Source: Escherichia virus TH15. Taken from it: 64,000 nucleotides of DNA. The stretch lies in the sequence record MT446392.1. The stretch is one strand, 5' to 3'. A program made the position numbers and the translations under genes. Below, in pieces: positions 1-64,000 of this stretch (within the stretch, counting starts at the first letter, position 1; the number at the start of each line of letters is the position of its first letter). The notes under the pieces are model-generated. The model saw only the letters and a list, made by a program, of their open reading frames with translations, ran no database searches and was not told where the DNA came from.

Positions 1-4
1 TAAA

Positions 5-385
5 ATGTATAAAGTGTACGCGGATTATCAGGCAAACCCATCTGACAAACCAGAATGTCAAATTGGGTGGGCGCATGACACCCTGCTTGAAGCGGTAGAT
101 AACGCCCAGAAATTAGGATATAGTTACGTAGATATTGTTCAACCATCTGGAACGGTTATTACTCTTGAAGAATTCAAGAATATCAAAACAAACTTTTTAC
201 TCTTTGCTGGCGATAGCTATTATCCCCGGGGCGGTTATGCAGACCTAATCGCAAAAGCCGCTACCGAAGATGAACTGCGTGATATCATTAAAGAAAACGA
301 GAATAAGCCTCAATATGGTTCTAACCGTTTTGACTGGTGGCAGATTGTTAATGCCAATACTCATACTATTGTTGATGAAGGTTGA
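5..385 (+). CDS. hypothetical protein
   Basis: 126-aa ATG ORF; stop overlaps start region of next gene. Confidence 0.55.
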   Translation: MYKVYADYQANPSDKPECQIGWAHDTLLEAVDNAQKLGYSYVDIVQPSGTVITLEEFKNIKTNFLLFAGDSYYPRGGYADLIAKAATEDELRDIIKENENKPQYGSNRFDWWQIVNANTHTIVDEG

Positions 386-387
386 TT

Positions 388-864
388 ATGAATATTAAAT
401 TTGGTCAGACCATCCCTAAAGGTTATGTGATTGAAATTGAAACCTGGGAAAATGATGGTGACAACTATAAAACCCAGACAATATTTGGTGTAGAAGAACA
501 AGAAATCCAGCAGTACAAATATATCCTGGAACTTTTTCAAGGCTCTCATTGTAACTATCCAGATAAATGTGGTAATTCAGAATGGGACGTAGTTAAAGAC
601 TTTCTTATCGCACACATTGAATCTGGTGTAAAATCTGGTCAATTAACTCCTGAATTCATTAACAAAACACTTTGTATTGAAAATCTGGAAAACCTGGTTG
701 AAGGTGACAACGGCCAGGAATTTGAATTATTGTGTTCTCTCCAGGAATTGCTGGGCGAGCCGGTGGAATATGATAGCGTTTTGCGCGTAGTTTCGTGGGT
801 AAAATTATACATCATCGAAGAAGAAATCCAAATACCAAACGTTAAAGCACTTAATATGCTTTAA
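388..864 (+). CDS. hypothetical protein
   Basis: Track start 382 is TTG; ATG at 388 follows GAAGG SD. Confidence 0.55.
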   Translation: MNIKFGQTIPKGYVIEIETWENDGDNYKTQTIFGVEEQEIQQYKYILELFQGSHCNYPDKCGNSEWDVVKDFLIAHIESGVKSGQLTPEFINKTLCIENLENLVEGDNGQEFELLCSLQELLGEPVEYDSVLRVVSWVKLYIIEEEIQIPNVKALNML

Positions 865-942
865 GAGTTATGTGTTATTATTAATAAGTACCCTCTATTA
901 CCAAAGGTTCTTCCCTCAAAGAACCTCTCATAATAGAATTAA

Positions 943-1016
943 GGCCCTGTAGCTGGACGGTCAAGCGAGCGACTCATAATCGCTGGATGGTGGTTCGATT
1001 CCACCCAGGGCCACCA
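943..1016 (+). tRNA. tRNA, anticodon CAT (Met or lysidine-type Ile)
   Basis: Cloverleaf: acceptor GGCCCTG/CAGGGCC, anticodon stem AGCGA/TCGCT loop CTCATAA, T-arm GGTGG-TTCGATT-CCACC, encoded CCA. Confidence 0.85.
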
Positions 1017-1150
1017 AACTTATTTTAAATTATCATGGCGATAGGTATTGTAGATGCGGTTCGATTCCGTCCGGGGTAAGTGCCCTAGCATGCTTGGAGC
1101 ATGAGTGACTTAATATTGGTGGTTCGAGTCCACCCCGCTATGAACAAACA

Positions 1151-1226
1151 CGAGGCATAGCTCAGAAGGAAGAGCAAGGACCTTCTAAGTCCTAGGTCGT
1201 AGGTTCGATTCCTACTGTCTCGACCA
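1151..1226 (+). tRNA. tRNA-Arg, anticodon TCT
   Basis: Acceptor CGAGGCA/TGTCTCG, D-arm AGCTCAG, anticodon stem AGGAC/GTCCT loop CTTCTAA, T-arm GTAGG-TTCGATT-CCTAC, CCA. Confidence 0.85.
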
Positions 1227-1540
1227 AACAAGAAACCGGGTCGCTACCGGTAAGTCGTCGGACTGAAGTTCCCTGTTTAAGGACTGACATTAATAAATCT
1301 TTATGTTTTGTTAATGACCCCTTATCTCACAGCTGAAACGGCGCACCTAATTATCGATTCGAGGAAATATCTTTGCCGTAAGCCGAGTGGCGTTTTTGAC
1401 GGAACGTTCGGATATGGTCGAGATATGGCCTTTTAAAAATATTGAGTAGCGTCAACTACTTGATAACCGGGTTCGAATCCCGGCGTATCGTACAAACACT
1501 TGCCTAGCAGGTGGAACCCCGACAAGGTTACCCTAGGTTA

Positions 1541-1571
1541 AAGCCCCTCCCGAAAGGTTGGGGCTTTTTTA
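1541..1571 (+). terminator. rho-independent terminator after tRNA cluster
   Basis: GC stem AGCCCC/GGGGCT then T6. Confidence 0.6.
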
Positions 1572-1577
1572 TAAATA
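1570..1577 (+). promoter_or_regulatory. T4-type late promoter TATAAATA
   Basis: Exact TATAAATA ~27 nt upstream of ATG 1604. Confidence 0.45.
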
Positions 1578-1603
1578 TAACGTACCCATAACTAAGGAAA
1601 TTT

Positions 1604-2158
1604 ATGAAACTTTTAAAATATCTAAGCTGGATTCTGTTAGTGCCACTGGATTTCATTTCAATGATTCTGGCTGTTATCCTTGCACCATTTGTAGTGCCGT
1701 TCCATAACAAAAAGACTGGTAAGCTTCCGTTCGGATTTGACTGGATGATGACATACGATAATCCAATTGATGGTGACCGTGGTCATGTTAAACGTTGGGA
1801 AAAAATCAGAAAATGGCCGTTAGGTGTTTACTTCCAGCGAGTGGCCTGGCTCTGGCGAAATAAAGCCTACAATTTTGCTTATCATAAGCTGGGTCGCGAT
1901 TGCGATTCTAAATTCCATTATAAAGGTAATCCTGATGTTGAATCGGGCTCCCCGGATAAAGCTCACCATGGCTGGCTCTGGATGTGGAATGATAATGCAT
2001 GGGGCGTGTTCGCTTCCGTACCTTATCTTAAAGTTGGTGGAATCACCTTTTATCTGCGCGTGTATTGCGGTTGGAAGCTCAAAAGTCTTCTGTCCCGTCC
2101 TATCCCGAAAGCTATGTTAGCCTTTCATATCAATCCCTTCCGTTTTTATAAGAACTAA
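1604..2158 (+). CDS. hypothetical membrane-anchored protein
   Basis: 184-aa ORF, N-terminal hydrophobic helix, AAGGAAA SD. Confidence 0.6.
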   Translation: MKLLKYLSWILLVPLDFISMILAVILAPFVVPFHNKKTGKLPFGFDWMMTYDNPIDGDRGHVKRWEKIRKWPLGVYFQRVAWLWRNKAYNFAYHKLGRDCDSKFHYKGNPDVESGSPDKAHHGWLWMWNDNAWGVFASVPYLKVGGITFYLRVYCGWKLKSLLSRPIPKAMLAFHINPFRFYKN

Positions 2159-2162
2159 TCGA

Positions 2163-2186
2163 ACCCGCTCCGGCGGGTTTATTTTT
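2163..2186 (+). terminator. rho-independent terminator
   Basis: Stem ACCCGC/GCGGGT then T-rich run. Confidence 0.55.
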
Positions 2187-2205
2187 AATATTTCTTCAAA
2201 AAGTA

Positions 2206-2235
2206 GTGTACATCCGGATTGACCGGGTGCATAAT
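2206..2235 (+). promoter_or_regulatory. T4-type early promoter
   Basis: -35 GTGTACA, 17-nt spacer, -10 CATAAT; A-rich upstream. Confidence 0.6.
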
Positions 2236-2285
2236 GATTCCATACTGAGTTACACACTGAATCACAAAAACTTTGGAGAAATAAA

Positions 2286-2711
2286 ATGAACTTTCTGACC
2301 CTGACCTCTGCATTCTCTGTTACCCGCATCACTAACAAAATGGTTGCTGATGAAGTATGTGAAATCTGCATTCGTGAAGATGCACTTATCCATCTGACTT
2401 CAACCCAAATTGTTGCCATCGCCAAGTCCCTTAATTCTGAACTGAAGGTAAACACCAAACAGTCAAAAGAATCCATCATTGAATTAATCCAAGCTGAAAT
2501 GATTGAATTCCCAATTGAAGAAGTTAAAGAAGAAAAAATCCAGTCCAAATCTGGTAACGCCCGTGACATTTGCTTCCAGGCATTTGCAGAAATTGATATG
2601 AATGATAATGCAGCTCGTCGCGCTCTGATTGATGACCTGGTTACTACCCATGATATCAAAAAGACTGTTGTTCAGTCTTATGCTTCCAACTTCCGCAAAG
2701 CTCAAAAATAA
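2286..2711 (+). CDS. hypothetical protein (paralog of 2795..3238)
   Basis: 141 aa; C-terminal NxAARRALID...VQSYASNFRK shared with next gene. Confidence 0.6.
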   Translation: MNFLTLTSAFSVTRITNKMVADEVCEICIREDALIHLTSTQIVAIAKSLNSELKVNTKQSKESIIELIQAEMIEFPIEEVKEEKIQSKSGNARDICFQAFAEIDMNDNAARRALIDDLVTTHDIKKTVVQSYASNFRKAQK

Positions 2712-2722
2712 TTGAGAAAAGT

Positions 2723-2752
2723 GTTTTACTTCCAAGTGGGATAGTGTATAAT
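2723..2752 (+). promoter_or_regulatory. T4-type early promoter
   Basis: -35 GTTTTACT, -10 TATAAT, followed by conserved leader. Confidence 0.55.
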
Positions 2753-2794
2753 TATCCCATACTGAGTTACCAAATAAACAAACGGGATAATAAA

Positions 2795-3238
2795 ATGAAA
2801 ACTTCAAAACTGGTTAAGTACGTTAAACTGGCATTAAACAACTCTTCTGAAGCTGAAGCGCAATCCGCAGCGCGTATGTTCTTCAAACGTCTGACAGCTG
2901 AAGGTATTTCATTTAACCCGGCAGTATTTGGTATCACTCGTGGCGAAGCTGCTAAACTGGCAACTCTGGCAGGTAAAATTTTTAAAGGTCTGAATGATGG
3001 ACAGGTTAAACCAGAAGTTAAACCTACTCCTAAAGCTGAACCAAAAGCTGAGTGTAAGGCACCTAAACGCTCCGGTATGAGCAACAAAGATTTATGCTAT
3101 GATATGTTCAAAACTGTTAATATGTCTAATGGTGCTGCTCGCAGAGCTGTTATTGATATGATTGTGCGTGAGTTTGGATTCAACAAAGCATCAGTTCAAT
3201 CTTATGCTTCCAACTTCCGCAAAGAATTTGAAATTTAA
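2795..3238 (+). CDS. hypothetical protein (paralog of 2286..2711)
   Basis: ATG at 2795 after GGGATAATAAA; track ATG 2744 lies inside promoter. Confidence 0.6.
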   Translation: MKTSKLVKYVKLALNNSSEAEAQSAARMFFKRLTAEGISFNPAVFGITRGEAAKLATLAGKIFKGLNDGQVKPEVKPTPKAEPKAECKAPKRSGMSNKDLCYDMFKTVNMSNGAARRAVIDMIVREFGFNKASVQSYASNFRKEFEI

Positions 3239-3245
3239 TTCAAAA

Positions 3246-3265
3246 AGGGGGTATACAAGCCCCCT
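3246..3265 (+). terminator. GC hairpin (terminator-like) containing a promoter -35
   Basis: Stem AGGGGG/CCCCCT, 8-nt loop holding GTATACA. Confidence 0.5.
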
Positions 3266-3280
3266 GCTTTAAGGCATAAT
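3251..3280 (+). promoter_or_regulatory. T4-type early promoter embedded in hairpin
   Basis: -35 GTATACA in hairpin loop, 17-nt spacer, -10 CATAAT. Confidence 0.55.
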
Positions 3281-3319
3281 GATTCCATACTGAGTTACCA
3301 AATAAAACTGGAGAATAAA

Positions 3320-3625
3320 ATGAAATTCATCATCAACCTGGCGCTTGTTGACTTTGATAAAACTGGTAATTTCGCATCTGCTGAAAATATGATTCGCAAC
3401 ACTAAGTTCAAAGTGCAAGTCCAGCAGGCGGTAGCAAAAGAGTTCTTTACTGATAAATTAACCCACGTTGTCAATCACCTGAATGTGCAAGTTAAATTCA
3501 CTCGTAAAGCAGAAACTACAGTTGAATTTGATTTTGAATGTCGTTACCATGATGAATATGTTCGCCGCATCCTTAATATTGTATCTGATGAACTTTACTA
3601 TGGTGTGCAGGAAAACAAAATCTAA
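3320..3625 (+). CDS. hypothetical protein
   Basis: 101-aa ORF with GGAGAATAAA SD. Confidence 0.55.
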   Translation: MKFIINLALVDFDKTGNFASAENMIRNTKFKVQVQQAVAKEFFTDKLTHVVNHLNVQVKFTRKAETTVEFDFECRYHDEYVRRILNIVSDELYYGVQENKI

Positions 3626-3629
3626 ATCA

Positions 3630-3659
3630 GTGTACGCTTTAACGGGAACATGATAGTAT
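3630..3659 (+). promoter_or_regulatory. possible early promoter
   Basis: -35 GTGTACG, 17-nt spacer, weak -10 TAGTAT; overlaps 8-bp inverted repeat GGGAACAT/ATGTTCCC. Confidence 0.35.
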
Positions 3660-3701
3660 GTTCCCTGGATAATAAAACATTAACCAACTGAAGGAAATAC
3701 C

Positions 3702-4295
3702 ATGAATACTTTAAAGAAACTTGTTGAATTCATCCGCTCCAAACTGGGTACTGCAATGGCACAAAACCTGTCTATTGAAGACCAATATACTAAAGCGGCA
3801 ACAACCCTGATTGACAAGATTACTGAGCTCCAGACTGCCCACGTTAAGTCTGTTAATGAAGAAAAACGCATCCGCGAGTTAGCGAATGAAAAAGACCAGC
3901 TCGCTGCTTCAAAAGAGCGTGAAATCCGTAAACTGATTGCTGATGGTGCTGATGTTCAGGTCCATGCTAAACTAGGTCTCCTGTATCGCCACACGGCTAA
4001 ACAACTTCGTAAGAAGGCAGATGATTATGTTGAAATGCGTAATGAAATTAAATTGAAAGTTAAAGAGCTGGATGATTCTCGTCAGGAACTAGCTGTTAAA
4101 CTGGAATACATCCGCGAAACTCGTAAGGTATCTGCCCTGGGTATTGCGACTGCAGATGATGTTGTTGAAATCGCTGCATTGACTAAGATTGATATTGAAG
4201 ACACTCTGATGCGTGTTGAAACCTTCAAAGGCCCACAGGTTGGTGTGGATACCACATCCGCTGACATTGAAGAATACATCAATTCACTTAAGTAA
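3702..4295 (+). CDS. hypothetical coiled-coil protein
   Basis: 197 aa, charged heptad-rich sequence, AAGGAAA SD. Confidence 0.6.
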
Positions 4296-4301
4296 GATAA
4301 A

Positions 4302-4318
4302 AGGGGGCTTTGCCCCCT
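4302..4318 (+). terminator. GC hairpin, weak terminator
   Basis: Stem GGGGGC/GCCCCC loop TTT; no strong T-run. Confidence 0.4.
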
Positions 4319-4338
4319 AATTGGGAGAGGAGAATATT

Positions 4339-4893
4339 ATGACTTCATACGATAATCTTATATCAAATGTAGAATGGTTTGGCGGCAGTGGTCTTGCCAC
4401 TGAAACTAATACAGTTCTTTATAGAATCCGTGGTGACCTAGGTTATTCCAATGATTTCTTAAGAAGAACAACTAGTCGGGGCGATACTACCAAATTACCT
4501 TTTATTTTTGCTTTGGCTGAAGACCTTTCTTTCGCAGATGCCTTGGAAATTATTGACGTGAATCTGGGCATTCAACGAGTGGAATTCGCTGGACTACGTT
4601 ATTCAGTGTATGCATTAAACGACCCTAGCGATTATAGACAACTTATTGATGCAGACGATGATTATCATTTAGTGTGTTATTTGATGTTAGAAAATGGTGA
4701 CCACTTTGGAATGGTTGACCGCCGTCCAACTTACTCTGATATTAAAAATTATGATAAAGATGAGCTTACTATTTTGGCTGCTGAGTATACATCAGAGAGT
4801 CGTAAGCAACAACGGAAGCTTAATCGTTTTATTACTGAATGTCGTGAATATGCTAAAGGGGTTCAAAATGCGAACGCTATATCTGCCAAGTAA
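4339..4893 (+). CDS. hypothetical protein, C-terminal FITECR tail
   Basis: Track start 4321 is TTG; ATG 4339 after GGAGAGGAG SD. Confidence 0.55.
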   Translation: MTSYDNLISNVEWFGGSGLATETNTVLYRIRGDLGYSNDFLRRTTSRGDTTKLPFIFALAEDLSFADALEIIDVNLGIQRVEFAGLRYSVYALNDPSDYRQLIDADDDYHLVCYLMLENGDHFGMVDRRPTYSDIKNYDKDELTILAAEYTSESRKQQRKLNRFITECREYAKGVQNANAISAK

Positions 4894-5227
4894 ACCAGAA
4901 AAATTTGTATACGCGGACAAGATTGATAAAGACCTTATGCCTCCATTTGGAGCTTTGTCCATGTGCATCGTTGGGGTTATAATGATGGTGCTTTGTGGGG
5001 ATATGGATATCATTAGTGTCGGAGTCGCCTGGACACTAATAATCGCAACTCCTTTTATTACAGTCCTGAGTATGATTTTGATAAATGTGTGGCATCAAAA
5101 TCATATGAATAAAGGATATCGTGGACGAGTTAAAGAGTGGGAACAAAAATGTGTTTCCCTACAAAAAGAGCACAAAATTAAATGTGCAGAAGAATTTATC
5201 AAGGAGGTTCGCAATGGAACGGCCTAG
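4868..5227 (+). CDS. hypothetical membrane protein, C-terminal FIKEV tail
   Basis: ATG 4868 after AAAGGGG SD; hydrophobic helices; overlaps upstream gene end. Confidence 0.5.
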   Translation: MRTLYLPSKPEKFVYADKIDKDLMPPFGALSMCIVGVIMMVLCGDMDIISVGVAWTLIIATPFITVLSMILINVWHQNHMNKGYRGRVKEWEQKCVSLQKEHKIKCAEEFIKEVRNGTA

Positions 5228-5567
5228 TCTTGCACTACATGTTTATCAATTGGCTGAATATGATATTGGTGCCAATTTATTATTAGGGATTGTTACCGCT
5301 ATGCTCGGGGGCTTGGTTGGCCTGGTAATGACCACAGTTATGGCTGCAATCGAGGGAGTCATGCCTATTGAGATGGGCTTCTTTATGATAATTGCTCCGG
5401 CTGTTGTAGCCTATTTTATCCCGGTTGTGTATGATATCTGTCACACAAACACCTTGAATGCTCCCATCCGTAAGAGATACGCTTTGGCAATGGCTGAGTA
5501 TAATAAGTTCCTGGACAAAACAAAACGTAATGAACTTGAAACCTTTATTAAGGAATGTAAATCATGA
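5214..5567 (+). CDS. hypothetical membrane protein, C-terminal FIKECK tail
   Basis: ATG 5214 after AAGGAGG SD; hydrophobic helices. Confidence 0.55.
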   Translation: MERPSLALHVYQLAEYDIGANLLLGIVTAMLGGLVGLVMTTVMAAIEGVMPIEMGFFMIIAPAVVAYFIPVVYDICHTNTLNAPIRKRYALAMAEYNKFLDKTKRNELETFIKECKS

Positions 5568-5854
5568 ATAAAATTGAAATCGCTATCCCTAAGTATTATG
5601 ATGAGAAATCTGCAGAAAAAGCTATCTATTCTCTTCTAAATAAGACTTCTGAAATTGAAACACATTGTGAAGAAATCGCTGATGAATATGGCATTGAATT
5701 CAGCACCGGCGATTACGGCACAGGTCGTACATACCACCCAGTCGGTTATGAATGCTCTGAATGGTTTACCCATCATATTGAAGCCAATGGCGGTCGGGTT
5801 GAAAATGGTGTTGTTACCGTTGGTGCTTGGGTCTCCTCTTCTGAGATGTGTTAA
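5564..5854 (+). CDS. small protein, WVSSSxxC-tail family member 1
   Basis: 96 aa; ends GAWVSSSEMC; ATGA overlap with upstream gene. Confidence 0.55.
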   Translation: MNKIEIAIPKYYDEKSAEKAIYSLLNKTSEIETHCEEIADEYGIEFSTGDYGTGRTYHPVGYECSEWFTHHIEANGGRVENGVVTVGAWVSSSEMC

Positions 5855-5863
5855 GGAAATGGT

Positions 5864-6145
5864 ATGATGAACGATTACAGTAAAAATAAAGAACTGGCCA
5901 ACGCAGTAAACGAAATCCATAAAGCTATTCGGCGCGCCGAGGAAATTGCAGACAAATATGAGACTCATTTTAATATATACCCTGCTCGCGGTATGGGCGG
6001 TGACTATTATTCTCCTGGCGCCTTGAAAGCTGACCTTGCTCATTGGGAAAACTACGGTGAAGCCCAATACGCCATTGTTAACCAACATGACTACACAACG
6101 GACCTTGAAAAAGGTGGTTGGGTTTCCTCTTCTTCTGAATGTTAA
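5864..6145 (+). CDS. small protein, WVSSSxxC-tail family member 2
   Basis: 93 aa; ends GGWVSSSSEC; TAAGGAA stop-SD junction. Confidence 0.55.
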   Translation: MMNDYSKNKELANAVNEIHKAIRRAEEIADKYETHFNIYPARGMGGDYYSPGALKADLAHWENYGEAQYAIVNQHDYTTDLEKGGWVSSSSEC

Positions 6146-6153
6146 GGAATTAT

Positions 6154-6351
6154 ATGTCCCGTGAATTAGATTGTGCAATCCGTACTGCTGCGGCAGCTAT
6201 TGAAAACGTTATCCAGATTTGCAAAGAAGAACGCGAAGAAGCTGATATCTATATTGACGGTCAGCGTAATCTGGAACAACATATTACGCTTTATAATGGT
6301 TGTATTACTATTAGTGGTACCTCTTGGGTGTCCTCCTCTTACGAATGCTAA
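6154..6351 (+). CDS. small protein, WVSSSxxC-tail family member 3
   Basis: ATG 6154 after TAAGGAA; ends TSWVSSSYEC. Confidence 0.55.
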   Translation: MSRELDCAIRTAAAAIENVIQICKEEREEADIYIDGQRNLEQHITLYNGCITISGTSWVSSSYEC

Positions 6352-6359
6352 GGAAATAA

Positions 6360-6587
6360 ATGACTACTAAAACTGTTAAAGAAATTGAAGACCAAATCCG
6401 TGCACTAATCTGTGAAGGTGAACAGCTGGCCGATAAAACTGGTGAATACTTTCATGTATATGCTGACAGTCTTCAACGATATATTCCTGCGGGCTGTCCA
6501 GAATATGAAGAATATGACTGGATTCGCGGTGATTATGGTATCCCAGAAGGTAAAGGTTTCTGGTACACCTCCTCTATGTCTTGCTAA
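6360..6587 (+). CDS. small protein, WxSSxxC-tail family member 4
   Basis: 75 aa; ends GFWYTSSMSC; TAAGGAA junction. Confidence 0.55.
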   Translation: MTTKTVKEIEDQIRALICEGEQLADKTGEYFHVYADSLQRYIPAGCPEYEEYDWIRGDYGIPEGKGFWYTSSMSC

Positions 6588-6596
6588 GGAATAAAA

Positions 6597-6821
6597 ATGT
6601 CTGATATTAATGAATTAGAAAAAGCAGCTCTTGAACTGGCTGCGCTGTATAAGAAAGTTAAAGATATGGCTTCTGCTCAAGATTTCGGTATTGAGCTCGA
6701 TGATTATGATGGCGAAGTTCGTCTTGAAGACTGGTTGAACAGCTCTTGTTATGGTGAAGAAGCTGGTCGAACCTTCGTTGCTCACCCGGATGGTAAAATC
6801 TGGTACCCGAGCAGCTGCTAA
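6597..6821 (+). CDS. small protein, WxSSC-tail family member 5
   Basis: 74 aa; ends KIWYPSSC; TAAGGAA junction. Confidence 0.55.
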   Translation: MSDINELEKAALELAALYKKVKDMASAQDFGIELDDYDGEVRLEDWLNSSCYGEEAGRTFVAHPDGKIWYPSSC

Positions 6822-6865
6822 AATTATCACAAGGATGTGATAGGAGGACTTATGCACAAGATTTA

Positions 6866-6895
6866 GTATACAAGTCTAAAGAAACATAGTATCAT
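6866..6895 (+). promoter_or_regulatory. T4-type early promoter
   Basis: -35 GTATACA, 17-nt spacer, -10 TATCAT. Confidence 0.5.
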
Positions 6896-6923
6896 TATCT
6901 CGTCAACTAATGAGGAAATCAAT

Positions 6924-7154
6924 ATGTGGTATTACGCCCCAATGGCTGATGAGCCTGTGAAAATTAGTCGCGCTAAGTTTACAAAGATTTACGGCCTCGT
7001 TTATAAGAAGTCTGATTACGGTGTTCGTTTTGAAGATGCACACTGTATCAACGACCCTTATAATGAAGACCTCTATGGCAAATTGGTTCCTATCGTTAAG
7101 GGGTCCGCCTCTGAGATGATAGATGAATCTAATATCTCTGCTGCTGAAATTTAA
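6924..7154 (+). CDS. hypothetical protein
   Basis: 76-aa ORF after TGAGGAAA SD. Confidence 0.5.
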   Translation: MWYYAPMADEPVKISRAKFTKIYGLVYKKSDYGVRFEDAHCINDPYNEDLYGKLVPIVKGSASEMIDESNISAAEI

Positions 7155-7172
7155 GTTACTGAGGAAAATATT

Positions 7173-8132
7173 ATGATGTTAGTTATTGGCTCTCGCGCAT
7201 TACATAACGCCGGTCTGATTGAAAGTAAGAAAATTGAAAACTCTGATTGGGATTTTATCGCTGACCAGGGTTCCTGGAACAGCTTTAAAACCCAGATGAT
7301 GGGGCAGCATGTTCATGTGGATAACCCAGATGTGCAAGCTTTTAAATGTATGCACAATGGTAAAGAAACTTATTTTGAAGCGTACATCGTCCGCGCACTG
7401 ACAAGTGTTCGTGAGTTGACTGATGAGTTGCAAGAGGAAGATTTTACTTCCAGTTATCGTCTGCTCAAATATGCAAAGGCAAATATTCAGAAAGACCGTC
7501 TATCTGGTTTTTACTGGGCGACCCCTGATATTTGTCTGGCAATTAAATTGTCTCATCGTTACCTGAAGAACAATCCATTCTTCCTGAAGACAATGAGCCA
7601 TATTAATTACCTTCGTAATAAGGGTGTTGTTCTTAATGATGAACTACAAAAAATCATGCAACAACGACAGGCAGAAACACTGTCATATAGTCACCCTAAA
7701 CTAGACGTGGGCAAGAAAACTTTCTTTAATGATACAATCTATACCCTTGACCATGACTCCATCCACGAGGCCGTGGCGCTTGCTGATAAGCCTGCATATA
7801 AGTTCTATATGAAGGATGATTCAGAAGTCATGACCTCACGTGAAAAATTTGAAGCACTCCCTGATGTTATTAAACTGGCAGGGGTTTATGAAGAAGCATG
7901 TGTGCTCGCTCTGGAGCGTTCGCAGGTTCCTAACGAGTTTAGTATCCCGGCCAGTCATAGCTTCCATATGGCTCTGGAAAAAGTCTGCACCTCCATTACT
8001 TCTGGATGGTTTCGTGAGTATGCCTGGGAACATTACCAGGATGTGGTTAATATGTACAACACCCTGGGTCGCGAAGACTATGTTAAACGTTTCAAGGCTA
8101 ACCAGCATTTAATTCGTCCTTTTTCAAAATAA
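7173..8132 (+). CDS. hypothetical protein with possible nucleotidyltransferase-fold motif
   Basis: 319 aa; N-terminal IGSRALH...SDWDF resembles GS...DxD. Confidence 0.6.
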   Translation: MMLVIGSRALHNAGLIESKKIENSDWDFIADQGSWNSFKTQMMGQHVHVDNPDVQAFKCMHNGKETYFEAYIVRALTSVRELTDELQEEDFTSSYRLLKYAKANIQKDRLSGFYWATPDICLAIKLSHRYLKNNPFFLKTMSHINYLRNKGVVLNDELQKIMQQRQAETLSYSHPKLDVGKKTFFNDTIYTLDHDSIHEAVALADKPAYKFYMKDDSEVMTSREKFEALPDVIKLAGVYEEACVLALERSQVPNEFSIPASHSFHMALEKVCTSITSGWFREYAWEHYQDVVNMYNTLGREDYVKRFKANQHLIRPFSK

Positions 8133-8134
8133 GT

Positions 8135-8164
8135 GTGTACAACCAAATGGGGCTATGACATAAT
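8135..8164 (+). promoter_or_regulatory. T4-type early promoter
   Basis: -35 GTGTACA, 17-nt spacer, -10 CATAAT. Confidence 0.6.
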
Positions 8165-8191
8165 GGTCCCACAATCAATGAGGAAAATATT

Positions 8192-8878
8192 ATGAACGGT
8201 CCTAAAACTTTTAATAGTCAAGCTCGTGCAGTTGGTGGTTTTGCACATAACGTACAAAATGACCAAATCAAAAATGAACCAATGTTCTTTAACTGTGATT
8301 TGAGTTTTGCTTGGGATAATGGTGGTCCAATCACTCGTAGCTTTATTGCCAATCTCCCAATTGATTGGACTAATCAACATGTTGTGTTTGATTCACGTGC
8401 GCATATGTTAATGCCAGGTTGGTATCCAGCTATCCCTGGCTATCATCATGATGATGTTCCTCGTCCACCCATTCCAACAGGACAACATTTTATTACTGCA
8501 GGACAACCTGATTATGACAATCCTCGCTATTTGTCTGAACACATTCTTGGTCTTGTTAACGCTGATGTGTGCCCTACCCATTTTGCTACAGGCGAAGCCA
8601 CCTTTAGTGAAATCCCAGAAGGTGAACTGATTTATCGCCAATGGCATAAAGAAGTTCTGGCTAAAATTGAATCAGGTGAATTAGAGCAATGGGAAGCTCC
8701 TGACCGCACACTCCTGCAGTTTAATTGTCATACCTGGCATACTGGTTCCCAGACAGTGCGCAATGGCTGGCGTTGGTTTGGTCGTGTATCTCGTAACACT
8801 GACCGTGTTAAAAATATTACCAATGAAATCCGCGTTAATGCCCAAGTATATCTGGAATTCCCTATGGAGGGATGGTAA
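8192..8878 (+). CDS. hypothetical protein
   Basis: 228-aa ORF after TGAGGAAAA SD. Confidence 0.6.
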   Translation: MNGPKTFNSQARAVGGFAHNVQNDQIKNEPMFFNCDLSFAWDNGGPITRSFIANLPIDWTNQHVVFDSRAHMLMPGWYPAIPGYHHDDVPRPPIPTGQHFITAGQPDYDNPRYLSEHILGLVNADVCPTHFATGEATFSEIPEGELIYRQWHKEVLAKIESGELEQWEAPDRTLLQFNCHTWHTGSQTVRNGWRWFGRVSRNTDRVKNITNEIRVNAQVYLEFPMEGW

Positions 8879-9453
8879 TGATGTATGAACCCGGTTGCAT
8901 GGGTGATATGAAAGGTCCACAAGGATGTGCAGGTATTCCAGTTCCAAGAGATGAATTTATGATTACCAAAAGATATTGGGCAAACCTTGATGATGGTGAT
9001 GAAGGAATCAAGGTGGAAAACGTTGATTGGTCGCACTGTAACCGTCATATGAAAGAGCTTTTGATTGAGGAATATAAAATGAAGCACATCGTTAAAGGTT
9101 GGCAACCAGAACCACATAAAGAACAAACACCTGACCCATTGATTTGTTATAGTGAAAAATATGGTTTTCGTACATGGAGCGATGAATATGACAAGTTGGT
9201 GTGCTCCAGGTTCTATGTTTGGATGGGAATACTATTTTTTCCAATCCTGTGGTTTTTCCTGACAACGAAAAATGACTTGCCAATTTGCGTATTCGGGGCA
9301 GCAGTATCTGCGGCCATTGCAGGTATTATCGCATCATTTTTGTGGACCTCTGTTATTGAAGTACCTTTTCGTATTTCTAAAGTTAAAAAGGTATATGACA
9401 ATATCACAAAGAAAAATACATTAAACTCTTTTATTGAGGAATGTCGTAAATGA
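8878..9453 (+). CDS. hypothetical membrane protein, C-terminal FIEECRK tail
   Basis: GGAGG SD then ATG 8878/8881; hydrophobic helices; tail matches 4339-5567 family. Confidence 0.55.
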   Translation: MMYEPGCMGDMKGPQGCAGIPVPRDEFMITKRYWANLDDGDEGIKVENVDWSHCNRHMKELLIEEYKMKHIVKGWQPEPHKEQTPDPLICYSEKYGFRTWSDEYDKLVCSRFYVWMGILFFPILWFFLTTKNDLPICVFGAAVSAAIAGIIASFLWTSVIEVPFRISKVKKVYDNITKKNTLNSFIEECRK

Positions 9454-9686
9454 GTATTGCAATTTATATTAAATCAGAGTCATGTGATTCTTACCTGTAT
9501 TCCTATGATAAAGGTACGCCCGAAGTTGAAATCAAAGATGATTTAGAAATTGACCTGGACTTGTTCCGCCCGATTTCTGAATACAGAGTTCAAACTTCTA
9601 GTAGTGAATCGCCATCAACAGAAACACGTATTGAAATTATTATGGCCGAAATCTTTAAAAAATCTTGGGAACGTGATGATGAGTAA
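9450..9686 (+). CDS. hypothetical protein
   Basis: 78-aa ORF, ATGA overlap with upstream gene. Confidence 0.45.
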   Translation: MSIAIYIKSESCDSYLYSYDKGTPEVEIKDDLEIDLDLFRPISEYRVQTSSSESPSTETRIEIIMAEIFKKSWERDDE

Positions 9687-10137
9687 GAAAAACGTGGTGA
9701 AAGAATTATCTGCTGGCATTATTTTCATGACTGAAGATAAAGAGTTATTCATGGGTCGTGTGACTGGTTCTCGCAAACCGGGTATGCCTGCACATAAATG
9801 GGATATCCCTAAGGGTCATGTTGAAGCCGGCGAATCCCCGATTGAAGCGGCTATGCGTGAATGTGAAGAAGAAACAGGCTTTACCCAGTATGACCCGGCA
9901 TTCTTAAAAGACCTAGGCGAGTTCCGTTATTCAGATAACAAAAACCTTCACCTGTTTTTGTACACGGTCCCGGTCGAGCATGAGCAATTCAGACATAGTA
10001 AATGCTCCGCATATCATACATTCCCGGATGGTAGTTCGGTCCCAGAGTTTGATGCATTTGCTCTGATTAAACCGAGTCAATGGCAATACGTAATGGGTAA
10101 ATCGATGTATAAGGTTTTGACTCAAATTTTCGGATAA
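9676..10137 (+). CDS. nudE: Nudix hydrolase (T4 NudE-like)
   Basis: Nudix box GHVEAGESPIEAAMRECEEETG; ATG 9676 after GGAACG; position upstream of e as in T4. Confidence 0.8.
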   Translation: MMSKKNVVKELSAGIIFMTEDKELFMGRVTGSRKPGMPAHKWDIPKGHVEAGESPIEAAMRECEEETGFTQYDPAFLKDLGEFRYSDNKNLHLFLYTVPVEHEQFRHSKCSAYHTFPDGSSVPEFDAFALIKPSQWQYVMGKSMYKVLTQIFG

Positions 10138-10148
10138 TAAATACACAT

Positions 10149-10904
10149 ATGAATTATCTAAAAATATATGAATCTTTAATAGTATCTGCTATTAAAAGAC
10201 CTCTTACACAAGGATACACCGAAAAACATCATATTTTACCGAAATCGATGGGTGGTAATGATTCTATTGATAATTTAGTTACCCTTACCGCCCGTGAACA
10301 TTTTATTGCACACTTATTATTGGCAAGAATTTTTAAGAATCGCGAAATGTGGTCCGCTGCATATATGATGGCTTCAACAAGTCTAACTAACTCGGATAGA
10401 CATAGATGCTCGTCACATTTATATGAATTATTGCGTAAACAAGCGTCGGTATATAATTCAGGTGAAAATTCTCCAAATTGGGGAATAAAACGTTCTGAAG
10501 AAACACGATTAAAAATGTCAATTTCAAAAATGGGTATCAGGAATCCAATGTACGGTATTCCACAATGTTTGGAACACTCTCATAAAATTAGCCTTGGTGT
10601 TACCGAAGCTTTTAAAAATCCAGAAATGAAAGAACGCCACCGTCAAAGTGTTTCTGGAGAGAATAATGGGTTTTATGGAAAAAAACATTCCGAAAAAAGT
10701 TTGGAAAAACAGCGGAATACAAAACGGAAAGGATTTCCTTGGGACAATTATTTGGAATTGTACCCAATTTGGGTTTCATTAAATTGCCCCAAGCATCCAA
10801 CATTCACAAATGAACTTGTTAAATTGGGATACCCCAAAAAGAAGCTTGTTCGAATAGTGGAAGAGTTTAAAAATGAATATATTCGAAATGCTACGCATAG
10901 ATGA
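10149..10904 (+). CDS. HNH homing endonuclease
   Basis: HNH motif [31 protein letters not shown]; inserted between nudE and e. Confidence 0.8.
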
Positions 10905-11361
10905 AGGTTGTAAATTAGATTTGTATAAAGATACCGAGGGGTACTATACCATTGGTATCGGGCAACTGATAACTAAGAACCCATCGAAAGATGTTGCTCG
11001 TGCCGAGCTCGACAAGCTCATGGGTCGCGTCTGTAATGGTCGCATAACCCAGCACGAAGCTGAAACATTGTTTAACCGTTCGGTCGAAAAAGCTAAAGCC
11101 GGAATATTGAGGCATCCTGTCTTAAAACCTGTTTATGATGTACTGGATGAAGTTCGTCGTTGTGCACTCATTAATATGGTATTCCAGATGGGTGTTGCCG
11201 GGGTTGCTGGTTTTCCTAAGGGACTGCGATTGCTCAAGGCCAAATCGTGGGAAGCTGCTGCTAAGGAACTGGCGGACTCAAGATGGTATAAAGTCCAGAC
11301 TCCAAACCGGGCCAAACGAGTTATTGAAACTTTCCGTACTGGAACTTTTGACGCTTATTAG
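10873..11361 (+). CDS. e: lysozyme (T4 gene e endolysin)
   Basis: Near-identity in N-terminal [12 protein letters not shown]...[13 protein letters not shown] to T4 lysozyme. Confidence 0.95.
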
Positions 11362-11390
11362 TTTACATCTCCAAACGATAGGGTTATAAT
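11361..11390 (+). promoter_or_regulatory. T4-type early promoter
   Basis: -35 GTTTACA, 17-nt spacer, -10 TATAAT. Confidence 0.65.
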
Positions 11391-11416
11391 GACCCTATCA
11401 ACTACGGAGAACAAAC

Positions 11417-11833
11417 ATGACTCGCATTAATTTAACCCTGGTATCTGAACTTGCTGACCAACACCTTATGGCTGAATACCGCGAGCTTCCTCGCGTGTTT
11501 GGTGCTGTTCGTAAGCATGTGCAAAATGGTAAAAAGGTGTCTGACTTTAAAATCCCATCATCTTTTCTTTTAGGAACTGGTCATGTCACCTTCTTTTATG
11601 ATAAGCTTTTGTTCCTTAAAAACCGTCATCAAGAACTTATTGCTGAATGTTTAAAGCGAGGGTTTAATATAAAAGATATTTCTACCCAAGATTTAAATGA
11701 TATTCCTGATGAATGGAAGAATGATTATCAACCATCAATCTGGTCAATTGAAATCAGTCAATCCAGACTGAATGAGAAAATTTCTCAAAAGCCTACCTGG
11801 TACAAATACTATGGGAAAGCTGTGTACGCTTAA
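11417..11833 (+). CDS. denV: pyrimidine dimer DNA glycosylase (endonuclease V)
   Basis: [34 protein letters not shown] matches T4 DenV. Confidence 0.95.
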
Positions 11834-11851
11834 CTAAAAAGGTTGTATAAT
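11822..11851 (+). promoter_or_regulatory. T4-type early promoter
   Basis: -35 GTGTACG, 17-nt spacer, -10 TATAAT. Confidence 0.65.
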
Positions 11852-11881
11852 GATTTTATCAACCAAACAATGGAATATAAA

Positions 11882-12145
11882 ATGAAAACTTATCAAGAAT
11901 TTATTACTGAATCTGCCAAAGCTCCTGCTGGTTCCTTTAAAGTCCGTGCCTTCGCTGGTGATGCTGAAGACTTTGGCTCACTGAAGCGCAACGGTTATTC
12001 TTTCTTTGGTGGTGATGGTAAAGAAATTGTTACCTATGCAAAACGTCGCGAAATCGCATTCGTGGTTGCTGGTAAGAAAGTATCCCCAGAAGATATTGAA
12101 GTTGACTTTGAGACCTTTGGTATTGTTTCTGGCGGTAAAGCTTAA
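11882..12145 (+). CDS. internal-protein-like (capsid targeting sequence)
   Basis: Starts MKTYQEFITE, matching the T4 internal-protein capsid targeting sequence MKTYQEFIAE. Confidence 0.6.
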   Translation: MKTYQEFITESAKAPAGSFKVRAFAGDAEDFGSLKRNGYSFFGGDGKEIVTYAKRREIAFVVAGKKVSPEDIEVDFETFGIVSGGKA

Positions 12146-12147
12146 CT

Positions 12148-12176
12148 GTTTACTTTATGATGGGATAGTGTATAAT
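12148..12176 (+). promoter_or_regulatory. T4-type early promoter overlapping the next start codon
   Basis: -35 GTTTACT, 16-nt spacer, -10 TATAAT whose last bases form the ATG at 12175. Confidence 0.55.
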
Positions 12177-12474
12177 GTTAACTTATCAAGAATTTATCAC
12201 AGAAGCCAAAGTTCCTAAAGCATTTCAAATTGGGGTTCAAGGCAATTTAGACCAACAATATGTTGATGCTATTGTAGCAAGCCTCGGTAAACAAGGGGTG
12301 CAAGTGGATTTGGTTGATTTTACCAAAGGCAATACTTTTAATATTGTTACATCTAAAGGTTCTTTAGCTAAAGTTAAAAAGGCCTTTGGCGTAGCACAAG
12401 CATACGAAATCGACCATTCTGAATTCGAAAATAAAGGTCGCCAGAACACAATTAAAGGCTCTGGTTCTTTTTAA
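12175..12474 (+). CDS. internal-protein-like (capsid targeting sequence)
   Basis: Starts MLTYQEFITE; paralog of 11882..12145. Confidence 0.55.
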   Translation: MLTYQEFITEAKVPKAFQIGVQGNLDQQYVDAIVASLGKQGVQVDLVDFTKGNTFNIVTSKGSLAKVKKAFGVAQAYEIDHSEFENKGRQNTIKGSGSF

Positions 12475-12570
12475 TAAAGGCAAACCGACCCTCTCCTCAT
12501 GAACGTCGTGTCCTCTGAGTGATGGACCTTTCCCTACCTGTAATAAGGTCGAGCCCGAGTGCGGTAAGGG

Positions 12571-12600
12571 GTTTACATTCGGATACATGGATGAATTAAT
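12571..12600 (+). promoter_or_regulatory. possible early promoter
   Basis: -35 GTTTACA, 17-nt spacer, weak -10 ATTAAT. Confidence 0.4.
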
Positions 12601-12638
12601 GTGCCAAGGAATGGCCCCAAAACCTTAAGAGAAACAAT

Positions 12639-13184
12639 ATGAGAACTTTTTTAACTGGACCTTATCTATCCCTGATGAATGCTTTTACCCACCATTCTGA
12701 TGCTCGAATAGAAGAACTTTGTAAGACCGATTGTTATATTCCTCCAATGGAAGTCTTGCTCAAAGAATACTGCACACTCCGTATGGATGGCGGGCGACAA
12801 TCAGGTAAATCTACTGCAGTAACTAATTTTGCTGCTAACTGGATTTATGACGGAGGTACAGTAATTGTCCTGTCTAATACCTCGGCTTATGCAAGAATTT
12901 CATCCGATTCTATCAAAAATGATTTTATTCGTTTTAGCGCGGAAGATATTCGTTACCGGCTTTTCCATGATTCATTACGTAGCTTTATCGGTAATAAAGG
13001 TTCTAAATTCCGTGGCCTTGCGCTTTCACGCGTATTGTATATAATTGATGAACCTATTAAAGCTCCTGATATGGACAAGATTTACGATATCCATATGAAA
13101 ACTGTACAACACTGCTGCCATGCTCATTGTTTTAAAACGGGTGAAACAGTTCGTCCTCAATTTTTTGTGATTGGAATGCAATGA
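12639..13184 (+). CDS. small P-loop NTPase
   Basis: Walker A GGRQSGKST and Walker B VLYIIDEP. Confidence 0.65.
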   Translation: MRTFLTGPYLSLMNAFTHHSDARIEELCKTDCYIPPMEVLLKEYCTLRMDGGRQSGKSTAVTNFAANWIYDGGTVIVLSNTSAYARISSDSIKNDFIRFSAEDIRYRLFHDSLRSFIGNKGSKFRGLALSRVLYIIDEPIKAPDMDKIYDIHMKTVQHCCHAHCFKTGETVRPQFFVIGMQ

Positions 13185-13537
13185 TGAATACTATCGAAGT
13201 TTTTGAATATTGTTATAGCAGCTCCGCTTGTAATAAAAAGGCCCTCGTAGAAAACTATGAGATATTCCATTTTAAACCTAAACGGTATCGTTTGACTAAA
13301 GGTCCATTCAAGGGACAACAGGTTCTCTGTACCGCACCAAATGAACGTCTGATGAATATCATTCCATATTTCAAAATGGAATTCATTGGCAGACGTTATA
13401 AAGGGCTAATCACTCAAAGCCTGATGGCTTATGGCTCTGATCCGATTTTGATGGAACAAACCGAATTTAAAAAGTTTTATACAGGTTCAGCCGTTTTAGC
13501 TGAACCTAAAGGCTTTACGGTGGCCCATCATGGCTAA
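13181..13537 (+). CDS. hypothetical protein
   Basis: 118-aa ORF, ATGA overlap. Confidence 0.55.
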   Translation: MMNTIEVFEYCYSSSACNKKALVENYEIFHFKPKRYRLTKGPFKGQQVLCTAPNERLMNIIPYFKMEFIGRRYKGLITQSLMAYGSDPILMEQTEFKKFYTGSAVLAEPKGFTVAHHG

Positions 13538-13748
13538 ATTGATTATCGAAGGTTCTGATGAAGCCTTGAAAAGATTCGTTGAATGGTTTAATGGCCCGGG
13601 CGAACAAGACTTTCTGGAAGTCTGGGACGGTGGTCAATGGAATGGTAAAGAAATGGTTTACCCAACTACCTATATCTCCGTGCAAGGGTGGACTGACAGA
13701 CTTCGTTTGGTAGAATATGATATCGCAACTGGCGAGGAAGTGAAATGA
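13530..13748 (+). CDS. hypothetical protein
   Basis: 72-aa ORF, overlapping start. Confidence 0.5.
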   Translation: MAKLIIEGSDEALKRFVEWFNGPGEQDFLEVWDGGQWNGKEMVYPTTYISVQGWTDRLRLVEYDIATGEEVK

Positions 13749-14008
13749 TTGAAGATATCAAAGGTTACAAGCCACATACCGACGATAAAATCGGTAAAGT
13801 GAACGCTATTAAAGATGCAGAAGTTCGTCTTGGATTGATGTTTGATGCTCTGATTGAAGAAGCATATATCTTGAAAGAAAATGAAACAGAGCAACAAACC
13901 AAAGAAGATATGGATGCAGTGCAGGCTCTTAAGTATGCTAAGCAACATCTAAAAGAAGCCAGCATGTGGGCATGTCGTGCAGTATTTCGACCCGAGGAAA
14001 AATACTAA
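13745..14008 (+). CDS. hypothetical protein
   Basis: 87-aa ORF, ATGA overlap. Confidence 0.5.
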
Positions 14009-14313
14009 TGGCGCAGATTAATTCTGGTTTTGGTTATGAGTTATCAACCGCTTCTCATCGCCGCATAAATGATTCCAATCCGTTTGGATTCACATCGAAA
14101 CAGCCAAAAATTCAAAGTCTAGACGATTTCCAGGAAGTTATTCGTAAGGCCTTTCAGGACTACGGGAACTATCTTAAAGAAGATTCAAACGACTGTCTTG
14201 AAGAAGATGAAATTGCTTACTACGAGCAACGCCTTGAACAGCTTAAGAATTTGCACGCTGTTCGTGCCGAAGTCTCACAATCATTAAATAAGCTAATTCG
14301 TTTTAAAGAATAG
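14008..14313 (+). CDS. hypothetical protein
   Basis: ATG 14008 after GAGGAAAAA SD. Confidence 0.5.
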
Positions 14314-14342
14314 TGTACAAGCAGGTTGAAATGAGTTATGAT
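14314..14342 (+). promoter_or_regulatory. T4-type early promoter
   Basis: -35 GTGTACA, 16-nt spacer, -10 TATGAT. Confidence 0.5.
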
Positions 14343-14369
14343 TATCCCATCAAACAAAAGGAGATAATC

Positions 14370-14828
14370 ATGACTACTATCGATTCAAGTGTTTACATTC
14401 GCCGCAATAAACTTCGTCGTATTTTTGAAACGGAGTTCCTCAAAATTAATAATGCTATCAACAAGGCTTGTAAAGAAGCAGGCCTTGAAGCATTCTTCAT
14501 TAAGTACAGTCCACACCTGTTGGACCGTGCAATCCAACGTGAAATTGACGAACAATATGTTTTTGACTTGTTTGGAAAAATCACACCACATGTAAAAGAA
14601 ATTGTTGAATTCCTGGAGATGAAACCACTCCCGGAAGTTGAAGCACAAATTGACCCGAATGTGAACTACCGTCCACTTCGTCTGGAAATCACAGACAAGA
14701 ACCTATGGTTAGGAATGACAGTTAACCCAGCTCTTCCTGGGAAGTCTCCAACCATGTGTTGTCGTATGGCGTTTGTTAACTCTAATCGTCTGGAAGGAAA
14801 AATTAGCACAAAAGTGATTTATATCTAA
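14370..14828 (+). CDS. regB: RegB endoribonuclease
   Basis: MTTIDSSVYIRRNKLRRIFETEF...HLLDRAIQREIDE matches T4 RegB; ATG 14370 after AAGGAG. Confidence 0.85.
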   Translation: MTTIDSSVYIRRNKLRRIFETEFLKINNAINKACKEAGLEAFFIKYSPHLLDRAIQREIDEQYVFDLFGKITPHVKEIVEFLEMKPLPEVEAQIDPNVNYRPLRLEITDKNLWLGMTVNPALPGKSPTMCCRMAFVNSNRLEGKISTKVIYI

Positions 14829-14838
14829 TGGGGAATTC

Positions 14839-15381
14839 ATGAAAAAAGTAATAGCCACTTTACTATTGACAGTTAGTATGTCTGCCCATAGCGTAGAGCC
14901 TACTTTCAGTAATGAACAGATGGAAAATCTTCAATATGCGTATGCATTTGGAGAACAGTTCCAGAAAAATGGTAAGTACAAAGAAAATCCGCACCAACAT
15001 AATGGTTTGGGATATATCATGGCTGGATTAACCTGGCAGGAAAGTTCTGCCGGGGTTAATACAGGATTAAATAAAGATAAGCATCATGCATATGGTATAT
15101 TCCAAAATTATCTTCCAACCGTGCGCGAGCGCGTAAAACAGGTTGGGTGGACAATGACAGATAAAGAAATAATCAAGATGATAAGCAAGAGAGAGAACAG
15201 TGCACGCTGGGCTTATATTGAGCTTTCATACTGGTTGAACATTCACAAGGGGGACATAAGAAAAACACTATCATCATATAACGCAGGGTGGAATGTGAAA
15301 GCTGGAAATACGTATGCTTCACAGGTCCTAGAAAAAGCTAACTACTTAAAATCACGAGGCCTATTAAAAACGGTGGATTAA
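14839..15381 (+). CDS. periplasmic lytic transglycosylase (SLT-like) with signal peptide
   Basis: Signal peptide MKKVIATLLLTVSMSAHS; motifs WQESSAG, AYGIFQ, SYNAGWN. Confidence 0.65.
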   Translation: MKKVIATLLLTVSMSAHSVEPTFSNEQMENLQYAYAFGEQFQKNGKYKENPHQHNGLGYIMAGLTWQESSAGVNTGLNKDKHHAYGIFQNYLPTVRERVKQVGWTMTDKEIIKMISKRENSARWAYIELSYWLNIHKGDIRKTLSSYNAGWNVKAGNTYASQVLEKANYLKSRGLLKTVD

Positions 15382-15741
15382 ATGGTAAGAGTCATAACTT
15401 TAGCCATAGGGTTAGTATTCAGCACGGGAGGAATAGCTTCAGTACAGAGCGATGATAATAATAGCATCATAGAATATGCAACGAGGACGGCCAAAGATTA
15501 TTGTGCATCAAGCAATGTGGATTGTGTAATCCAGTTTAGTGCCAAACTCACTGCTGCATATAAAGACGGTCAAAATGATGTTGAACACACTCTTATGAAA
15601 AAGAGTATTTTATCCAACAAATATGAAAAGAAACTATTTGAAATGGATTGTATTCTGTCGAGTGCCAAATATAAAGCGGCCTGCACCAGTATGGTTGACA
15701 GGTTAGTCGATTCCTATAACAGAGGATTGAACTCTAAATGA
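15382..15741 (+). CDS. hypothetical secreted protein
   Basis: 119 aa; hydrophobic signal-like N-terminus; several Cys. Confidence 0.55.
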   Translation: MVRVITLAIGLVFSTGGIASVQSDDNNSIIEYATRTAKDYCASSNVDCVIQFSAKLTAAYKDGQNDVEHTLMKKSILSNKYEKKLFEMDCILSSAKYKAACTSMVDRLVDSYNRGLNSK

Positions 15742-16202
15742 TTGTTAACTATATTAAGGGCGATATTGTCGCCCTTTTTCTCGAAGGAAACATCATAGCT
15801 CATGGCTGTAATTGTTTCCATACAATGGGTTCAGGCGTTGCTGGCCAACTGGCAAAGGCTTACCCAAAAATTTTAGAAATGGATAAGACATCAACTGAAT
15901 ACGGTTCCCGAGAAAAACTCGGTGATATGTCTATCGTTTTTAAACATAAACCAACTGGATTTGGTATGTGCTATAACCTTTATACCCAGTATGAACCGGG
16001 TCCAAATCTGGATTATGGTGCTTTAGTAAATTGCATGATAGAATTAAATCGACAAGCAGAATCCCTTTTGTTCAAGCCTGTGATTTATATTCCCAGGATT
16101 GGATGTGGTATTGCAGGTGGTGATTGGGATAAGGTTTCCCGGTTAATTGATATGTTTACTCCTGACATTGATTTGATAGTGGTGGATTATGAGTCAAACT
16201 AG
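15738..16202 (+). CDS. macro-domain-like protein (putative ADP-ribose binding/hydrolase)
   Basis: GDIV...GNIIAHGCN...GSGVAGQL and IPRIGCGIAGG resemble macro-domain motifs. Confidence 0.55.
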   Translation: MIVNYIKGDIVALFLEGNIIAHGCNCFHTMGSGVAGQLAKAYPKILEMDKTSTEYGSREKLGDMSIVFKHKPTGFGMCYNLYTQYEPGPNLDYGALVNCMIELNRQAESLLFKPVIYIPRIGCGIAGGDWDKVSRLIDMFTPDIDLIVVDYESN

Positions 16203-16395
16203 TATTCTTAAAAATGCTCACTGTGAAAAGTGTAAATGGCCAGTTGTTTTTGCTTTATGCAACGATGAAATGATATGTGATTTTGATTATTGGTGCTATT
16301 GTTCTAATAAAGGGTGTGTGAATCATGCAGGCGCCGGTTTCTATTCCGGGTTTCAACCGTATCCAGACTTTGTAAAACAAGGTGAACCGAAATGA
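16189..16395 (+). CDS. hypothetical Cys-rich small protein
   Basis: 68 aa with 9 Cys. Confidence 0.5.
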   Translation: MSQTSILKNAHCEKCKWPVVFALCNDEMICDFDYWCYCSNKGCVNHAGAGFYSGFQPYPDFVKQGEPK

Positions 16396-16577
16396 GTTTA
16401 AGTATTAGTCAGAAAAGTAGATTGTTTGAGCTTATCCATGAGCTTTTGGACGAGCATACGGAAGCGAACGCTTTTTATGATGAATACGGCCCGATAGATG
16501 CCGAACATCAGGAAGAATTTGCTAATCGGTTTGATGAGAAAGAAAACGAATTAATTGCTTATGTGAATACTCTTTAA
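16392..16577 (+). CDS. hypothetical protein
   Basis: 61-aa acidic ORF. Confidence 0.5.
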   Translation: MSLSISQKSRLFELIHELLDEHTEANAFYDEYGPIDAEHQEEFANRFDEKENELIAYVNTL

Positions 16578-16586
16578 GAAGGTGAT

Positions 16587-17159
16587 ATGGCGAGTTTAAT
16601 TTATCATTACGCAGCAATGAATGCAGGCAAAACAGCTTCATTGCTGACTGCAGCTTATTCCTATAAAGAGCGTGGAATGAGTGTGCTTTTGCTAAAACCT
16701 GTTATTGATAATCGGGACTCGGAATCTGAAATTAAATCACGTATTGGTATTAGCCAGGAAGCAAACCTGGTAACGGCCGACATGAACCTGTTTGAATTCT
16801 ATAAATGGGCCGAGTCTCAAAAGGATATCCATTGTGTCCTGGTTGATGAAGCTCAATTTTTGTTACCAGAGCAAATTGACCAGTTAGCACGAGTGGTTGA
16901 TAATTACAATATCCCCGTTATGTGTTACGGGTTAAGAACAGATTTTCGGGGTCAATTATTTCCCGGTTCAGCCAGACTTCTGGCTATTTCGGATAAACTG
17001 GTTGAATTAAAGGGCGTCTGCCATTGCGGCCGGAAAGCAACCATGACCGCTCGAGTAATCGACGGTGCTGCTGTAAAGGACGGCGAGCAAGTGTTAGTCG
17101 GTGGGAATGAATCGTACGTATCTTTATGCAGGAAACATTGGCTCGAATTGACAAGCTGA
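16587..17159 (+). CDS. tk: thymidine kinase
   Basis: P-loop NAGKTASLL, VDEAQF, C-terminal CHCGRKAT zinc ribbon. Confidence 0.95.
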   Translation: MASLIYHYAAMNAGKTASLLTAAYSYKERGMSVLLLKPVIDNRDSESEIKSRIGISQEANLVTADMNLFEFYKWAESQKDIHCVLVDEAQFLLPEQIDQLARVVDNYNIPVMCYGLRTDFRGQLFPGSARLLAISDKLVELKGVCHCGRKATMTARVIDGAAVKDGEQVLVGGNESYVSLCRKHWLELTS

Positions 17160-17166
17160 GGTCCTT

Positions 17167-17442
17167 ATGATATATAAGATTTGGACGTATATCTCTATTT
17201 TTGTTATTGCTGGAATTGCATTTATCCCCACACAAACAGATAGCGAGAGATATGAAAGGGAAATTGAAATAGTAGCAAGCACGTACCATTCTGTTAATAA
17301 AGAATGCCCGAATAAAAATGGAATAAATTTACAAAAAGCACATTATATGCTGACTGTTACTAGCCCAGTGCAAAGAATATGGGTTGATAGACATTTTTCT
17401 GATTTATTTGCAATATATTGTTTCAAGTTTAAAAGATTATAA
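17167..17442 (+). CDS. hypothetical membrane-anchored protein
   Basis: 91 aa, N-terminal TM helix. Confidence 0.5.
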   Translation: MIYKIWTYISIFVIAGIAFIPTQTDSERYEREIEIVASTYHSVNKECPNKNGINLQKAHYMLTVTSPVQRIWVDRHFSDLFAIYCFKFKRL

Positions 17443-17445
17443 ATA
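17438..17445 (+). promoter_or_regulatory. T4-type late promoter TATAAATA
   Basis: Exact TATAAATA upstream of rI. Confidence 0.4.
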
Positions 17446-17516
17446 CAGTTACTAACTAGTATTCCGCTATGTTAAGGCTGCAAAGCGTAATCATGACCAA
17501 CAATAAGGAGTCCTTT

Positions 17517-17813
17517 ATGGACCTTATTCGAGGACTTTCTCTAAGTCTATTACTAATGGGCTGTTTAGGCCCAAATCTGTCCTCTGCTACAGATGGTAAA
17601 TTTACCCAGTATGCAGATAGTGCGATGCAAATCTATTCGCAATTCAAAGAACCCAGCGTCGAGCAGTCCGAACAATTTTGGGCTTTTATTAAAACCGAAT
17701 GGAACAATAAGAGTCAATGTGTAAATGAAATCACATGTCAAATTGATGGCCGGGCTGCTGCAGTCGAATACGCTAAATTAATGAAGGTAAAATTGGAAGA
17801 TGAAATTCGATGA
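17517..17813 (+). CDS. rI: lysis inhibition regulator rI
   Basis: Signal-anchor then EQSEQFWAF...AAAVEYAKLMKVKLEDE resembles T4 rI; position next to tk. Confidence 0.75.
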   Translation: MDLIRGLSLSLLLMGCLGPNLSSATDGKFTQYADSAMQIYSQFKEPSVEQSEQFWAFIKTEWNNKSQCVNEITCQIDGRAAAVEYAKLMKVKLEDEIR

Positions 17814-18183
17814 TTTCGTAACAGGTCGTGGGTCTGAGGTGGATTCATACATTGGGTGGCTATTAACCTCTTTAGCATATTTTAAGTCCGCCCATCTTGA
17901 AACCAAAAGTTACGCCCGCCATAAAGCTTATGATTTCTACTTCACAGAAATCCAAGGTCCACTCGACCAGTTCAGTGAGCAATGGTTAGGTTACAGCGGG
18001 AAACAATACAAAGCTGCATTACCGTCCGCCTCGGACTTGCCGAAAGATACAATTTTGTTTTTAGATGAAATGATTAAAAGCTCGGAAAGAGTCTATAAAG
18101 TTGTACCCAAGGCTATTCAATCGACTCTGGACGATATCGTTGGAGTTTTCTTTCAGACTAAGTATCTGTTAACACTAGAGTAA
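17800..18183 (+). CDS. hypothetical protein
   Basis: 127-aa ORF overlapping rI end. Confidence 0.5.
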   Translation: MKFDDFVTGRGSEVDSYIGWLLTSLAYFKSAHLETKSYARHKAYDFYFTEIQGPLDQFSEQWLGYSGKQYKAALPSASDLPKDTILFLDEMIKSSERVYKVVPKAIQSTLDDIVGVFFQTKYLLTLE

Positions 18184-18190
18184 TTCAAAA

Positions 18191-18216
18191 GGTCTGCCTT
18201 CGGGTGGACCTTTTTT
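18191..18216 (+). terminator. rho-independent terminator
   Basis: Stem GGTCTGCC/GGTGGACC, loop TTCG, T6. Confidence 0.6.
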
Positions 18217-18225
18217 CATTTAGGG

Positions 18226-18255
18226 GTTTACATCCTCATAAAAAGGGTGTACTAT
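18226..18255 (+). promoter_or_regulatory. T4-type early promoter
   Basis: -35 GTTTACA, 17-nt spacer, -10 TACTAT. Confidence 0.5.
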
Positions 18256-18283
18256 TATCCCATCAACTACTGAGGAGAACACA

Positions 18284-18487
18284 ATGAGAATTAAAAATAT
18301 CAAGATTGATGCAGTTAATACTGGTGATGAGGTTGTTATCTATCTTAATGATTATGCAATCTTTATGGACAGTGCCACTGATGAAGAAGTGGTTGAACTC
18401 TTACAGAAAGCTCCATTTGAACTGTGTGAAGAAGATGCTACTCATCTTTCATCAGCAATTTTCTCATTATCATATGTGGTGGAATAA
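18284..18487 (+). CDS. hypothetical protein
   Basis: 67-aa ORF after CTGAGGAG leader. Confidence 0.5.
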   Translation: MRIKNIKIDAVNTGDEVVIYLNDYAIFMDSATDEEVVELLQKAPFELCEEDATHLSSAIFSLSYVVE

Positions 18488-18723
18488 TGAAACTTACAAA
18501 TACCATGGTTTCATTGGAATATGAAACCAATAATCATATTCTTGAAATTAAGATATTTGATGACAGAAGCATATTTGCTGATTACAGGGGGTACAGAATC
18601 CGCTTGGAAAAGGAACAGCTTAAAGATGTTGAGCTTTTTAAAGAAACATTAAAAAGTTGCGGGTGTAAACTGAAAAATACTCAAGTCCAAGAATTAATTT
18701 CTACCATTATCAAATACTGGTGA
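18487..18723 (+). CDS. hypothetical protein
   Basis: 78-aa ORF, TAATG overlap. Confidence 0.5.
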   Translation: MKLTNTMVSLEYETNNHILEIKIFDDRSIFADYRGYRIRLEKEQLKDVELFKETLKSCGCKLKNTQVQELISTIIKYW

Positions 18724-18726
18724 TAT

Positions 18727-18909
18727 ATGATTACTTTAGAACAAATTGAAAAAATTATTAAACTCGCTCGCGATATTGAAATTGACTCATATGAACTAGC
18801 TGTTGAACATTGCGAAGGATATTCATATTCTGGGATAGAGCAGTGCAAACGTGATTTAAATGGTTCTAAAGAAAAATTAGTCGCTTATCTAAACGAGTTG
18901 AAAGCATAA
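18727..18909 (+). CDS. hypothetical protein
   Basis: 60-aa ORF. Confidence 0.5.
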   Translation: MITLEQIEKIIKLARDIEIDSYELAVEHCEGYSYSGIEQCKRDLNGSKEKLVAYLNELKA

Positions 18910-19166
18910 TGGCTGTTGGATTTGCAAAAGATGGTGCTGAACAGTTAGAGATGGAAGCGGTTGTACAAGCCGCTATCACCCATGCGAGAGCACAGGTTTC
19001 AGTTGAAAGGGAGTCTGCTAAATTCTGTTTTGACTGCGATGAAAAAATTCCTGAAGCGCGGAGACAAGCGATTAAAGGTGTGATATATTGTGTTGGTTGC
19101 CAATCAATGCATGATAAAGTTTTTAAACGTGAGCCACGTAACTGTTGGCATAGGAGCATGAGATGA
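18909..19166 (+). CDS. TraR/DksA-family C4 zinc-finger protein
   Basis: CFDCDEKIPEARRQAIKGVIYCVGCQ C4 motif. Confidence 0.6.
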   Translation: MAVGFAKDGAEQLEMEAVVQAAITHARAQVSVERESAKFCFDCDEKIPEARRQAIKGVIYCVGCQSMHDKVFKREPRNCWHRSMR

Positions 19167-19258
19167 TTTACTATCTTGAACCTTGGGCTTGGTTAATAAT
19201 GGCTGTAGGGCCTGTTTTAATTGGTTTATTCTTTTCATGGTTAGCGAGGAAACTGTAA
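19163..19258 (+). CDS. hydrophobic micro-protein (31 aa)
   Basis: ATG after TAGGAGCATGAG; single TM helix; TAATG junction to next gene; below track cutoff. Confidence 0.3.
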   Translation: MIYYLEPWAWLIMAVGPVLIGLFFSWLARKL

Positions 19259-19473
19259 TGTTATACGACCCTAGTGGTAATTCTGAAAATGGTGTGATTG
19301 TTCTGGAGCCTGAGCATCCGACTGGTGATGTATACCGTACCGTTGAAGTGTGTGAATGTAATTTCGTTGAAGGAAATACCGGTGGGATTTCCATTGAGCA
19401 AGATGATGATGTTATTTACCTGGATGCAAGCCAAGTAGAAGCTCTTTATAGTATTTTAAAACATAACCGTTAA
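19258..19473 (+). CDS. hypothetical protein
   Basis: ATG 19258 after GCGAGGAAA; track start 19183 lacks SD. Confidence 0.45.
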   Translation: MLYDPSGNSENGVIVLEPEHPTGDVYRTVEVCECNFVEGNTGGISIEQDDDVIYLDASQVEALYSILKHNR

Positions 19474-19485
19474 GAGGAAATTAAA

Positions 19486-20040
19486 ATGATTATTGAAAAA
19501 TCTGGGTTGTTTGGTGACCTGACTGCCGATGTAATTGATAATGCAATCGTGCTTAAACAAGAAGATGATACAGTCGTTTTGACCATTCAAGATATTCAGA
19601 ACCTGTACGAGTTGTCTGTTATTGATGCAGAGCAGTATATTCGAACTCGTAATCGTGTCTTTAAAATTAACGATGAAGTTGTGGCTTGGTTGTATCGAGG
19701 TGAAAATGGCTTTAATCTGGAAACCGAATGGGCTTGTTTATCCATTAAAAACCGTTCAGAATTTTTAGAGAAAATTTTTAAACTCTTCCAAGAAGAGTGT
19801 GTACCTGAGCTCGAATGGAAAATCCCCGGTTGTGATGCTATTATACATTCAAGCGAAACCTTTGAAGGTGATGAAGAAGGTGATTATAATACTGAATTCA
19901 GTGTCTACCAATATCAAGGTCGCGATATGTTATCTATCATCCAGACCCACGGTGGTGAAGCTGAAGTAGTATTCACTAAAGACGAATTAAAAGTTCTGGT
20001 AAAATACCTGAACACTGTTATCCCAACTATGAACCCTTAA
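19486..20040 (+). CDS. hypothetical protein
   Basis: 184-aa ORF after AAGAGGAAA SD. Confidence 0.6.
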   Translation: MIIEKSGLFGDLTADVIDNAIVLKQEDDTVVLTIQDIQNLYELSVIDAEQYIRTRNRVFKINDEVVAWLYRGENGFNLETEWACLSIKNRSEFLEKIFKLFQEECVPELEWKIPGCDAIIHSSETFEGDEEGDYNTEFSVYQYQGRDMLSIIQTHGGEAEVVFTKDELKVLVKYLNTVIPTMNP

Positions 20041-20050
20041 GGAAAATATT

Positions 20051-20503
20051 ATGATTATCAATACAAACTCTTGGCACGCTAAATTACACGACCGTTTTTA
20101 TGACCGTCATTCTCGACCACACTCTTTGTGTGCTTACTTCTGGAAAATTGTATGGGCCTGTTTTGTTTGTGCAGGTTTTATTGGCAGTACAGTCTTCTGC
20201 TTAACTGTTGCAGGTGCTGGTGTATTGGAGCAGTTCTTTGTATTAAGTATTCCGGTTGGTTTAGGGCTAGGGTTTATTTTAGGACTGGCTACAATGGCTA
20301 TTATTCTGGCGGTAGTATTTGGTTTAATGTATGGTCTAATGAATTTATGGTCCTGGTATGATTTACGTAAAGAAGAAAAAGAATGGGAACGAATTAAAGC
20401 TGGGCGTGAAGGCCGAGAAACTAAAGAAAACGTTTTCATTCAATATATCAAAGCTCGTAAATCTAAGATGTGCCCGGTAATCCATTTTGAGGCGAAGAAA
20501 TGA
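20051..20503 (+). CDS. hypothetical multi-pass membrane protein
   Basis: 150 aa with several hydrophobic helices. Confidence 0.55.
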   Translation: MIINTNSWHAKLHDRFYDRHSRPHSLCAYFWKIVWACFVCAGFIGSTVFCLTVAGAGVLEQFFVLSIPVGLGLGFILGLATMAIILAVVFGLMYGLMNLWSWYDLRKEEKEWERIKAGREGRETKENVFIQYIKARKSKMCPVIHFEAKK

Positions 20504-21510
20504 GAACAGTTATGAAGGGCTATTTTGGCTCACATCTTTATGGAACAAGTACTCCGGAATCTGATGTTGATTTTAAAGAAATCTTTGTTCCACACCCACG
20601 TGACATTCTGTTAGGTACGGCTATGAACCATACCAACTTGAACACGAATAATACGGCATCCAAAAACACTAAAGACGATGTTGACCACGAGCTTTATAGT
20701 CTGAAATATTTCTTTAAACTGGCGGCTGAAGGCGAAACTGTTGCTCTGGACATGATTCACACTCCGGCTAACCTGGTAGTCAAATCCGATTTACCAGATG
20801 TATGGAAGTTTATCCAAGACAACCGTTCACGGTTCTATACGACCAACATGAAAGCATATTTGGGGTACGTCCGTAAGCAAGCTTCAAAATATGGTGTTAA
20901 AGGTTCTAGACTGGCTGCTTTACGTGGTGTACTGGCAATTGTTAACCAGATTCCTGAACAGTGGGTTGACTACCAAGAAGATGGTTCGACTAAACAACGT
21001 CGCACTAAAGTTGAAGATATTAAGCATCGTCTCCCAGAGAACGAATTCTGTGAATGGGTATTCCATAACCATGAGAAAACTGGCCCTCAAACGTTTTATA
21101 CTGTTCTCGGTCGCAAATACCAAACTACTTTGTCATTAATCGAGCTTAAGCAATCTCTGAATAAACTTGATGCTGAATATGGTGAACGTGCTCGTAAGGC
21201 TGAAGCTAACGAAGGTATTGACTGGAAAGCTCTGAGCCACGCTTATCGTGCTGGATATCAGTTGAAGGAAATTTATATGACCGGTGACCTTCAATATCCT
21301 TTACGAACAGCCCCATTTATCCTTGAAATCAAACAAGGGCTACATGCTTTTAAAGATGTACAGGCTGAACTTGAAGCTATCGTTGATGAAGTCGAAACTA
21401 ATGCCATCTGGGCTGCTAAGAACGGTATGCCCGATAAGGTAGACATGAAGTTCTGGGACAAGTTTGTTGAAGAGGTATATCTTGACAACCACAATTCCTA
21501 TTATTGTTAA
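20500..21510 (+). CDS. putative nucleotidyltransferase-fold protein
   Basis: N-terminal GSHLYGTSTPESDVDF fits GS-x(9-13)-DxD nucleotidyltransferase motif; ATGA overlap with membrane gene. Confidence 0.65.
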   Translation: MRTVMKGYFGSHLYGTSTPESDVDFKEIFVPHPRDILLGTAMNHTNLNTNNTASKNTKDDVDHELYSLKYFFKLAAEGETVALDMIHTPANLVVKSDLPDVWKFIQDNRSRFYTTNMKAYLGYVRKQASKYGVKGSRLAALRGVLAIVNQIPEQWVDYQEDGSTKQRRTKVEDIKHRLPENEFCEWVFHNHEKTGPQTFYTVLGRKYQTTLSLIELKQSLNKLDAEYGERARKAEANEGIDWKALSHAYRAGYQLKEIYMTGDLQYPLRTAPFILEIKQGLHAFKDVQAELEAIVDEVETNAIWAAKNGMPDKVDMKFWDKFVEEVYLDNHNSYYC

Positions 21511-21516
21511 ATTCTA

Positions 21517-21540
21517 AGGACCCTTCGGGGTCCTTTTTTA
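21517..21540 (+). terminator. rho-independent terminator
   Basis: Stem GGACCC/GGGTCC, loop TTCG, T6. Confidence 0.65.
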
Positions 21541-21552
21541 TTTTAAAAAGTA

Positions 21553-21582
21553 GTGTACAACAAGATGGTCATGAGGCATAAT
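21553..21582 (+). promoter_or_regulatory. T4-type early promoter
   Basis: -35 GTGTACA, 17-nt spacer, -10 CATAAT. Confidence 0.6.
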
Positions 21583-21622
21583 GATTCCATACTGAGTTAC
21601 CAAATAAAAACGGGAGAATAAA

Positions 21623-21829
21623 ATGTTAGAATTAATCAAAGCTGCTGGTGAAAAAGGTCTGATGGTTAACACTCGTGACCCTGAACAACGTCAAGCATTT
21701 GGTGAGTTAAAAGCCAAAGGTCTGGTTAAAGCATCCCTTGGTATTGGTAATGCTTTGCGTGTGACTTTGACCCCTGCAGGTAAAGCAATGTTCTTCCCTA
21801 AACCATTACCAAAACGTCGTCGCAAGTGA
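21623..21829 (+). CDS. hypothetical basic protein
   Basis: 68 aa, C-terminal KRRRK. Confidence 0.5.
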   Translation: MLELIKAAGEKGLMVNTRDPEQRQAFGELKAKGLVKASLGIGNALRVTLTPAGKAMFFPKPLPKRRRK

Positions 21830-21835
21830 GGAATT

Positions 21836-22138
21836 ATGAAAAAGTATGAAATTGACATGATTGATGCATGTCTTAAATCTGCTGACCATTTTAAGTTGAA
21901 AATGCACAAGTTAAGAGGAATGGTCAAAACTCCAGAAGAGAAGAAACGTTATGCTCTGAAGGAGAAATGTAAAGCTCTTATCATGATGGATAAGATGCAA
22001 ATGGTCGCCGCAGAAGCCCACAGGACAAGAAAAGCAGAGGCCCTTGGTGTTTATATGGCTGAACAGATTCATCGCGCACAGCAAGCCGTTAAGAGCGCCT
22101 GGTTCAGTGGCAGTGATGGTGAAAGAACTTTTAATTAA
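21836..22138 (+). CDS. hypothetical protein
   Basis: 100-aa ORF after GAGGAA. Confidence 0.5.
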   Translation: MKKYEIDMIDACLKSADHFKLKMHKLRGMVKTPEEKKRYALKEKCKALIMMDKMQMVAAEAHRTRKAEALGVYMAEQIHRAQQAVKSAWFSGSDGERTFN

Positions 22139-22140
22139 AT

Positions 22141-22170
22141 GTGTACACCAGTATGGGAGCGTGACATAAT
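22141..22170 (+). promoter_or_regulatory. T4-type early promoter
   Basis: -35 GTGTACA, 17-nt spacer, -10 CATAAT. Confidence 0.6.
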
Positions 22171-22208
22171 GTTCCTATACTGAGTTACCAAACAAACGGG
22201 AGAATAAA

Positions 22209-22733
22209 ATGGAAGCCAAATCAATCTTTAATCTGATTAATTACAATAATGGTAATTTTAAATCAGAAGCACAAAGCAAGTTCTTTAATGATGTTGCTTG
22301 TGCAGGTGAGATTACAGTATCAGGCGGTCAAACTTATAAAAACGCCTGGAACTGGATTGTAAATGTTGATTCAGTTGGTATTGTTGATGTGTATAAAAAC
22401 ACCAACAAAAACCGCTCTTTGTTCTGGTCAAGAGAGACTAATGCTGAGTATCAGGCAACAAGAGCAAAGAAAAATATGCCTACTGAATCTGATGTACAGA
22501 ACATCAAATCAGATATCCAATATTATGATGGTCTGATTGCTGAACAACAAGCAGTGCTTGATAAGTTCAATGAAATCAAAGCATGTAAAGAGATTCCTGA
22601 ATTCATGAGGGAATCAGTTAATGAACAATACAATCTCACTTCAGAGCGTATTGAAACCTATACCAAACAAAGAGCAGAGCGCCAGGTACTCCTTCAGAAG
22701 TTTGAAGAGCGTTTAAAGACGGTTCTCGCATAA
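22209..22733 (+). CDS. hypothetical protein
   Basis: 174-aa ORF. Confidence 0.6.
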   Translation: MEAKSIFNLINYNNGNFKSEAQSKFFNDVACAGEITVSGGQTYKNAWNWIVNVDSVGIVDVYKNTNKNRSLFWSRETNAEYQATRAKKNMPTESDVQNIKSDIQYYDGLIAEQQAVLDKFNEIKACKEIPEFMRESVNEQYNLTSERIETYTKQRAERQVLLQKFEERLKTVLA

Positions 22734-22759
22734 ACGCTTTATACCAAGGATGGTATAAT
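22733..22759 (+). promoter_or_regulatory. possible middle-type promoter (MotA-box-like)
   Basis: AACGCTTTA, 12-nt spacer, -10 TATAAT. Confidence 0.4.
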
Positions 22760-22796
22760 GGTTCTGACCTTTGATTAATCTATTGAGGAAAATAAT

Positions 22797-23210
22797 ATGT
22801 CACAAGCAATTAATGAAATTCGTTCTGAAGTTAAAAAAGCAGTTAAATTTAACAGTATTCCGAGCACTAAAGATGTGGTTTTAAATGTTTTATATATGAT
22901 GTGGAATAAGTTCAATGTTTGTACTAATTCTGCTGAATTCACTAAAATCTTTAATAAAACAACGGGCTTGCTTACATTAGAAGACCGAGTCATGAAATCT
23001 CTTCATCGTTCAGGTATGTTGTCTCGTGCTAATGCCAAAATTTTACTTAAAAATTATAATAAAGGTTATGACCTTTATGGTCGTGCGATTAGCACCATGA
23101 CATTTGATGAAGTGGTCAAAGACCTTCATACTAACCAACGCCGTTTATTGGCATTAGGTGCTCGTTTAGCAAGCGGTCAAGATAAACAAATGACCTTTAA
23201 AAACCAATAA
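22797..23210 (+). CDS. hypothetical protein
   Basis: 137-aa ORF after TGAGGAAAA. Confidence 0.6.
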   Translation: MSQAINEIRSEVKKAVKFNSIPSTKDVVLNVLYMMWNKFNVCTNSAEFTKIFNKTTGLLTLEDRVMKSLHRSGMLSRANAKILLKNYNKGYDLYGRAISTMTFDEVVKDLHTNQRRLLALGARLASGQDKQMTFKNQ

Positions 23211-23319
23211 TTCTTTAGATTATAAACTATTTAATGTTATTAAAGGTCAAAATGAAGGCGAATACAGTATTTCTTCTTTTAGTGGATGTCAATACGAAAA
23301 CTGGAAATTCCATCTTCGT

Positions 23320-23646
23320 TTGGCTTTGTCTGAACTCGAACATCATGGGGTTCTTACCTTCTATGATGTTAAAACTGGAGGCGTCCAGCGTATTAAACTA
23401 TGTCAAATTAAAGACCGAGTTGTAGTTGATAGTCCTTCAGAACAAGCTCCTAAAATGGAACCTGTTCCAGTGCGAAGCAATGAAAAATATTCAGAGCAAA
23501 TTGAGCTTTTCACTAAACAGATTGAAGAGCTTAACATCACCATCCAGCAGCAAGATGATGAAATTTTCCGTCTGTCAGGACTGAATAATGCAGCGAAAGC
23601 CGAACGTCAGAAACTGATGAACGTTATTAAATTGCTTAAGGATTAA
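23320..23646 (+). CDS. hypothetical coiled-coil protein, start unresolved
   Basis: Frame open from 23236 with no in-frame ATG; track start is TTG; nearby ATG 23252 is in another frame. Confidence 0.35.
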   Translation: MALSELEHHGVLTFYDVKTGGVQRIKLCQIKDRVVVDSPSEQAPKMEPVPVRSNEKYSEQIELFTKQIEELNITIQQQDDEIFRLSGLNNAAKAERQKLMNVIKLLKD

Positions 23647-23648
23647 TT

Positions 23649-23729
23649 ATGGAATGGCTTGCTGTTCTTGGTTATGTATTCGTTGCCACAGGTATTCTGT
23701 GGCTGATATTCTCAAATATTGTAGGTTAA
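23649..23729 (+). CDS. hydrophobic micro-protein (26 aa)
   Basis: Single TM helix; TAATATG junction to next gene. Confidence 0.3.
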   Translation: MEWLAVLGYVFVATGILWLIFSNIVG

Positions 23730-23730
23730 T

Positions 23731-23946
23731 ATGGAAATTGTAGGTTTTATTCTCCTTTACTTTATGTTAGGATTCATGACGACCATTATCATTCATAAAT
23801 CGGGTGATTGGAATCCAATCGAAATTGAATCAAGTTATGATGCAGTATTCATTACACTAGTATGGCCTCTGCTTTGGTTTGCTTTGGCAATTATGATGGT
23901 GTTTTGGCCTATTGCTAAATTCTATGAAAAATTATTTGGACTATGA
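23731..23946 (+). CDS. hypothetical membrane protein
   Basis: 71 aa, two hydrophobic helices. Confidence 0.5.
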   Translation: MEIVGFILLYFMLGFMTTIIIHKSGDWNPIEIESSYDAVFITLVWPLLWFALAIMMVFWPIAKFYEKLFGL

Positions 23947-23947
23947 T

Positions 23948-24847
23948 ATGAAAATTAAAACTCGCGCTGAATATGCTAGTAGTTATGAACCACATGACGG
24001 TCGTGTGACTCGTCTTATCGCAATGAATTCTTTGGTTAACTTTGGCAAAATCAAATCAGGTTCTGCTACCCAGGGGTATGGTCAACGTATTGTAAGAATT
24101 AACTCTCTGAATGATTACTGCCGCCGCCCAGCGTTTTTGTTTGGTGCCACGGTTCGTAAGAGTATCAAGGAAATTCTGGCCGGCGGATTTCGTATTCGCA
24201 AAGCTCCGGTTAACATCAAGAACTATAATTTTAACTCTGACAACTTGATTATCAATATCAAGAATGATGGTGTACAGATTAAGTTCAAACCAACTACCAA
24301 GGGCGATGTTGCTCTTTGTCATAACTTTAAAGAGGTTATGGGTATTGCGCTGTTTTATATGCGCCATGCTGTTGAATCGTACACGTTTGATGAAGATACA
24401 AATTATATCCACCAAACGGAAAAATTCCTCAAAACTATAGTCATTGATATTAAATTAACTAAAGAATATCTTTTGTCTTATGCTCCTTATCAAGAGAAAA
24501 ATGAACCAGAAGAGGAAAAGGAACCAGAAATGGAACGTATCCCTACCGCATCATATGGCCCAGCATTTGCAGGTCAGTTTAAATCTTACGACCAGACTAA
24601 AATTTCACCACTGGAAGTTAAAAATATGTATCAATGGAAAATCCAGCCAAACAGCTCTCTTGAAATCTTTAACCCACCAATGAAGCCTATTGAGAGCTAT
24701 CATGCTGATGCTATCCGGGAATCAGTTAACCGCTTAAATGGTCTGATTGAAGATGAGAAAAAGGGTATCCAGGATGTTCTGAATCGCATCAAGAATATGG
24801 AAAAACAACGCAATAAATTGCAAGCGGCAATCAAAGCATTAAAATAA
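23948..24847 (+). CDS. hypothetical protein
   Basis: ATG 23948 just after upstream stop; 299 aa. Confidence 0.65.
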   Translation: MKIKTRAEYASSYEPHDGRVTRLIAMNSLVNFGKIKSGSATQGYGQRIVRINSLNDYCRRPAFLFGATVRKSIKEILAGGFRIRKAPVNIKNYNFNSDNLIINIKNDGVQIKFKPTTKGDVALCHNFKEVMGIALFYMRHAVESYTFDEDTNYIHQTEKFLKTIVIDIKLTKEYLLSYAPYQEKNEPEEEKEPEMERIPTASYGPAFAGQFKSYDQTKISPLEVKNMYQWKIQPNSSLEIFNPPMKPIESYHADAIRESVNRLNGLIEDEKKGIQDVLNRIKNMEKQRNKLQAAIKALK

Positions 24848-24848
24848 T

Positions 24849-24878
24849 GTTTACTTCCAAGGATGGAGGGAGTATAAT
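24849..24878 (+). promoter_or_regulatory. T4-type early promoter
   Basis: -35 GTTTACT, 17-nt spacer, -10 TATAAT. Confidence 0.6.
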
Positions 24879-24905
24879 GAATTCCTACTTTATGAGGAGA
24901 ACACT

Positions 24906-25898
24906 ATGACACGTAATGAATATATCCAGGCCTTTAACTCAACTATCGACACAAAAGTAAAACCATTAATAGGTGAATCGGCTATCCTTTTAATTATCAA
25001 TTTCTGGTTAAATCAGATTGACTCGACAATTGTTGCATCTGGACGCTTCAAGAAAGACATTGCAACTATTGCGAGTCGTGCTGGTAACGATGATATCAAG
25101 AAAACTTTTAAAAGTTCCCGAGTCCTGGCATACCTGGTTAATAAAGACCTTCTTAACAAGTTTGGTGTTGAATCCAGACGTGGTAAAGGTACAATTGGAT
25201 ATCATTGGTTTGGCGATGTTGAAAAATACTATCTTGATAAACAAGGCTATACTGCTTCTGAATTCGCAAATTGTTGGGCTCGTGAATTCAGAGATAACAA
25301 AATGTCTATCATCAAATCAGCGACAAAATTGATGGGTGGTGATTTTCGCACTATCTCCCATTTGGCTGAGCACATGATAAATGTTAAAGATTCTGGTGAA
25401 AACCAGGTAATTATTGCAGTTAAGTATGAATTCTTTACGCCAGTGGCTACTCCAGAAAATGTCAAAAAGTACCTTGATGTTGCCTGTACGCTTACTCATC
25501 AGCTGCAGTGTGCACTTAATTATATGCGCACTGTTGAAAAAATTAAAGTAGACCCTATCACCAGTGCTCATGGTTGGAAAGGTTGGAAAATTGTGGTGAC
25601 ATTACGCGAAGTTAAATGTGCAAAGCAACCAACTGTTGCAGAAATCTATAAAAAGAAAAGTGAGGAAATTATGAATGCTCCGCATGAAGTTACTACCCTT
25701 GAAGACCTGATTGATAACCTGAATAATGAGCCAGTGAAACAAAAAGCGCCTGAAATTGTTGCCCTGGAAACAGCGTATAATGAAGCTCTTGCTGTTAATA
25801 AAAAGGCAACTGAAGACTATACAAAAGCCAAGCGACTTTGGGAAGAATCAACCAATCGTCTGGATAAACTGGAACAGGCTCTGGAGCTGTTGAAATGA
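24906..25898 (+). CDS. hypothetical protein
   Basis: 330-aa ORF after TGAGGAGAA. Confidence 0.65.
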   Translation: MTRNEYIQAFNSTIDTKVKPLIGESAILLIINFWLNQIDSTIVASGRFKKDIATIASRAGNDDIKKTFKSSRVLAYLVNKDLLNKFGVESRRGKGTIGYHWFGDVEKYYLDKQGYTASEFANCWAREFRDNKMSIIKSATKLMGGDFRTISHLAEHMINVKDSGENQVIIAVKYEFFTPVATPENVKKYLDVACTLTHQLQCALNYMRTVEKIKVDPITSAHGWKGWKIVVTLREVKCAKQPTVAEIYKKKSEEIMNAPHEVTTLEDLIDNLNNEPVKQKAPEIVALETAYNEALAVNKKATEDYTKAKRLWEESTNRLDKLEQALELLK

Positions 25899-26212
25899 AA
25901 AATCGTTTAAGAGAAGATATTGCTGCAGCCTCTAATACAGATTTATTGAAATTTATTAAAGAAGCCGAGCTCGATGAAATTAAATTGAATGGAAAAATTC
26001 ATGGCTGTGATGATTATAGCCGAGATATTCCTGATTGGAATGCTATTATTAAAATTGTCGAACGTCGTGAAAAAGCTTCTAAGAACGTTCCTAACTGTCC
26101 TATGTGTGGAACTGAACAAGTCCAGTTGATTCAATGGCGACATAATCCGCTTCAGTATAAATGTCGCATGTGTAAACACAAATTTGAGAGAGATGAAAAT
26201 GGCAAAGCGTAA
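25895..26212 (+). CDS. hypothetical zinc-ribbon protein
   Basis: CPMCG...CRMCKH motif. Confidence 0.55.
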
Positions 26213-26444
26213 AGAATATGTTGAGACCGCCGAAAGGGTGGTCCGTGAATTAACTCTGGCCTATTATAAAGAACACGGCAAATTTCCGGATAGTTATTCG
26301 GTATTGAAATCCGCTTTAACCCGTTCGTATAATAATATCCTTACTGAAGTGCATGATATCAGAAATGCACACCTTAAAGAAACTGGAACAGAGCTTGACC
26401 GCTCTGAAGTATTCAAACAAGTATTAGGAATTCAAGATGTTTAA
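26199..26444 (+). CDS. hypothetical protein
   Basis: ATG 26199 after GAGAGAGATGAAA. Confidence 0.5.
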
Positions 26445-26700
26445 AGTATATGGCTATGATTCAAACATTCATCGTTGTGTTTTCTGCGACAATGCAAAAC
26501 GTCTACTTGACGTTAAAAAACAGCCTTACGAATTCATCAACGTGATGCCTGAAAAAGGTGTGTTTGATGATGAGAAGATTGCTCAACTCCTGGCTGCACT
26601 TGGTCGCGAATCCCAAATTGGTTTGACTATGCCACAAGTGTTTGCTCCTGACGGAAGTCATATTGGTGGCTTCGACCAACTGCGAGAATATTTCAAATGA
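26437..26700 (+). CDS. nrdC: glutaredoxin/thioredoxin NrdC
   Basis: [24 protein letters not shown]... near-identical to T4 NrdC. Confidence 0.9.
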
Positions 26701-26864
26701 TTGAATTAATGTTGGGTGTTTTGTATCTTATCATTGGTATTGGTTATGCTAAGACCCTAGCTAAATTAGATGATTTCGGTGCAGGTGATTTTTGTTGGTG
26801 GCTGACGTCTATGATTTGTTGGCCTTTATTTCTGGTTGGTGCTTCATTCTGGAACTTTAAATGA
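26697..26864 (+). CDS. hydrophobic small membrane protein (55 aa)
   Basis: ATGA overlap with nrdC stop; two TM helices; below track cutoff. Confidence 0.4.
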   Translation: MIELMLGVLYLIIGIGYAKTLAKLDDFGAGDFCWWLTSMICWPLFLVGASFWNFK

Positions 26865-26886
26865 TTGACGAATTTATGGTGGAATT

Positions 26887-27195
26887 ATGATTGGATTAAA
26901 TGAACAGACTATTTTTCTAGGTGATGGTACCGAAGATGACCTAGAATATAAACTCTATGAATACATGGTAGCCCTGGCGAAAGAAGAAGGTATTGACTTT
27001 GCTGTGGCTAATCCATATGGCGAGAACACCGTTGTAATCGGTGGCACTGCTTATGAAGTCCAATGGCAATACGTTGGGCTTGAATCTGAAGAATATGAAG
27101 AAGATAAGCATGGCGATTGGCATCCGGTTGGTCCTTGGTATTGGGACGACGGCGAGCCTGATTTTGAAGTAAGTAGTTATTGGTGTGACCGTTAA
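26887..27195 (+). CDS. hypothetical acidic protein
   Basis: 102-aa ORF. Confidence 0.55.
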   Translation: MIGLNEQTIFLGDGTEDDLEYKLYEYMVALAKEEGIDFAVANPYGENTVVIGGTAYEVQWQYVGLESEEYEEDKHGDWHPVGPWYWDDGEPDFEVSSYWCDR

Positions 27196-27311
27196 GCCAT
27201 GGTATACCGCTCGATGGGAAACTGTCGAGCCAGAGGAACCGGTTTACAACGGTTTCGAAACAGAGTATAATGAACCTTCAAACAATGATTTAATCGATAT
27301 GGAGTTTGGAT

Positions 27312-27485
27312 ATGAGTACCAAAATTGAAGTTGGCCGTCACAAAGGCCGTTTAATTGAACATTCTCTTTACGAGTTGTCGGATTCTCGTAAGTTACCTGA
27401 TGAAGAATCTGCTTTAATTTTTGCCGCGGCAGATTATATTCATTGGCTTGAAGCCCAACTTCGCTTTTCTGATGAGGTCTTTTAA
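27312..27485 (+). CDS. hypothetical small protein (57 aa)
   Basis: GGAG SD; TAATG junction to next gene. Confidence 0.35.
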   Translation: MSTKIEVGRHKGRLIEHSLYELSDSRKLPDEESALIFAAADYIHWLEAQLRFSDEVF

Positions 27486-27754
27486 TGTTTTTAGAAATTG
27501 TTAATATTCATGCTGCTCAATCAGGTTTTATGAAAGAGCTTCAAGACGCGGGATTTAAAAATGGTGATGTTATCCAGGCGTTAAGACAACGTTTTGACCC
27601 TGATGTTGAATGTAATGTTTGGGACGTTGTTGAAGCAGATGAATACCTTTTTGATACCATAGAAATTGAAGGGTCATGGACCTGTATCACTGAGTATATG
27701 ATAATTGATAATGGTAACGTTGAATGCCATTATCCTTGTTTTAGGATTGTTTAA
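27485..27754 (+). CDS. hypothetical protein
   Basis: 89-aa ORF. Confidence 0.5.
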   Translation: MFLEIVNIHAAQSGFMKELQDAGFKNGDVIQALRQRFDPDVECNVWDVVEADEYLFDTIEIEGSWTCITEYMIIDNGNVECHYPCFRIV

Positions 27755-27930
27755 TGAAAACTAAATTAGTCTATACTGAAAAATTAAATGGTGCCAAGGT
27801 CTGGAAACTTCTTATCAAAGGAAGTCCTACCGACCAGTTTATGGCCACCTGTGTGGGATTGTATACTCGTCCTACCAAAAAGATGATTCGTCAATTTAAA
27901 CGGTTGCATCGCTCTTTCTATAATATTTAA
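27754..27930 (+). CDS. hypothetical small basic protein (58 aa)
   Basis: TAATG junction; below track cutoff. Confidence 0.35.
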   Translation: MKTKLVYTEKLNGAKVWKLLIKGSPTDQFMATCVGLYTRPTKKMIRQFKRLHRSFYNI

Positions 27931-27966
27931 TAAATACCCTTATCTAATAATGGTAGGGGTTAAATT

Positions 27967-29043
27967 ATGCAAGATTATGGCCATTGGTCTGTATTTGAAG
28001 AAGTTGACATTAAAAATTATATTGGGTTTGTGTACGTGATTACATTTGAAGACGGTCGCAAATATGTTGGTGCTAAAAAGATTTGGAAACGAATCAAAGC
28101 AGCTCCATGCACATTCAAGCGCGGTCCCAAAAAAGGTTTTGAAGAATCTGATTGGAAAACCTACACATCCTCATCAAATGAGTTAAACTCAATTCTGGAA
28201 AATGGTATAAAGCCAAAAGAAATGATTATCATGGGTTGGTATCCAACTTGGGGTAAAACACTTATGGCTGAAATGGAAATGCAACTAGCTAATGATGTTT
28301 TGCGAGACCCAATGTGGCTCAACAAACAGATTGGTGGTCATTTCAACCCCAACTGTTTTGATGATTTGACTCAAGATGATATTGCTCGATGGATTGAATT
28401 TGACAAAGGCAATGAACATGTTAATTGGCCTGTGATGTATAAAATGGGTCAGAAAACTAAATATGTTAAACCTGACGAAGTTGAAAATTATTTGGCGAAG
28501 GGTTGGCAGTTTGGGCGTTCTCGTTCAGAAAAGCATGGAATAATTACCAATTGTTCTTCGTATAAAATTTGGGATTACCAGACTGATACGGAAGTTGAAG
28601 TCGTTAACCAAACCGAGTTCGCGCAAGAAAATGAAATCTCTGCAAGTCATTTAACCAGACTGTTACAGGGTGATTTAGACCTAATTCAGGAACGTTGGGG
28701 CTTACCTCCGACCATTGCACGACAAAGATACAAATTTGCTTTGGCTGATGATAGTGTAAAATTTATATCGAACGCTGATGTTGAACAATATTTTGGTGTT
28801 GGTCGCGGTGGTTGTGCAAAAATATTAAAAGATGGAAAAATTAAAAAGTTGGTCGTGGAAGACAAAAAATCGCATAAAGCAAAACTTGCAACCATGGATT
28901 TAGTCAAAACAGTTCGACATGAAAAAGTTTCACAAATGGAATTAAACTTTTTCAAAGATATGGTTAATCCGCTATCTCAAACTGAAAGAGATAACTTAAC
29001 AGTATGGCTCGAAAGCTATATACAGTATTTAAAAAACAACTGA
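27967..29043 (+). CDS. GIY-YIG homing endonuclease-like protein
   Basis: N-terminal IGFVYVITFEDGRKYVGAKK GIY-YIG-like motif; 358 aa. Confidence 0.65.
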   Translation: MQDYGHWSVFEEVDIKNYIGFVYVITFEDGRKYVGAKKIWKRIKAAPCTFKRGPKKGFEESDWKTYTSSSNELNSILENGIKPKEMIIMGWYPTWGKTLMAEMEMQLANDVLRDPMWLNKQIGGHFNPNCFDDLTQDDIARWIEFDKGNEHVNWPVMYKMGQKTKYVKPDEVENYLAKGWQFGRSRSEKHGIITNCSSYKIWDYQTDTEVEVVNQTEFAQENEISASHLTRLLQGDLDLIQERWGLPPTIARQRYKFALADDSVKFISNADVEQYFGVGRGGCAKILKDGKIKKLVVEDKKSHKAKLATMDLVKTVRHEKVSQMELNFFKDMVNPLSQTERDNLTVWLESYIQYLKNN

Positions 29044-29181
29044 GGAAATCGCTCAAATGATTAATTTTTATGGCTACATATTTTATGCTTTAGCTGAATC
29101 TATGAATGATATTATCCGCCGCATGGGTGACGAGTATCCTTCTCAATGGCTATTCCTCGTAACCAATACAGGACCTTTCTA

Positions 29182-29397
29182 ATGAATAATTTTCGCAATG
29201 CGGCGGCAGATATCCTGGCAAACATAACGCTTGTGTTGTTCATCGTTTGTCTGCTTATTCTGGCTATCCCGTTTGGTTTGCTGTTTGTTATCATCGGTTG
29301 GTTAAGCACTAATCCTGGCCTCGAAAGCTCTGAATTCAACAAAAGAATCCAGGCTATTCATAATACCATTGCAAAAATGCTGAAGGTGAAAGAATGA
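29182..29397 (+). CDS. hypothetical membrane protein
   Basis: ATG 29182; TM helices. Confidence 0.45.
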   Translation: MNNFRNAAADILANITLVLFIVCLLILAIPFGLLFVIIGWLSTNPGLESSEFNKRIQAIHNTIAKMLKVKE

Positions 29398-29693
29398 AAC
29401 GTTTTGAAGAATATGTAGCTACTAATTGGACCGCATGGGACAAGTTCGGTGATGAATGGTACTTCCATGACTGTGACTTGGACCCGAAATTCTTTGCTGA
29501 TAAAGAAGAAGACCTTAAAGATATCTATGCTCTATCTGAGATTCATGGAATCAAACCGACGGTTTATTTCTCTTTCGACGACACTGGTTTCCTTGTACAG
29601 GTTTATGTCCCGTATGCAACCGCCAGCGATGAAGAAGTTATTAAAACCTGGAACTACCAAGGAGTGATTTCCTGTGGGCCAAAACTCGACTAA
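29394..29693 (+). CDS. hypothetical protein
   Basis: 99-aa ORF, ATGA overlap. Confidence 0.5.
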   Translation: MKRFEEYVATNWTAWDKFGDEWYFHDCDLDPKFFADKEEDLKDIYALSEIHGIKPTVYFSFDDTGFLVQVYVPYATASDEEVIKTWNYQGVISCGPKLD

Positions 29694-29991
29694 GATTGAA
29701 ATCTATGGTATCCCCGAAGAAGTCGGTCGATGCCCTGGTTGTATGCACGTCAGGAGCCTTCTGGGCTCCTTAAACCTTCCTTATACATTCTATTCAGTCC
29801 TTAACAAACAAGGCTCTGAAATCGCTTATGACAGGCCATTAATCGTGTCTTTGGCTAAGCGTGCTGGATATCCTACCCTTAACATTCGTTACCCAGTGAT
29901 TTTTGTCAATGATGAAAAAATGACCAATATTCCTGCCTTTAAAACAAAACTGATATCCCTGGGGTATGACCAGGACTTAATTGAAGATTAA
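29674..29991 (+). CDS. thioredoxin/glutaredoxin-like protein
   Basis: CPGC motif after first beta-strand; GTG start preceded by AAGGAG. Confidence 0.5.
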   Translation: MGQNSTKIEIYGIPEEVGRCPGCMHVRSLLGSLNLPYTFYSVLNKQGSEIAYDRPLIVSLAKRAGYPTLNIRYPVIFVNDEKMTNIPAFKTKLISLGYDQDLIED

Positions 29992-30013
29992 AAAGGGGTG
30001 TACAAGCCCCTTT
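29992..30013 (+). terminator. GC hairpin (terminator-like) containing a promoter -35
   Basis: Stem AAAGGGG/CCCCTTT with GTGTACA in loop. Confidence 0.5.
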
Positions 30014-30027
30014 GAATGATGTATCAT
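29998..30027 (+). promoter_or_regulatory. T4-type early promoter embedded in hairpin
   Basis: -35 GTGTACA, 17-nt spacer, -10 TATCAT. Confidence 0.5.
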
Positions 30028-30058
30028 TATCCCATCAACTACTGATGAGGAAAACAAA

Positions 30059-30241
30059 ATGGTTATTCAAGATAAAGAAATTAAAGTTGACCGGTATTAT
30101 TCTGTAAATGGCTATCCTGTACAGGTAACCAAAGTGACTGACCAAGATGTATGGTATCGTCCTTTGAAATGGCCTGATGCTCCGTTGATGGTGTGTGACC
30201 GTAGCTTGTTCAATACAGTTGCAAAAGGACCTAAATTATGA
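30059..30241 (+). CDS. hypothetical protein
   Basis: 60-aa ORF after TGAGGAAAA. Confidence 0.45.
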   Translation: MVIQDKEIKVDRYYSVNGYPVQVTKVTDQDVWYRPLKWPDAPLMVCDRSLFNTVAKGPKL

Positions 30242-30486
30242 GCCTTAAATTGCACGCAATGAAAAATATCATTACCCTTAATCTGGATGATGAGCGTCTG
30301 ATTTTTCTCACCATCACTGATAAGAATATTGAAATTGCAAATGGTCCTAAGACTTATTGTTGCCCAGTAAAAAATTGGAAGCATGTAACCTTTTTGTCCC
30401 TGGGCGAACGTCTGGAAGACCTTAAGTTGGATTTGGGTATCAAAGATATCCAGTATATCAAAAATCTTATTGACGCTAACTGCTGA
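30238..30486 (+). CDS. hypothetical protein
   Basis: 82-aa ORF, ATGA overlap. Confidence 0.5.
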   Translation: MSLKLHAMKNIITLNLDDERLIFLTITDKNIEIANGPKTYCCPVKNWKHVTFLSLGERLEDLKLDLGIKDIQYIKNLIDANC

Positions 30487-30493
30487 GGTAACT

Positions 30494-30787
30494 ATGGGTA
30501 AAACTATTCGTCGCAAAGAATTGTCTGTAAAAGATTTTTATTATTCAGGGCGTCGTCAGGCGCGCTGTGGTGTAAGTCAGGAACAAGTTGAAGAAAATAT
30601 CTTCCGTTCAGACAAATGGAAGCGTATGCGTGGTGTTGATTCAGAAGTTAAGAATGAGATGAATCGTCAACTGCGTAAAGAAGTTCGTCAGTTGAAAAAA
30701 GATGTGTACGTTGAGGATGATTTTGATTATAATACTTCTCATCGTGTTGCAAAGCGTAAATCAAATGAATGTTACCGTTATAGCTGA
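30494..30787 (+). CDS. hypothetical basic protein
   Basis: Track start 30470 is TTG; ATG 30494 after GAGG. Confidence 0.5.
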   Translation: MGKTIRRKELSVKDFYYSGRRQARCGVSQEQVEENIFRSDKWKRMRGVDSEVKNEMNRQLRKEVRQLKKDVYVEDDFDYNTSHRVAKRKSNECYRYS

Positions 30788-30794
30788 GGAAAAT

Positions 30795-30926
30795 ATGAAT
30801 ATCAAACGAATGTTTTTTAAGCAGGGGTTATACACTTTAAATGCTACTCCAAAGGGTGATACAACTAAGTGGTCAGTAAATGACTGGATTAAATTCATTG
30901 ATGAAAATGGCAATTGGAAAATTTAA
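30795..30926 (+). CDS. hypothetical small protein (43 aa)
   Basis: ATG after TGAGGAAAA; upstream part of track ORF overlaps previous gene. Confidence 0.35.
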   Translation: MNIKRMFFKQGLYTLNATPKGDTTKWSVNDWIKFIDENGNWKI

Positions 30927-31124
30927 ATGAATCCTGAATCTAAATTATCACAGCGAATTGCCGAATCTCGTCGTCAGTTCTTTGAAAATATGATGGCCCA
31001 AGGTATTGATGACGAAGTTTTTCTGAACTGGTTTTGGAATCACAAATATTCAAGCTGTTCAGGAGCAATATTAATATCCGTCGCATTGATGTATGAAGGA
31101 TGGAAAGCCGCTAAAGCGCAGTAA
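30927..31124 (+). CDS. hypothetical protein
   Basis: 65-aa ORF. Confidence 0.45.
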   Translation: MNPESKLSQRIAESRRQFFENMMAQGIDDEVFLNWFWNHKYSSCSGAILISVALMYEGWKAAKAQ

Positions 31125-31191
31125 AAACCAACGGGGTCATGGTATAATGACCCCAAGGATAATAAAATTTTAATTGAATGAGGAATATATC

Positions 31192-31518
31192 ATGACTGCA
31201 TCTATCACTAACACCATCGCTAATTTCGCATTTGCTAAAGTCAACACTCTGATGAAATCTGGTTTCGTTACTCCTGAGATTCTGGACCAGTGGGAAGGTG
31301 ATGTACAGAAGTTGATTATTGCAGAAGGTCAGACAATGGGTAAAGCACGTATTCGTGAAAGCCTTGTTCAGTATATCCTGAATGAATTTGATGTAGTAGC
31401 GTTTGGTCTGCCGCTCCCACGTGAAAACAAAGAAGTTTCTGACAAAGCCATCAAGCGCATGAATTCCCAGCGCAAGAAAGGTTTTGTTGACCTGAAAATT
31501 GTTAAGGGCGAGAAATGA
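31192..31518 (+). CDS. hypothetical protein
   Basis: ATG 31192 after TGAGGAA. Confidence 0.55.
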   Translation: MTASITNTIANFAFAKVNTLMKSGFVTPEILDQWEGDVQKLIIAEGQTMGKARIRESLVQYILNEFDVVAFGLPLPRENKEVSDKAIKRMNSQRKKGFVDLKIVKGEK

Positions 31519-31781
31519 TTAAAATTAAACTCTCTCATTATGAGAAAAACCTGGAAATGATTACTATGAAAGAAGAACTCCTAAATGATATCCGCTTTAC
31601 GGGTTACGCAGTTCAATTTAATGATGTTGGTGTCCTCCAGATTGAAGGCGACCACTTTATTATTGAATATGAATTCAAGCAGTATTGGTTGTATGCCAAA
31701 GATGAAGTTGGCGGGATTGATTATGTTGACCAGTTTGATAAGCTTGATGATGTTTTAGAAGCTGCCCAATTGGTGCACTGA
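31515..31781 (+). CDS. hypothetical protein
   Basis: 88-aa ORF, ATGA overlap. Confidence 0.5.
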   Translation: MIKIKLSHYEKNLEMITMKEELLNDIRFTGYAVQFNDVGVLQIEGDHFIIEYEFKQYWLYAKDEVGGIDYVDQFDKLDDVLEAAQLVH

Positions 31782-32047
31782 TGCACATCAATCATACAAT
31801 GATATCCGTCCAGGACCTGGGAACGTTTTGGGTGGATGAATTCATGAAAATAACATTCTTCCCACACGCAGAAGGGTATGGCTCCTGGGAATCTCATATC
31901 AGCATGTTGAATGAAGGTCAATACCGCAACGAGCATGACCGGCTGATGGAATTCATTAGTGATGCTGAGGTTATCCCTTATATTGACATCCACGAATTTA
32001 AGGCAATTATGGAGAAGGTCTTCCAGGCTTACTGTTTACTTCGCTAA
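31781..32047 (+). CDS. hypothetical protein
   Basis: 88-aa ORF, overlap with upstream stop. Confidence 0.5.
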   Translation: MHINHTMISVQDLGTFWVDEFMKITFFPHAEGYGSWESHISMLNEGQYRNEHDRLMEFISDAEVIPYIDIHEFKAIMEKVFQAYCLLR

Positions 32048-32072
32048 CGCTTTGTATCAAGGATGATATAAT
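32046..32072 (+). promoter_or_regulatory. possible middle-type promoter upstream of gene 55
   Basis: AACGCTTTG, 12-nt spacer, -10 TATAAT. Confidence 0.4.
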
Positions 32073-32095
32073 ATTCATATACTAAGTGAGGCGAT

Positions 32096-32653
32096 ATGAA
32101 CGAAATTAAATTAACCAAGAATAACTATGTAAATAATAAAGAGCTTCTGAAAGCTATTTCGGAGTGGAAACAGAAGCTGAATGCGAACACCGACCCAAAT
32201 AAAATTATTCGCCAGAACGATGTTATTGGTCTGGCAATTATGCTTATAGCCGAAGGTCTTAGCAAACGTTTCAACTTTTCAGGATATACCCAATCTTGGA
32301 AGCAGGAAATGATAGCGGACGGAATTGAGGCCGCAATAAAAGGTCTTCATAACTTCGACGAAACAAAATACGATAATCCACATGCTTACATAACAATGGC
32401 TTGCTTCAATGCTTTCGTTCAGCGTATCAAAAAAGAACGTAAAGAAATGGCAAAGAAATATAGCTACTTCGTCCATAACGTGTACGATTCACGTGACGAC
32501 GATATGGTGGCTCTGGCTGACGAAACATTTATCCAGGACATCTATGACAAAATGACACAGTACGAATCCTCCTTAGTTAAAGCGCCAGGGTCTGATAAGA
32601 GCGCCAAAGATAAAGAAGGTGATTTGGATTTTTTATATGGAACATCAATTTGA
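32096..32653 (+). CDS. 55: late-transcription sigma factor gp55
   Basis: [16 protein letters not shown]...[19 protein letters not shown] matches T4 gp55. Confidence 0.9.
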
Positions 32654-32870
32654 TATTACCGATTTTTTAGATAAAATCGAGGAAGACTTTACAGCGCTCC
32701 CATATTTCATTAAACTTTATCTGCGAGACATAAAAGGTCTTCCAATTGATATCGACCCTTTAAACGTCCGGAATCTGGAATTTACTTCACCGGATAATAA
32801 CGTTGATTACCGTTATCATGTGGATAATGCTAATCTATATTTTACAATTGAGTTAACTCCCAAGGATTAA
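32637..32870 (+). CDS. hypothetical protein
   Basis: ATG 32637 overlapping end of 55. Confidence 0.45.
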
Positions 32871-32871
32871 T

Positions 32872-33183
32872 ATGCAAGCTCCAGATATTTCTCAACTGAC
32901 CGATAAGCAGATTGAAGAAGCACAGGAACGTCTCGAAGAAGCGAACGCACTCGAAGCTACCAGCCAGGCAGCAAAGATTCTGAAAAAGAATGCTCGTGAA
33001 ATTGAACGCCTGAATAAGCATGCTCAAGGGGCAGTGCTGGAAAACAATTTTGAAGCATACAAATATGCTTTAGTTAAACTGCGTGGAATTTACCGCCAAC
33101 CAGTTACGGAAGACCTGATTAAGTTGATGTGGGAAACTACTCGCAAGCAAATTTGGGAAATCGTAAATGGCATTAGTAAATAA
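32872..33183 (+). CDS. hypothetical coiled-coil protein
   Basis: 103-aa ORF. Confidence 0.5.
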   Translation: MQAPDISQLTDKQIEEAQERLEEANALEATSQAAKILKKNAREIERLNKHAQGAVLENNFEAYKYALVKLRGIYRQPVTEDLIKLMWETTRKQIWEIVNGISK

Positions 33184-33367
33184 ACCTTTTAAACGGCTTC
33201 TTGTTGGAGCCGCTTTCAGACTTCGCTCATATGGTAATATCTGTATTAAGCAGACTGAAACCGAATACAAAATGATTGGCCAGTATTCTGACGGTATTTT
33301 TCAGATTGAGCCAGTAGCGAAGGTGTGGGTTGATTCACATCAACTTAAGAAATGGTGGCAAAGGTGA
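33167..33367 (+). CDS. hypothetical protein
   Basis: 66-aa ORF. Confidence 0.35.
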   Translation: MALVNKPFKRLLVGAAFRLRSYGNICIKQTETEYKMIGQYSDGIFQIEPVAKVWVDSHQLKKWWQR

Positions 33368-33459
33368 TAACATGGACGGCGGGCTAATGAAAGACGAACA
33401 TCCAGATTTTTAAGAGGTCATATGAATGACGAGTACGAAAAAGTTTAAGAGACTACGTT

Positions 33460-33633
33460 ATGATGAATTCGACGGATTTTGATAAGATTAAATCTGACAA
33501 AAATGAGATGATGCTTCAATTTGAAGCCGCTCGTATTAAAGCAGAAAATGAAGGTACTATTACCTATAAACCCATCAAGTTCAAGTCTTCTCATGAACCT
33601 CTGTATGGTGTATTAATTGGAAAGGAAGCCTAG
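33460..33633 (+). CDS. hypothetical small protein (57 aa)
   Basis: ATGATG start, weak SD; stop inside terminator hairpin. Confidence 0.3.
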   Translation: MMNSTDFDKIKSDKNEMMLQFEAARIKAENEGTITYKPIKFKSSHEPLYGVLIGKEA

Positions 33634-33646
33634 TGCTTCCTTTTTT
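33623..33646 (+). terminator. rho-independent terminator
   Basis: Stem GGAAGC/GCTTCC then T6. Confidence 0.6.
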
Positions 33647-33670
33647 GCTTTATAGTCGGGATGATAAAAT
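33644..33670 (+). promoter_or_regulatory. T4 middle-type promoter (MotA box)
   Basis: TTTGCTTTA, 12-nt spacer, -10 TAAAAT; upstream of gene 47. Confidence 0.5.
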
Positions 33671-33690
33671 GAACCAACTGAGGAGAACAT

Positions 33691-33834
33691 ATGGAATTAT
33701 TTTTAGGATATGTCGTGTTATTCATGGCATTCTACACATTCACACGAACTTGTTGGATAGGATTCTTTTCTACTCCTGACGGGTTCATCTCATTAATTTT
33801 ATTTTGCATTGCGATAACGGCGCTTGGCTTATGA
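33691..33834 (+). CDS. hydrophobic small membrane protein (47 aa)
   Basis: ATG after TGAGGAGAACAT; ATGA overlap with gene 47. Confidence 0.4.
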   Translation: MELFLGYVVLFMAFYTFTRTCWIGFFSTPDGFISLILFCIAITALGL

Positions 33835-34850
33835 AAATTTTAAATTTAGGTGATTGGCACTTAGGTGTCAAAGCTGACGACCCATGGGCTCAAAACATTC
33901 AACGCGATGGTATTTTACAGGCGATTGCATATTCCAAGGCAAATGGGATTAAAGTCTGGATTCAATATGGTGATATTTTTGACGTCCGTAAGGCCGTAAC
34001 GCATAAGACGATGGAATTCAGCCGCGAGATTATGGAACTCCTTCGTGAAGCAGGAATTACTATGCACACGATAGTCGGGAACCATGACATGAATCTGAAG
34101 AATAAGATTCATCCTAATGCTATCACTGAACTCCTGAATAAGTATGACCATGTTAAAATCTACGACAAGCCAACGACTGTTGATTTTGACGGTTGTCAGA
34201 TTGATATGATTCCATGGATGTGTGACGAGAACGCGACTGACATTCATCAACACATCAAAACTTCTGGTGCCGAATATTGCATCGGTCATTGGGAATTAAC
34301 TGGGTTTTATTTCTATAAAGGATTGAAATCTCACGGACTTGAGCCTGATTTCCTTAAGAAGTACAAGCAAGTTTGGTCTGGTCACTTTCACACCATTTCA
34401 GAAGCTGCAAACGTTAAGTACATCGGTACACCATGGACATTAACAGCAGGTGATGAGAATGACCCGCGCGGATTCTGGGAATTTGATACCGAAACCGAAG
34501 AGATGAAATTTATTCCGAATGAAACCACCTGGCATCGGAAGATTTTCTATCCAAACGAAACTATTAACTACGACGACTTCAAAGACTTATCAGTCCGTGT
34601 TATTGTAGAAAAAGTCGATAAAGACCTGACCAAGTTCGAATCTGAATTAGAAAAGCGTGTGCATGAATTGCGTGTTGTCAATAAGGTTGATAACAGTGTT
34701 GATACATCAGATTCCGAAGAAGAGTTAGACATAAAACGCTTAACTGATATGATGGCAGAATATATCGATGCATTACCTGATGCCAATGAGAAAGAATCAA
34801 AAGCTCTCAAAGCATTGGCCAACAAATTATATCTTGAGGTGCAACCGTGA
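33831..34850 (+). CDS. 47: recombination endonuclease subunit gp47 (Mre11-like)
   Basis: MKILNLGDWHLG, GDIFD, GNHD phosphoesterase motifs; matches T4 gp47. Confidence 0.9.
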   Translation: MKILNLGDWHLGVKADDPWAQNIQRDGILQAIAYSKANGIKVWIQYGDIFDVRKAVTHKTMEFSREIMELLREAGITMHTIVGNHDMNLKNKIHPNAITELLNKYDHVKIYDKPTTVDFDGCQIDMIPWMCDENATDIHQHIKTSGAEYCIGHWELTGFYFYKGLKSHGLEPDFLKKYKQVWSGHFHTISEAANVKYIGTPWTLTAGDENDPRGFWEFDTETEEMKFIPNETTWHRKIFYPNETINYDDFKDLSVRVIVEKVDKDLTKFESELEKRVHELRVVNKVDNSVDTSDSEEELDIKRLTDMMAEYIDALPDANEKESKALKALANKLYLEVQP

Positions 34851-35110
34851 GACTTTATGATTTTAATGAAGCGGGACTTGAACATATCCGCGAATGTGAT
34901 GTGGTTGACGATGATAACCAACCGAATACGATTAAGTATTGGTTTGAAGCCATTACTGACCGGGAAACCGGCCAACTTATCAAAGTCTATGTAGTCACTG
35001 ATTGGGCTGTAGAATTTAGCTTTAATGTAATGGAAGATGATACTCCAGAGACATTAATTCATATGGCTGAATCATGTATCAAGGATGCTTATTACGATGA
35101 AGACTTTTAA
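34847..35110 (+). CDS. hypothetical protein
   Basis: 87-aa ORF between 47 and 46. Confidence 0.55.
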   Translation: MRLYDFNEAGLEHIRECDVVDDDNQPNTIKYWFEAITDRETGQLIKVYVVTDWAVEFSFNVMEDDTPETLIHMAESCIKDAYYDEDF

Positions 35111-36779
35111 GCTAAAGAAAGTTATCTATAAAAATATCATGTCAGTTGGAGCGCAAGCAATTACGGTTCAACTTGATAAAGTCCAGAAAACTCTGGTGAC
35201 CGGTAAGAACGGTGCAGGTAAATCAACCTTCCTTGAAGCCGTTACATTTGCATTGTTTGGTAAGCCTTTTCGTGATGTTAAGAAAGGGCAGTTGATTAAC
35301 TCGAGCAACAAAAAAGATATGCTCGTTGAATTGTGGATGGAATATGATGGAAAAGAATACTATATCAAGCGTGGGCAAAAACCCAATGTTTTTGAAATCT
35401 CTTGTGGCGGTGAACGTCTTGATGAATCTGCCAGCAGTAAAGACTTCCAAGCAGAATTTGAACAGCTTATCGGAATGTCATACGCCAGTTTCAAACAGAT
35501 TGTCGTGCTCGGCACAGCTGGATATACCCCTTTCATGGGCCTATCCACTCCTGCAAGAAGAAAACTTGTCGAAGACCTGTTAGAGGTTTCTGTACTGGCG
35601 GATATGGATAAGCTGAACAAATCTCTTATCCGTGAAGTCAACAGTCAAATCCAGGTGATTGATGTTCAGCATGATGGTGTTGTGCAACAGATTAAAATCT
35701 ACCAGGACAACGTTGAAAAGCAGAAAAAATTATCAGGTGATAATCTGCTGCGGTTGCAAACGATGTATGATGATTTGGCTTCAGAAGCTCGTGATATCAA
35801 ATCAACGATTGATGAAGCAACGACAAGATTGACCGAGATTATTTTGGGCGAAGACCCTGAACAGGAACTGACGAAAGTCAAGCAAGAATCGTTCCTGATT
35901 AAATCGAAAATCGATAGCTTCCGTAAAGTAATCGGTTTGTACGAGAAAGGCGGTTGTTGCCAAACGTGTTTGAGTCAATTGTCGCCAGGAGACTCCATAG
36001 TCCCCAGGATTGAGACAAAGATTGAAGAGTATAATCGTGAGTCTGATAGCCATAAAGCTCTCCAGGCCTCCATTCAGGAGCGATTTGATGCGTACGCTGA
36101 AGCAAGACAAAACCAACGTACAATAGCTCAAGAGATTCAAACTAAGAAACAAACATTAATCCAGACTGTGGATAAAGCTAAAAAGGTTAAGACGTTAATT
36201 GAACAAGCTAAGTCTGAATTCATTGACCATGCCGATGATATTAAAACGCTTCAAGACCAGCTTGATAAAATAGTCAAACAGAAATCTGACCTTGTTATGG
36301 AAAAATATCAACGTGGTATCTTAACTGATATGTTGAAAGATTCTGGAATCAAAGGCGCGATTATTAAGAAATATATTCCTATCTTTAATAAGCAAATTAA
36401 TGCTTATCTGAAAGTTATGGAAGCTGATTATAGTTTTACGCTTGATGAAGAATTCAACGAAACAATTAAATCTCGTGGGCGTGAAGACTTTAGCTATGCA
36501 TCATTTAGCCAGGGTGAAAAAGCTCGTATCGATATTGCATTGTTGTTTACATGGCGTGATATTGCTGCGAAAGTATCTGGTGTGCAAATTAGTACGTTGA
36601 TTCTGGATGAGGTCATGGATTCAGCCACTGACGCCGAAGGCATCAAAGCTATCCAGGCAATTATCAATAAATTAGAAGGTCAAAACGTGTTTATCATTAG
36701 CCATCGTGAACACGACCCAGAAGCATATGGGCAGCATCTTCAAATGAAAAAAGTTGGTCGATTTACTGTTCTGGAATGA
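35097..36779 (+). CDS. 46: recombination endonuclease subunit gp46 (Rad50-like ATPase)
   Basis: Walker A GKNGAGKST, coiled coil with CxxC hook, C-terminal signature/Walker B; ATG 35097. Confidence 0.9.
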   Translation: MKTFKLKKVIYKNIMSVGAQAITVQLDKVQKTLVTGKNGAGKSTFLEAVTFALFGKPFRDVKKGQLINSSNKKDMLVELWMEYDGKEYYIKRGQKPNVFEISCGGERLDESASSKDFQAEFEQLIGMSYASFKQIVVLGTAGYTPFMGLSTPARRKLVEDLLEVSVLADMDKLNKSLIREVNSQIQVIDVQHDGVVQQIKIYQDNVEKQKKLSGDNLLRLQTMYDDLASEARDIKSTIDEATTRLTEIILGEDPEQELTKVKQESFLIKSKIDSFRKVIGLYEKGGCCQTCLSQLSPGDSIVPRIETKIEEYNRESDSHKALQASIQERFDAYAEARQNQRTIAQEIQTKKQTLIQTVDKAKKVKTLIEQAKSEFIDHADDIKTLQDQLDKIVKQKSDLVMEKYQRGILTDMLKDSGIKGAIIKKYIPIFNKQINAYLKVMEADYSFTLDEEFNETIKSRGREDFSYASFSQGEKARIDIALLFTWRDIAAKVSGVQISTLILDEVMDSATDAEGIKAIQAIINKLEGQNVFIISHREHDPEAYGQHLQMKKVGRFTVLE

Positions 36780-36802
36780 GCCTCTTATTGAGGCTTCATT
36801 TT
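36779..36802. terminator. bidirectional terminator hairpin between convergent genes
   Basis: Stem GAGCCTC/GAGGCT(T)C with T-rich flank. Confidence 0.5.
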
Positions 36803-37501
36803 GCAGTTATCAAAATGCCAACGTTTCATATTAGCTGGTGTACCGACTACATTACAGTGTGGACACTGAATTTTGGGGTCCACCTTTTTCTTCCGGTTTG
36901 GATTGGATTTGCAGAATTGTCGGTGAGTGGATATAACACACTTTTTACCTTCAATACCACAAAATTCACAAGTTAAAATTTCATGTTTAGCTTGTTTTAA
37001 TCCTACTGAAATTTTTTGCTTTCGTTCTTCTGAAATAGTATGAACAACCTTGTTTGGACCTTTGGAACAGTTATCAAAATGCCAACGATTCATATTGCCA
37101 ACGAGACCGGTTTTTCCACAATGTGGACATTCAACTCTCGGTTTTAATTTGGCAGATTCTGACATTTTCTTTCTGGTTTCATCGGAGAAAATTTTATTTT
37201 GTTGAGCTTCCAAGTTTTTACGACGAAGCCATCCAAATAATTTGTTTTTGCTTCTGTCGGTGTTTGGTGCAGAAACTGTCATCATGCGTGCGGCATAGAC
37301 CAAAGAAGCATTATTTGGATGCATTTTGACCAACAGTTGATGACAAACGAAATGTTCCTCGGGAGTTAAATCAACAAGATTTGAAGCGTCGTCTGCCCCA
37401 CCCATACAACGGGGTATAATGTGATGACTTTCAGAGTATGTGGTTAATTTGCGATTCAATGCTCTGCTAATAAGCTTTTGGTAAATGATGTTATAATTCA
37501 T
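36785..37501 (-). CDS. HNH homing endonuclease with zinc-finger repeats
   Basis: SESHHIIPRCMGGADDASNLVDLTPEEHFVCH plus repeated CPHC...WHFDNC; start at internal ATG with AAGGG SD. Confidence 0.7.
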   Translation of the reverse strand: MNYNIIYQKLISRALNRKLTTYSESHHIIPRCMGGADDASNLVDLTPEEHFVCHQLLVKMHPNNASLVYAARMMTVSAPNTDRSKNKLFGWLRRKNLEAQQNKIFSDETRKKMSESAKLKPRVECPHCGKTGLVGNMNRWHFDNCSKGPNKVVHTISEERKQKISVGLKQAKHEILTCEFCGIEGKKCVISTHRQFCKSNPNRKKKVDPKIQCPHCNVVGTPANMKRWHFDNCKMKPQ

Positions 37502-37541
37502 ATCAGACCCTTGTTTGATACTGCAACGGATAATATTATTT

Positions 37542-37733
37542 ATGAGCAATTTTTTAACCGGGCAGCATTTACTGGCTGTCCCCGAAATTAAACGATATGT
37601 GTTAGTTAATACCTTTTCGAAAGATGAACACCTAGTTACTGAACGTGACTTACAAAACGCTTTCGGTGAAGAATATGTTAAAATAATCGCGAACAGACAC
37701 AAAGCCTGGTTCGCATATGAATACTTTGATTAA
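37542..37733 (+). CDS. hypothetical protein (uncertain)
   Basis: 63-aa ORF in divergent intergenic region; weak SD. Confidence 0.3.
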   Translation: MSNFLTGQHLLAVPEIKRYVLVNTFSKDEHLVTERDLQNAFGEEYVKIIANRHKAWFAYEYFD

Positions 37734-37756
37734 TTGAATTGAATAGAGAGAATATT

Positions 37757-38164
37757 ATGAACAACGTAACTGCTAAAGATATCCAAGTTAAAACCATCCG
37801 CACCGACGCTAACCCACATAACCAAAACCGCATCCGTAAATCCTGGGTCCTGGCATGTGATGAAGTATCTGCCACCCGTCTGAAATCACTTCCTCAAGAA
37901 GTTAAATTTATGTTGTATGGTGTTATTGATACTGATGTATCTGATAAGTGGATTGAACTGATGCAACGTCATTACACCGAATCTCTGGCAGCTGGTGCTA
38001 AACTGGTTATCGACCGTGACGGCTCCGAACGTCTAGAAGATGATTACTGTGTTGACTTCGATGACCACCTGGTCCAAGCTGGTTCTATTATTGCTGCGCA
38101 ACTTCCAGAGTATATTGAATCTCTTCCGGAAGCTATCCGCAAACAAATGGCAGTTGTTGCGTGA
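37757..38164 (+). CDS. rpbA: RNA polymerase-binding protein RpbA-like
   Basis: Position between 46 and 45 as in T4, similar size; not sequence-verified. Confidence 0.45.
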   Translation: MNNVTAKDIQVKTIRTDANPHNQNRIRKSWVLACDEVSATRLKSLPQEVKFMLYGVIDTDVSDKWIELMQRHYTESLAAGAKLVIDRDGSERLEDDYCVDFDDHLVQAGSIIAAQLPEYIESLPEAIRKQMAVVA

Positions 38165-39048
38165 ATTTGATTTATAAAATAACCTTTATAACAAGGGAAC
38201 AAAATAACGAATTCCCTTGTTATTATATTGGTTCAAAGGTTGATGCGACATTTAACGGTCAAAATATTCTCGACAAAAATAATAAAATTTATACAGGTTC
38301 TCCGAATTCAAAATACACTAAGCTGTATAATGAATTGATTGATAGAGGTGACTATATTGTTACTATCATTGGAGAAACAAAGCAGGACCCAAGAAAAATA
38401 GAAAATATTTTTCAAATGTCAGTTAAAGCTGTAACCAATGAGAAGTACTTTAATAAAACGTATGCTCACGACCAAAGCCGGTATGATGCTCCTGGATATG
38501 CTCCATACCGAAACTTGAAAACAGGTAAAGTCGTTAAATTGCATCCATCTGAACTTACATCTGATTATGTTGGTGTTCGTAAAGACTGCTCAATTTCGGA
38601 TAAGCACATTCAAGCAATTAAAGACTTTCAAAAAGAATATTGGACTGCCGAAGCTCGACAAGCAAGGTCTATTGAAGTCAAAAATCGTTATAAAGATGCC
38701 GAGTATGCTTTAAAATTCAAAGTTATAATGAATACATCTGAAGTATACGAAAAATATTTAAAATCAATTACTGAATATTGGAATAATTCAGATAATAGAA
38801 TAAAGGCTTCAAAACGAGCAACTGAAAGAAATGCTAGTCCTGAGTTTAAAGAAAAATTTAGGAAATCCAAAGCAAGGGGAACCTGGTTGCAGTATGAAGA
38901 TGAACTTAAAACATTGTGGAATGCTTTAGGTCAACCGGGGTATATTAAGTTTAGAAAACACGCCATTGAACATGGGTTTAATGATGAAAATTATCAGGGT
39001 GCAATCCGGTCCTGGTCAAATTATTATGTTAATAGGAAAATGAAATGA
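38161..39048 (+). CDS. GIY-YIG homing endonuclease-like protein
   Basis: N-terminal IYKITFITREQNNEFPCYYIGS motif; GTG/TTG start; inserted between rpbA and 45. Confidence 0.65.
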   Translation: MNLIYKITFITREQNNEFPCYYIGSKVDATFNGQNILDKNNKIYTGSPNSKYTKLYNELIDRGDYIVTIIGETKQDPRKIENIFQMSVKAVTNEKYFNKTYAHDQSRYDAPGYAPYRNLKTGKVVKLHPSELTSDYVGVRKDCSISDKHIQAIKDFQKEYWTAEARQARSIEVKNRYKDAEYALKFKVIMNTSEVYEKYLKSITEYWNNSDNRIKASKRATERNASPEFKEKFRKSKARGTWLQYEDELKTLWNALGQPGYIKFRKHAIEHGFNDENYQGAIRSWSNYYVNRKMK

Positions 39049-39740
39049 AATTTAGTCGTGACACCATCGCAGTTCTGAAAAACTTCACCTCCATCTACTC
39101 TGGCATTATGCTTAAGCCGGGTAATACCATCTTGACTCGTTCCGTAACTGGAGCGTCATATGGCGAAGCCGAAATCAATGATACAATTGACTTTGAAGCT
39201 GCGATTTATGACCTGAACGGCTTCTTAAGTATCCTGGGCCTGGTAACTGACCAAGCTGAAGTATCTCTAGCTGAAGACGCATCAAACATCATTATCAAAG
39301 ACCAACGTTCAACGATTCACTGGCCTGCAGCAGACCCGAGCACTATCGTGTTCCCTGCTAAGAAGATTCCTTTCCCGGTAGCTAAGGTTATCTTCGACCT
39401 GAAAGGCAGTGACCTGCAGCAGCTTCTGCGTGTGGCTGGTGGTTTGTCTCTGGATACTTTTGCAATCACCAACAAAGACGGTAAGATTGTTATCCATGGT
39501 TATAACCAGCTCGAAGATAAAGAATTAGCGCGTCCATTGTATTCCCTGGTGTGTGGTGATTACGAAGGTGATGCAGCGTTTAAATTTATCATTAACAAAC
39601 TGAACATGAAAATGATTCCGGCTGATTACCGTGTTATGCTTTGGGCGAAAGATGATAAATTTGCTACGAAGTTTGAAGGCACACAAGCAAGTTATGTGAT
39701 TGCAATGGAACAAGGCTCTAGCCACGAATTCCAAGATTAA
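39045..39740 (+). CDS. 45: sliding clamp gp45
   Basis: 231 aa; extensive match to T4 gp45 (IHWPAADPST, FIINKLNMKM, LWAK). Confidence 0.95.
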   Translation: MKFSRDTIAVLKNFTSIYSGIMLKPGNTILTRSVTGASYGEAEINDTIDFEAAIYDLNGFLSILGLVTDQAEVSLAEDASNIIIKDQRSTIHWPAADPSTIVFPAKKIPFPVAKVIFDLKGSDLQQLLRVAGGLSLDTFAITNKDGKIVIHGYNQLEDKELARPLYSLVCGDYEGDAAFKFIINKLNMKMIPADYRVMLWAKDDKFATKFEGTQASYVIAMEQGSSHEFQD

Positions 39741-39743
39741 TAA

Positions 39744-39761
39744 ATGGGGCTTCGGCCCCAT
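39744..39761 (+). terminator. GC hairpin with UUCG loop
   Basis: Stem ATGGGGC/GCCCCAT; no T-run. Confidence 0.4.
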
Positions 39762-39794
39762 GGAGTATTGAGTAGAAACTAATGAGGAAAATAT

Positions 39795-40754
39795 ATGTTA
39801 ACGGTTAATGACAAAGAATTCATGTGGGAACAAAAATACCGCCCAGGTACATTATCAGAGTGTATTCTGCCGGCTCATGATAAAGAAACATTAGAGGCGA
39901 TTGTTAAAAAAGGTTTGATTCCTAACTTGATTCTGGTCAGTAGTTCCCCTGGTACTGGTAAGACAACAGTTGCGAAAGCTATGTGCGCGGATACGAATTC
40001 TGATATGCTGTTTGTTAACGGCTCCGATTGCCGAATTGACTTTGTGCGTAATGAATTGACTCGCTTTGCATCATCCAAATCAATCGAAGGACGCCGTAAG
40101 GTAATCGTGATTGACGAGTTCGACCGCGCGGGTCTGGCGGAATCCCAGCGACACCTCCGTAGTTTCATGGAAGCTTATTCAAGCAACTGTTCTATCATTA
40201 TGACCGCGAACAACATCGATGGTATCATCACTCCATTGCAGTCCCGTTGTCGTGTGATTAAATTCGGTGAGTCAACCGATGAAGACCGCACCTCCATGCT
40301 TAAGCAGATGATTCATCGTTCAGTGGCTATCTGTAAGAACGAAGGTGTTGAAATCGAAGACCTGAAAGTTGTTGCTGCCCTGGTTAAGCATAACTTCCCG
40401 GACTTGCGTAAGACAATTAACGAGCTTGACCGTTACTCTGCGAAGGGTGTTATCGATTCTGGTATCTTAAGTATCGTGACAAATAATCGCACTCCAATCG
40501 ATGATGTGATTGATGCCCTTAAAGACCGTAACTTTAAAGTTCTTCGTGGTCTGGCACCGAAATTTGCAAACGATTATTCAAACTTCATTGCCAAGCTCGC
40601 TGATGAAATGTATGGCAAACTGACTGGTGCAAGCATCATCCGTATGTATGAAATTGTGGGTGAGAACAATCAGTATCACGGGCTGGCAGCGAACACCGAA
40701 GTTCACCTGACCTACTTGTTTGCTCAACTGGCTGGGGAAATGAAATGGCTGTAA
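39795..40754 (+). CDS. 44: clamp loader large subunit gp44
   Basis: AAA+ Walker A SPGTGKTT, Walker B VIVIDEFD, SRC motif. Confidence 0.95.
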   Translation: MLTVNDKEFMWEQKYRPGTLSECILPAHDKETLEAIVKKGLIPNLILVSSSPGTGKTTVAKAMCADTNSDMLFVNGSDCRIDFVRNELTRFASSKSIEGRRKVIVIDEFDRAGLAESQRHLRSFMEAYSSNCSIIMTANNIDGIITPLQSRCRVIKFGESTDEDRTSMLKQMIHRSVAICKNEGVEIEDLKVVAALVKHNFPDLRKTINELDRYSAKGVIDSGILSIVTNNRTPIDDVIDALKDRNFKVLRGLAPKFANDYSNFIAKLADEMYGKLTGASIIRMYEIVGENNQYHGLAANTEVHLTYLFAQLAGEMKWL

Positions 40755-41323
40755 GTCTCTTTGATGATGACGTTCAATTAAACGAACATGAGGTTGCGTG
40801 GAAATCACGCGACTTTAACAAAATTCAGGAATTGTCTGATTCATACAAAGAGAAAGCCGAAAATGAATTGTTTGCGATTCTTAATGATGTCACCGTGAGT
40901 AAAAAGCCTCGGTGTCTGATTCAATCGGAAAACTATAATAAATTTTGGTTGGACAATGCCCTGAGCCAACATGTTGATTGTATTATGCAGGTCAATGTGA
41001 TGAACTTAATCGGGGCCGGGTTAACAGACCAGCAGCATTACAATTATCTGTTGCATGCAGTTCCACAAGGCAAGCGTTATGGCAAATGGGCGAAGGCTGA
41101 GCCGGATGTAGTCAGCGTCCAGCTTGTGTTAAAGCTTTTAATGAAATATTATACAATTAATGCAGATGATGCTTTGATGTATATGGAAACATTGAAAGTC
41201 AAAGGTAGTCTTAAAGATGTTTTGAAAAAGACAAAGGGTCTGGTGACGGATGAATTCTTAAAGACCGTTACCAGTAATGTGAAAGAACAAAAAGAAATTA
41301 AAAAACAAATATTGGAATGGTAA
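40745..41323 (+). CDS. 62: clamp loader small subunit gp62
   Basis: 192 aa directly after 44 with overlap; T4 synteny. Confidence 0.85.
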   Translation: MAVSLFDDDVQLNEHEVAWKSRDFNKIQELSDSYKEKAENELFAILNDVTVSKKPRCLIQSENYNKFWLDNALSQHVDCIMQVNVMNLIGAGLTDQQHYNYLLHAVPQGKRYGKWAKAEPDVVSVQLVLKLLMKYYTINADDALMYMETLKVKGSLKDVLKKTKGLVTDEFLKTVTSNVKEQKEIKKQILEW

Positions 41324-41324
41324 A

Positions 41325-41693
41325 ATGATTGAAATTACATTAAAGCAACCTGAAGACTTCCTGAAAGTTAAAGAAACTCTGACCCGTATGGGCATCGCAA
41401 ATAATAAAGACCGTGTGCTGTACCAGAGCTGTCACATCCTCCAAAAGCAAGGTCGTTACTATATTGTTCACTTCAAAGAAATGCTGCGCATGGATGGCCG
41501 CCAGGTGGATATTGATGGCGAAGACTATCAGCGCCGTGATTCCATCGCTCAACTGCTCGAAGACTGGGGCTTAATCGCTATCAAAGAAGAAGAGCATAAT
41601 GAATTGTTCGCAGTAACAAATAACTTCCGTGTTATCTCATTCAAACAAAAAGACGACTGGAAGCTCGTGGCCAAATATACAATTGGAAATTAA
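41325..41693 (+). CDS. regA: translational repressor RegA
   Basis: MIEITLKQPEDFLKVKETLTRMGIANNKD... near-identical to T4 RegA. Confidence 0.9.
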   Translation: MIEITLKQPEDFLKVKETLTRMGIANNKDRVLYQSCHILQKQGRYYIVHFKEMLRMDGRQVDIDGEDYQRRDSIAQLLEDWGLIAIKEEEHNELFAVTNNFRVISFKQKDDWKLVAKYTIGN

Positions 41694-41694
41694 T

Positions 41695-41913
41695 ATGAAT
41701 ACTGAAATTAAACAAGAATTGATGAATGACATTAAAGTTGCTTATGGATTGACTGAAGACCAGACCGTATTTGACCTTGATGAAGATTTACAGCTAGAAT
41801 TCCAAAAAGAATTTGAAAGGGCTGTTAATCCAAACTGCAAAGTTTTCCAAGCCGTTATTAAAACTATTACATCCGAAGGCGTAAGGTATACTCGTCATGC
41901 GGTAGAAATTTAA
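41695..41913 (+). CDS. hypothetical protein
   Basis: ATG 41695 overlapping regA stop. Confidence 0.5.
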   Translation: MNTEIKQELMNDIKVAYGLTEDQTVFDLDEDLQLEFQKEFERAVNPNCKVFQAVIKTITSEGVRYTRHAVEI

Positions 41914-41916
41914 AGC

Positions 41917-41937
41917 AAAGGGACTTCGGTCCCTTTT
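41917..41937 (+). terminator. rho-independent terminator
   Basis: Stem AAAGGGAC/GTCCCTTT loop TTCG. Confidence 0.6.
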
Positions 41938-41998
41938 GTAGTATAATAGCGTCAAGTCATAAAACAAAAGTCAATCACTCGACTATAAAGGAAACCAA

Positions 41999-43522
41999 AT
42001 GCAAGAATTTTATTTAACTATCGAACAAATCGGTGACAACCTGCTCGAACGGTACATTGACAAGAATGGTCATGAACGTGTTCGTGAAATCCCTTATGCT
42101 CCATGCTTGTTTATGCATGCTCGCGAAGACCAGGCTGCAAAGTATACAGACATCTATAATAAAGGTTGTGTGAAAAAAGAATTCGATTCCATGCGTGATG
42201 CATCCCAGTGGATGAAGCGCATGAACGATATGGGCCTCGAAGCTATGGGTATGGACGATTTCAAACTCGCGTACCTGAGCGACCGTTACCCACATGAAAT
42301 CAAATACGATTCAAGTAAAATCCGTGTGGCTAACTTCGATATCGAGGTGACATCTCCTGATGGGTTCCCTGAGCCGTCTGAAGCACGTCACCCTATCGAT
42401 GCCCTGACGCACTATGATTCGGTAGACGATAAATTCTATGTCTTTGACCTTTTGAGCTCGCCATACGCCACTGTGGAGCAATGGTCTATTGATATTGCTG
42501 CTAAGCTGCAGGAAGATGGCGGTGATGAAGTCCCCGAAGAAATCCTGGAAAAAATTGTTTATATGGCTTTCGATTCAGAAGAAGAAATGCTCCAGCAGTA
42601 TTTGGTATTCTGGAACGAGAAAACTCCGGTTATGTTAACTGGTTGGAACATCGAGAAATTTGATATTCCGTATATCTACAACCGCATTAAAAATGTATTT
42701 GGTGAAGCTACGGCCAAACGTCTGAGCCCACATCGTCGTACAAAAGTTAAAGTCATTAACAACGGCTTTGGTGAAGAACAAGAAATCATTCAGATTCTGG
42801 GTATCTCTGTTCTGGATTATCTGGACCTGTACAAAAAGTTCAGCTTCACAAACCAACCGTCTTACTCGTTGGACTATGTTGCGGAATCTGAGCTGGGTGT
42901 TGGTAAACTTCCGTATGATGGCCCGATTTCTAAATTACGTGAATCCAATCACCAGCGATACATCAGCTATAACATCATTGACGTTTATCGTGTTGTGCAG
43001 ATTGACCGTAAGCGACAGTTCATTAACCTGAGCCAATCGATGGGTTATTATGCAAAGATGCAGATTCAGTCTGTATTCAGCCCAATCAAAACTTGGGATG
43101 CGATTATCTTTAACAGTCTGAAGACTCAAAACAAGGTTATCCCTGAAACCAAATCACATGTTCGTCAATCGTTCCCTGGTGCATTTGTTAAGGAACCGAT
43201 TCCGAACGCATACAAATATGTAATGAGCTGTGACTTAACATCTCTGTATCCGAGCATCATCCGACAGATTAACATCAGTCCAGAAACGATTGCCGGGTCA
43301 TTTGCACCAGCCCAGATGCACGAATACATCGCAGGAACTGCTGACCGTCCATCTGATGCATTTAGTTGTGCGCCAAATGGTATGATGTATTTTAAAGATG
43401 TTGCGGGTATTATTCCGACAGAAGTTGAGAAAGTTTTTAATCAACGAAAAACCGAAAAGAAAAAGATGTTGGCGGCACAACGTAATAGTGAATTGATTAA
43501 AGAAATTTTACATGGAAAATAA
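41999..43522 (+). CDS. 43: DNA polymerase gp43, N-terminal fragment
   Basis: 507 aa: 3'-5' exonuclease region and pol motif A (DLTSLYPSII); ends where the endonuclease gene begins. Confidence 0.9.
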   Translation: MQEFYLTIEQIGDNLLERYIDKNGHERVREIPYAPCLFMHAREDQAAKYTDIYNKGCVKKEFDSMRDASQWMKRMNDMGLEAMGMDDFKLAYLSDRYPHEIKYDSSKIRVANFDIEVTSPDGFPEPSEARHPIDALTHYDSVDDKFYVFDLLSSPYATVEQWSIDIAAKLQEDGGDEVPEEILEKIVYMAFDSEEEMLQQYLVFWNEKTPVMLTGWNIEKFDIPYIYNRIKNVFGEATAKRLSPHRRTKVKVINNGFGEEQEIIQILGISVLDYLDLYKKFSFTNQPSYSLDYVAESELGVGKLPYDGPISKLRESNHQRYISYNIIDVYRVVQIDRKRQFINLSQSMGYYAKMQIQSVFSPIKTWDAIIFNSLKTQNKVIPETKSHVRQSFPGAFVKEPIPNAYKYVMSCDLTSLYPSIIRQINISPETIAGSFAPAQMHEYIAGTADRPSDAFSCAPNGMMYFKDVAGIIPTEVEKVFNQRKTEKKKMLAAQRNSELIKEILHGK

Positions 43523-44210
43523 ATTGCATTTTGTGTATAAAATTACAAATAACATTAATGGTAAAATTTACATCGGTGTTCACAGCACCGATGATATTAA
43601 TGATGGATATTTGGGCAAAGGTACTTTAATTCAGAAAGCTATTAAAAAATATGGGAAATCTAATTTTAAAAAGGAAATTTTGGAATTTTTCGAGGACCGC
43701 ACTTCAGCCTTTGACAAAGAGCGAGAGCTTGTAACCAGAGAATTTGTCAGTTTGACAACAAACTATAATTTAAAAACTGGCGGCGAAGGTGGTGCAATGT
43801 ATGGTAAAACCAATCCGATGTATGGTCGAACATATAGGAAGTCGGAATCAGAGAAGACCCAAATTTCGTTGCGATTTAAAAATGTTCCCAAAACCAACCA
43901 GCACAAACAAAACCTATCCAATTCATTACTCGGTAAACCCAGACCGGACATCGCTGAGAGACAGCGCGGATTGTTACCCTGGAATGTTAATTCTATTCGC
44001 AATAACAAAACCAGACTAAGAAAATTCGCCGACCTGGATATTATTTTCGATTATTGGTCTAGTCATAAATGTGGTGTTAAAGCATTAGCGAATTGGTATC
44101 AACTGGCGACGTATAATGAATTAGCATCCGTTATGCGATTCATTAAAAAGTATGGTGACCCGCGACTGAATGGTGATTGGAAAAAATTTAAGGCTGACTA
44201 TGAATATTGA
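43512..44210 (+). CDS. GIY-YIG homing endonuclease inserted in gene 43
   Basis: N-terminal HFVYKITNNINGKIYIGVHS GIY-YIG motif; overlaps both polymerase ORFs. Confidence 0.75.
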   Translation: MENKLHFVYKITNNINGKIYIGVHSTDDINDGYLGKGTLIQKAIKKYGKSNFKKEILEFFEDRTSAFDKERELVTREFVSLTTNYNLKTGGEGGAMYGKTNPMYGRTYRKSESEKTQISLRFKNVPKTNQHKQNLSNSLLGKPRPDIAERQRGLLPWNVNSIRNNKTRLRKFADLDIIFDYWSSHKCGVKALANWYQLATYNELASVMRFIKKYGDPRLNGDWKKFKADYEY

Positions 44211-45375
44211 TTATAATGCTGATTTTACAGAAGAACAAATCGAATACTTAAAAACTTTGTCTAAAGATGAATTGGAACACCATTTATACAATTCTCAAAT
44301 GGCTGAAGTAGCTGCAAACACCGCGCAGATTAACCGTAAACTGCTTATCAATAGCTGTTATGGTGCTCTGGGCAATATCTGGTTCCGTTACTTTGACCTG
44401 CGAAATGCAACTGCGATTACATCTTTCGGGCAACTTGCATTGCAGTGGATTGAGCGTAAAGTTAACGAATACTTCGATAGTGTTTGTGGTACAAGTGGTG
44501 AGACTTACGTATTCTATGGCGATACTGACTCCATTTATATCCAGTGCGATAACCTGATTAAAAAGGTTGGTGGTGAATCTAAATTCCGCGATACAAACCA
44601 CCTGGTTGACTTCATGGACAAGTTTGCAAAAGACCGTCTGGAACCGGCAATTGATAAAGCTTTCCGTGAACTGGCCGAATACATGAACAATAAACAGCAC
44701 CTTATGTTTATGGACCGTGAAGCGATTGCATGTCCTCCGCTGGGTTCTAAAGGCGTGGGTGGATTCTGGACGGCGAAGAAGCGTTATGCGTTGAACGTGT
44801 ATGATATGGAAGGCACACGATATGCTGTTCCGAAACTGAAAATTATGGGTCTGGAAACTCAAAAGTCGAGCACTCCAAAAGCATGTCAGAAAGCTCTGAA
44901 AGAATGTATCCGTCGCATGCTGCAAGAAGGTGAAGAATCTCTGCAGACATACTTCAAGGAATTCAATAAGGAATTTAATGAGCTTAACTACATGACCATC
45001 GCAGGTGTATCATCGGTTAACAACATCCAGAAATATAATGAGGGCGGTTTCCCTGGATTTAAGTGCCCGGCTCATATCAAAGGTGTGCTTGCATATATGC
45101 GTGCAACTAAAGGGCTGAAGACTGTTCCGCAAATCATGGAAGGGGAAAAGGTGTATGTGCTTCCTCTTAAAGTTGGTAATCCGTTTGGCGAAACCGTGAT
45201 TGCGTGGCCATCAGGGATTGAACTCCCGATTGAAATTCGTGACCAAGTCTTGCAGTGGATGGACTACAACACACTGTTCCAGAAGACTTTTGTTAAGCCA
45301 TTGACAGGGTTCTCTGAAGCAGCTAAGGTTGATTACGAGAAAAAAGCATCTCTTTTTGATATGTTTGATTTTTAA
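44200..45375 (+). CDS. 43: DNA polymerase gp43, C-terminal fragment
   Basis: 391 aa: pol motif B KLLINSCYGALG and motif C YGDTDS; 507+391=898 aa, the length I recall for T4 gp43. Confidence 0.9.
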   Translation: MNIDYNADFTEEQIEYLKTLSKDELEHHLYNSQMAEVAANTAQINRKLLINSCYGALGNIWFRYFDLRNATAITSFGQLALQWIERKVNEYFDSVCGTSGETYVFYGDTDSIYIQCDNLIKKVGGESKFRDTNHLVDFMDKFAKDRLEPAIDKAFRELAEYMNNKQHLMFMDREAIACPPLGSKGVGGFWTAKKRYALNVYDMEGTRYAVPKLKIMGLETQKSSTPKACQKALKECIRRMLQEGEESLQTYFKEFNKEFNELNYMTIAGVSSVNNIQKYNEGGFPGFKCPAHIKGVLAYMRATKGLKTVPQIMEGEKVYVLPLKVGNPFGETVIAWPSGIELPIEIRDQVLQWMDYNTLFQKTFVKPLTGFSEAAKVDYEKKASLFDMFDF

Positions 45376-45377
45376 GT

Positions 45378-45407
45378 GTTTACAATGGCAAAGGATTGCC
45401 GTATGAT
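45378..45407 (+). promoter_or_regulatory. T4-type early promoter
   Basis: -35 GTTTACA, 17-nt spacer, -10 TATGAT. Confidence 0.5.
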
Positions 45408-45447
45408 TACTCCATCAATTACTGATGATTAACTTAAGGATATTAAA

Positions 45448-45690
45448 ATGGAAACATTAATTGCGGGTACTGTTGTTCTTGGTGCTGGTTCTTTCTTCTT
45501 GGCTGCACTGACCTATTTTCTACCGTGGATTATCGCGCTACTGCGTGGAACCAAAAGTAATTGCGGAATCTTCTTTGTTAACCTTCTGTTAGGTTGGACA
45601 ATGGTTGGGTGGTTTATTGCGTTTATTTGGGCACTCGTTGCTGAACGTAAATCAAACGCACAGTTAATTATCATCAAGGAAACCAAATGA
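45448..45690 (+). CDS. imm: small membrane protein, Imm-like
   Basis: 80 aa, two TM helices, adjacent to 43 as T4 imm; not sequence-verified. Confidence 0.45.
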   Translation: METLIAGTVVLGAGSFFLAALTYFLPWIIALLRGTKSNCGIFFVNLLLGWTMVGWFIAFIWALVAERKSNAQLIIIKETK

Positions 45691-45830
45691 AGATAATTAC
45701 AATTATTGTACTGATTGCATTTTTTAGTATGTCAATCTATTGGGCAATAATGACTCCGCATATGATTCCAACTTTAATTTTGGGTTGGATATTTTTGGGA
45801 CTCCAAGCCCGTTATGAATGTTTTAATTGA
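45687..45830 (+). CDS. hydrophobic small membrane protein (47 aa)
   Basis: ATGA overlap with imm-like gene; below track cutoff. Confidence 0.35.
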   Translation: MKIITIIVLIAFFSMSIYWAIMTPHMIPTLILGWIFLGLQARYECFN

Positions 45831-45840
45831 GGAAAATACA

Positions 45841-46344
45841 ATGAAAAAGTTAGCTATCGCAGCTGTTATGCTGCTATCTGGTTGTGCTTACCAGGGTGAT
45901 GTAGTTAATGTCAGTGAAATTGGTAAAGCGCGAATTGCTGCAGACCGTCAGGTGCATAATGGTTCCTTTGATTTCAAAGGTGGTACTGGGCTTATCTACA
46001 AACGCGACAATAGTCAGTGTGGAAATAACTGCGCGAAATATGCTCAACAAGAAATTGAGTACAAACGCGAGCAAGCTGCGAAGCATGATGAAGTAATCGC
46101 TAAATTAGAAGCAGAAACTAAGCGACAAAATGACTTGGATACTGTTAACCAGATTTCACAGGTCTGCATGTCTTACATCAATATGCAGATAAACATCATG
46201 CGCGCGGAAGCTTATCAGGCAGCGGAGACTGGTTCTCCAAAAGCCAATGAGTATCGCGATATGTATCAGCGTTCTGCTCAAAATCGTCTGAGCTATATTA
46301 ATAAATGTGTGGCTAAAGAGAAAGCCCGCCAAGGTATTAACTAA
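45841..46344 (+). CDS. putative lipoprotein
   Basis: ATG 45841 after TGAGGAAAA; signal peptide with lipobox LLSGC. Confidence 0.6.
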   Translation: MKKLAIAAVMLLSGCAYQGDVVNVSEIGKARIAADRQVHNGSFDFKGGTGLIYKRDNSQCGNNCAKYAQQEIEYKREQAAKHDEVIAKLEAETKRQNDLDTVNQISQVCMSYINMQINIMRAEAYQAAETGSPKANEYRDMYQRSAQNRLSYINKCVAKEKARQGIN

Positions 46345-46348
46345 CATT

Positions 46349-46376
46349 AATTGCTCTAAAAATACAGTGATATAAT
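46349..46376 (+). promoter_or_regulatory. T4 middle-type promoter (MotA-box-like) for uvsX
   Basis: ATTGCTCTA, 13-nt spacer, -10 TATAAT. Confidence 0.5.
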
Positions 46377-46429
46377 TATCCTATCTTAAACCTGTGAGAA
46401 AAATATAATGGTGCCTATGGAAAAAATGA

Positions 46430-47608
46430 ATGTCTATTGCAGATTTGAAATCCCGTTTGATTAAAGCTTCTACATCCAAAATGACCGCGACTCTTACCAA
46501 GTCCAAGTTTTTTAATGATAAAGATGTAGTTCGTACAAAAATCCCGATGCTGAACATTGCAATCAGCGGTGCACTAGATGGTGGTATGCAGTCAGGTTTG
46601 ACTATTTTTGCTGGTCCGTCAAAACACTTTAAATCCAATATGGGTTTAACGATGGTCTCTGCATATATGAACAAATACCCCGAAGCAATCTGTTTGTTCT
46701 ATGATTCAGAATTTGGTATCACAGAAGCCTATCTGCGTGCAATGAAAGTAGACCCGGAACGTGTTATTCATACACCAATCCAGTCGGTTGAACAATTGAA
46801 AGTTGATATGGTTAACCAGCTTGAAGCAATTGAGCGTGGTGAAAAAGTCATTATCTTTATTGACTCAATCGGTAACATGGCGTCGAAAAAAGAAACAGAA
46901 GATGCGATGAACGAAAAAGTCGTTGGTGATATGACTCGCGCTAAATCCCTGAAATCTCTGTTCCGTATTGTTACCCCATATTTTAGTATCAAGGATATTC
47001 CTTGTGTCGCGGTTAACCATACAATTGAGACGATTGAGATGTATAGCAAAACCGTTATGACCGGTGGTACAGGTGTTATGTATTCTGCGGACACCGTATT
47101 CATTATCGGCAAACGCCAGATTAAAGAAACCGGTAAAGAGCTTGAAGGTTTCCAATTTGTACTGAACGCCGAAAAATCTCGTATGGTCAAAGAGAAAAGT
47201 AAATTCTTCATTGATGTAAAATTCGATGGTGGTATTGACCCGTATTCTGGCCTGCTTGATATGGCAATGGAAATTGGATTTGTGGTGAAGCCGAAAGTTG
47301 GTTGGTATAACCGTGAATATCTTGATGTTGAGACCGGTGAAATGGTCCGCGAAGAAAAATCATGGCGAGCAAAAGATACTAACTGCACTGAATTCTGGGG
47401 CCCGCTGTTCAAGCACGAACCTTTCCGTGATGCAATCAAACGTCATTACCAACTGGGTGCAATCGATAGCAATGCTGTTGTTGATGCCGAAGTTGATGAG
47501 CTTATTAGTTCGAAAGTTGAAAAATACTCTGCACCAGAAGGCAAATCAAAACCATCTGCGGCAGACATCGAAAACGATTTAGATATGATGGAAGACCTTG
47601 ATGAGTGA
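46430..47608 (+). CDS. uvsX: recombinase UvsX (RecA-like)
   Basis: 392 aa; long identical stretches to T4 UvsX (KSRLIKASTS, FAGPSK, KSKFFIDVKFDGGIDPYSGLLDMA). Confidence 0.95.
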   Translation: MSIADLKSRLIKASTSKMTATLTKSKFFNDKDVVRTKIPMLNIAISGALDGGMQSGLTIFAGPSKHFKSNMGLTMVSAYMNKYPEAICLFYDSEFGITEAYLRAMKVDPERVIHTPIQSVEQLKVDMVNQLEAIERGEKVIIFIDSIGNMASKKETEDAMNEKVVGDMTRAKSLKSLFRIVTPYFSIKDIPCVAVNHTIETIEMYSKTVMTGGTGVMYSADTVFIIGKRQIKETGKELEGFQFVLNAEKSRMVKEKSKFFIDVKFDGGIDPYSGLLDMAMEIGFVVKPKVGWYNREYLDVETGEMVREEKSWRAKDTNCTEFWGPLFKHEPFRDAIKRHYQLGAIDSNAVVDAEVDELISSKVEKYSAPEGKSKPSAADIENDLDMMEDLDE

Positions 47609-47942
47609 TATCGATTTATCTGATTTAGATAATTTCGAGAAAGATGCGGAGGGAGCTAAGGCTCCTTCTGTGCCTTACTACGAAAAAAGTTTGGAGATTA
47701 TCCGGCAATCCATGGGAACTGTACGACAGGAAATTCTGTTATCACTTCCCGATGGGTCCAGTCACATCGTGTACGTAACCGGAATTAAAATTGAACCATC
47801 TGGAAAAGTTTCAGTTGATTTCGGCACCCCTTCTGAAGACCGCAAAGCGGAGCTTGCAGTGCATGTAGAAAAGTGTGTTACAATGCAAATACAAGATGAA
47901 ATTGATAAGATTAAAATGAAAAAGAGGTGGTGGAAGTGGTAG
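47601..47942 (+). CDS. 40: gp40-like protein
   Basis: Size and position between uvsX and 41 as T4 gene 40; ATG 47601. Confidence 0.5.
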   Translation: MSDIDLSDLDNFEKDAEGAKAPSVPYYEKSLEIIRQSMGTVRQEILLSLPDGSSHIVYVTGIKIEPSGKVSVDFGTPSEDRKAELAVHVEKCVTMQIQDEIDKIKMKKRWWKW

Positions 47943-49366
47943 AAACTATTTTATCCCAGCTACTCTTTAACAAGGAATATTTTGTTAAAGTCTGGCCATA
48001 TCTGAATAATACATATTTTGAAAAGGGTCCTGCGAAGACCCTTTTTAATACGATTAACGAACATGTAAAAGAATATCAAGCAGTGCCAACTAAGACTGCA
48101 CTTGATATCGCGCTCGACGGTTCTGACCTTTCTGAAGTTGAATATGAAGGCACAAAGAAACTCTTAGGAGTCCTGGCCGATACTCCAGAAGACCAGGAAT
48201 GGTTGGTCAGAGAAACCGAGAAGTATGTACAGAAGTCTGCGATGTTCAATGCCACATCCAGGATTATCGAAATCCAGAGTAATGCCGAACTTCCGAAAGA
48301 TAAGCGTGATAAACGAATCCCGGATATCGGGGCTATCCCTGACATTATGCGCGATGCATTGTCTATTTGTTTTGACTCTGCTCTGGGCCATGACTGGTTA
48401 AACGATTACGAAGCTCGATTCCAGACTTATCTGAACAAATCGAAGAAAGTTCCGTTCCGTATTAACATCCTGAATAAAATTACGAAGGGTGGAGTTGAGT
48501 ACGGTACAGAGAACGTTTTACTAGCCGGGACAAACGTCGGGAAATCCCTTGGACTCTGTTCATTAGCCGCTGACTATCTTCAGACTGGTCATAACGTTCT
48601 TTATATAAGCATGGAAATGGCTGAAGAAGTATGTGCCAAACGTATTGATGCCAACTTGCTGGATGTGTCTCTGGATGATATTGATGAAGGTCATATATCA
48701 TGGGCGGAATATAAAGCTAAGATGGAAAAATGGCGTGCTTCCGGGACTCTCGGGACTCTGAAGATAAAACAATATCCAACTGGGGGCGCGCATGCGGATA
48801 CCTTCCGTGCATTACTGAACGAGTACAAACTGAAGCAAGGATTTGTACCAGATGTGATTATTGTTGACTACCTGGCAATCTGCGCAAGCTCAAGACTGAA
48901 AACGTTTACCGAAAACAGTTACGGCCTGATTAAGATGGTTGCAGAAGAACTTCGTGGTCTGGCGGTCGAGAAAAATGTGGTCCTATGGACCGCGGCGCAG
49001 ACAACCAGGGGCGCGAACGTTGCAGCTGAGATTGATATGGCTGACATCGCAGAATCCTTTGGTATTGCTCACACGGCTGACTTTATGTTGGGTGTTGTTG
49101 AGACCGAAGAATTCGCTCAAATGGGACTGCAGTTAATCAAACAGCTTAAGTCTCGTTATGGCGATAAGAACTACTATAATAAATTCAAGATGGGTGTTAA
49201 GAAAGGTAATCAACGCTGGTATGAGGTTGATGATGATTCAGCTCCTAAACAAGGCCCTACGGTGAAAGAAGCCACTGGTGAGATGAATCGTCAGGCTGAA
49301 ATGAATAGACAAACCAGGGTCAACAGGAGCGACCTGGATGACCTTGCCGCTCAAATGAAATTTTAA
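47936..49366 (+). CDS. 41: replicative DNA helicase gp41
   Basis: DnaB-like; Walker A AGTNVGKS; GTG at 47936 gives MVETILSQL matching T4 MVEIILSHL. Confidence 0.9.
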   Translation: MVETILSQLLFNKEYFVKVWPYLNNTYFEKGPAKTLFNTINEHVKEYQAVPTKTALDIALDGSDLSEVEYEGTKKLLGVLADTPEDQEWLVRETEKYVQKSAMFNATSRIIEIQSNAELPKDKRDKRIPDIGAIPDIMRDALSICFDSALGHDWLNDYEARFQTYLNKSKKVPFRINILNKITKGGVEYGTENVLLAGTNVGKSLGLCSLAADYLQTGHNVLYISMEMAEEVCAKRIDANLLDVSLDDIDEGHISWAEYKAKMEKWRASGTLGTLKIKQYPTGGAHADTFRALLNEYKLKQGFVPDVIIVDYLAICASSRLKTFTENSYGLIKMVAEELRGLAVEKNVVLWTAAQTTRGANVAAEIDMADIAESFGIAHTADFMLGVVETEEFAQMGLQLIKQLKSRYGDKNYYNKFKMGVKKGNQRWYEVDDDSAPKQGPTVKEATGEMNRQAEMNRQTRVNRSDLDDLAAQMKF

Positions 49367-49374
49367 AATATTTT

Positions 49375-49397
49375 AAAAGGGGCTTACAGCCCCTTTT
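49375..49397 (+). terminator. terminator hairpin containing a promoter -35
   Basis: Stem AAAAGGGG/CCCCTTTT, loop CTTACAG. Confidence 0.6.
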
Positions 49398-49411
49398 TCT
49401 TATGTTATAAT
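49383..49411 (+). promoter_or_regulatory. T4-type early promoter embedded in terminator hairpin
   Basis: -35 CTTACA in loop, 17-nt spacer, -10 TATAAT. Confidence 0.5.
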
Positions 49412-49437
49412 GACCCTATCAACTACTGGAGAATAAA

Positions 49438-49755
49438 ATGAAAACTATTGATTGCAAAGCGGAATACAAAGTTTATTATCATGGCTCAAGCTCTAATGCT
49501 GGAATCCAAAATATGCTTTGCCCTCCTGATGCAACTGGTGTTCTGTCAGAAGTTGGGCGCAAGAAAAATTTAGGGCGTGTGTTTTTTACTGAAGATATTG
49601 GTTTGGCACGTATCTATGCAGGAAGAGCAGCTCGTTCAGTGGGAGGAGAACCCCGTCTTTATCGTGTGATTGCACCTGTTGATGTGGTTTGTTTAAATGA
49701 TACTAAAGGCGCAACAGTTTATCACGCAGACTGGGCGTTTTGTGAGGAAATCTAA
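49438..49755 (+). CDS. hypothetical protein
   Basis: 105 aa; ends EEI with GAGGAAATCTAA forming SD of next gene. Confidence 0.55.
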   Translation: MKTIDCKAEYKVYYHGSSSNAGIQNMLCPPDATGVLSEVGRKKNLGRVFFTEDIGLARIYAGRAARSVGGEPRLYRVIAPVDVVCLNDTKGATVYHADWAFCEEI

Positions 49756-49968
49756 ATGTATAAATTAGAGAACGTAGTGTTTATTGGTTGGTTTGAAAAT
49801 GGTAATATGTTTACCAAAGAAACCGCGCTGGATGTTAGTGACCAAAAAATGATTGAATGGGTTACGGTGCAGTATGCAGAGGTGAATAATGCGCTGGTGA
49901 AAGCCTTTGTTAATGACAATAAAGTTTTTGAATGTGATTATCGTATCCACTTATCTGAGGAAATCTAA
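49756..49968 (+). CDS. hypothetical protein
   Basis: 70 aa; NALVKAFVNDNKVF shared with next gene; ends EEI. Confidence 0.5.
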   Translation: MYKLENVVFIGWFENGNMFTKETALDVSDQKMIEWVTVQYAEVNNALVKAFVNDNKVFECDYRIHLSEEI

Positions 49969-50310
49969 ATGGCTTTTAATCCAGAAGACCGCGTAAAAGT
50001 AACAATCAAAGTGAGTGCTGTTGGCGTTCCATCTTTTGAGCGCTCAAGTATGTTCCATCCCGCAGGTATTCACTGGTATGTTCAGAAGACTGCTGATAAC
50101 TATAATGCGCTTGTTGAAGCTTTTGTTGATGACAAGCTAATTCATAAAGTAGACATGCGTAAGGGTACCGCATTGCGTAATCTGATTTTGACCGTTGAAG
50201 CGCAACTGTTAAATGAAGAAATCTGCCTTACTGATATTGAAGCAGCTCTTCATATTGCACGTGCTGAATATTACAACTTGACCGGTTTTTCAGTTGAAGG
50301 CGAAAAATAA
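49969..50310 (+). CDS. hypothetical protein
   Basis: 113 aa; paralogous core NALVEAFVDDKLIH. Confidence 0.5.
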   Translation: MAFNPEDRVKVTIKVSAVGVPSFERSSMFHPAGIHWYVQKTADNYNALVEAFVDDKLIHKVDMRKGTALRNLILTVEAQLLNEEICLTDIEAALHIARAEYYNLTGFSVEGEK

Positions 50311-50340
50311 GTGTACAACAAAGGGATAATGCAGTATATT
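50311..50340 (+). promoter_or_regulatory. T4-type early promoter
   Basis: -35 GTGTACA, 17-nt spacer, -10 TATATT; flanked by 9-bp inverted repeat AGGGATAAT/ATTATCCCT. Confidence 0.5.
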
Positions 50341-50368
50341 ATCCCTATCAACTACTGAGGAGATTGAA

Positions 50369-50662
50369 ATGAAAAAGTTATTAATCGCGGCAATTCTTAC
50401 CGTAGCATCATGTGGTACAGCTCCTGTAACCGCTGGACTTGATAAAGACCTTTGTGAGTGGTCTATGACTGCTGACCAGACTGATGTTGAACATCAGATT
50501 TATGCTGATATCATGAATATTACTAAACGTGACCGCCCAGATATGGTTAAAGAAGTATCTGACCAACTGGCTTCTGGCGACGTTATGCAGTATAACTATG
50601 TTCTGTATTGCGATGCTTCATTTGACAACAGCAAGATTGTTCAATGGGTTACAGGTGAATAA
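50369..50662 (+). CDS. putative lipoprotein
   Basis: Signal peptide with lipobox TVASC. Confidence 0.55.
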   Translation: MKKLLIAAILTVASCGTAPVTAGLDKDLCEWSMTADQTDVEHQIYADIMNITKRDRPDMVKEVSDQLASGDVMQYNYVLYCDASFDNSKIVQWVTGE

Positions 50663-50663
50663 A

Positions 50664-51104
50664 ATGATTAACAGAAATTTAGTTATCAAAAAACTTCGTT
50701 GTAAAAATCAAAATGCACAGGCATACAGGATGTTTTGGAGCGACGACCCCATCCAATACCTGGGTTATTTTCTTGTTGATAGTGATAATAGAATTACGTT
50801 TGCTCATAAACTTCTTAACAAAGAATTAAACCATTGGCAAGAACTTATTGCGGTCAAGTCTAAATTATTTTCGCGCAATACAATGCACCAATTGGTTTAT
50901 TTTTTCGCTGATGGTATTCCTGACAAGGTTGAATTTGATGGGTTTGAATTTAAAGACATCAACCCTGATAATGAATTGAATGACAGTATTGTTAATATGG
51001 GTATCCCGGGTAAGTACATCAAAAACAGTCTTTTGAAACTTCTGGAAACTCCTGTATATTCAGTTGACGACCAAATTTTTAATGCCTTCATGAAGCGAGA
51101 TTAA
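50664..51104 (+). CDS. hypothetical protein, C-terminal DDQIFNAFMKRD tail
   Basis: ATG 50664 after GGTGAATAAA; track ATG 50529 overlaps upstream gene. Confidence 0.55.
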   Translation: MINRNLVIKKLRCKNQNAQAYRMFWSDDPIQYLGYFLVDSDNRITFAHKLLNKELNHWQELIAVKSKLFSRNTMHQLVYFFADGIPDKVEFDGFEFKDINPDNELNDSIVNMGIPGKYIKNSLLKLLETPVYSVDDQIFNAFMKRD

Positions 51105-51105
51105 T

Positions 51106-51465
51106 ATGAGTTATTATAATTTTCTGAATTTTGAACTGGTGAGCAATAATGATGGTAATGCCCGTTATGAATTTCGTGAGCCTCGGTTTAATCAGGCGAT
51201 TGGTTATATTATCGTTAAAGATGATGTTATCATAAAGGCTCGCTCATTTATGGTAATGAGTGGACCTTATGAAGATACTCGTGGCTATCCATTTGATAAA
51301 AAGAATGTACGCGATTGTGCAGCATGGATAACCGGAAACCCTGAAATTGGGGTCATGATATCTACTGAAGCAAATGACATTCTGGAAGGGGCTTGGGTTA
51401 AAGCTCAAGAACTGCCTACTGATATTGATGACCAGATTTTTAATGCCTTCATGAAGCGAGGTTAA
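51106..51465 (+). CDS. hypothetical protein, C-terminal DDQIFNAFMKRG tail
   Basis: 119 aa; last 12 codons repeat those of previous gene. Confidence 0.55.
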   Translation: MSYYNFLNFELVSNNDGNARYEFREPRFNQAIGYIIVKDDVIIKARSFMVMSGPYEDTRGYPFDKKNVRDCAAWITGNPEIGVMISTEANDILEGAWVKAQELPTDIDDQIFNAFMKRG

Positions 51466-51466
51466 T

Positions 51467-51688
51467 ATGTTTGTTTTGACCCAATTCTCTAAAGCAATAT
51501 ATAGTTACTCTTGTCAGTGGGAAGTCTTTATTGATACTCCTTCGCCTAAGTATGGTGTTTTTGGACGAGTAACTACACAAGCTTACGTTGCGCGACCGAC
51601 TAAACGTCAGATTCGTAAGCTTAAAAAGGCACATCGTCAATTGATTAAAAGAAGGGAACAATATGAGTGCAATGTGTACGGGCTCTAA
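51467..51688 (+). CDS. hypothetical basic protein
   Basis: 73-aa ORF. Confidence 0.45.
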   Translation: MFVLTQFSKAIYSYSCQWEVFIDTPSPKYGVFGRVTTQAYVARPTKRQIRKLKKAHRQLIKRREQYECNVYGL

Positions 51689-51854
51689 GATTTCGGTCTT
51701 CCAGATTTTTGAAGAATATGAAATCGTGTCGCAAGACCAAGAAGCAATCCATGTTATCGCTGATGATGGTGTTACCTGGATTATTCCATTGTATCATGAA
51801 GACACTTATGAAGTGACTGATGCAAATGGTGATAAAGCTATCTTCGTTGTATAA
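51663..51854 (+). CDS. hypothetical protein
   Basis: 63-aa ORF. Confidence 0.4.
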   Translation: MSAMCTGSKISVFQIFEEYEIVSQDQEAIHVIADDGVTWIIPLYHEDTYEVTDANGDKAIFVV

Positions 51855-51857
51855 ATA
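51850..51857 (+). promoter_or_regulatory. T4-type late promoter TATAAATA
   Basis: Exact TATAAATA 17 nt upstream of ATG 51874. Confidence 0.45.
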
Positions 51858-51873
51858 GCGGAAAGGGGGTGTT

Positions 51874-52041
51874 ATGAAAACATTCAAAGATTTTATAAAC
51901 GAAGATATGGTTGCAGGTGATGCAGGTGGAAACCCAACTAATATCGCAACAGGTACCACTTCCGGGGCAGTTGTCAATAAAGGCCCTGAACAAATCCCAT
52001 CAAAAAAGCGTAAGAATAAAGACGATAAACCTACAGTATAA
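51874..52041 (+). CDS. small protein with capsid-targeting-like N-terminus
   Basis: 55 aa starting MKTFKDFINED after GGAAAGGGGG SD; below track cutoff. Confidence 0.4.
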   Translation: MKTFKDFINEDMVAGDAGGNPTNIATGTTSGAVVNKGPEQIPSKKRKNKDDKPTV

Positions 52042-52058
52042 TGGTCCTTCGGGGCCAT
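52041..52058 (+). terminator. GC hairpin with UUCG loop
   Basis: Stem ATGGTCC/GGGCCAT. Confidence 0.4.
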
Positions 52059-52073
52059 TGAAATGAGGAAACT

Positions 52074-53102
52074 ATGTCATATATTGATAGAGAATTTGCA
52101 ATCAGAGCTTTATCGTATCAACCACGTTATAGAGAAGTCACCGGGAGCACATTTAAGGCAAACTGTCGTTGTAAGGTTTGCGGTGACTCCCAGAAAGATT
52201 CACACAAGGCCCGATTCTGGGCGTATACCAATCCGTCTGATGGTGCGGTTTACGTGAAATGTTTTAACTGTGACTACTCCACGCATATAAGCAAATACAT
52301 AAAAGAGTTTGAGCCGGATTTGCACCGGGAATATATGGTTGAGAAGTACAAGGAAAACGCCTTCGGTCGACAACGTAATGAAGTTGCAGAAGCTCCGAAA
52401 GAACAAGAAAAAACTCCGGTTATTGAAGAGCTTGCTTTTTGCGAAAGAATCGATACTTTACCAGAAGAGCATCCGATAGTTAAGTATGTAAAAAGTCGGT
52501 GTATTCCGAGCAATGTTTGGAACCGGTTATGGTTTACAAACAAATGGCCTGCATTAGTTAACTCCGTTAATCCTGGGACGTATAAGAATGAAACGAATGA
52601 ACCACGCTTGGTTATTCCTATCTTCAACGGCAAAAAAGAAATCGAATCTTTCCAAGGACGAGCTCTTCGCAAAGATGCACCACAAAAATATATCACAATC
52701 AAAGCTCACCCAGAAGCTTCCAAAGTCTACGGAGTAGACAAGATTGATGAGCGCAAACGTGTGTGGGTAATGGAAGGTCCGATTGATAGTTTGTTTATCC
52801 CTAACAGCATTGCGATAACTGGCGGCACATTGTCATTGGAAGCGGTTCCTTATCCAGAAACCAGAGTATGGGTAATGGACAACGAGCCAAGACATCCTGA
52901 TACGATTAAACGTATGAAGAAGCTCGTTGAGGCTGGTGAAGCCGTTATGTTCTGGGATAATGCGCCATGGCATACAAAAGACATAAATGAGATGGTTAAA
53001 TCAGAAGGGGCAACCCCTGAACAAATCGAATCATATATGGCTGATAACGTTGCCCAAGGGTTGATGGCAAGAATGCGACTTTCGAAGTACGCAAAAGTTT
53101 AG
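52074..53102 (+). CDS. 61: DNA primase gp61
   Basis: 342 aa; zinc-binding CRCKVCGD...CFNCDY, C-terminal TOPRIM; matches T4 gp61. Confidence 0.9.
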   Translation: MSYIDREFAIRALSYQPRYREVTGSTFKANCRCKVCGDSQKDSHKARFWAYTNPSDGAVYVKCFNCDYSTHISKYIKEFEPDLHREYMVEKYKENAFGRQRNEVAEAPKEQEKTPVIEELAFCERIDTLPEEHPIVKYVKSRCIPSNVWNRLWFTNKWPALVNSVNPGTYKNETNEPRLVIPIFNGKKEIESFQGRALRKDAPQKYITIKAHPEASKVYGVDKIDERKRVWVMEGPIDSLFIPNSIAITGGTLSLEAVPYPETRVWVMDNEPRHPDTIKRMKKLVEAGEAVMFWDNAPWHTKDINEMVKSEGATPEQIESYMADNVAQGLMARMRLSKYAKV

Positions 53103-53299
53103 GAAGGGATTCCGGTAAAGTAACCGATGATGGAATGGATATGCTCCATTGTGACCTGGGGTAAGATAACCCCTTGTGTTGCGGCGATAGGCACAACCAG
53201 TAAGTTCCATAGGAAAACATCAAGAGCTAAAAAACCCATGATAAGCTTCTTGTCTTTCTTACTGGTTAATTTCCATATCTGATAGAATAATGTTCCCAT
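53099..53299 (-). CDS. small hydrophobic membrane protein (antisense paralog B)
   Basis: Minus strand; start at internal ATG with GGTGGA SD; paralog of 53308..53505. Confidence 0.45.
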   Translation of the reverse strand: MGTLFYQIWKLTSKKDKKLIMGFLALDVFLWNLLVVPIAATQGVILPQVTMEHIHSIIGYFTGIPS

Positions 53300-53307
53300 A
53301 ATTCCAC

Positions 53308-53505
53308 CTATACAAGGCCGATTAATGCCAGTGAAACATCTACAACTGATTCGAAGGCAACGACTGGAAGCACAAGACCGTGCGCCAGTGCAATCGGTGC
53401 TACAATAAAGTTCCATAAAAGAACTATACCTAGCACAGAAAACGTCAGAATCATTCGCTTGCGACTGCCTTTGATGGCTTGAATTAAACTAGAAAGTTTT
53501 AGCAT
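53308..53505 (-). CDS. small hydrophobic membrane protein (antisense paralog A)
   Basis: Minus strand; strong SD AGGAGG 4 nt before ATG; 65 aa, two TM helices; no + strand ORF here. Confidence 0.5.
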   Translation of the reverse strand: MLKLSSLIQAIKGSRKRMILTFSVLGIVLLWNFIVAPIALAHGLVLPVVAFESVVDVSLALIGLV

Positions 53506-53524
53506 ACATCCTCCTTTCTTTTAT

Positions 53525-53551
53525 TTATGCTTCAACTCAATATGATATAAT
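53525..53551 (+). promoter_or_regulatory. T4 middle-type promoter (MotA box) for gene 56
   Basis: TTTATGCTTCA, 11-nt spacer, -10 TATAAT. Confidence 0.5.
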
Positions 53552-53587
53552 TAACATACAAACAACATGAATTGATAAGGAAAAATA

Positions 53588-54106
53588 ATGGCACATTTTA
53601 ATGAATGCAGTGGTCTGATTACTGGTGTTGATAAAGCTGAAGAAGCTTATTTTAATGCTCTGATTCACGAAGATAAAGACCCTCTGCAAGTTATGCTTGA
53701 TATGCAGAAATCATTGCAGGTTCGTCTGGCTAATGACCGCGAATATTGCTATCATCCAGATAAACTGGCCACTGCGGGTGATGTTGTTGCCTGGATGCGT
53801 GAACAAAAAGATTGTATTGATGACGAATTCCGTGAACTTCTGACATCCCTTGGTGAAATGTCCAAAGGTGAAAAAGATGCGTCGGCTGTGTGGAAAAAAT
53901 GGAAAGCTCGTTACCAAGAAGCTCAAGCCAAGCCAATTTCTGAAATGTCTCCTGAAGACCAGCTTGAAATTAAATTTGAACTAATTGACATTATGCACTT
54001 TGTATTCAACATGGCTATTGGCCTTAATATGTCAGCAGAAGAAATATTCAAGCTTTATTATCTGAAGAATAAAGCCAACTTTGAGCGTCAAGACAACGGT
54101 TATTAA
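53588..54106 (+). CDS. 56: dCTP pyrophosphatase gp56
   Basis: MAHFNECSGLITGVDKA...REYCYHPDKLATAGDVVAWMREQKDCIDDEFRELLTSLGEMS near-identical to T4 gp56. Confidence 0.9.
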   Translation: MAHFNECSGLITGVDKAEEAYFNALIHEDKDPLQVMLDMQKSLQVRLANDREYCYHPDKLATAGDVVAWMREQKDCIDDEFRELLTSLGEMSKGEKDASAVWKKWKARYQEAQAKPISEMSPEDQLEIKFELIDIMHFVFNMAIGLNMSAEEIFKLYYLKNKANFERQDNGY

Positions 54107-54109
54107 TGA

Positions 54110-54117
54110 TATAAATA
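54110..54117 (+). promoter_or_regulatory. T4-type late promoter TATAAATA
   Basis: Exact TATAAATA ~32 nt upstream of soc. Confidence 0.55.
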
Positions 54118-54148
54118 CATCTGTAATTAAACAACAAAGGAGTTTATT

Positions 54149-54382
54149 ATGGGTGGTTTCGTTAATATCAAAACCTTTACGCATGCAGCTGGTGAAGGTA
54201 AAGAAGTTAAAGGTACCGAGGTTTCGGTTCCGTTTGAAATCTATTCTAATGCGCATCGTATTGCTAATGCTCATTATCAGACTTTCCCTTCGGCGGTAGC
54301 GGCCTACTCAACTGTGGTCACTGATGCTGCTGACTGGAAGACCAAAAACGAGGCAATGTTTACGCCGACTGCTATTGTTTAA
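54149..54382 (+). CDS. soc: small outer capsid protein Soc
   Basis: GFVNIKTF...AHYQTFPS..AAYSTV matches T4 Soc. Confidence 0.8.
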   Translation: MGGFVNIKTFTHAAGEGKEVKGTEVSVPFEIYSNAHRIANAHYQTFPSAVAAYSTVVTDAADWKTKNEAMFTPTAIV

Positions 54383-54384
54383 TT

Positions 54385-54410
54385 AAAGGGAACCTTCGGG
54401 TTCCCTTTTT
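54385..54410 (+). terminator. rho-independent terminator
   Basis: Stem AAAGGGAACC/GGTTCCCTTT loop TTCG then T-run. Confidence 0.65.
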
Positions 54411-54433
54411 GCTTTTAATAGAGATGGTATAAT
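54408..54433 (+). promoter_or_regulatory. possible middle-type promoter
   Basis: TTGCTTTTA box-like, ~10-nt spacer, -10 TATAAT. Confidence 0.35.
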
Positions 54434-54458
54434 TATTTCAATTACAGAGGAGAATACT

Positions 54459-54656
54459 ATGTTAAACCGTTGGATTAAACCAAATAAAACTTTAGATGAA
54501 GTTATTGCCCATGATGTCCATTTTAAGTATGGCCTGGGTGTGTTTGATGAGGTTATCGTACATTCATTCATGATGCACGATGATGATTCTTTAGAATTCA
54601 ATATTGAAATCCGTTGTGATGATGGTAAAGTTGAATTTAAACGAGGTTTCCTATGA
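54459..54656 (+). CDS. hypothetical protein
   Basis: 65-aa ORF after AGAGGAGAA. Confidence 0.5.
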   Translation: MLNRWIKPNKTLDEVIAHDVHFKYGLGVFDEVIVHSFMMHDDDSLEFNIEIRCDDGKVEFKRGFL

Positions 54657-55000
54657 TTAGTTGGCTCAAGAATTTATTCAAGACTAAACCAGGTGAAGGT
54701 GTGGTTCCTATTGCGCCATCGGATGTTAAACTAAGAGAATATGTTTACATGGGTGATGGTATGATGGAAGAAGTTATTCGTCAACCAGAAAAAGCTGGTA
54801 ATGTTGGCACAGGTGCATTGCCGTTGAATTCTAAAAAGTTAAAAGAACATTTGGATGCTCGCCGTACAAGTCATATCGGTACTACTTCGATTGTGGTGAC
54901 TGCGGCTGCGGTTAGTTCGTGGACAGGTGATTCATCTTATTCATCTTATTCATCATATGATTCAGGAAGCTGCGATTCGTCTTCCAGCTCGTGTGATTAA
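54653..55000 (+). CDS. hypothetical protein with Ser/Tyr-rich C-terminal tail
   Basis: 115 aa ending SSYSSYSSYDSGSCDSSSSSCD. Confidence 0.5.
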   Translation: MISWLKNLFKTKPGEGVVPIAPSDVKLREYVYMGDGMMEEVIRQPEKAGNVGTGALPLNSKKLKEHLDARRTSHIGTTSIVVTAAAVSSWTGDSSYSSYSSYDSGSCDSSSSSCD

Positions 55001-55195
55001 ATGAGAATTACAAGTTGGCTTAAAGATTGGTTAGTTACTCCAGGGATTGATGATTCCTGGGTAGCCCGAGCCGAGGAAGAAATGCAACGTGAAGCCGAAG
55101 AATGGGCTGCTAATGGTATTAAAGCCATGCAGGAAAAGAAGACTGAACGAGCAGCCCTTAAACTGATGCGTGATATCTACGGAGATAAATCATGA
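55001..55195 (+). CDS. hypothetical protein
   Basis: 64-aa ORF. Confidence 0.45.
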
Positions 55196-55341
55196 CACAA
55201 GAAGAAGCTGAACGCCAGGCAAAAGAAGCACTGGATTTGCTTTTGAAAATTGGCAGTAAAATGATGGAAGAAAACGAAAAGTACATCAAGGAAAATAAAG
55301 TTCCTGATGGTCCATTAGTCGGTAAGAGGAAAACATTATGA
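55192..55341 (+). CDS. hypothetical small protein (49 aa)
   Basis: ATGA overlaps both neighbours. Confidence 0.35.
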
Positions 55342-55826
55342 AAGTATACGAATTAGAATTTTACGTCCGTGATTCGGCAGGCCAAACACGACCTTACGAT
55401 GCAACAGCCTGTCTTATCTTTGCATATAATGGCATGGATTCGGTTACTGAGTTGGAAACAAAATTAATGAACCTGACGATGCCAGAAAATGTCACGATGA
55501 AGGTATTTCATAACAAAAACGTTAATGTGGCTGAAGGGTGTCCGTTTACTGTTTCCGAAGCTCTACACATCAAAGGCTATCGCCACCCGGACCCATATGC
55601 AGAAGGTACTGCGGATATTTTCTATAAAGATAGAGATAAAATGGCCACTGAACGACTTAAAGGTCGCACATATCTGATTTCCACTACCGACGACCTTGCT
55701 GAAGTTGAACGTCAGATTTGGAAGCACTTTGATATTGGTCTACGCTTTACTTTAACAGAAGAAGCTATTCAAGATACTAAAATGCGTGCTCGTATGTATG
55801 GTTACGGTCCGATTGGTGGTTACTAA
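55338..55826 (+). CDS. hypothetical protein (mrh-position)
   Basis: 162 aa; position between soc and the ART genes corresponds to T4 mrh; not sequence-verified. Confidence 0.55.
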
Positions 55827-56002
55827 TGGATTTATTTGAACTTTTTGAAGAGCCTAAAGCGCATACGGAAGCCCGTGTGGACCTAGTTGACGAACTTGAT
55901 GCGATTATACAGAAGCATGGTTTTAGTCTCCCATTGGAAGTTCTACGCGACCTGGCCTCATATTACGACGACCCACCTCCGTGGGCACCATGGGGGAAAT
56001 GA
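55826..56002 (+). CDS. hypothetical small acidic protein (58 aa)
   Basis: TAATG junction; below track cutoff. Confidence 0.3.
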   Translation: MDLFELFEEPKAHTEARVDLVDELDAIIQKHGFSLPLEVLRDLASYYDDPPPWAPWGK

Positions 56003-56235
56003 TGAACTGGTTAACAAATATTCCCACATCGGCGCAGGATATCGACCGTAAACACGCTCATAAGGAAATCGAGCAACAAAAAATTAATCGTGTACAAAGG
56101 CTTAAGATTGAATCCGAGACAATTAAAGCCAAACGACCAACAGAATCGAAAAGTTCTTACTCATCATGCCAATCCCCAATTGGCATGGCCGCAGACATCG
56201 CTATCTTCGGCGTCCCACTTGGAGTATTTAAGTAG
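55999..56235 (+). CDS. hypothetical protein
   Basis: ATG 55999; track start 55981 is GTG. Confidence 0.4.
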   Translation: MMNWLTNIPTSAQDIDRKHAHKEIEQQKINRVQRLKIESETIKAKRPTESKSSYSSCQSPIGMAADIAIFGVPLGVFK

Positions 56236-56264
56236 TTTACTTACTCCCCTCCTAATGACATAAT
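56235..56264 (+). promoter_or_regulatory. T4-type early promoter
   Basis: -35 GTTTACT, 17-nt spacer, -10 CATAAT. Confidence 0.6.
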
Positions 56265-56291
56265 GGCCTTTCTTACAACAGAGAGGCCATT

Positions 56292-56852
56292 ATGAACATC
56301 ATCAAATCTGATACCGAACCCAACCAGTTAAAATTTAGTGAAATGGAGATAGCTTCATTGTTTGAATGTCGCACATCAAAGGTTGACAAAACCTTGCATT
56401 CAAACGTCAACTCAATCATCAAGTCAAGGTTATCTGTACCTGATACAGTCTTGTATCGCGGGGTTACCCAGCAAGAGATTGATTTGTTAGATGAAGCAAA
56501 AGAATCAATGCAACCTTTTGAATTTGGAAGAATAACTTCCTTTACAGAAGACTACGGTATTGCCAGGGATTTTGCTGCAATGGAATATGTGACAAGGACT
56601 ATCGTCAGATTGAATCAGACCAAAGCTTTTTGTTACCATGATGCGATGCGCAAAATCGCGCTTGATGTTCCACTGGAATTCTTCAATACTGCTTCTGGTT
56701 CCAAACAGGCAGCTACATTAAGGCGTGAAGAATACATGGACATGATTGATTCTGAGCTTGAATGGTTTGTTCCAGTTGACCAGAAATACGTGATAGTTGA
56801 TGCTGGATTTGTTGGTGATTATTATGTTCTTGACTGTGTACAAGAACAATAA
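56292..56852 (+). CDS. ADP-ribosyltransferase-like protein (ModB position)
   Basis: R-S-E-type motifs: LYRGV, TSFTED, SELEW; T4 synteny soc-mrh-modB-modA-srd. Confidence 0.6.
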   Translation: MNIIKSDTEPNQLKFSEMEIASLFECRTSKVDKTLHSNVNSIIKSRLSVPDTVLYRGVTQQEIDLLDEAKESMQPFEFGRITSFTEDYGIARDFAAMEYVTRTIVRLNQTKAFCYHDAMRKIALDVPLEFFNTASGSKQAATLRREEYMDMIDSELEWFVPVDQKYVIVDAGFVGDYYVLDCVQEQ

Positions 56853-56865
56853 GACACGTTAAGAT
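56836..56865 (+). promoter_or_regulatory. possible early promoter
   Basis: -35 GTGTACA inside upstream coding end, weak -10 TAAGAT. Confidence 0.35.
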
Positions 56866-56896
56866 GTTCCTATCAACTACTGATGAGGATAATAAA

Positions 56897-57511
56897 ATGC
56901 TGTACACTGATGACGTTTTGAATGGAATTATTGACACTGCCGCTTCTAGTGAGTCTTTTCGTGACCAATGTCAAGCAGAGATTGATGCTCTTTATACAGA
57001 TAATGAGCAATCAGTACTCTGGCAGTGTATGGAAAATAAACCCGACCTGATTCAAGAAGACTTAACCAGGATTATCCGCAACAATCTGACTAAAGAAATT
57101 CCTACAAAATTGTATCGTGGGATTTCGCAGAAAACCATGGAATACCTGGAATCAGAAGGGTGTGTTGGCGGGATTATCAACTTTGACAGAGTGATGAGTT
57201 TTTCCAGGGACTGGCAGGTTGCAAGAAATTTCGCATCATATAGCTTCTATGGTACAAGGAATATTTTCTGCATAAACAATGCACCTTATGCGTATAACTA
57301 TCAGGAAGCAATCTTTAAAATGATTTGCGGCGCTCCTCCTGAAGAGTTCAATGGTGCATATCCAGAAGCAACCAGGAAGTCAAACTTACACCTGGTTAAT
57401 GATGAGGATGAGTTTATGTTTCCCGCTGGGACTACGCTTCGCGTAGATTTAATTGAGACACACCCATTGAATAACCTGTATACTGTTTGGCATTTAACTG
57501 TTTTGAACTAA
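56897..57511 (+). CDS. ADP-ribosyltransferase-like protein (ModA position)
   Basis: LYRGI, MSFSRD, EDEF motifs; ATG 56897 after TGATGAGGATAATAAA. Confidence 0.6.
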   Translation: MLYTDDVLNGIIDTAASSESFRDQCQAEIDALYTDNEQSVLWQCMENKPDLIQEDLTRIIRNNLTKEIPTKLYRGISQKTMEYLESEGCVGGIINFDRVMSFSRDWQVARNFASYSFYGTRNIFCINNAPYAYNYQEAIFKMICGAPPEEFNGAYPEATRKSNLHLVNDEDEFMFPAGTTLRVDLIETHPLNNLYTVWHLTVLN

Positions 57512-57570
57512 CTAAAGACCTTAGAACCATTATACACAGTAAAAATAAAAGCGTTAAAGGTGAAAAAGTA

Positions 57571-57599
57571 GTGTACATAAAAGATGAATAGTGTATAAT
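57571..57599 (+). promoter_or_regulatory. T4-type early promoter
   Basis: -35 GTGTACA, 16-nt spacer, -10 TATAAT. Confidence 0.6.
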
Positions 57600-57646
57600 G
57601 ATTCCGTACTGAGTTATTCAATCGTCCGTAAGATGAGAAAAATATC

Positions 57647-58393
57647 ATGACTTTATCAAAAACCAAAACGCTGAAAGTTAAACGTCGTCTGGAACACACT
57701 CAAGCTTCTGCTAAACGTCGCGGTAAGGACTTTAACCTGGATTTCAATTACCTGGTTAACATTCTTGACCAAAAAGTTTGTGCTTATTCTGGTGAAGCAT
57801 TTAATAACTCTATTGAAGGTGAGAAGTTATCATTAGAGCGTTTTAACAATGATATTGGTTATATCAAAGGTAATGTTATTCCTGTTAAAAAGAAATACAA
57901 TACCATGCGTTCTGATTGGTCCCTGGGTGAGCTTAAACAACGTCGTGATGATGTTGCTGTAAAAATTGCTCGCCCATCTGCCAAGAAGATTGAAAAGTTA
58001 AATCTGACTTCAGAGAAATGGGAACAGATTAAAAAGTCATACAACCATATAAAGAACATCCAGCACAAACGTGAGAATCGCGTTAAGCATTATGCCCAAA
58101 TGAGTAAATCAGAGCAGTCAAAAGAAAACCAATTAAAAATGGTTGCTCTGAAGGCTCGCATTGATGGTTCCCGTATTGCGGAAGGTCATGAGCTTACTAA
58201 ATTGAACGTCTTACTCAAAGGTAATGACTGGAAAGTTACCAAGAAATTAACTGATGCTGAAACGCTTTTTGATTGCTATGATAAAATCATTCAAGGTCTT
58301 GAGCGTTTTGAGAAGATTGGTTTTATTGGTAAATTAAAACTGAAACGTGGTCTACCTTTGAACGCGTCAATTTTTAAACTGATTAGAGGTTAA
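57647..58393 (+). CDS. hypothetical basic protein (srd-position)
   Basis: 248 aa between ART genes and dda, where T4 srd lies; not sequence-verified. Confidence 0.5.
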   Translation: MTLSKTKTLKVKRRLEHTQASAKRRGKDFNLDFNYLVNILDQKVCAYSGEAFNNSIEGEKLSLERFNNDIGYIKGNVIPVKKKYNTMRSDWSLGELKQRRDDVAVKIARPSAKKIEKLNLTSEKWEQIKKSYNHIKNIQHKRENRVKHYAQMSKSEQSKENQLKMVALKARIDGSRIAEGHELTKLNVLLKGNDWKVTKKLTDAETLFDCYDKIIQGLERFEKIGFIGKLKLKRGLPLNASIFKLIRG

Positions 58394-58394
58394 T

Positions 58395-58694
58395 GTGATG
58401 TACTACGCTTATGTATTGGTTTACAAAGATAAGGATGGATTTGAACATCCATTGGAGTATGATGGGAAGGTTACCTTGTATACCACAAAGTTCGCCGCGG
58501 ATTATGAACTTGCCAACTATTCATACACCACAAAAAGATATTTAAGTATGGGACGTATTGAAACTTTGTACATTCCAAGAAAATGGTGGTTTGATAAGCG
58601 GGAAACCAAAACTGTGTTCCCTACAGAAGACCGTGCAAGAGAACTGAAATTGGTTTTAGATACTGTTAATGTTAAGCGAGTAAAATTGGCATGA
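58395..58694 (+). CDS. hypothetical protein
   Basis: 99-aa ORF. Confidence 0.5.
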   Translation: MMYYAYVLVYKDKDGFEHPLEYDGKVTLYTTKFAADYELANYSYTTKRYLSMGRIETLYIPRKWWFDKRETKTVFPTEDRARELKLVLDTVNVKRVKLA

Positions 58695-60019
58695 TTAAAT
58701 TTGAAGACTTGAACACAGGACAAAAAGAAGCTTTTGATTATATCACCCAAGCTATTCAGCGACGTTCAGGGGAATGTATCACTCTGAATGGTCCAGCTGG
58801 TACAGGTAAGACTACTCTGACAAAATTTGTCATTGACCACCTAGTACGTAATGGAGTTTTGGGAATTGTGCTTGCTGCACCAACTCACCAGGCAAAAAAG
58901 GTTTTATCCAAATTGTCTGGTCAAACAGCGAATACAATCCATAGCATCCTGAAGATTAACCCAACCACATATGAAGACCAAAACATTTTTGAACAGCGCG
59001 AAATGCCTGATATGTCAAAATGTAATGTTCTGATTTGTGATGAAGCAAGTATGTATGACGGGCCTCTGTTTAAGATTATTTGCAATTCTGTTCCTGAGTG
59101 GTGTACCATTCTTGGGATTGGTGATATGCACCAGCTGCAGCCAGTTGACCCAGGAAGCACACAGCAAAAGATAAGTCCATTCTTTACACATCCTAAGTTC
59201 AAACAGATTCATCTGACTGAGGTCATGCGAAGCAATGCTCCTATCATTGAAGTGGCGACAGAAATTCGTAATGGTGGTTGGTTCCGTGATTGCATGTATG
59301 AAGGCCATGGTGTACAAGGTTTCACCTCACAAACCGCTTTAAAGGATTTCATGGTAAACTATTTCAGTCATGTAAAAGATGCTGATATGTTGATGGAAAA
59401 CAGGATGTATGCGTACACGAATAAATCAGTTGAAAAACTGAATAATATTATTCGTCGCAAGCTCTATGAAACGGATAAAGCATTTTTACCGTATGAAGTC
59501 CTGGTTATGCAAGAGCCGCACATGAAAGAGCTGGAATTTGAAGGTAAGAAATTCAGCGAAACCATTTTTAATAATGGTCAGTTGGTTCGTATCAAGGATT
59601 GCAAATACACTTCCACCATTCTCCGTTGTAAAGGGGAATCGCACCAGTTGGTAATTAATTACTGGGACCTGGAAGTTGAGTCAATTGATGAAGATGAAGA
59701 GTATCAGGTTGACCGTATCAAAGTTTTACCAGAAGACCAGCAACCAAAATTCCAGGCATATCTGGCGAAAGTTGCTGATACATACAAACAGATGAAAGCT
59801 GCTGGTAAACGTCCAGAGTGGAAAGACTTCTGGAAAGCACGCCGGACCTTCTTGAAAGTTCGTGCTCTTCCAGTCAGTACAATCCACAAGGCGCAGGGTG
59901 TTTCAGTAAACAAAGCATTCATCTATACTCCATGCATCCATATGGCTGAAGCTTCATTAGCGAGCCAGTTGGCTTATGTAGGAATCACACGAGCGAGGTA
60001 CGACGCATATTATGTATAA
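58691..60019 (+). CDS. dda: DNA helicase Dda (SF1B)
   Basis: Walker A GPAGTGKTT, LICDEASM, C-terminal KAQGVSV; matches T4 Dda. Confidence 0.9.
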   Translation: MIKFEDLNTGQKEAFDYITQAIQRRSGECITLNGPAGTGKTTLTKFVIDHLVRNGVLGIVLAAPTHQAKKVLSKLSGQTANTIHSILKINPTTYEDQNIFEQREMPDMSKCNVLICDEASMYDGPLFKIICNSVPEWCTILGIGDMHQLQPVDPGSTQQKISPFFTHPKFKQIHLTEVMRSNAPIIEVATEIRNGGWFRDCMYEGHGVQGFTSQTALKDFMVNYFSHVKDADMLMENRMYAYTNKSVEKLNNIIRRKLYETDKAFLPYEVLVMQEPHMKELEFEGKKFSETIFNNGQLVRIKDCKYTSTILRCKGESHQLVINYWDLEVESIDEDEEYQVDRIKVLPEDQQPKFQAYLAKVADTYKQMKAAGKRPEWKDFWKARRTFLKVRALPVSTIHKAQGVSVNKAFIYTPCIHMAEASLASQLAYVGITRARYDAYYV

Positions 60020-60251
60020 GGTATATAAAGAAGATTTAGATAATCTTATCTACGGTATTCATGATGCCGTTGAATTTTACGAAGATAATCCGACTATCGT
60101 CCAACAGGGCAATTATGTTTTACTGGAACTGAGTCTTATCCAGAAACGTATGGCTGCGATTGAATATTTTAACAATGAAGAGCCAGGGATTTTTATCTCT
60201 GACTATGTTGCTGGTGAAATTCAGAAATTAAAAGAGATGTGCGATGATTGA
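60012..60251 (+). CDS. hypothetical protein
   Basis: 79-aa ORF. Confidence 0.5.
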   Translation: MYKVYKEDLDNLIYGIHDAVEFYEDNPTIVQQGNYVLLELSLIQKRMAAIEYFNNEEPGIFISDYVAGEIQKLKEMCDD

Positions 60252-60927
60252 TGCTATTATTGACTTTGAAACTCTGGGAAACGGCTCGAAGGGAGCCGTT
60301 ATTGACCTGGCTCTGATTACATTTGAATCTGACCCTGCTATTGTGGAATCGTTCGAAACTCTGGTTAATCGCGGTAAACGAATTAAGTTCAGCCTAGAAT
60401 ACCAGAAAGGTAAACGTCTGTTTGACACAACAACTATGGGTTGGTGGAAAAAGCAATCTCCAGAAGCTCGTGTTAACCTGGCGCCGACGGCACAAGATGT
60501 TGATACTCTGACTGGTATCCAACAAGCGATTGATTATCTGAAGGGTAATGGAATTAACAAATACGAAAGCCTTATGTGGTGTCGTGGAATGTCTTTTGAC
60601 TTCCCGTTGTTTGTTGACCTTATTCGCGACCTGCAGCGCAATGAGGGTATCCCTGAGCGCGAATTGAATACCTATGACCTGGAACCAGTTGTATTCTGGA
60701 ACCAGCGAGATATCCGAACAGCAATCGAAGCACTGTCACTCGTCCGTAAGATGTGTGAAACTCCGTTACCGAAGGGGACTTTGGATGGATTTGTAGCGCA
60801 TGATAGTGTGCATGATTGTGCGAAAGATATTCTTATGTTGAAGTACGCCCAGCGCTATGCTCTTGGTTTAGATGAAGTTCCTGCCGAAGAAGATGCAGAC
60901 CCGTTATCTTTACCAAAAAAACGATAA
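60244..60927 (+). CDS. dexA: exonuclease A (DEDD family)
   Basis: 227 aa; IIDFETLG, HDSVHDCAKD; matches T4 DexA. Confidence 0.9.
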   Translation: MIDAIIDFETLGNGSKGAVIDLALITFESDPAIVESFETLVNRGKRIKFSLEYQKGKRLFDTTTMGWWKKQSPEARVNLAPTAQDVDTLTGIQQAIDYLKGNGINKYESLMWCRGMSFDFPLFVDLIRDLQRNEGIPERELNTYDLEPVVFWNQRDIRTAIEALSLVRKMCETPLPKGTLDGFVAHDSVHDCAKDILMLKYAQRYALGLDEVPAEEDADPLSLPKKR

Positions 60928-60933
60928 AAAGTA

Positions 60934-60963
60934 GTGTACAAGGCCAATGGAAAGAGACATAAT
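60934..60963 (+). promoter_or_regulatory. T4-type early promoter
   Basis: -35 GTGTACA, 17-nt spacer, -10 CATAAT. Confidence 0.6.
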
Positions 60964-60994
60964 CATCTCATCAACTACTGATGAGGAAAACAAA

Positions 60995-61252
60995 ATGATT
61001 ACTTCTTTTAAAATTGGTCAACAATATGAAATGTCTGCTATTCAAGCTGCTGAAGCAGGTCTGACCAAAGCGTTTGAATGTGCATTTACAAATATTCGTG
61101 GTAAAATCTTTACTGTCAATAAAGTTGCAGTATATGATAAAGAAACAGACATGAACAAAGGCATCTACCTGAACGTGTCAAACGCAAAAGGTCGTCGTGA
61201 AATTATGGTTGTGCAACCTAATCAACTAGCGATGTTCAACGAGGTGGCATAA
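60995..61252 (+). CDS. hypothetical protein
   Basis: ATG 60995 after TGATGAGGAAAACAAA. Confidence 0.5.
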   Translation: MITSFKIGQQYEMSAIQAAEAGLTKAFECAFTNIRGKIFTVNKVAVYDKETDMNKGIYLNVSNAKGRREIMVVQPNQLAMFNEVA

Positions 61253-62007
61253 TGAAACCAGAATTTATTGACTTTGATATCACAAGCATGTATGTTTGCC
61301 CAATTAAACCATTAAAACTTGAGAAACAAAATATGACTATTGAAATTAACAAAACTTATCATCTGATTGAACCTATTATTCAAAACGCAGCTATGATTTC
61401 TGGGTATGAAACTCTGACTGATGCTTTAGGTGAAGGTGAATTTGTTGTTGAAACTTTTGTAAAAAGTAACTGGTTTGATAAAGCATATATTTTGCATGCC
61501 CGTCGTCTGGATACTAATGAAGTAGAAAAAATTATGGTTTATGAAGCTGAGATTGAACTTTTCAAAGAAGTTGAAGAAACTCCTATTAAAGTTGGTAAAA
61601 CATATCAGCTTATTGAAGATGATAGTCAGTTTGGAAAGACTGTCGCACTGCATGCAGGTTGGCGTGTGCTGAAAGGTATTTTTGGATTTACTCCATTTAC
61701 CGTAAAAACAGTTAAGTACCGCACTCACTTAAGCATCTTTGAATTTACTGCAGTCAATGAATCAGGCGAGCATCTTGAAGCTATCCTTTACCCGCGTGAA
61801 TCTGTACTGCTGGAAGAAGTTAGCGAGCTGGGTGACCCTATTGACTTGCTATGTAAACCAGTTCAAATCAAACGCCCATTTAACAGTTCCATTTGTGGTT
61901 GGGTAACAGACCAGTGGATTGAAGATGGTGTTGAACTCCTGAACGTCGTCCATGCTGGTGAATTTACTGTTGTCCCGCGTTCCATGGTTGTTCAAATTTT
62001 TAATTAA
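61252..62007 (+). CDS. hypothetical protein
   Basis: 251 aa; C-terminal GWVTDQWIEDGVELLNVV shared with next gene. Confidence 0.6.
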   Translation: MKPEFIDFDITSMYVCPIKPLKLEKQNMTIEINKTYHLIEPIIQNAAMISGYETLTDALGEGEFVVETFVKSNWFDKAYILHARRLDTNEVEKIMVYEAEIELFKEVEETPIKVGKTYQLIEDDSQFGKTVALHAGWRVLKGIFGFTPFTVKTVKYRTHLSIFEFTAVNESGEHLEAILYPRESVLLEEVSELGDPIDLLCKPVQIKRPFNSSICGWVTDQWIEDGVELLNVVHAGEFTVVPRSMVVQIFN

Positions 62008-62012
62008 GTTTA

Positions 62013-62042
62013 GTGTACAAACTCTTGGGGCCAGAGTATAAT
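62013..62042 (+). promoter_or_regulatory. T4-type early promoter
   Basis: -35 GTGTACA, 17-nt spacer, -10 TATAAT. Confidence 0.6.
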
Positions 62043-62084
62043 GGTCCCACTGGAGAATAAACTTATTAACCAAGAGAGAAAATT

Positions 62085-62639
62085 ATGAAAGTTGAAGCTG
62101 GCGAAATCGCTCGTGTATCCAAAAAATCTCGTTCAAGAGCTGCTGGACGTTTTGTTGAGGTTGTCGGTATTCGTACTAATTTAGTAGGCGGAATTAAAGA
62201 AGTTAAAGTGCGCATCATTCCTAAAAATGGTCAGACTGAAACTCAATTCGCTTACGTGCATCCTAAATTCCTGGAATCAACCGAATTTACTGGGTATATC
62301 GCTCCTGTGGTTGAAGAAGTTGAATCCCATGATGGATACGTATGCGAAAGCAATGATATTCGTGGTGTGATTGCCCAAGACGTTGAAACCATTGACCAGT
62401 CTCATGTTGGGGTTGATTTTAAATGGAAATTAGGTAAAGGTGTCTTTTTTGTTTCGCCTAAGCCATTTGAATACATTTGCAAGTATGGTCCGACTTATGA
62501 AACCACTAGTATGTCTGGTTATATCACAGACCAATGGGTTGAAGATGGGGTTAAACTGTATAATATTGTGTTCCTTGGTACCTTTAAGGTAATTCCTGAA
62601 AGCTTTATCGTTGAGTATGCTGATATTCATTTTGCTTAA
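62085..62639 (+). CDS. hypothetical protein
   Basis: 184 aa; C-terminal GYITDQWVEDGVKLYNIV paralogous segment. Confidence 0.6.
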   Translation: MKVEAGEIARVSKKSRSRAAGRFVEVVGIRTNLVGGIKEVKVRIIPKNGQTETQFAYVHPKFLESTEFTGYIAPVVEEVESHDGYVCESNDIRGVIAQDVETIDQSHVGVDFKWKLGKGVFFVSPKPFEYICKYGPTYETTSMSGYITDQWVEDGVKLYNIVFLGTFKVIPESFIVEYADIHFA

Positions 62640-62689
62640 ATTATAAAATAATGATAGGGTAATTTTGCCCTATCAATGAGGAGAATATT

Positions 62690-62914
62690 ATGTTCAATGA
62701 AGATTGTGTGACCACTTCCCTGACCGCTGAAGAGTTTTGGGACACCGCTGAAAGTGATAAAGTGATTGTTAAGAAAAACATCAATGAGTTTCTTTGCACA
62801 ACTGATATCATTTATGTGTATGAAAATAAAGACGCACAGCTACCAAGCTATGCTTTGTTCCGCGAAGAGTCAGAAGATGGTACAGATTTTTGGAAGGAGA
62901 CTTATAATGTCTAA
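62690..62914 (+). CDS. hypothetical protein
   Basis: 74-aa ORF after TGAGGAGAA. Confidence 0.45.
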   Translation: MFNEDCVTTSLTAEEFWDTAESDKVIVKKNINEFLCTTDIIYVYENKDAQLPSYALFREESEDGTDFWKETYNV

Positions 62915-63266
62915 ATTTGAAACTGATAAATGGTATTATTTTAAAGACAATGCTTCTGAAAGTAGATTCCGTTTGTTATGCACGGATAATGATAATATAG
63001 CTGATGCTATAATCAATGGCGAAGGGTTTAGACCAGTCAAAATTGAAGGTGGCGATGTGTATAAAATAGAATTGTCAACCGGTGGGATGGAGAGTCTATT
63101 CATAACAGAAGAGGAATTCCATTTCTTTGAAGAAGAAAAAGATGACGGCGATGAAGAAACTGAAGCTCCAGAAATCACTGCATTCCCATTGACTAAAATC
63201 ACCATTAGTAATAATGAAGAAGCCTGGTCAGTTTTCCAGATGTTGAAAGCACACTTTAAGGAATAA
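62907..63266 (+). CDS. hypothetical acidic protein
   Basis: ATG 62907 after GGAGACTTATA. Confidence 0.5.
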   Translation: MSKFETDKWYYFKDNASESRFRLLCTDNDNIADAIINGEGFRPVKIEGGDVYKIELSTGGMESLFITEEEFHFFEEEKDDGDEETEAPEITAFPLTKITISNNEEAWSVFQMLKAHFKE

Positions 63267-63273
63267 TTTAGAG

Positions 63274-63447
63274 ATGCCACTTTATGATTACAAATGTCAA
63301 TCCAAAGACTGTGCGAAAGAATACGAAAAAATCAAGAAAATCTCTGAAAGAGATAATGATGTTTGCCCTGATTGCCATCGGCTGGCTGTTCGGCTAGTCT
63401 CGGCCCCTAAACATGTTAATGGCGGGTTTTACGACCTGCTTAAATGA
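63274..63447 (+). CDS. FmdB-like zinc-ribbon small protein (57 aa)
   Basis: MPLYDYKCQSKDC...CPDCH pattern; below track cutoff. Confidence 0.4.
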   Translation: MPLYDYKCQSKDCAKEYEKIKKISERDNDVCPDCHRLAVRLVSAPKHVNGGFYDLLK

Positions 63448-63453
63448 GGAAAT

Positions 63454-63714
63454 ATGAAATATATTAATCGTTCTATCGCCGGGCTGGTTTTGGCTGTTTC
63501 ATTGGCTGGTTGTACTGACGCAGATAATGCCGTTCGTGTATTAGATGCAAACGGCTATGAGCAAATCCAAATCACCGGATATAACTGGTTTGGATGCTCT
63601 AAAGATGATTTCCAGCATACTGGTTTTACAGCAGTGGGTCCAACTGGTAAGAAAGTTGAAGGAACTGTTTGTTCTGGATTGTTGCTCAAGAACAGTACCA
63701 TCCGATTTGAATAA
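63454..63714 (+). CDS. putative lipoprotein
   Basis: Signal peptide with lipobox LAGC. Confidence 0.55.
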   Translation: MKYINRSIAGLVLAVSLAGCTDADNAVRVLDANGYEQIQITGYNWFGCSKDDFQHTGFTAVGPTGKKVEGTVCSGLLLKNSTIRFE

Positions 63715-63720
63715 GGCCTT

Positions 63721-63747
63721 ATTGCTTTAAAATATGTGACTTATAAT
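63721..63747 (+). promoter_or_regulatory. T4 middle-type promoter (MotA box)
   Basis: ATTGCTTTA, 12-nt spacer, -10 TATAAT. Confidence 0.45.
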
Positions 63748-63753
63748 ACCTCC

Positions 63754-64000
63754 ATGAACTTAAAACAATTTATTGAAGAAAATCTTTTAACTAAAAATCC
63801 GAATAGACTAAACGGAAATTTATTTAAAAATGATTTAGAATTTGCAAAGAAATTTTGGGAAAAACATCCCGAGGAAGCAAATGCCTTTAGAGCAGAAGCA
63901 CTGGAATGTCAGGGAGGTAAAAGAGAACAACATCCGTATAACGAGGTCTGTTATCGTATTTTACATGATATAAAAGGGAAAGTCCTGTGTAAGTGTGGCA
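63754..64000 (+). CDS. hypothetical protein, 3'-truncated by window end
   Basis: Frame open to window end; ATG only 6 nt after the -10, so start uncertain. Confidence 0.35.
   Translation, partial: MNLKQFIEENLLTKNPNRLNGNLFKNDLEFAKKFWEKHPEEANAFRAEALECQGGKREQHPYNEVCYRILHDIKGKVLCKCG

What the first reader, a model, noticed from the sequence alone, without database searches (positions are those of the whole stretch)
1017..1551. tRNA cluster contains T-arm-like motifs that do not fold into canonical tRNAs
Besides the two clear tRNAs, the region contains three further T-arm-like sequences (GCGGTTCGATTCCGTC near 1057, GGTGGTTCGAGTCCACC near 1118, CCGGGTTCGAATCCCGG near 1467). I could not pair acceptor stems for any of them at tRNA spacing. 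These may be decayed tRNA genes, or parts of small stable RNAs of the kind T4 encodes in its tRNA region. The 330-bp ORF-free stretch 1227..1551 ends in a strong terminator.
Basis: seen in the sequence. Interest (0 to 1): 0.45.

Follow-up and report, generated by a model that had tools for sequence, protein, structure and literature searches.

The report
Unannotated twin-T-arm tRNA-like phage RNA
The three "orphan" T-arm motifs are not dead tRNA genes. One is the T-arm of the long-known T4 small RNA C, and the other two are hairpins of a single ~110-nt tRNA-derived RNA that no database annotates and that T4-like and N4-like enterobacterial phages share.

Summary
GGTTCGANTCC occurs five times in the 64-kb window, against 0.06 expected by chance. 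All five lie at 992-1480 on the + strand. Only two belong to canonical tRNAs, Met at 943-1016 and Arg at 1151-1226.

Motif 3 (1467-1483) is the T-arm of the T4 rnaC ortholog at 1354-1492, 97% identical to T4. The rnaD ortholog lies at 1228-1347 and the terminator at 1542-1570. These RNAs are known, but their function is not.

Motifs 1 and 2 are two hairpins of one discrete element at 1034-1143. It is 95-100% conserved in eight T4-like phages of several genera. It is 75-80% conserved in Gamaleyavirus and Kaypoctavirus N4-like phages. It carries no annotation in any of 41 GenBank records, and Rfam has no matching family.

Covariation supports a 7-bp acceptor-like stem that encloses T-arm 1, a variable hairpin, a D-arm-like UUGG hairpin and T-arm 2. 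In that structure 97.5% of cells are paired and 18 pairs show compensatory changes.

I read it as a tRNA-derived stable RNA that is probably processed like a tRNA. Its inner half has the circularly permuted tRNA layout seen in YrlA. Its function is inferred only, and tRNA mimicry in phage-host conflict is my best guess.

The parts
943..1016 (+). tRNA-Met(CAT), canonical; the first gene of the RNA array
   Evidence: ARAGORN; Rfam RF00005, 62.6 bits
1034..1143 (+). Twin-T-arm tRNA-like RNA (element E), from the first base of the acceptor-like stem to the discriminator-like A1143
   Evidence: BLAST homology is bounded at 1034-1150 in T4-likes and 1050-1141 in N4-likes. Model R1 scores it 110 bits at 1030-1145. 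Relaxed ARAGORN finds the same outer frame, 1034-1143.
1034..1040 (+). P1 5' strand (CAUGGCG). It pairs with 1136-1142 to form a 7-bp acceptor-like stem. A1041 and C1135 face each other unpaired.
   Evidence: 6 of the 7 pairs show changes on both sides and 92% of cells are paired. RNAalifold recovers the stem.
1044..1051 (+). 5' strand of the tentative helix P2, partner of 1108-1117
   Evidence: 96% of cells are paired against 34-64% when slid, but almost all changes are one-sided. RNAalifold does not predict it. Constrained folding forms it in only one clade.
1056..1070 (+).
   Evidence: 100% of cells are paired. Pair 1057-1069 is C-G, G-C, U-A or A-U depending on the clade, and pair 1056-1070 is G-U, A-U or G-C.
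1073..1086 (+). P4, a hairpin of variable sequence and length that sits where a closed acceptor stem would sit in a permuted tRNA
   Evidence: 100% of cells are paired and 4 of 5 pairs show changes on both sides. Its length differs between clades.
1089..1103 (+). P5, a D-arm-like hairpin preceded by UAG, with a 5-bp stem and loop UUGGA
   Evidence: 100% of cells are paired and 3 of 5 pairs show changes on both sides.
1107..1117 (+). Highly conserved strand GACUUAAUAUU (family consensus GACUUARUAYY). It is either a joining region or the 3' strand of tentative P2.
   Evidence: GACTTA and TA are invariant across the three close clades.
1118..1134 (+).
   Evidence: 100% of cells are paired and 2 pairs show changes on both sides.
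1136..1142 (+). P1 3' strand (CGCUAUG)
1151..1226 (+). tRNA-Arg(TCT), canonical
1228..1347 (+). Ortholog of T4 rnaD (species 2 RNA)
   Evidence: Aligned to the annotated T4 feature T4s002 at 82.6% identity.
1354..1492 (+). Ortholog of T4 rnaC (species 1 RNA).
   Evidence: Aligned to T4s001 at 97.1% identity. The MFE fold is -49.2 kcal/mol with z = -3.7 and includes the T-arm and the closing stem.
1493..1570 (+). 3' trailer and intrinsic terminator (hairpin 1542-1565, T-run to 1570)
   Evidence: the trailer is conserved in T4, slur07 and MN04.

Best explanation
Region 943-1570 is one dense, same-strand array of five RNA genes: tRNA-Met, a new tRNA-like RNA (E, 1034-1143), tRNA-Arg, rnaD and rnaC, ending in a terminator.

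Shown: E is a real, selected, structured RNA. A 7-bp acceptor-like stem (P1) closes a junction that carries four hairpins, in this order: T-arm 1, a variable hairpin (P4), a D-arm-like hairpin with a UUGG loop (P5), and T-arm 2, which abuts P1.

Inferred from the anatomy: P1 plus T-arm 2 form the 'top half' of a tRNA. RNase P, 3' trimming enzymes and the CCA-adding enzyme all recognise that shape. E is therefore probably cut out of the tRNA-cluster transcript and stabilised in the same way as the neighbouring tRNAs and T4 RNA C. The inner run T-arm 1, P4, UAG, P5 is a circularly permuted tRNA body (T, then closed acceptor, then D). Bacterial YrlA Y RNAs have the same layout. E has no anticodon arm, so it cannot decode.

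Inferred function, weakest step: E acts as a tRNA mimic with two elbows that binds or titrates a tRNA-recognising factor. Given where it sits and how patchily it is distributed, that factor is most likely part of the phage-host conflict over tRNAs.

My rough confidence in each step: real structured RNA gene 0.9; tRNA-type processing 0.6; decoy or mimic function 0.3.
For: The element has sharp, discrete boundaries and is 95-100% identical across T4-like genera whose flanks do not align. Its core is 75-80% identical in Gamaleyavirus and Kaypoctavirus podophages. It is the only sequence shared between the G7C non-coding region and the window.

Covariation is strong. On a plain MAFFT alignment 95.6% of cells are paired and 14 pairs change on both sides, against 42-59% paired when partners are slid. 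On the model-fitted alignment the figures are 97.5% and 18 pairs. RNAalifold independently returns P1, both T-arms, P4 and P5. P1 has almost entirely different sequences in the clades: CAUGGCG, GACGGG, GGUGGG, GGCAAG and AGAGGUG.

Model R1 scores family members at 107-143 bits and ordinary tRNAs at 30 bits or less.

The context is always RNA genes or intergenic DNA on the transcribed strand. It lies between tRNA-Met and tRNA-Arg here, after tRNA-Met/Ile2 in Kanagawaviruses, and within about 70 nt of a tRNA in phage JZBo1.

In N4-like copies the 3' end after P1 reads N-CC, as in a tRNA that lacks only its terminal A.

Literature gives precedents. A YrlA with a 7-bp acceptor is cleaved by RNase P and receives CCA, and YrlA has the T-AS-D order (PMC4201824). 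T-even tRNA clusters act as anti-defence loci (PMC13096335, PMC11555353).
Against: I have no expression or end-mapping data, so processing is inferred. Helix P2, which would join the two halves into two L-shapes, is not supported by RNAalifold or by thermodynamics, and its variation is only one-sided. The D-like hairpin is not a canonical D-arm: it has a 5-bp stem and a 5-nt loop and lacks the A14/R15 equivalents. T4-like copies do not encode CC after P1. Single-sequence folding is no better than shuffles for the window copy (z = -0.78). No partner protein or target has been identified. The family is narrow, with three close clades plus one distant copy, so many of the compensatory 'cells' are inherited from a few events.
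Confidence: 0.6

Rival explanations
1. Motifs 1 and 2 are remnants of decayed tRNA genes, for example the tRNA-Tyr and tRNA-Asn that related phages carry between tRNA-Met and tRNA-Arg. On this view they drift neutrally.
For: Relatives have tRNA-Asn (MN04) or tRNA-Tyr plus tRNA-Asn (slur07) in the same slot. The parts are clearly tRNA-derived: T-loops, UAGC...UUGG, and a GACUUAAUA strand that resembles the tRNA-Leu(UAA) anticodon loop.
Against: There is no alignable homology to those tRNAs. The element is 95-100% conserved across genera and is present in unrelated podophages. Eighteen pairs show compensatory changes and 97.5% of cells are paired. One copy, U1G, carries a 1-nt deletion and shows what a damaged copy looks like, and it is the exception.
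Confidence: 0.04
2. E is an unusual but functional decoding tRNA, for instance one with an intron or with extra arms.
For: ARAGORN with introns allowed and an 80% threshold calls 'tRNA-Met(cat) with a 22-nt intron' at exactly 1034-1143.
Against: That call cuts through T-arm 1, P4 and P5, all of which covary. No conserved 7-nt anticodon loop or anticodon stem exists. The Rfam tRNA model gives no hit at E <= 10 even on a 117-nt search. P4 loops are 4-6 nt long and variable.
Confidence: 0.04
3. E is a Y RNA of the YrlA type that tethers a Ro60/Rsr-like protein.
For: The inner domain has the T, then AS hairpin, then D order that defines the YrlA tRNA-like module (PMC4201824).
Against: The Rfam YrlA model does not hit the inner domain. 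The GNCGAAN0-1G Rsr motif is not conserved: it reads GGCGAU here, GACGGG in the Gamaleyaviruses and GGCAAG in the Kaypoctaviruses. No rsr gene is adjacent. The outer stem is a tRNA acceptor plus T-arm, not a Ro-binding stem.
Confidence: 0.07
4. The selected function is at the DNA level or acts in cis. Candidates are a homing-endonuclease or recombination target in a variable cassette slot, or a processing spacer that helps the flanking tRNAs mature.
For: The Met-Arg slot varies between relatives: tRNAs, a 159-aa ORF in phage FB, and segB nearby in T4. SegB-type endonucleases act in tRNA clusters (PMC13096335).
Against: Compensatory changes preserve RNA helices rather than a DNA sequence. The element also occurs away from tRNAs, in L085 and G7C, so it is not simply a spacer for its neighbours.
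Confidence: 0.1

Closest known systems
T4 RNA C (rnaC, species 1 RNA) and RNA D (rnaD, species 2 RNA)
   Same: They are small stable non-decoding RNAs encoded in the T-even tRNA cluster on the same strand as the tRNAs. RNA C, like E, has an acceptor-like stem next to a canonical T-arm that closes an oversized body. Their function is unknown (PMC3014915, PMC9697503). Window 1228-1347 and 1354-1492 ARE these RNAs.
   Different: E has no sequence similarity to either, and R1 and BLAST do not cross-hit. E has two T-arms and a D-like hairpin. It is absent from T4 and from about 99% of T4-like records. Unlike rnaC and rnaD, it is shared with N4-like phages.
YrlA (bacterial Y RNA with a tRNA-like domain; Rfam RF02553)
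   Same: It contains a circularly permuted tRNA-like module in the order T stem-loop, non-conserved closed 'acceptor' hairpin, D stem-loop. It is tRNA-derived and non-decoding (PMC4201824).
   Different: E gives no covariance-model match, has no Rsr-binding motif and has no rsr neighbour. The module in E is mounted on a tRNA acceptor/T-arm top half rather than on a Ro-binding stem. The D-like hairpin in E has a 5-nt loop.
Canonical and class II tRNAs, and tRNA pseudogenes
   Same: They share a 7-bp acceptor stem abutting a 5-bp T-stem with a UUCGANU loop, a UAGC...UUGG D-arm signature, and a location in a tRNA array.
   Different: E is 109 nt long, has four hairpins in the order T, variable, D-like, T, and has no anticodon arm. 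ARAGORN and RF00005 both fail on it.
tRNA-like domain of tmRNA
   Same: It has an acceptor stem plus T-arm without a normal anticodon arm. The only Rfam hits to E, which are very weak, are to tmRNA T-arms.
   Different: E has no mRNA-like reading frame or pseudoknots. ARAGORN's tmRNA mode finds nothing credible. E is 110 nt against more than 300 nt.
Interdigitated double T-loop modules (T-box stem I distal end, RNase P, L1 stalk)
   Same: They place two T-loop motifs in one RNA. In those systems the pair forms a platform that stacks on a tRNA elbow (my own knowledge).
   Different: Those T-loops are 5-nt motifs embedded in internal loops, not two complete tRNA-type T-arms. Nothing here tests whether the two loops of E interact.

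Membership tests
tRNA (RF00005 / ARAGORN) | Cloverleaf with D-arm, 5-bp anticodon stem with 7-nt loop, T-arm and 7-bp acceptor, total length 70-95 nt | tested here: not met
   Default ARAGORN gives no call. Relaxed modes give only forced calls that break covarying helices. E is 109 nt and has no conserved anticodon arm.
tRNA (RF00005 / ARAGORN) | Match to the Rfam tRNA covariance model at the gathering score | tested here: not met
   No RF00005 hit over 1030-1146 even at E <= 10. The flanking tRNAs score 62.6 and 68.4 bits.
T4 rnaC (species 1 RNA) | Sequence orthology and synteny with the annotated T4 feature T4s001, downstream of tRNA-Arg and rnaD | tested here: met
   Window 1354-1492 is 97.1% identical and has the same gene order. 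This applies to motif 3 only.
T4 rnaD (species 2 RNA) | Sequence orthology and synteny with T4s002, immediately after tRNA-Arg | tested here: met
   Window 1228-1347 is 82.6% identical.
T4 rnaC/rnaD (as a home for element E) | Sequence or model similarity between E and rnaC or rnaD | tested here: not met
   R1 hits nothing in 1228-1492 at E <= 1. BLAST with rnaC and rnaD hits no E-bearing N4-like locus.
YrlA / bacterial Y RNA (RF02553) | tRNA-like module in the order T stem-loop, AS hairpin, D stem-loop | tested here: met
   T-arm 1 (1056-1070), P4 (1073-1086) and P5 (1089-1103) occur in that order, and each is supported by covariation. The layout definition comes from PMC4201824.
YrlA / bacterial Y RNA (RF02553) | Match to the Rfam YrlA covariance model | tested here: not met
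   The only hit, at E = 7, spans T-arm 2 plus the 5' half of tRNA-Arg. There is no hit on 1030-1146 alone.
YrlA / bacterial Y RNA (RF02553) | GNCGAAN0-1G Rsr-binding motif near the 5' end | tested here: not met
   The corresponding sequence is GGCGAU in T4-likes, GACGGG in Gamaleyaviruses and GGCAAG in Kaypoctaviruses, so it is not conserved.
YrlA / bacterial Y RNA (RF02553) | Encoded next to an rsr (Ro60/TROVE) gene | tested here: not met
   In the annotated relatives and here the neighbours are tRNAs, rnaD/rnaC and small hypothetical ORFs. I did not scan whole genomes for TROVE proteins.
tmRNA | tRNA-like domain plus a tag reading frame and pseudoknots | tested here: not met
   ARAGORN finds none. 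Rfam gives only 13-17-nt T-arm fragments at 5-11 bits.
RNase P / CCA-enzyme substrate (functional class) | Coaxial acceptor (7 bp) plus T-stem (5 bp) helix with a T-loop | tested here: met
   P1 (7 bp) abuts T-arm 2 (5 bp), with one unpaired C between them.
RNase P / CCA-enzyme substrate (functional class) | Actual cleavage at the 5' end of the acceptor stem and CCA addition at the 3' end | not testable with these tools
   This needs an enzyme assay or end mapping.

The most novel reading that the evidence does not exclude
E would be the founding member of a class of phage 'two-elbow' tRNA mimics. In this reading, a tRNA top half processed by the tRNA machinery carries a second, permuted tRNA body. 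The RNA would then act in trans as a decoy or inhibitor of a tRNA-recognising host factor, such as a tRNA-cleaving defence nuclease or its sensor, or a tRNA-modifying, repair or processing enzyme. It would have been exchanged horizontally between T4-like and N4-like phages as an RNA-only counter-defence gene. Acceptor-closed double-T-arm RNAs recur in unrelated viral contigs, which suggests the design is more general.
Probability: 0.25. Interest if true: 0.85.

Novelty: new variant of a known kind. Interest (0 to 1): 0.6.

Why it matters
Phage tRNA clusters are now recognised as counter-defence loci, and T4's RNAs C and D have had no known function for 50 years. This window carries a third RNA of that sort. 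It has an unusually clear, covariation-backed structure, and unlike C and D it is shared between two unrelated families of coliphages. That sharing argues for a portable function that does not depend on the host phage. The element is absent from Rfam and from every genome annotation I checked, and its spot is left unannotated in all of them. It is small and easy to delete, mutate or express in trans in tractable E. coli phages such as VR5, VR25 and G7C. Testing what tRNA-shaped non-decoding RNAs do during infection is therefore practical.

Tried and rejected
1. Canonical or relaxed tRNA detection gave only forced calls, so I rejected it.
2. Rfam at gathering and permissive thresholds on the window, on the 117-nt element and on the G7C region matched no family.
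3. Aligning the Met-Arg spacer to the tRNA-Tyr and tRNA-Asn of relatives showed no real homology.
4. Single-sequence MFE folding was uninformative and partly wrong.
5. Six IMG/VR pattern scans, one metagenome scan and one bacterial-genome scan recovered only the same clades.
6. Candidate R1 hits in L182, L184, L144 and L190 turned out to be tandem tRNAs.
7. E. coli genomes and plasmids gave no copy.
8. Helix P2, and an anticodon-like hairpin around GACUUAAUA, are not conserved or not supported, so I keep P2 only as tentative.
9. An AlaRS-type G3-U70 or any other fixed identity pair in P1 is not conserved between clades.
10. Pfam on the ORFs next to L085 and on the phage FB insert gave nothing.
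11. Literature searches for a prior description found none. The library is incomplete, so an earlier description cannot be excluded.

Full report
OBSERVATION

The T-loop core GGTTCGANTCC occurs five times in the 64-kb window. All five are on the + strand within 992-1480, against 0.06 expected by chance. ARAGORN and the Rfam tRNA model assign only two of them to tRNAs, tRNA-Met(CAT) at 943-1016 and tRNA-Arg(TCT) at 1151-1226. Relaxed ARAGORN produces only forced calls. No ORF of 50 aa or more lies wholly inside 865-1603. A terminator hairpin at 1542-1565 followed by a T-run closes the region.

WHOSE GENOME

The window is a T4-like (Tevenvirinae) coliphage. Its closest relatives are TH22 at 97%, and VR25 and VR5.

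THE RIGHT-HAND PART (1227-1551) IS KNOWN

In T4 (NC_000866) the annotated order is tRNA-Arg, rnaD (species 2 RNA) and rnaC (species 1 RNA). Aligning the window to T4 maps rnaD to 1228-1347 (82.6% identity) and rnaC to 1354-1492 (97.1%). This block is present in about 750 phage records. Motif 3 is the 3' T-arm of rnaC. It sits directly next to an acceptor-like stem (about 1355-1361/1484-1490) that closes a 139-nt body. The fold is much more stable than shuffled sequence (-49.2 kcal/mol, z = -3.7). RNAs C and D are expressed late in T4 infection and their roles remain unknown (PMC3014915; PMC9697503).

THE LEFT-HAND PART (1017-1150) IS ONE CONSERVED ELEMENT

BLAST of the Met-Arg spacer gave an unexpected result. 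Positions 1034-1150 are 95-100% identical in a handful of T4-like phages from different genera: VR5, VR25, TH22, TH40, the Kanagawaviruses PEi20, PEi26 and KLB31, and the Karamvirus CkP1. Positions 1050-1141 are 76-80% identical in about 28 N4-like Gamaleyavirus podophages, including G7C, EC1-UPM, pSb-1, PhAPEC5/7 and St11Ph5. A reciprocal search from G7C added two Klebsiella Kaypoctaviruses at about 75%.

No feature is annotated under the match in any of the 41 records, two of which carry no annotation at all. The flanks do not align between groups. This element is the only sequence shared between the 1.2-kb non-coding region of G7C and the window. There are no copies in 5,426 complete E. coli genomes, in 72,556 plasmids or in 185,579 bacterial species genomes. 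Metagenomes gave seven more Gamaleyavirus-type copies.

STRUCTURE

Comparing the clades by eye, and then formally, gives the following helices in window coordinates.

- P1: 1034-1040 with 1136-1142, 7 bp and acceptor-like. A1041 and C1135 face each other unpaired.
- T-arm 1: 1056-1059 with 1067-1070, loop UUCGAUU.
- P4: 1073-1077 with 1082-1086, variable in sequence and length.
- P5: 1089-1093 with 1099-1103, preceded by UAG, loop UUGGA.
- T-arm 2: 1118-1122 with 1130-1134, loop UUCGAGU.

On an unbiased MAFFT alignment of 22 distinct copies, 95.6% of cells form standard pairs and 14 pairs change on both sides. When the partners are slid by 1-3 columns, pairing falls to 42-59%. That alignment even misplaces P1 of the T4-like copies. 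After realignment to a covariance model (R1), 97.5% of cells pair and 18 pairs change on both sides, with 0 of 500 shuffles reaching any measure. RNAalifold, which predicts its own structure, recovers P1, both T-arms, P4 and P5.

P1 has an almost completely different sequence in each clade: CAUGGCG/CGCUAUG, GACGGG/CCCGUU, GGUGGG/CCCACU, GGCAAG/CUUGCC and AGAGGUG/CACCUCU. One pair of T-arm 1 is C-G, G-C, U-A or A-U depending on the clade. This pattern is not what decayed genes show.

A caveat applies. There are only three close clades plus one distant copy, so many compensatory cells descend from a few events.

A further helix, P2 (1044-1051 with 1108-1117), would join the two halves. It is compatible with the data: 96% of cells pair, against 34-64% when slid. 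However, its variation is almost all one-sided, RNAalifold does not predict it, and constrained folding forms it in only one clade. I treat it as tentative. Its 3' strand, GACUUARUAYY, is the most conserved non-T-loop sequence in the family.

ANATOMY COMPARED WITH tRNA

P1 and T-arm 2 form the top half of a tRNA, a 7-bp acceptor abutting a 5-bp T-stem. Relaxed ARAGORN finds this same outer frame at 1034-1143. Inside it there is no anticodon arm. Instead the order is T-arm 1, closed hairpin P4, U-A-G, and then a D-arm-like hairpin. That is the order of a tRNA read from its variable loop through a closed acceptor stem to its D-arm, in other words a circularly permuted tRNA body. Chen et al. described the same T, AS, D layout for the tRNA-like module of bacterial YrlA Y RNAs. 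They also noted that tandem tRNAs mimic it (PMC4201824). The element is therefore plausibly derived from a tRNA dimer.

It is nonetheless not a YrlA. The Rfam YrlA model does not match the inner domain, the GNCGAA Rsr motif is not conserved, and no rsr gene is nearby. It also fails the tRNA and tmRNA models. It has no similarity to rnaC or rnaD.

CONTEXT AND DISTRIBUTION

The element always lies on the transcribed strand among RNA genes or in intergenic DNA.

- Here it lies 17 nt after tRNA-Met and 7 nt before tRNA-Arg.
- In the Kanagawaviruses it directly follows tRNA-Met/Ile2.
- In JZBo1 it lies about 70 nt after a tRNA-Arg.
- In the Gamaleyaviruses it sits in a long non-coding region.

The Met-Arg slot is a variable cassette site in T4-like phages. 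MN04 has tRNA-Asn there, slur07 has tRNA-Tyr plus tRNA-Asn, FB has a 159-aa ORF, and T4 has segB next to tRNA-Arg. Only about 8 of roughly 750 T4-like phages carry the element. This patchy, horizontally shared, lytic-phage-only distribution resembles that of accessory counter-defence genes. Phage tRNA clusters have recently been shown to serve that purpose (PMC13096335; PMC11555353).

MECHANISM

Shown: this is a selected RNA structure with a tRNA-type acceptor/T-arm frame.

Inferred: RNase P, 3' trimming and CCA addition excise it from the polycistronic transcript. The N4-like copies already encode N-CC after P1. A YrlA with a 7-bp acceptor is processed in exactly this way (PMC4201824).

Inferred, weakest: it acts as a non-decoding tRNA mimic that presents two T-loop elbows to some tRNA-recognising factor. 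I found no partner or target.

A WIDER PATTERN

R1 found a distant copy with the same architecture in an unrelated viral contig (L085 8183-8293, 47.7 bits). That copy is intergenic and has no tRNAs nearby. I also examined 122 distinct closely spaced T-loop pairs sampled from IMG/VR. Twelve are enclosed by a 7-bp acceptor-like stem with at least 6 Watson-Crick pairs, against 1-3.4 in three controls. One locus, L133, has three T-arms inside such a stem. The design may therefore be more general than this one family.

VERDICT

'Decayed tRNAs' is rejected. 'T4-type small stable RNAs' is right: motif 3 belongs to the known RNA C, and motifs 1 and 2 belong to a previously unannotated twin-T-arm tRNA-like RNA. 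I rate it a new variant of a known kind, of moderate to high interest. What it does is unknown, but it can be tested directly in tractable coliphages.

Noticed in passing
L004 (G7C, HQ259105) 2470-3660; also L142, L138, L143: Gamaleyavirus phages carry a non-coding region of about 1.2 kb between gp47.2 and a terminator. Besides element E it holds further T-arm-like pieces, such as UUAGGUUCAACUCCUAA about 45 nt upstream of E. ARAGORN and Rfam find no tRNA there in G7C. In PhAPEC5, PhAPEC7 and Moonfish an odd 79-nt 'tRNA-Ile(aat)' is called about 200 nt downstream of E. More unannotated structured RNAs probably lie there.
   Followed up: partly
L133 2352-2472 (IMGVR_UViG_3300022857-type locus): A stem GUGCGCU/AGCGCAC encloses three T-arm-like hairpins (CCGGUUUAAUUCCGG, GUGGUUCGAAUCCAC, GAAGGUUCGAUUCCUUC) in a contig with ten tRNA genes. 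It appears to be a different multi-T-arm RNA.
   Followed up: no
L019, L021, L029, L054, L059, L065, L083, L088, L109, L135 (coordinates): Unrelated viral contigs contain 90-130-nt stretches in which a 7-bp acceptor-like stem encloses two T-arms. This is enriched about 4-10-fold over controls (12 against 1-3.4 of 122). It may be a broader class of phage tRNA-like RNAs.
   Followed up: partly
L085 8183-8293 (-), IMGVR_UViG_3300031994_000337: This is a distant copy of the twin-T-arm architecture (47.7 bits with R1). It sits in a 90-nt gap between ORFs of a phage with no Pfam-recognisable neighbours and no tRNAs within 14.5 kb.
   Followed up: partly
L282 (phage vB_EcoM_FB) 1222-1572; also rows for many T4-like records: Many GenBank T4-like records annotate 'hypothetical protein' CDSs over the rnaD/rnaC region. 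In FB, for example, CDS 1222-1572 overlaps part of rnaD at 1571-1687. Few records annotate the RNAs themselves. This is probably widespread misannotation.
   Followed up: no
window 1151-1226 compared with T4 tRNA-Arg: The window's tRNA-Arg(TCT) is only 52% identical to T4's tRNA-Arg(TCT), while the adjacent rnaC is 97% identical. The tRNA allele has been replaced while the flanking RNA genes were kept.
   Followed up: no
L007 (CkP1) 1960-2000: Immediately upstream of element E in CkP1 there is the 3' end of a tRNA (T-arm CCGGUUCAAGUCCGG plus ...GGGGCCACCA). ARAGORN does not call it, and an annotated 636-nt CDS overlaps it. The tRNA gene may be disrupted by an inserted ORF.
   Followed up: no
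L270 (phage U1G) 102-220: This copy of E has a 1-nt deletion in the 3' strand of T-arm 1 and a G-U in P1. It is the lowest-scoring Gamaleyavirus copy (124.7 bits) and may be a degenerating copy.
   Followed up: no
window 1107-1115 compared with phage tRNA-Leu(UAA) anticodon loops: The invariant strand GACUUARUA resembles the anticodon loop of T4-type tRNA-Leu(UAA), CACUUAAAAUG. Its only variable base, A or G, would switch UAA to UAG, and both are Leu anticodons. This could reflect ancestry or be coincidence, since no anticodon stem is conserved.
   Followed up: partly

What the first reader, a model, noticed from the sequence alone, without database searches (positions are those of the whole stretch)
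2236..2285. Two conserved 5' leader families on early transcripts, with GGAG at the ribosome-binding site
Directly after the -10 of many early promoters the sequence falls into two families. Family A, ...GATTCCATACTGAGTTACCAAATAAA..., occurs near 2236, 2753, 3281, 21583, 22171 and 57600. Family B, ...CC(C/T)ATCAACTACTGA(G/T)GAG..., occurs near 11391, 14343, 18256, 30028, 45408, 49412, 50341, 56866 and 60964. The leaders are therefore repeated modules, not only the promoters. Family B ends in GAGGAG/GGAG Shine-Dalgarno sequences; the window also encodes RegB (14370..14828), which in T4 cleaves early mRNAs at GGAG, so these are predicted RegB targets.
Basis: partly seen in the sequence, partly recalled or inferred. 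Interest (0 to 1): 0.5.

Follow-up and report, generated by a model that had tools for sequence, protein, structure and literature searches.

The report
Conserved early-promoter leader cassettes, T4-type phage
The repeated sequences are real, but they are the known transcribed end of T4-type early promoter cassettes (start-site context, unstructured leader, ribosome site that often doubles as a RegB cut site), here in a Gaprivervirus genome, so the finding is mostly ordinary.

Summary
All 15 listed sites carry the stated motifs directly after a sigma-70-type -10 box, far above chance. I found 23 such promoters in the window, all on the + strand.

The conserved block always starts at the 7th base after the -10 hexamer, while its distance to the ATG varies. 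Family B (ATCAACTACTGA...) is not special to this phage. The same start sequence follows early promoters in T4, JS98, RB69 and a Klebsiella Jiaodavirus. Family A (ATACTGAGTTACC...) is an expansion largely confined to Gaprivervirus, at 9-13 copies per genome.

The leaders are unstructured and match no Rfam family. RegB is present (Pfam E 4e-72).

The RegB reading is only partly right. The published RegB/S1 site (GGAGRAYARAA; T4 form GGAGAAUAAAA) is strongly enriched in early leaders, with at least 10 of 11 positions matched in 10/23 leaders against 0/116 internal start sites. However, it sits mainly in family A. Several family B members lack GGAG or resemble T4 sites shown to be RegB-resistant.

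Many promoters also carry a covarying stem-loop around the -10 box, the PeSL-type feature. All components are published concepts. Verdict: a new member of a known kind, low-to-moderate interest.

The parts
2198..2288 (+). Early promoter cassette P2236, leader family A: -35 GTGTAC, -10 CATAAT, GATTCC, then ATACTGAGTTAC...TTTGGAGAAATAAAATG. It drives an ORFan at 2286-2711.
2715..2797 (+). Early promoter cassette P2753, leader family A. It has GGATAATAAAATG (GGAU plus a strict A-rich tract) and a 7-bp stem GGGATAG/TATCCC around the -10 box.
3243..3322 (+). Early promoter cassette P3281, leader family A. A GGGGG..CCCCC stem spans the -35 box. It carries an exact GGAGAATAAAA at 3310-3320.
3622..3704 (+). 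Promoter P3660 (e.6 orthologue), with overlapping -35 box and MotA box (GTGTACGCTTTA). It fits neither family. GGATAATAAAA lies at the 5' end of the leader. A 6-bp stem GGGAAC/GTTCCC surrounds the -10 box.
6858..6926 (+). Early promoter P6896, with a B-like leader GTCAACTAATGAGGAAATCAATATG.
8127..8194 (+). Early promoter P8165, leader ACAATCAATGAGGAAAATATTATG. It fits neither family.
11353..11419 (+). Early promoter P11391 (denV), leader family B: ATCAACTACGGAGAACAAACATG. An 8-bp stem GATAGGGT/ACCCTATC surrounds the -10 box. The GGAGAAC-type site is predicted to be a poor RegB substrate.
11814..11884 (+). Promoter P11852 (internal-protein gene), with a B-like leader ATCAACCAAACA and a MotA box overlapping the -35 box.
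14305..14372 (+). Early promoter P14343 (regB), a weak family B leader: ATCAAACAAAAGGAGATAATCATG.
14370..14828 (+). regB gene, encoding the endoribonuclease RegB.
   Evidence: PF10715, E 3.8e-72; VR26 annotation
18218..18286 (+). Early promoter P18256 (mobD.5 orthologue), leader family B: ATCAACTACTGAGGAGAACACAATG.
21545..21625 (+). Early promoter P21583, leader family A, with an exact GGAGAATAAAA at 21613-21623. Its promoter half differs between strains, which indicates a module swap.
22133..22211 (+). Early promoter P22171 (nrdC.8), leader family A, with an exact GGAGAATAAAA at 22199-22209. The T4, JS98 and RB69 orthologues of this gene carry leader B instead.
24841..24908 (+). Early promoter P24879, leader CTACTTTATGAGGAGAACACTATG. 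It fits neither family.
27234..27314 (+). Early promoter P27272 (49.1 region). Its leader is conserved with the JS98, RB69 and T4 orthologues and fits neither family.
29990..30061 (+). Early promoter P30028, leader family B: ATCAACTACTGATGAGGAAAACAAAATG, with no GGAG. A GGGG..CCCC stem spans the -35 box.
45370..45450 (+). Early promoter P45408 (imm), a long family B leader: ATCAATTACTGATGATTAACTTAAGGATATTAAAATG.
49374..49440 (+). Early promoter P49412, leader family B, with an exact GGAGAATAAAA at 49428-49438. A GGGGC..GCCCC stem spans the -35 box. An indel boundary against VR26 and SP18 lies here.
50303..50371 (+). Early promoter P50341 (sp), leader family B: ATCAACTACTGAGGAGATTGAAATG. A 9-bp inverted repeat AGGGATAAT/ATTATCCCT overlaps the -10 box.
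56227..56294 (+). Early promoter P56265 (modB region), in neither family. A 15-bp stem pairs the -10 box and discriminator with the SD-ATG region.
56828..56899 (+). Early promoter P56866 (modA), leader family B, with GGATAATAAAATG.
57562..57649 (+). Early promoter P57600 (srd). The leader starts like family A (GTACTGAGTTAT) and then continues as the srd-specific sequence CGTCCGTAAGATGAGAAAAATATC, which is shared with T4.
60926..60997 (+). Early promoter P60964, leader family B: ATCAACTACTGATGAGGAAAACAAAATG, with no GGAG.
62005..62087 (+). Early promoter P62043 (motB). The leader begins ACTGGAGAATAAAC, the orthologue of the T4 motB leader site that RegB cleaves efficiently. The stem around the -10 box shows compensatory changes between strains.

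Best explanation
The two 'leader families' are the transcribed ends of T-even-type early promoter cassettes. Each cassette has an A-rich upstream tract, a -35 box G(T/G)TTAC-like, a 17-bp spacer, a -10 box, a C-rich discriminator, a conserved start region, an unstructured leader, and an SD plus ATG.

The block from -6 to about +12 is tied to the promoter rather than to the start codon. It most likely acts at the level of E. coli RNA polymerase, in start-site selection, open-complex properties and promoter escape. This resembles the conserved downstream region of phage T5 early promoters. That step is inferred.

The rest of the leader is kept single-stranded and purine/A-rich. This gives a strong ribosome site. 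In about 8-10 cassettes it also provides the 11-nt RegB/S1 target GGA(G/U)AAUAAAA, so those early mRNAs can be inactivated by the phage's own RegB. The sequence match is shown; cleavage is inferred.

Family B is the ancestral T-even start region. Family A is a variant largely confined to Gaprivervirus that has spread to 9-13 promoters per genome. The spread probably occurred by cassette duplication and short-patch homologous recombination between cassettes, as in PeSL-type shuffling.
For: Fixed register: every exact ATCAACTAC (7) and ATACTGAGTTA (5) on the + strand starts 6 nt after a -10 hexamer, while the 5' UTR length ranges from 12 to 44 nt.

Information content: TCCC at -4..-1 carries 1.3-1.6 bits per position, against a null 99th percentile of 0.38.

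Cross-genus conservation:
- T4 trna.4 has TACTAT-TACCCT-ATCAACTACTGAGGAGAATAAAATG.
- The Jiaodavirus cef promoter is similar.
- ATCAA at +1 occurs in 7/28 T4, 7/17 JS98, 7/22 RB69 and 10/23 window early promoters, and in none of the pure MotA-box promoters.
- The discriminator differs by lineage.

Position-specific conservation: in family A the 17-nt spacers are unrelated, while -10 to +14 is invariant. The paralogous ORFs 2286 and 2795 are only 42% identical, yet keep the same leader.

Structure: the leaders are unstructured (MFE 0 to -2.9 kcal/mol, z +0.3 to +1.8), and Rfam gives only two tRNAs.

RegB: the gene is present. GGAKAATAAA gives 11 hits against 0.64 expected, 8 of them in early leaders. 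Enrichment against internal start regions has p 2e-9. The consensus comes from PMC1702504.

Module exchange: nrdC.8 has leader A here but leader B in T4, JS98 and RB69. The promoter half of P21583 in VR26 and SP18 equals that of P22171 in TH40 and SP18. An SP18 insertion at 49367 brings its own promoter plus leader B.

T5 PN25 and T7 A1 share the (T/C)C|AT start context followed by a GAG-rich stretch (sequences verified).
Against: - No transcription start, promoter strength or cleavage has been measured for this phage. The +1 position is assumed to be the 7th base after the -10 hexamer.
- No tool used here can separate an RNA polymerase-level role of +1..+12 from an mRNA 5'-end role.
- Indel endpoints are enriched in promoter modules only against a uniform null (12/62, p 0.0005). 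Against gene boundaries in general they are not enriched (p 0.16).
- Six of 23 promoters fit neither family.
- Several GGAG leaders resemble T4 sites that resist RegB.
- Similarity to the T5 and T7 start regions is short and could be coincidental.
Confidence: 0.7

Rival explanations
1. The conserved leaders are only homology patches left by, and used for, recombination between PeSL-type cassettes. On this view the sequence beyond the SD has no function of its own and is kept uniform by gene conversion.
For: - Promoter halves are swapped between P21583 and P22171 among strains.
- The leader family differs at the orthologous nrdC.8 gene between genera.
- An SP18 insertion at 49367 is flanked by two leader-B cassettes.
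- Eight modules carry an indel endpoint.
- Arbiol et al. mapped mini-circle crossovers between the -10 box and the SD/ATG (PMC2839356).
- Family A is 9-13 near-identical copies largely confined to one genus.
Against: - The same +1..+12 sequence persists in genera whose orthologous coding DNA is only 67-80% identical.
- Its register to the -10 box is invariant.
- Spacers next to it are not homogenised.
- Endpoints are not enriched against gene boundaries (p 0.16).
- Most large indels are homing-endonuclease genes.
Confidence: 0.15
2. The start-region block (-6 to +12) is a binding or recognition site for a phage or host factor that acts specifically on early promoters or early mRNA 5' ends. One candidate role is the still unexplained shut-off of early transcription.
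For: - The block is early-specific and absent from the MotA-box promoters of the window.
- It is conserved across five genera at a fixed register.
- The review PMC3014915 states that the mechanism of early promoter shut-down is not completely understood.
- The review PMC2988021 notes extra consensus regions in T4 early promoters of unknown role.
Against: - Only about a third to a half of early promoters carry it in any genome, so it cannot be required for a class-wide switch.
- No candidate factor was identified.
- The element overlaps what RNA polymerase itself contacts.
Confidence: 0.1
3. The leaders encode a structured RNA element: a 5' hairpin from the CTCATCA-ACTAC-TGATGAG palindrome, or a riboregulator that controls stability or translation.
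For: The family B variants with TGATGAG form a 4-7 bp palindrome.
Against: - The hairpin is worth only -1 to -2 kcal/mol.
- All eight leaders tested fold no better than shuffles (z +0.3 to +1.8).
- The TGAGGAG variants break the pairing.
- There is no Rfam match.
Confidence: 0.03

Closest known systems
T4 early promoters (extended 'uber' UP/-35/TGn/-10 promoters; reviews PMC2988021 and PMC1524935)
   Same: - They share the -35 box GTTTAC-like, 17-bp spacing, a -10 box and an A-rich upstream tract.
- They lie upstream of the same early genes (denV, regB, sp, motB, srd, imm).
- T4 itself carries ATCAACTACTGAGGAG after several of them.
- C residues at -3..-1 were already noted for RB69, RB49 and 44RR.
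   Different: - Here the -35 box is mostly GTGTAC and the discriminator is GATCCC-like rather than T4's ACAACT.
- The published logos I could read stop at the start site, so the +1..+12 block is not described there.
- Family A is largely confined to Gaprivervirus.
PeSL (promoter-early stem-loop) cassettes of RB49/phi1, PST/T4 and nt-1/KVP40 (PMC2839356, PMC4122927)
   Same: - The composite has the same parts: AT-rich tract, stem-loop, early promoter, SD, ATG.
- G-run/C-run stems span the -35 box at 3281, 30028 and 49412.
- Stems enclose the -10 box in about a third of promoters, with covariation.
- The cassettes sit next to ORFans and some indels.
- There is evidence of module exchange.
   Different: - The PeSL papers stress the stem-loop and the promoter, not a conserved transcribed block.
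- Enrichment of indel endpoints at the modules is not significant here against gene boundaries.
- No mini-circle data exist for this phage.
RegB/S1 target sites of T4 early mRNAs (GGAGRAYARAA; T4 form GGAGAAUAAAA; PMC1702504, PMC3014915)
   Same: - Exact GGAGAAUAAAA occurs at four SDs.
- GGAUAAUAAAA occurs at three sites.
- A motB leader site is orthologous to the classic T4 substrate.
[quoted passage not shown]
- The regB gene is present.
   Different: - Cleavage is untested in this genus.
- About half of the leaders lack a good site.
- Several resemble the RegB-resistant T4 denV and mobD.5 sites.
Conserved downstream (initially transcribed) region of strong coliphage promoters: T5 PN25 family and T7 A1. 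The literature is recalled from memory (Gentz and Bujard 1985; Kammerer et al. 1986); the sequences were verified.
   Same: - In both cases early promoters that must out-compete host promoters share sequence from the -10 box into +1..+20.
- They share the (T/C)C|AT start context and a GAG-rich stretch that contains the SD.
- The T5 promoter module is itself repeated 4-5 times per genome.
   Different: - The sequence identity is short: GATTC|ATA in T5 against GATTCC|ATA in family A, and CC|ATC in T7 A1 against CC|ATC in family B.
- No functional data exist for the T-even block.
- The phage groups are unrelated, so this is analogy, not homology.

Membership tests
T4-type early (sigma-70) promoter | A -35 box G(T/G)TTAC-like, a 16-18 bp spacer, a -10 box TAnnnT and an A-rich tract upstream | tested here: met
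   23 sites, all on the + strand and none on the - strand by position weight matrix. Information profile.
T4-type early (sigma-70) promoter | Position upstream of orthologues of T4 early genes, in the direction of transcription | tested here: met
   The denV, regB, sp, motB, srd, imm, nrdC.8 and e.6 promoters are orthologous to predicted T4 promoters.
T4-type early (sigma-70) promoter | Transcription immediately after infection without phage protein synthesis | not testable with these tools
   This needs RNA 5'-end mapping with chloramphenicol.
PeSL cassette | A stem-loop physically combined with the early promoter (across the -35 box, between the boxes, or across the -10 box) | tested here: met
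   Comparing a promoter's own spacer with its own downstream flank against other promoters' flanks gives duplex dG p 0.0004 (window) and 0.0002 (T4, JS98, RB69). MFE is -12.0 for own pairs against -9.8 for cross pairs, p 0.0002. Compensatory changes are seen at the e.6 and motB promoters. G/C-run stems span the -35 box at 3281, 30028 and 49412.
PeSL cassette | SD and start codon of the downstream gene at the 3' end of the element | tested here: met
   All 23 have an SD-like purine run and an ATG 12-44 nt after +1.
PeSL cassette | Preferential association with indels or ORFan shuffling | tested here: inconclusive
   12/62 endpoints fall in modules. This gives p 0.0005 against a uniform null but p 0.16 against gene boundaries. 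Individual module swaps are seen.
PeSL cassette | Recombination between cassettes that yields mini-circles | not testable with these tools
   This needs inverse PCR or long reads on infected cells or virions.
RegB/S1 target site | GGA(G/U) followed by the A-rich 7-mer (GGAGRAYARAA) | tested here: met
   An exact match occurs at 4 leaders. At least 10 of 11 positions match at 10/23 leaders against 0/116 internal start regions. GGAKAATAAA gives 11 hits against 0.64 expected. The feature is not met by 30028, 60964, 6896, 8165, 56265, 57600 and 11852.
RegB/S1 target site | A single-stranded target in an intergenic or translation-initiation region of an early transcript | tested here: met
   Leader folds are 0 to -2.9 kcal/mol with z above 0. 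The sites lie between +1 and the ATG.
RegB/S1 target site | regB-dependent cleavage between G and A | not testable with these tools
   This needs primer extension or 5'-OH RNA-seq, comparing wild type with a regB mutant.
T5 PN25-type downstream sequence region | A conserved block at a fixed distance downstream of the -10 box in a set of strong early promoters | tested here: met
   The offset is 6 nt in 12/12 exact core hits. The block is conserved in 4-5 genera.
T5 PN25-type downstream sequence region | The block changes promoter escape or output | not testable with these tools
   This needs in vitro abortive/productive transcription assays and reporter swaps.

The most novel reading that the evidence does not exclude
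The invariant -6..+12 block ((T/C)CC(C/T)|ATCAACTACTGA and its family A derivative) sits at a fixed register in early but not middle promoters of at least five Tevenvirinae genera. It may be a dedicated control element rather than a by-product of promoter strength. One possibility is that it is the target through which early promoters, or the 5' ends of early mRNAs, are recognised for the still unexplained early shut-off. Another is that it responds to Alt/ModA-modified RNA polymerase.
Probability: 0.1. Interest if true: 0.6.

Novelty: new member of a known kind. Interest (0 to 1): 0.25.

Why it matters
The finding gives a practical rule for annotating early promoters, transcription starts and likely RegB-controlled genes in Gaprivervirus and related phages.

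It also shows that a start-region block conserved across T-even genera is present. That block is not covered by the promoter logos I could read, which end at the start site.

It does not reveal a new mechanism. The promoter class, the cassette idea (PeSL) and the RegB site are all published. The one open point worth an experiment is what the +1..+12 block does.

Tried and rejected
- **5' hairpin from the CTCATCA-ACTAC-TGATGAG palindrome.** Rejected. It is worth -1 to -2 kcal/mol and is no better than shuffles.
- **Known RNA family.** None found. Rfam gives only two tRNAs.
- **Masking of the SD in read-through transcripts by pairing with the promoter's own RNA.** Clear single cases exist (denV 11391, regB 14343, P56265). 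As a general rule it is not supported: own against cross promoter gives p 0.8.
- **Indel endpoints concentrated at the modules.** True against a uniform null, but not against gene boundaries. Most large inserts are homing endonucleases.
- **Whole-module recent duplication as the reason for leader identity.** Rejected. The spacers are unrelated.
- **Literature search by the sequence strings.** It returned only unrelated primer hits.
- **The T4 genome review.** The PMC id I recalled for it (PMC150520) is not held in the library, and I did not look for the 1989 T4 promoter/RBS consensus paper. I therefore could not check whether the +1..+12 block is printed in either.
- **A chance ATCAATTACTGA at 38763.** It lies inside a coding region and is not a promoter.

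Full report
**What the window is.** The window is 39.4% G+C. It is 95-96% identical to Escherichia phages TH40 and VR26 and about 90% identical to Shigella phage SP18 (genus Gaprivervirus, Tevenvirinae). It covers the early region from the tRNA/internal-protein cluster through e, denV, regB, tk, nrdC, 49, 55, 46/47, 45-43, uvsX, 41, sp, 61, 56, modA/B, srd, dda, dexA and motB. All genes run on the + strand.

**Observation.**
- Family A gives 3 hits at up to 3 mismatches against 0 expected. Family B gives 8 hits against 0.04 expected.
- A weight matrix built from the promoter halves finds 24 sites on the + strand and none on the - strand. With a relaxed regular expression and inspection of intergenic gaps I settled on 23 early-type promoters.
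- The core words ATCAACTAC (7 exact copies) and ATACTGAGTTA (5 exact copies) occur on the + strand only at these promoters. Each starts exactly 6 nt after the -10 hexamer.
- The distance from the assumed +1 to the ATG ranges from 12 to 44 nt. The block is therefore anchored to the promoter, not to the start codon.
- In an ungapped alignment the discriminator TCCC (-4..-1) carries 1.3-1.6 bits per position. That is comparable to the -35 and -10 boxes, and the null 99th percentile is 0.38 bits.
- The 'two families' are a fair but incomplete description. There are six A members and about eleven B or B-like members, including 6896 and 11852, which were not listed. Six promoters fit neither family. 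A and B share (T/C)CC(C/T)|AT...ACTGA.

**It is not special to this phage.**
- T4 has TACTAT-TACCCT-ATCAACTACTGAGGAGAATAAAATG upstream of trna.4.
- T4 also has a short form (denV, sp, nrdC.8) and a long form, ATCAACTACTGATAC...TTGGAGAATAAAATG (e.8, imm, nrdC.10 region).
- A Klebsiella Jiaodavirus has TACTAT-TATCTT-ATCAACTACTGAGGAGAATAACATG upstream of cef.
- ATCAA at +1 occurs in 10/23 window, 7/28 T4, 7/17 JS98 and 7/22 RB69 predicted early promoters. At a fixed position a 5-mer is expected about 0.002 times per promoter.
- The pure MotA-box (middle) promoters of the window do not have it.
- The discriminator differs by lineage: ACAACT in T4, AGACCT/AGTCCT in JS98 and RB69, GATCCC-like here. 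The +1..+9 block is shared by all of them.
- Family A is largely confined to Gaprivervirus, at 9-13 places per genome, with only weak relatives in a few Morganella, Providencia and Dhakavirus-like phages.

**Selection or copying.**
- In family A the 17-nt spacers are unrelated, while -10 through +14 is invariant. The cassettes are therefore not recent whole copies.
- ORFs 2286-2711 and 2795-3238 are paralogues at 42% amino-acid identity, yet their leaders are identical at +1..+14.
- Both facts point to constraint, or to very short-patch conversion, confined to the start region.
- Modules are also exchanged. nrdC.8 has leader A here but leader B in T4, JS98 and RB69. In VR26 and SP18 the promoter half upstream of the 21623 gene is the variant that TH40 and SP18 carry upstream of nrdC.8.
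- A 724-bp SP18 insertion at 49367 starts with its own promoter plus leader B.
- Against three relatives, 12 of 62 distinct indel endpoints fall inside promoter modules. The uniform-null expectation is 3.5 (p 0.0005). Since 15% of gene starts have such a module, the excess over gene boundaries is not significant (p 0.16).
- Most large inserts are homing endonucleases.

**RNA level.** Eight leaders folded from +1 have MFE values of 0 to -2.9 kcal/mol and z-scores of +0.3 to +1.8, so they are no more structured than shuffles. Rfam finds only two tRNAs in the window. The palindrome in the TGATGAG variants is too weak to matter.

**RegB.**
- ORF 14370-14828 matches PF10715 with E 3.8e-72.
- Durand et al. 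(PMC1702504) define the RegB/S1 site as 11 single-stranded nucleotides, GGAGRAYARAA, with GGAGAAUAAAA as the T4 form. GGAU is cut well only before a strict A-rich tract, GGAA is cut very poorly, and C is absent at position 9.
- GGAGRAYARAA occurs 5 times in the window against 0.48 expected. Four are SDs of early leaders: 3310, 21613, 22199 and 49428.
- GGAKAATAAA occurs 11 times against 0.64 expected. Eight are in early leaders and one is in a middle-promoter leader.
- A match of at least 10 of 11 positions is found in 10/23 early leaders against 0/116 internal start regions (p 2e-9). GGAG alone is found in 12/23 against 10/116 (p 5.5e-6). The gene calls behind the internal set are approximate.
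- The strong sites sit mainly in family A and in the e.6 and motB leaders. The motB leader is orthologous to the classic T4 motB substrate.
- Within family B, only 49412 and 56866 have a strong site. 30028 and 60964 have GGAA. 11391 (denV), 18256 (mobD.5 orthologue) and 24879 have GGAGAAC, and the T4 denV and mobD.5 transcripts of that type are RegB-resistant in vivo.
- The RegB link is therefore real as a sequence prediction, but it is attached to the wrong family.

**Stem-loops.**
- The spacer just upstream of the -10 box tends to be complementary to the discriminator and first transcribed bases of the same promoter.
- Own against cross-promoter duplex energies differ with p 0.0004 (window) and 0.0002 (T4, JS98, RB69).
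- Own promoter-plus-leader RNAs fold at -12.0 against -9.8 kcal/mol for cross combinations (p 0.0002).
- The e.6 promoter keeps a 6-bp stem around the -10 box with different sequences in four genera: GGGAAC/GTTCCC, GAGGAC/GTCCTC, GAGAGC/GCTCTC and ATTAGA/TCTAAT.
- The motB promoter shows compensatory changes: GGGACC/GGTCCC in T4 and GGGGTC/GACCCC in TH40 and SP18.
- Three promoters have G-run/C-run stems across the -35 box (3281, 30028, 49412).
- This is the PeSL architecture of Arbiol et al. and Comeau et al..
- I tested whether these stems generally mask the SD in read-through RNA. They do in single cases, but not as a rule (p 0.8).

**Comparison with what is known.**
- The review PMC2988021 says that T4 early promoter alignments show extra regions of consensus beyond UP/-35/TGn/-10.
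- Nolan et al. note C at -3..-1 in RB69, RB49 and 44RR, but their logos end at the start site.
- PeSL figures align cassettes from the AT-rich tract to the SD and ATG.
- From memory, T5 early promoters share a conserved +1..+20 region that affects promoter clearance.
- The recalled PN25 and T7 A1 sequences match T5 and T7 at 100%. They show the same (T/C)C|AT start context followed by a GAG-rich stretch. This is an analogy only.
- I could not reach the older T4 promoter literature. The PMC id I recalled for the T4 genome review is not held, and I did not look for the 1989 consensus paper. A text search for the sequence strings found nothing relevant.

**Verdict.** The thing itself is the transcribed end of T-even early promoter cassettes, made of three parts:
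- a promoter-anchored start region;
- an unstructured leader with a strong SD;
- in roughly a third to a half of cases, a RegB/S1 site.

Family A is an expansion largely confined to Gaprivervirus. What the +1..+12 block does is inferred, not shown.

Noticed in passing
window 3622-3704 (P3660) and 62005-62087 (P62043); orthologues in L001/L002 (VR26), L007/L008 (TH40), L009/L010 (SP18), L011 (JS98), L012 (RB69), L005/L006 (T4): A short stem encloses the -10 hexamer and is kept by compensatory changes between genera. At e.6 the pairs are GGGAAC/GTTCCC, GAGGAC/GTCCTC, GAGAGC/GCTCTC and ATTAGA/TCTAAT. At motB they are GGGACC/GGTCCC and GGGGTC/GACCCC. Own-versus-cross promoter tests are significant in four genomes.
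   Followed up: yes
window 21545-21625 and 22133-22211: The promoter half (-35 box to discriminator) upstream of the 21623 gene in VR26 and SP18 is the variant found upstream of nrdC.8 in TH40 and SP18. In SP18 the two cassettes, 600 bp apart, are nearly identical over about 60 nt. This suggests conversion between neighbouring cassettes.
   Followed up: partly
window 2198-3625: Three promoter-leader-A-ORFan cassettes lie in tandem about 520 bp apart. ORFs 2286-2711 and 2795-3238 are paralogues (42% identity over the C-terminal 73 aa, ending ...SYASNFRK). None has a Pfam match.
   Followed up: partly
window 10149-10904, 27967-29043, 43512-44210: These genes are absent at these positions from one or more relatives and are homing endonucleases: HNH plus NUMOD3, SegE-like GIY-YIG, and GIY-YIG. 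The third lies between the two blocks that align to the relatives' DNA polymerase gene 43. They account for several indel breakpoints that are not at promoters.
   Followed up: partly
window 36785-37702 (- strand) and 38161-39048: Two further inserts relative to VR26, TH40 or SP18 have no convincing Pfam match. One is the only long ORF on the minus strand. The other sits between rpbA and gene 45, where VR26 annotates a putative DNA endonuclease.
   Followed up: no
window 3630-3660 and 11822-11852: The sequence GTGTACGCTTTA/GTGTACGCTTAA combines an early -35 box with a MotA-box-like GCTT core. These promoters may therefore fire in both early and middle modes.
   Followed up: no
window about 22735-22760, 31140-31165, 32050-32073, 33645-33671, 41935-41960, 46365-46390, 53530-53552, 54410-54434, 62630-62660: These are MotA-box (middle) promoter candidates. 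Their start regions lack ATCAACTAC. Several are followed by GGAG/GGAT plus an A-rich tract, for example AAGGATAATAAAAT at 31157 and GAGGAGAATA at 54450 and 62680.
   Followed up: partly
window 11882-12145 and 12175-12474: Neighbouring internal-protein-type genes share the first codons (ATGAAAACTTATCAAGAATTTAT...), the known capsid-targeting leader. An indel or replacement boundary against all three relatives lies just after it (11914-12180).
   Followed up: no
window 943-1013 and 1151-1223: Two tRNA genes lie on the + strand (Rfam 62.6 and 68.4 bits). The tRNA region (384-2182) is replaced or rearranged relative to VR26.
   Followed up: no
window 56227-56294: At P56265 a 15-bp perfect stem (-22 kcal/mol, z -6) pairs CATAATGGCCTTTCT (the -10 box plus discriminator and start) with AGAGAGGCCATTATG (SD and start codon). 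Only transcripts that start at this promoter would leave the ribosome site open.
   Followed up: partly
window 10132-10141: GGATAATAAA, a RegB-type site, lies just upstream of the HNH homing-endonuclease ORF at 10149, with no early promoter nearby.
   Followed up: no
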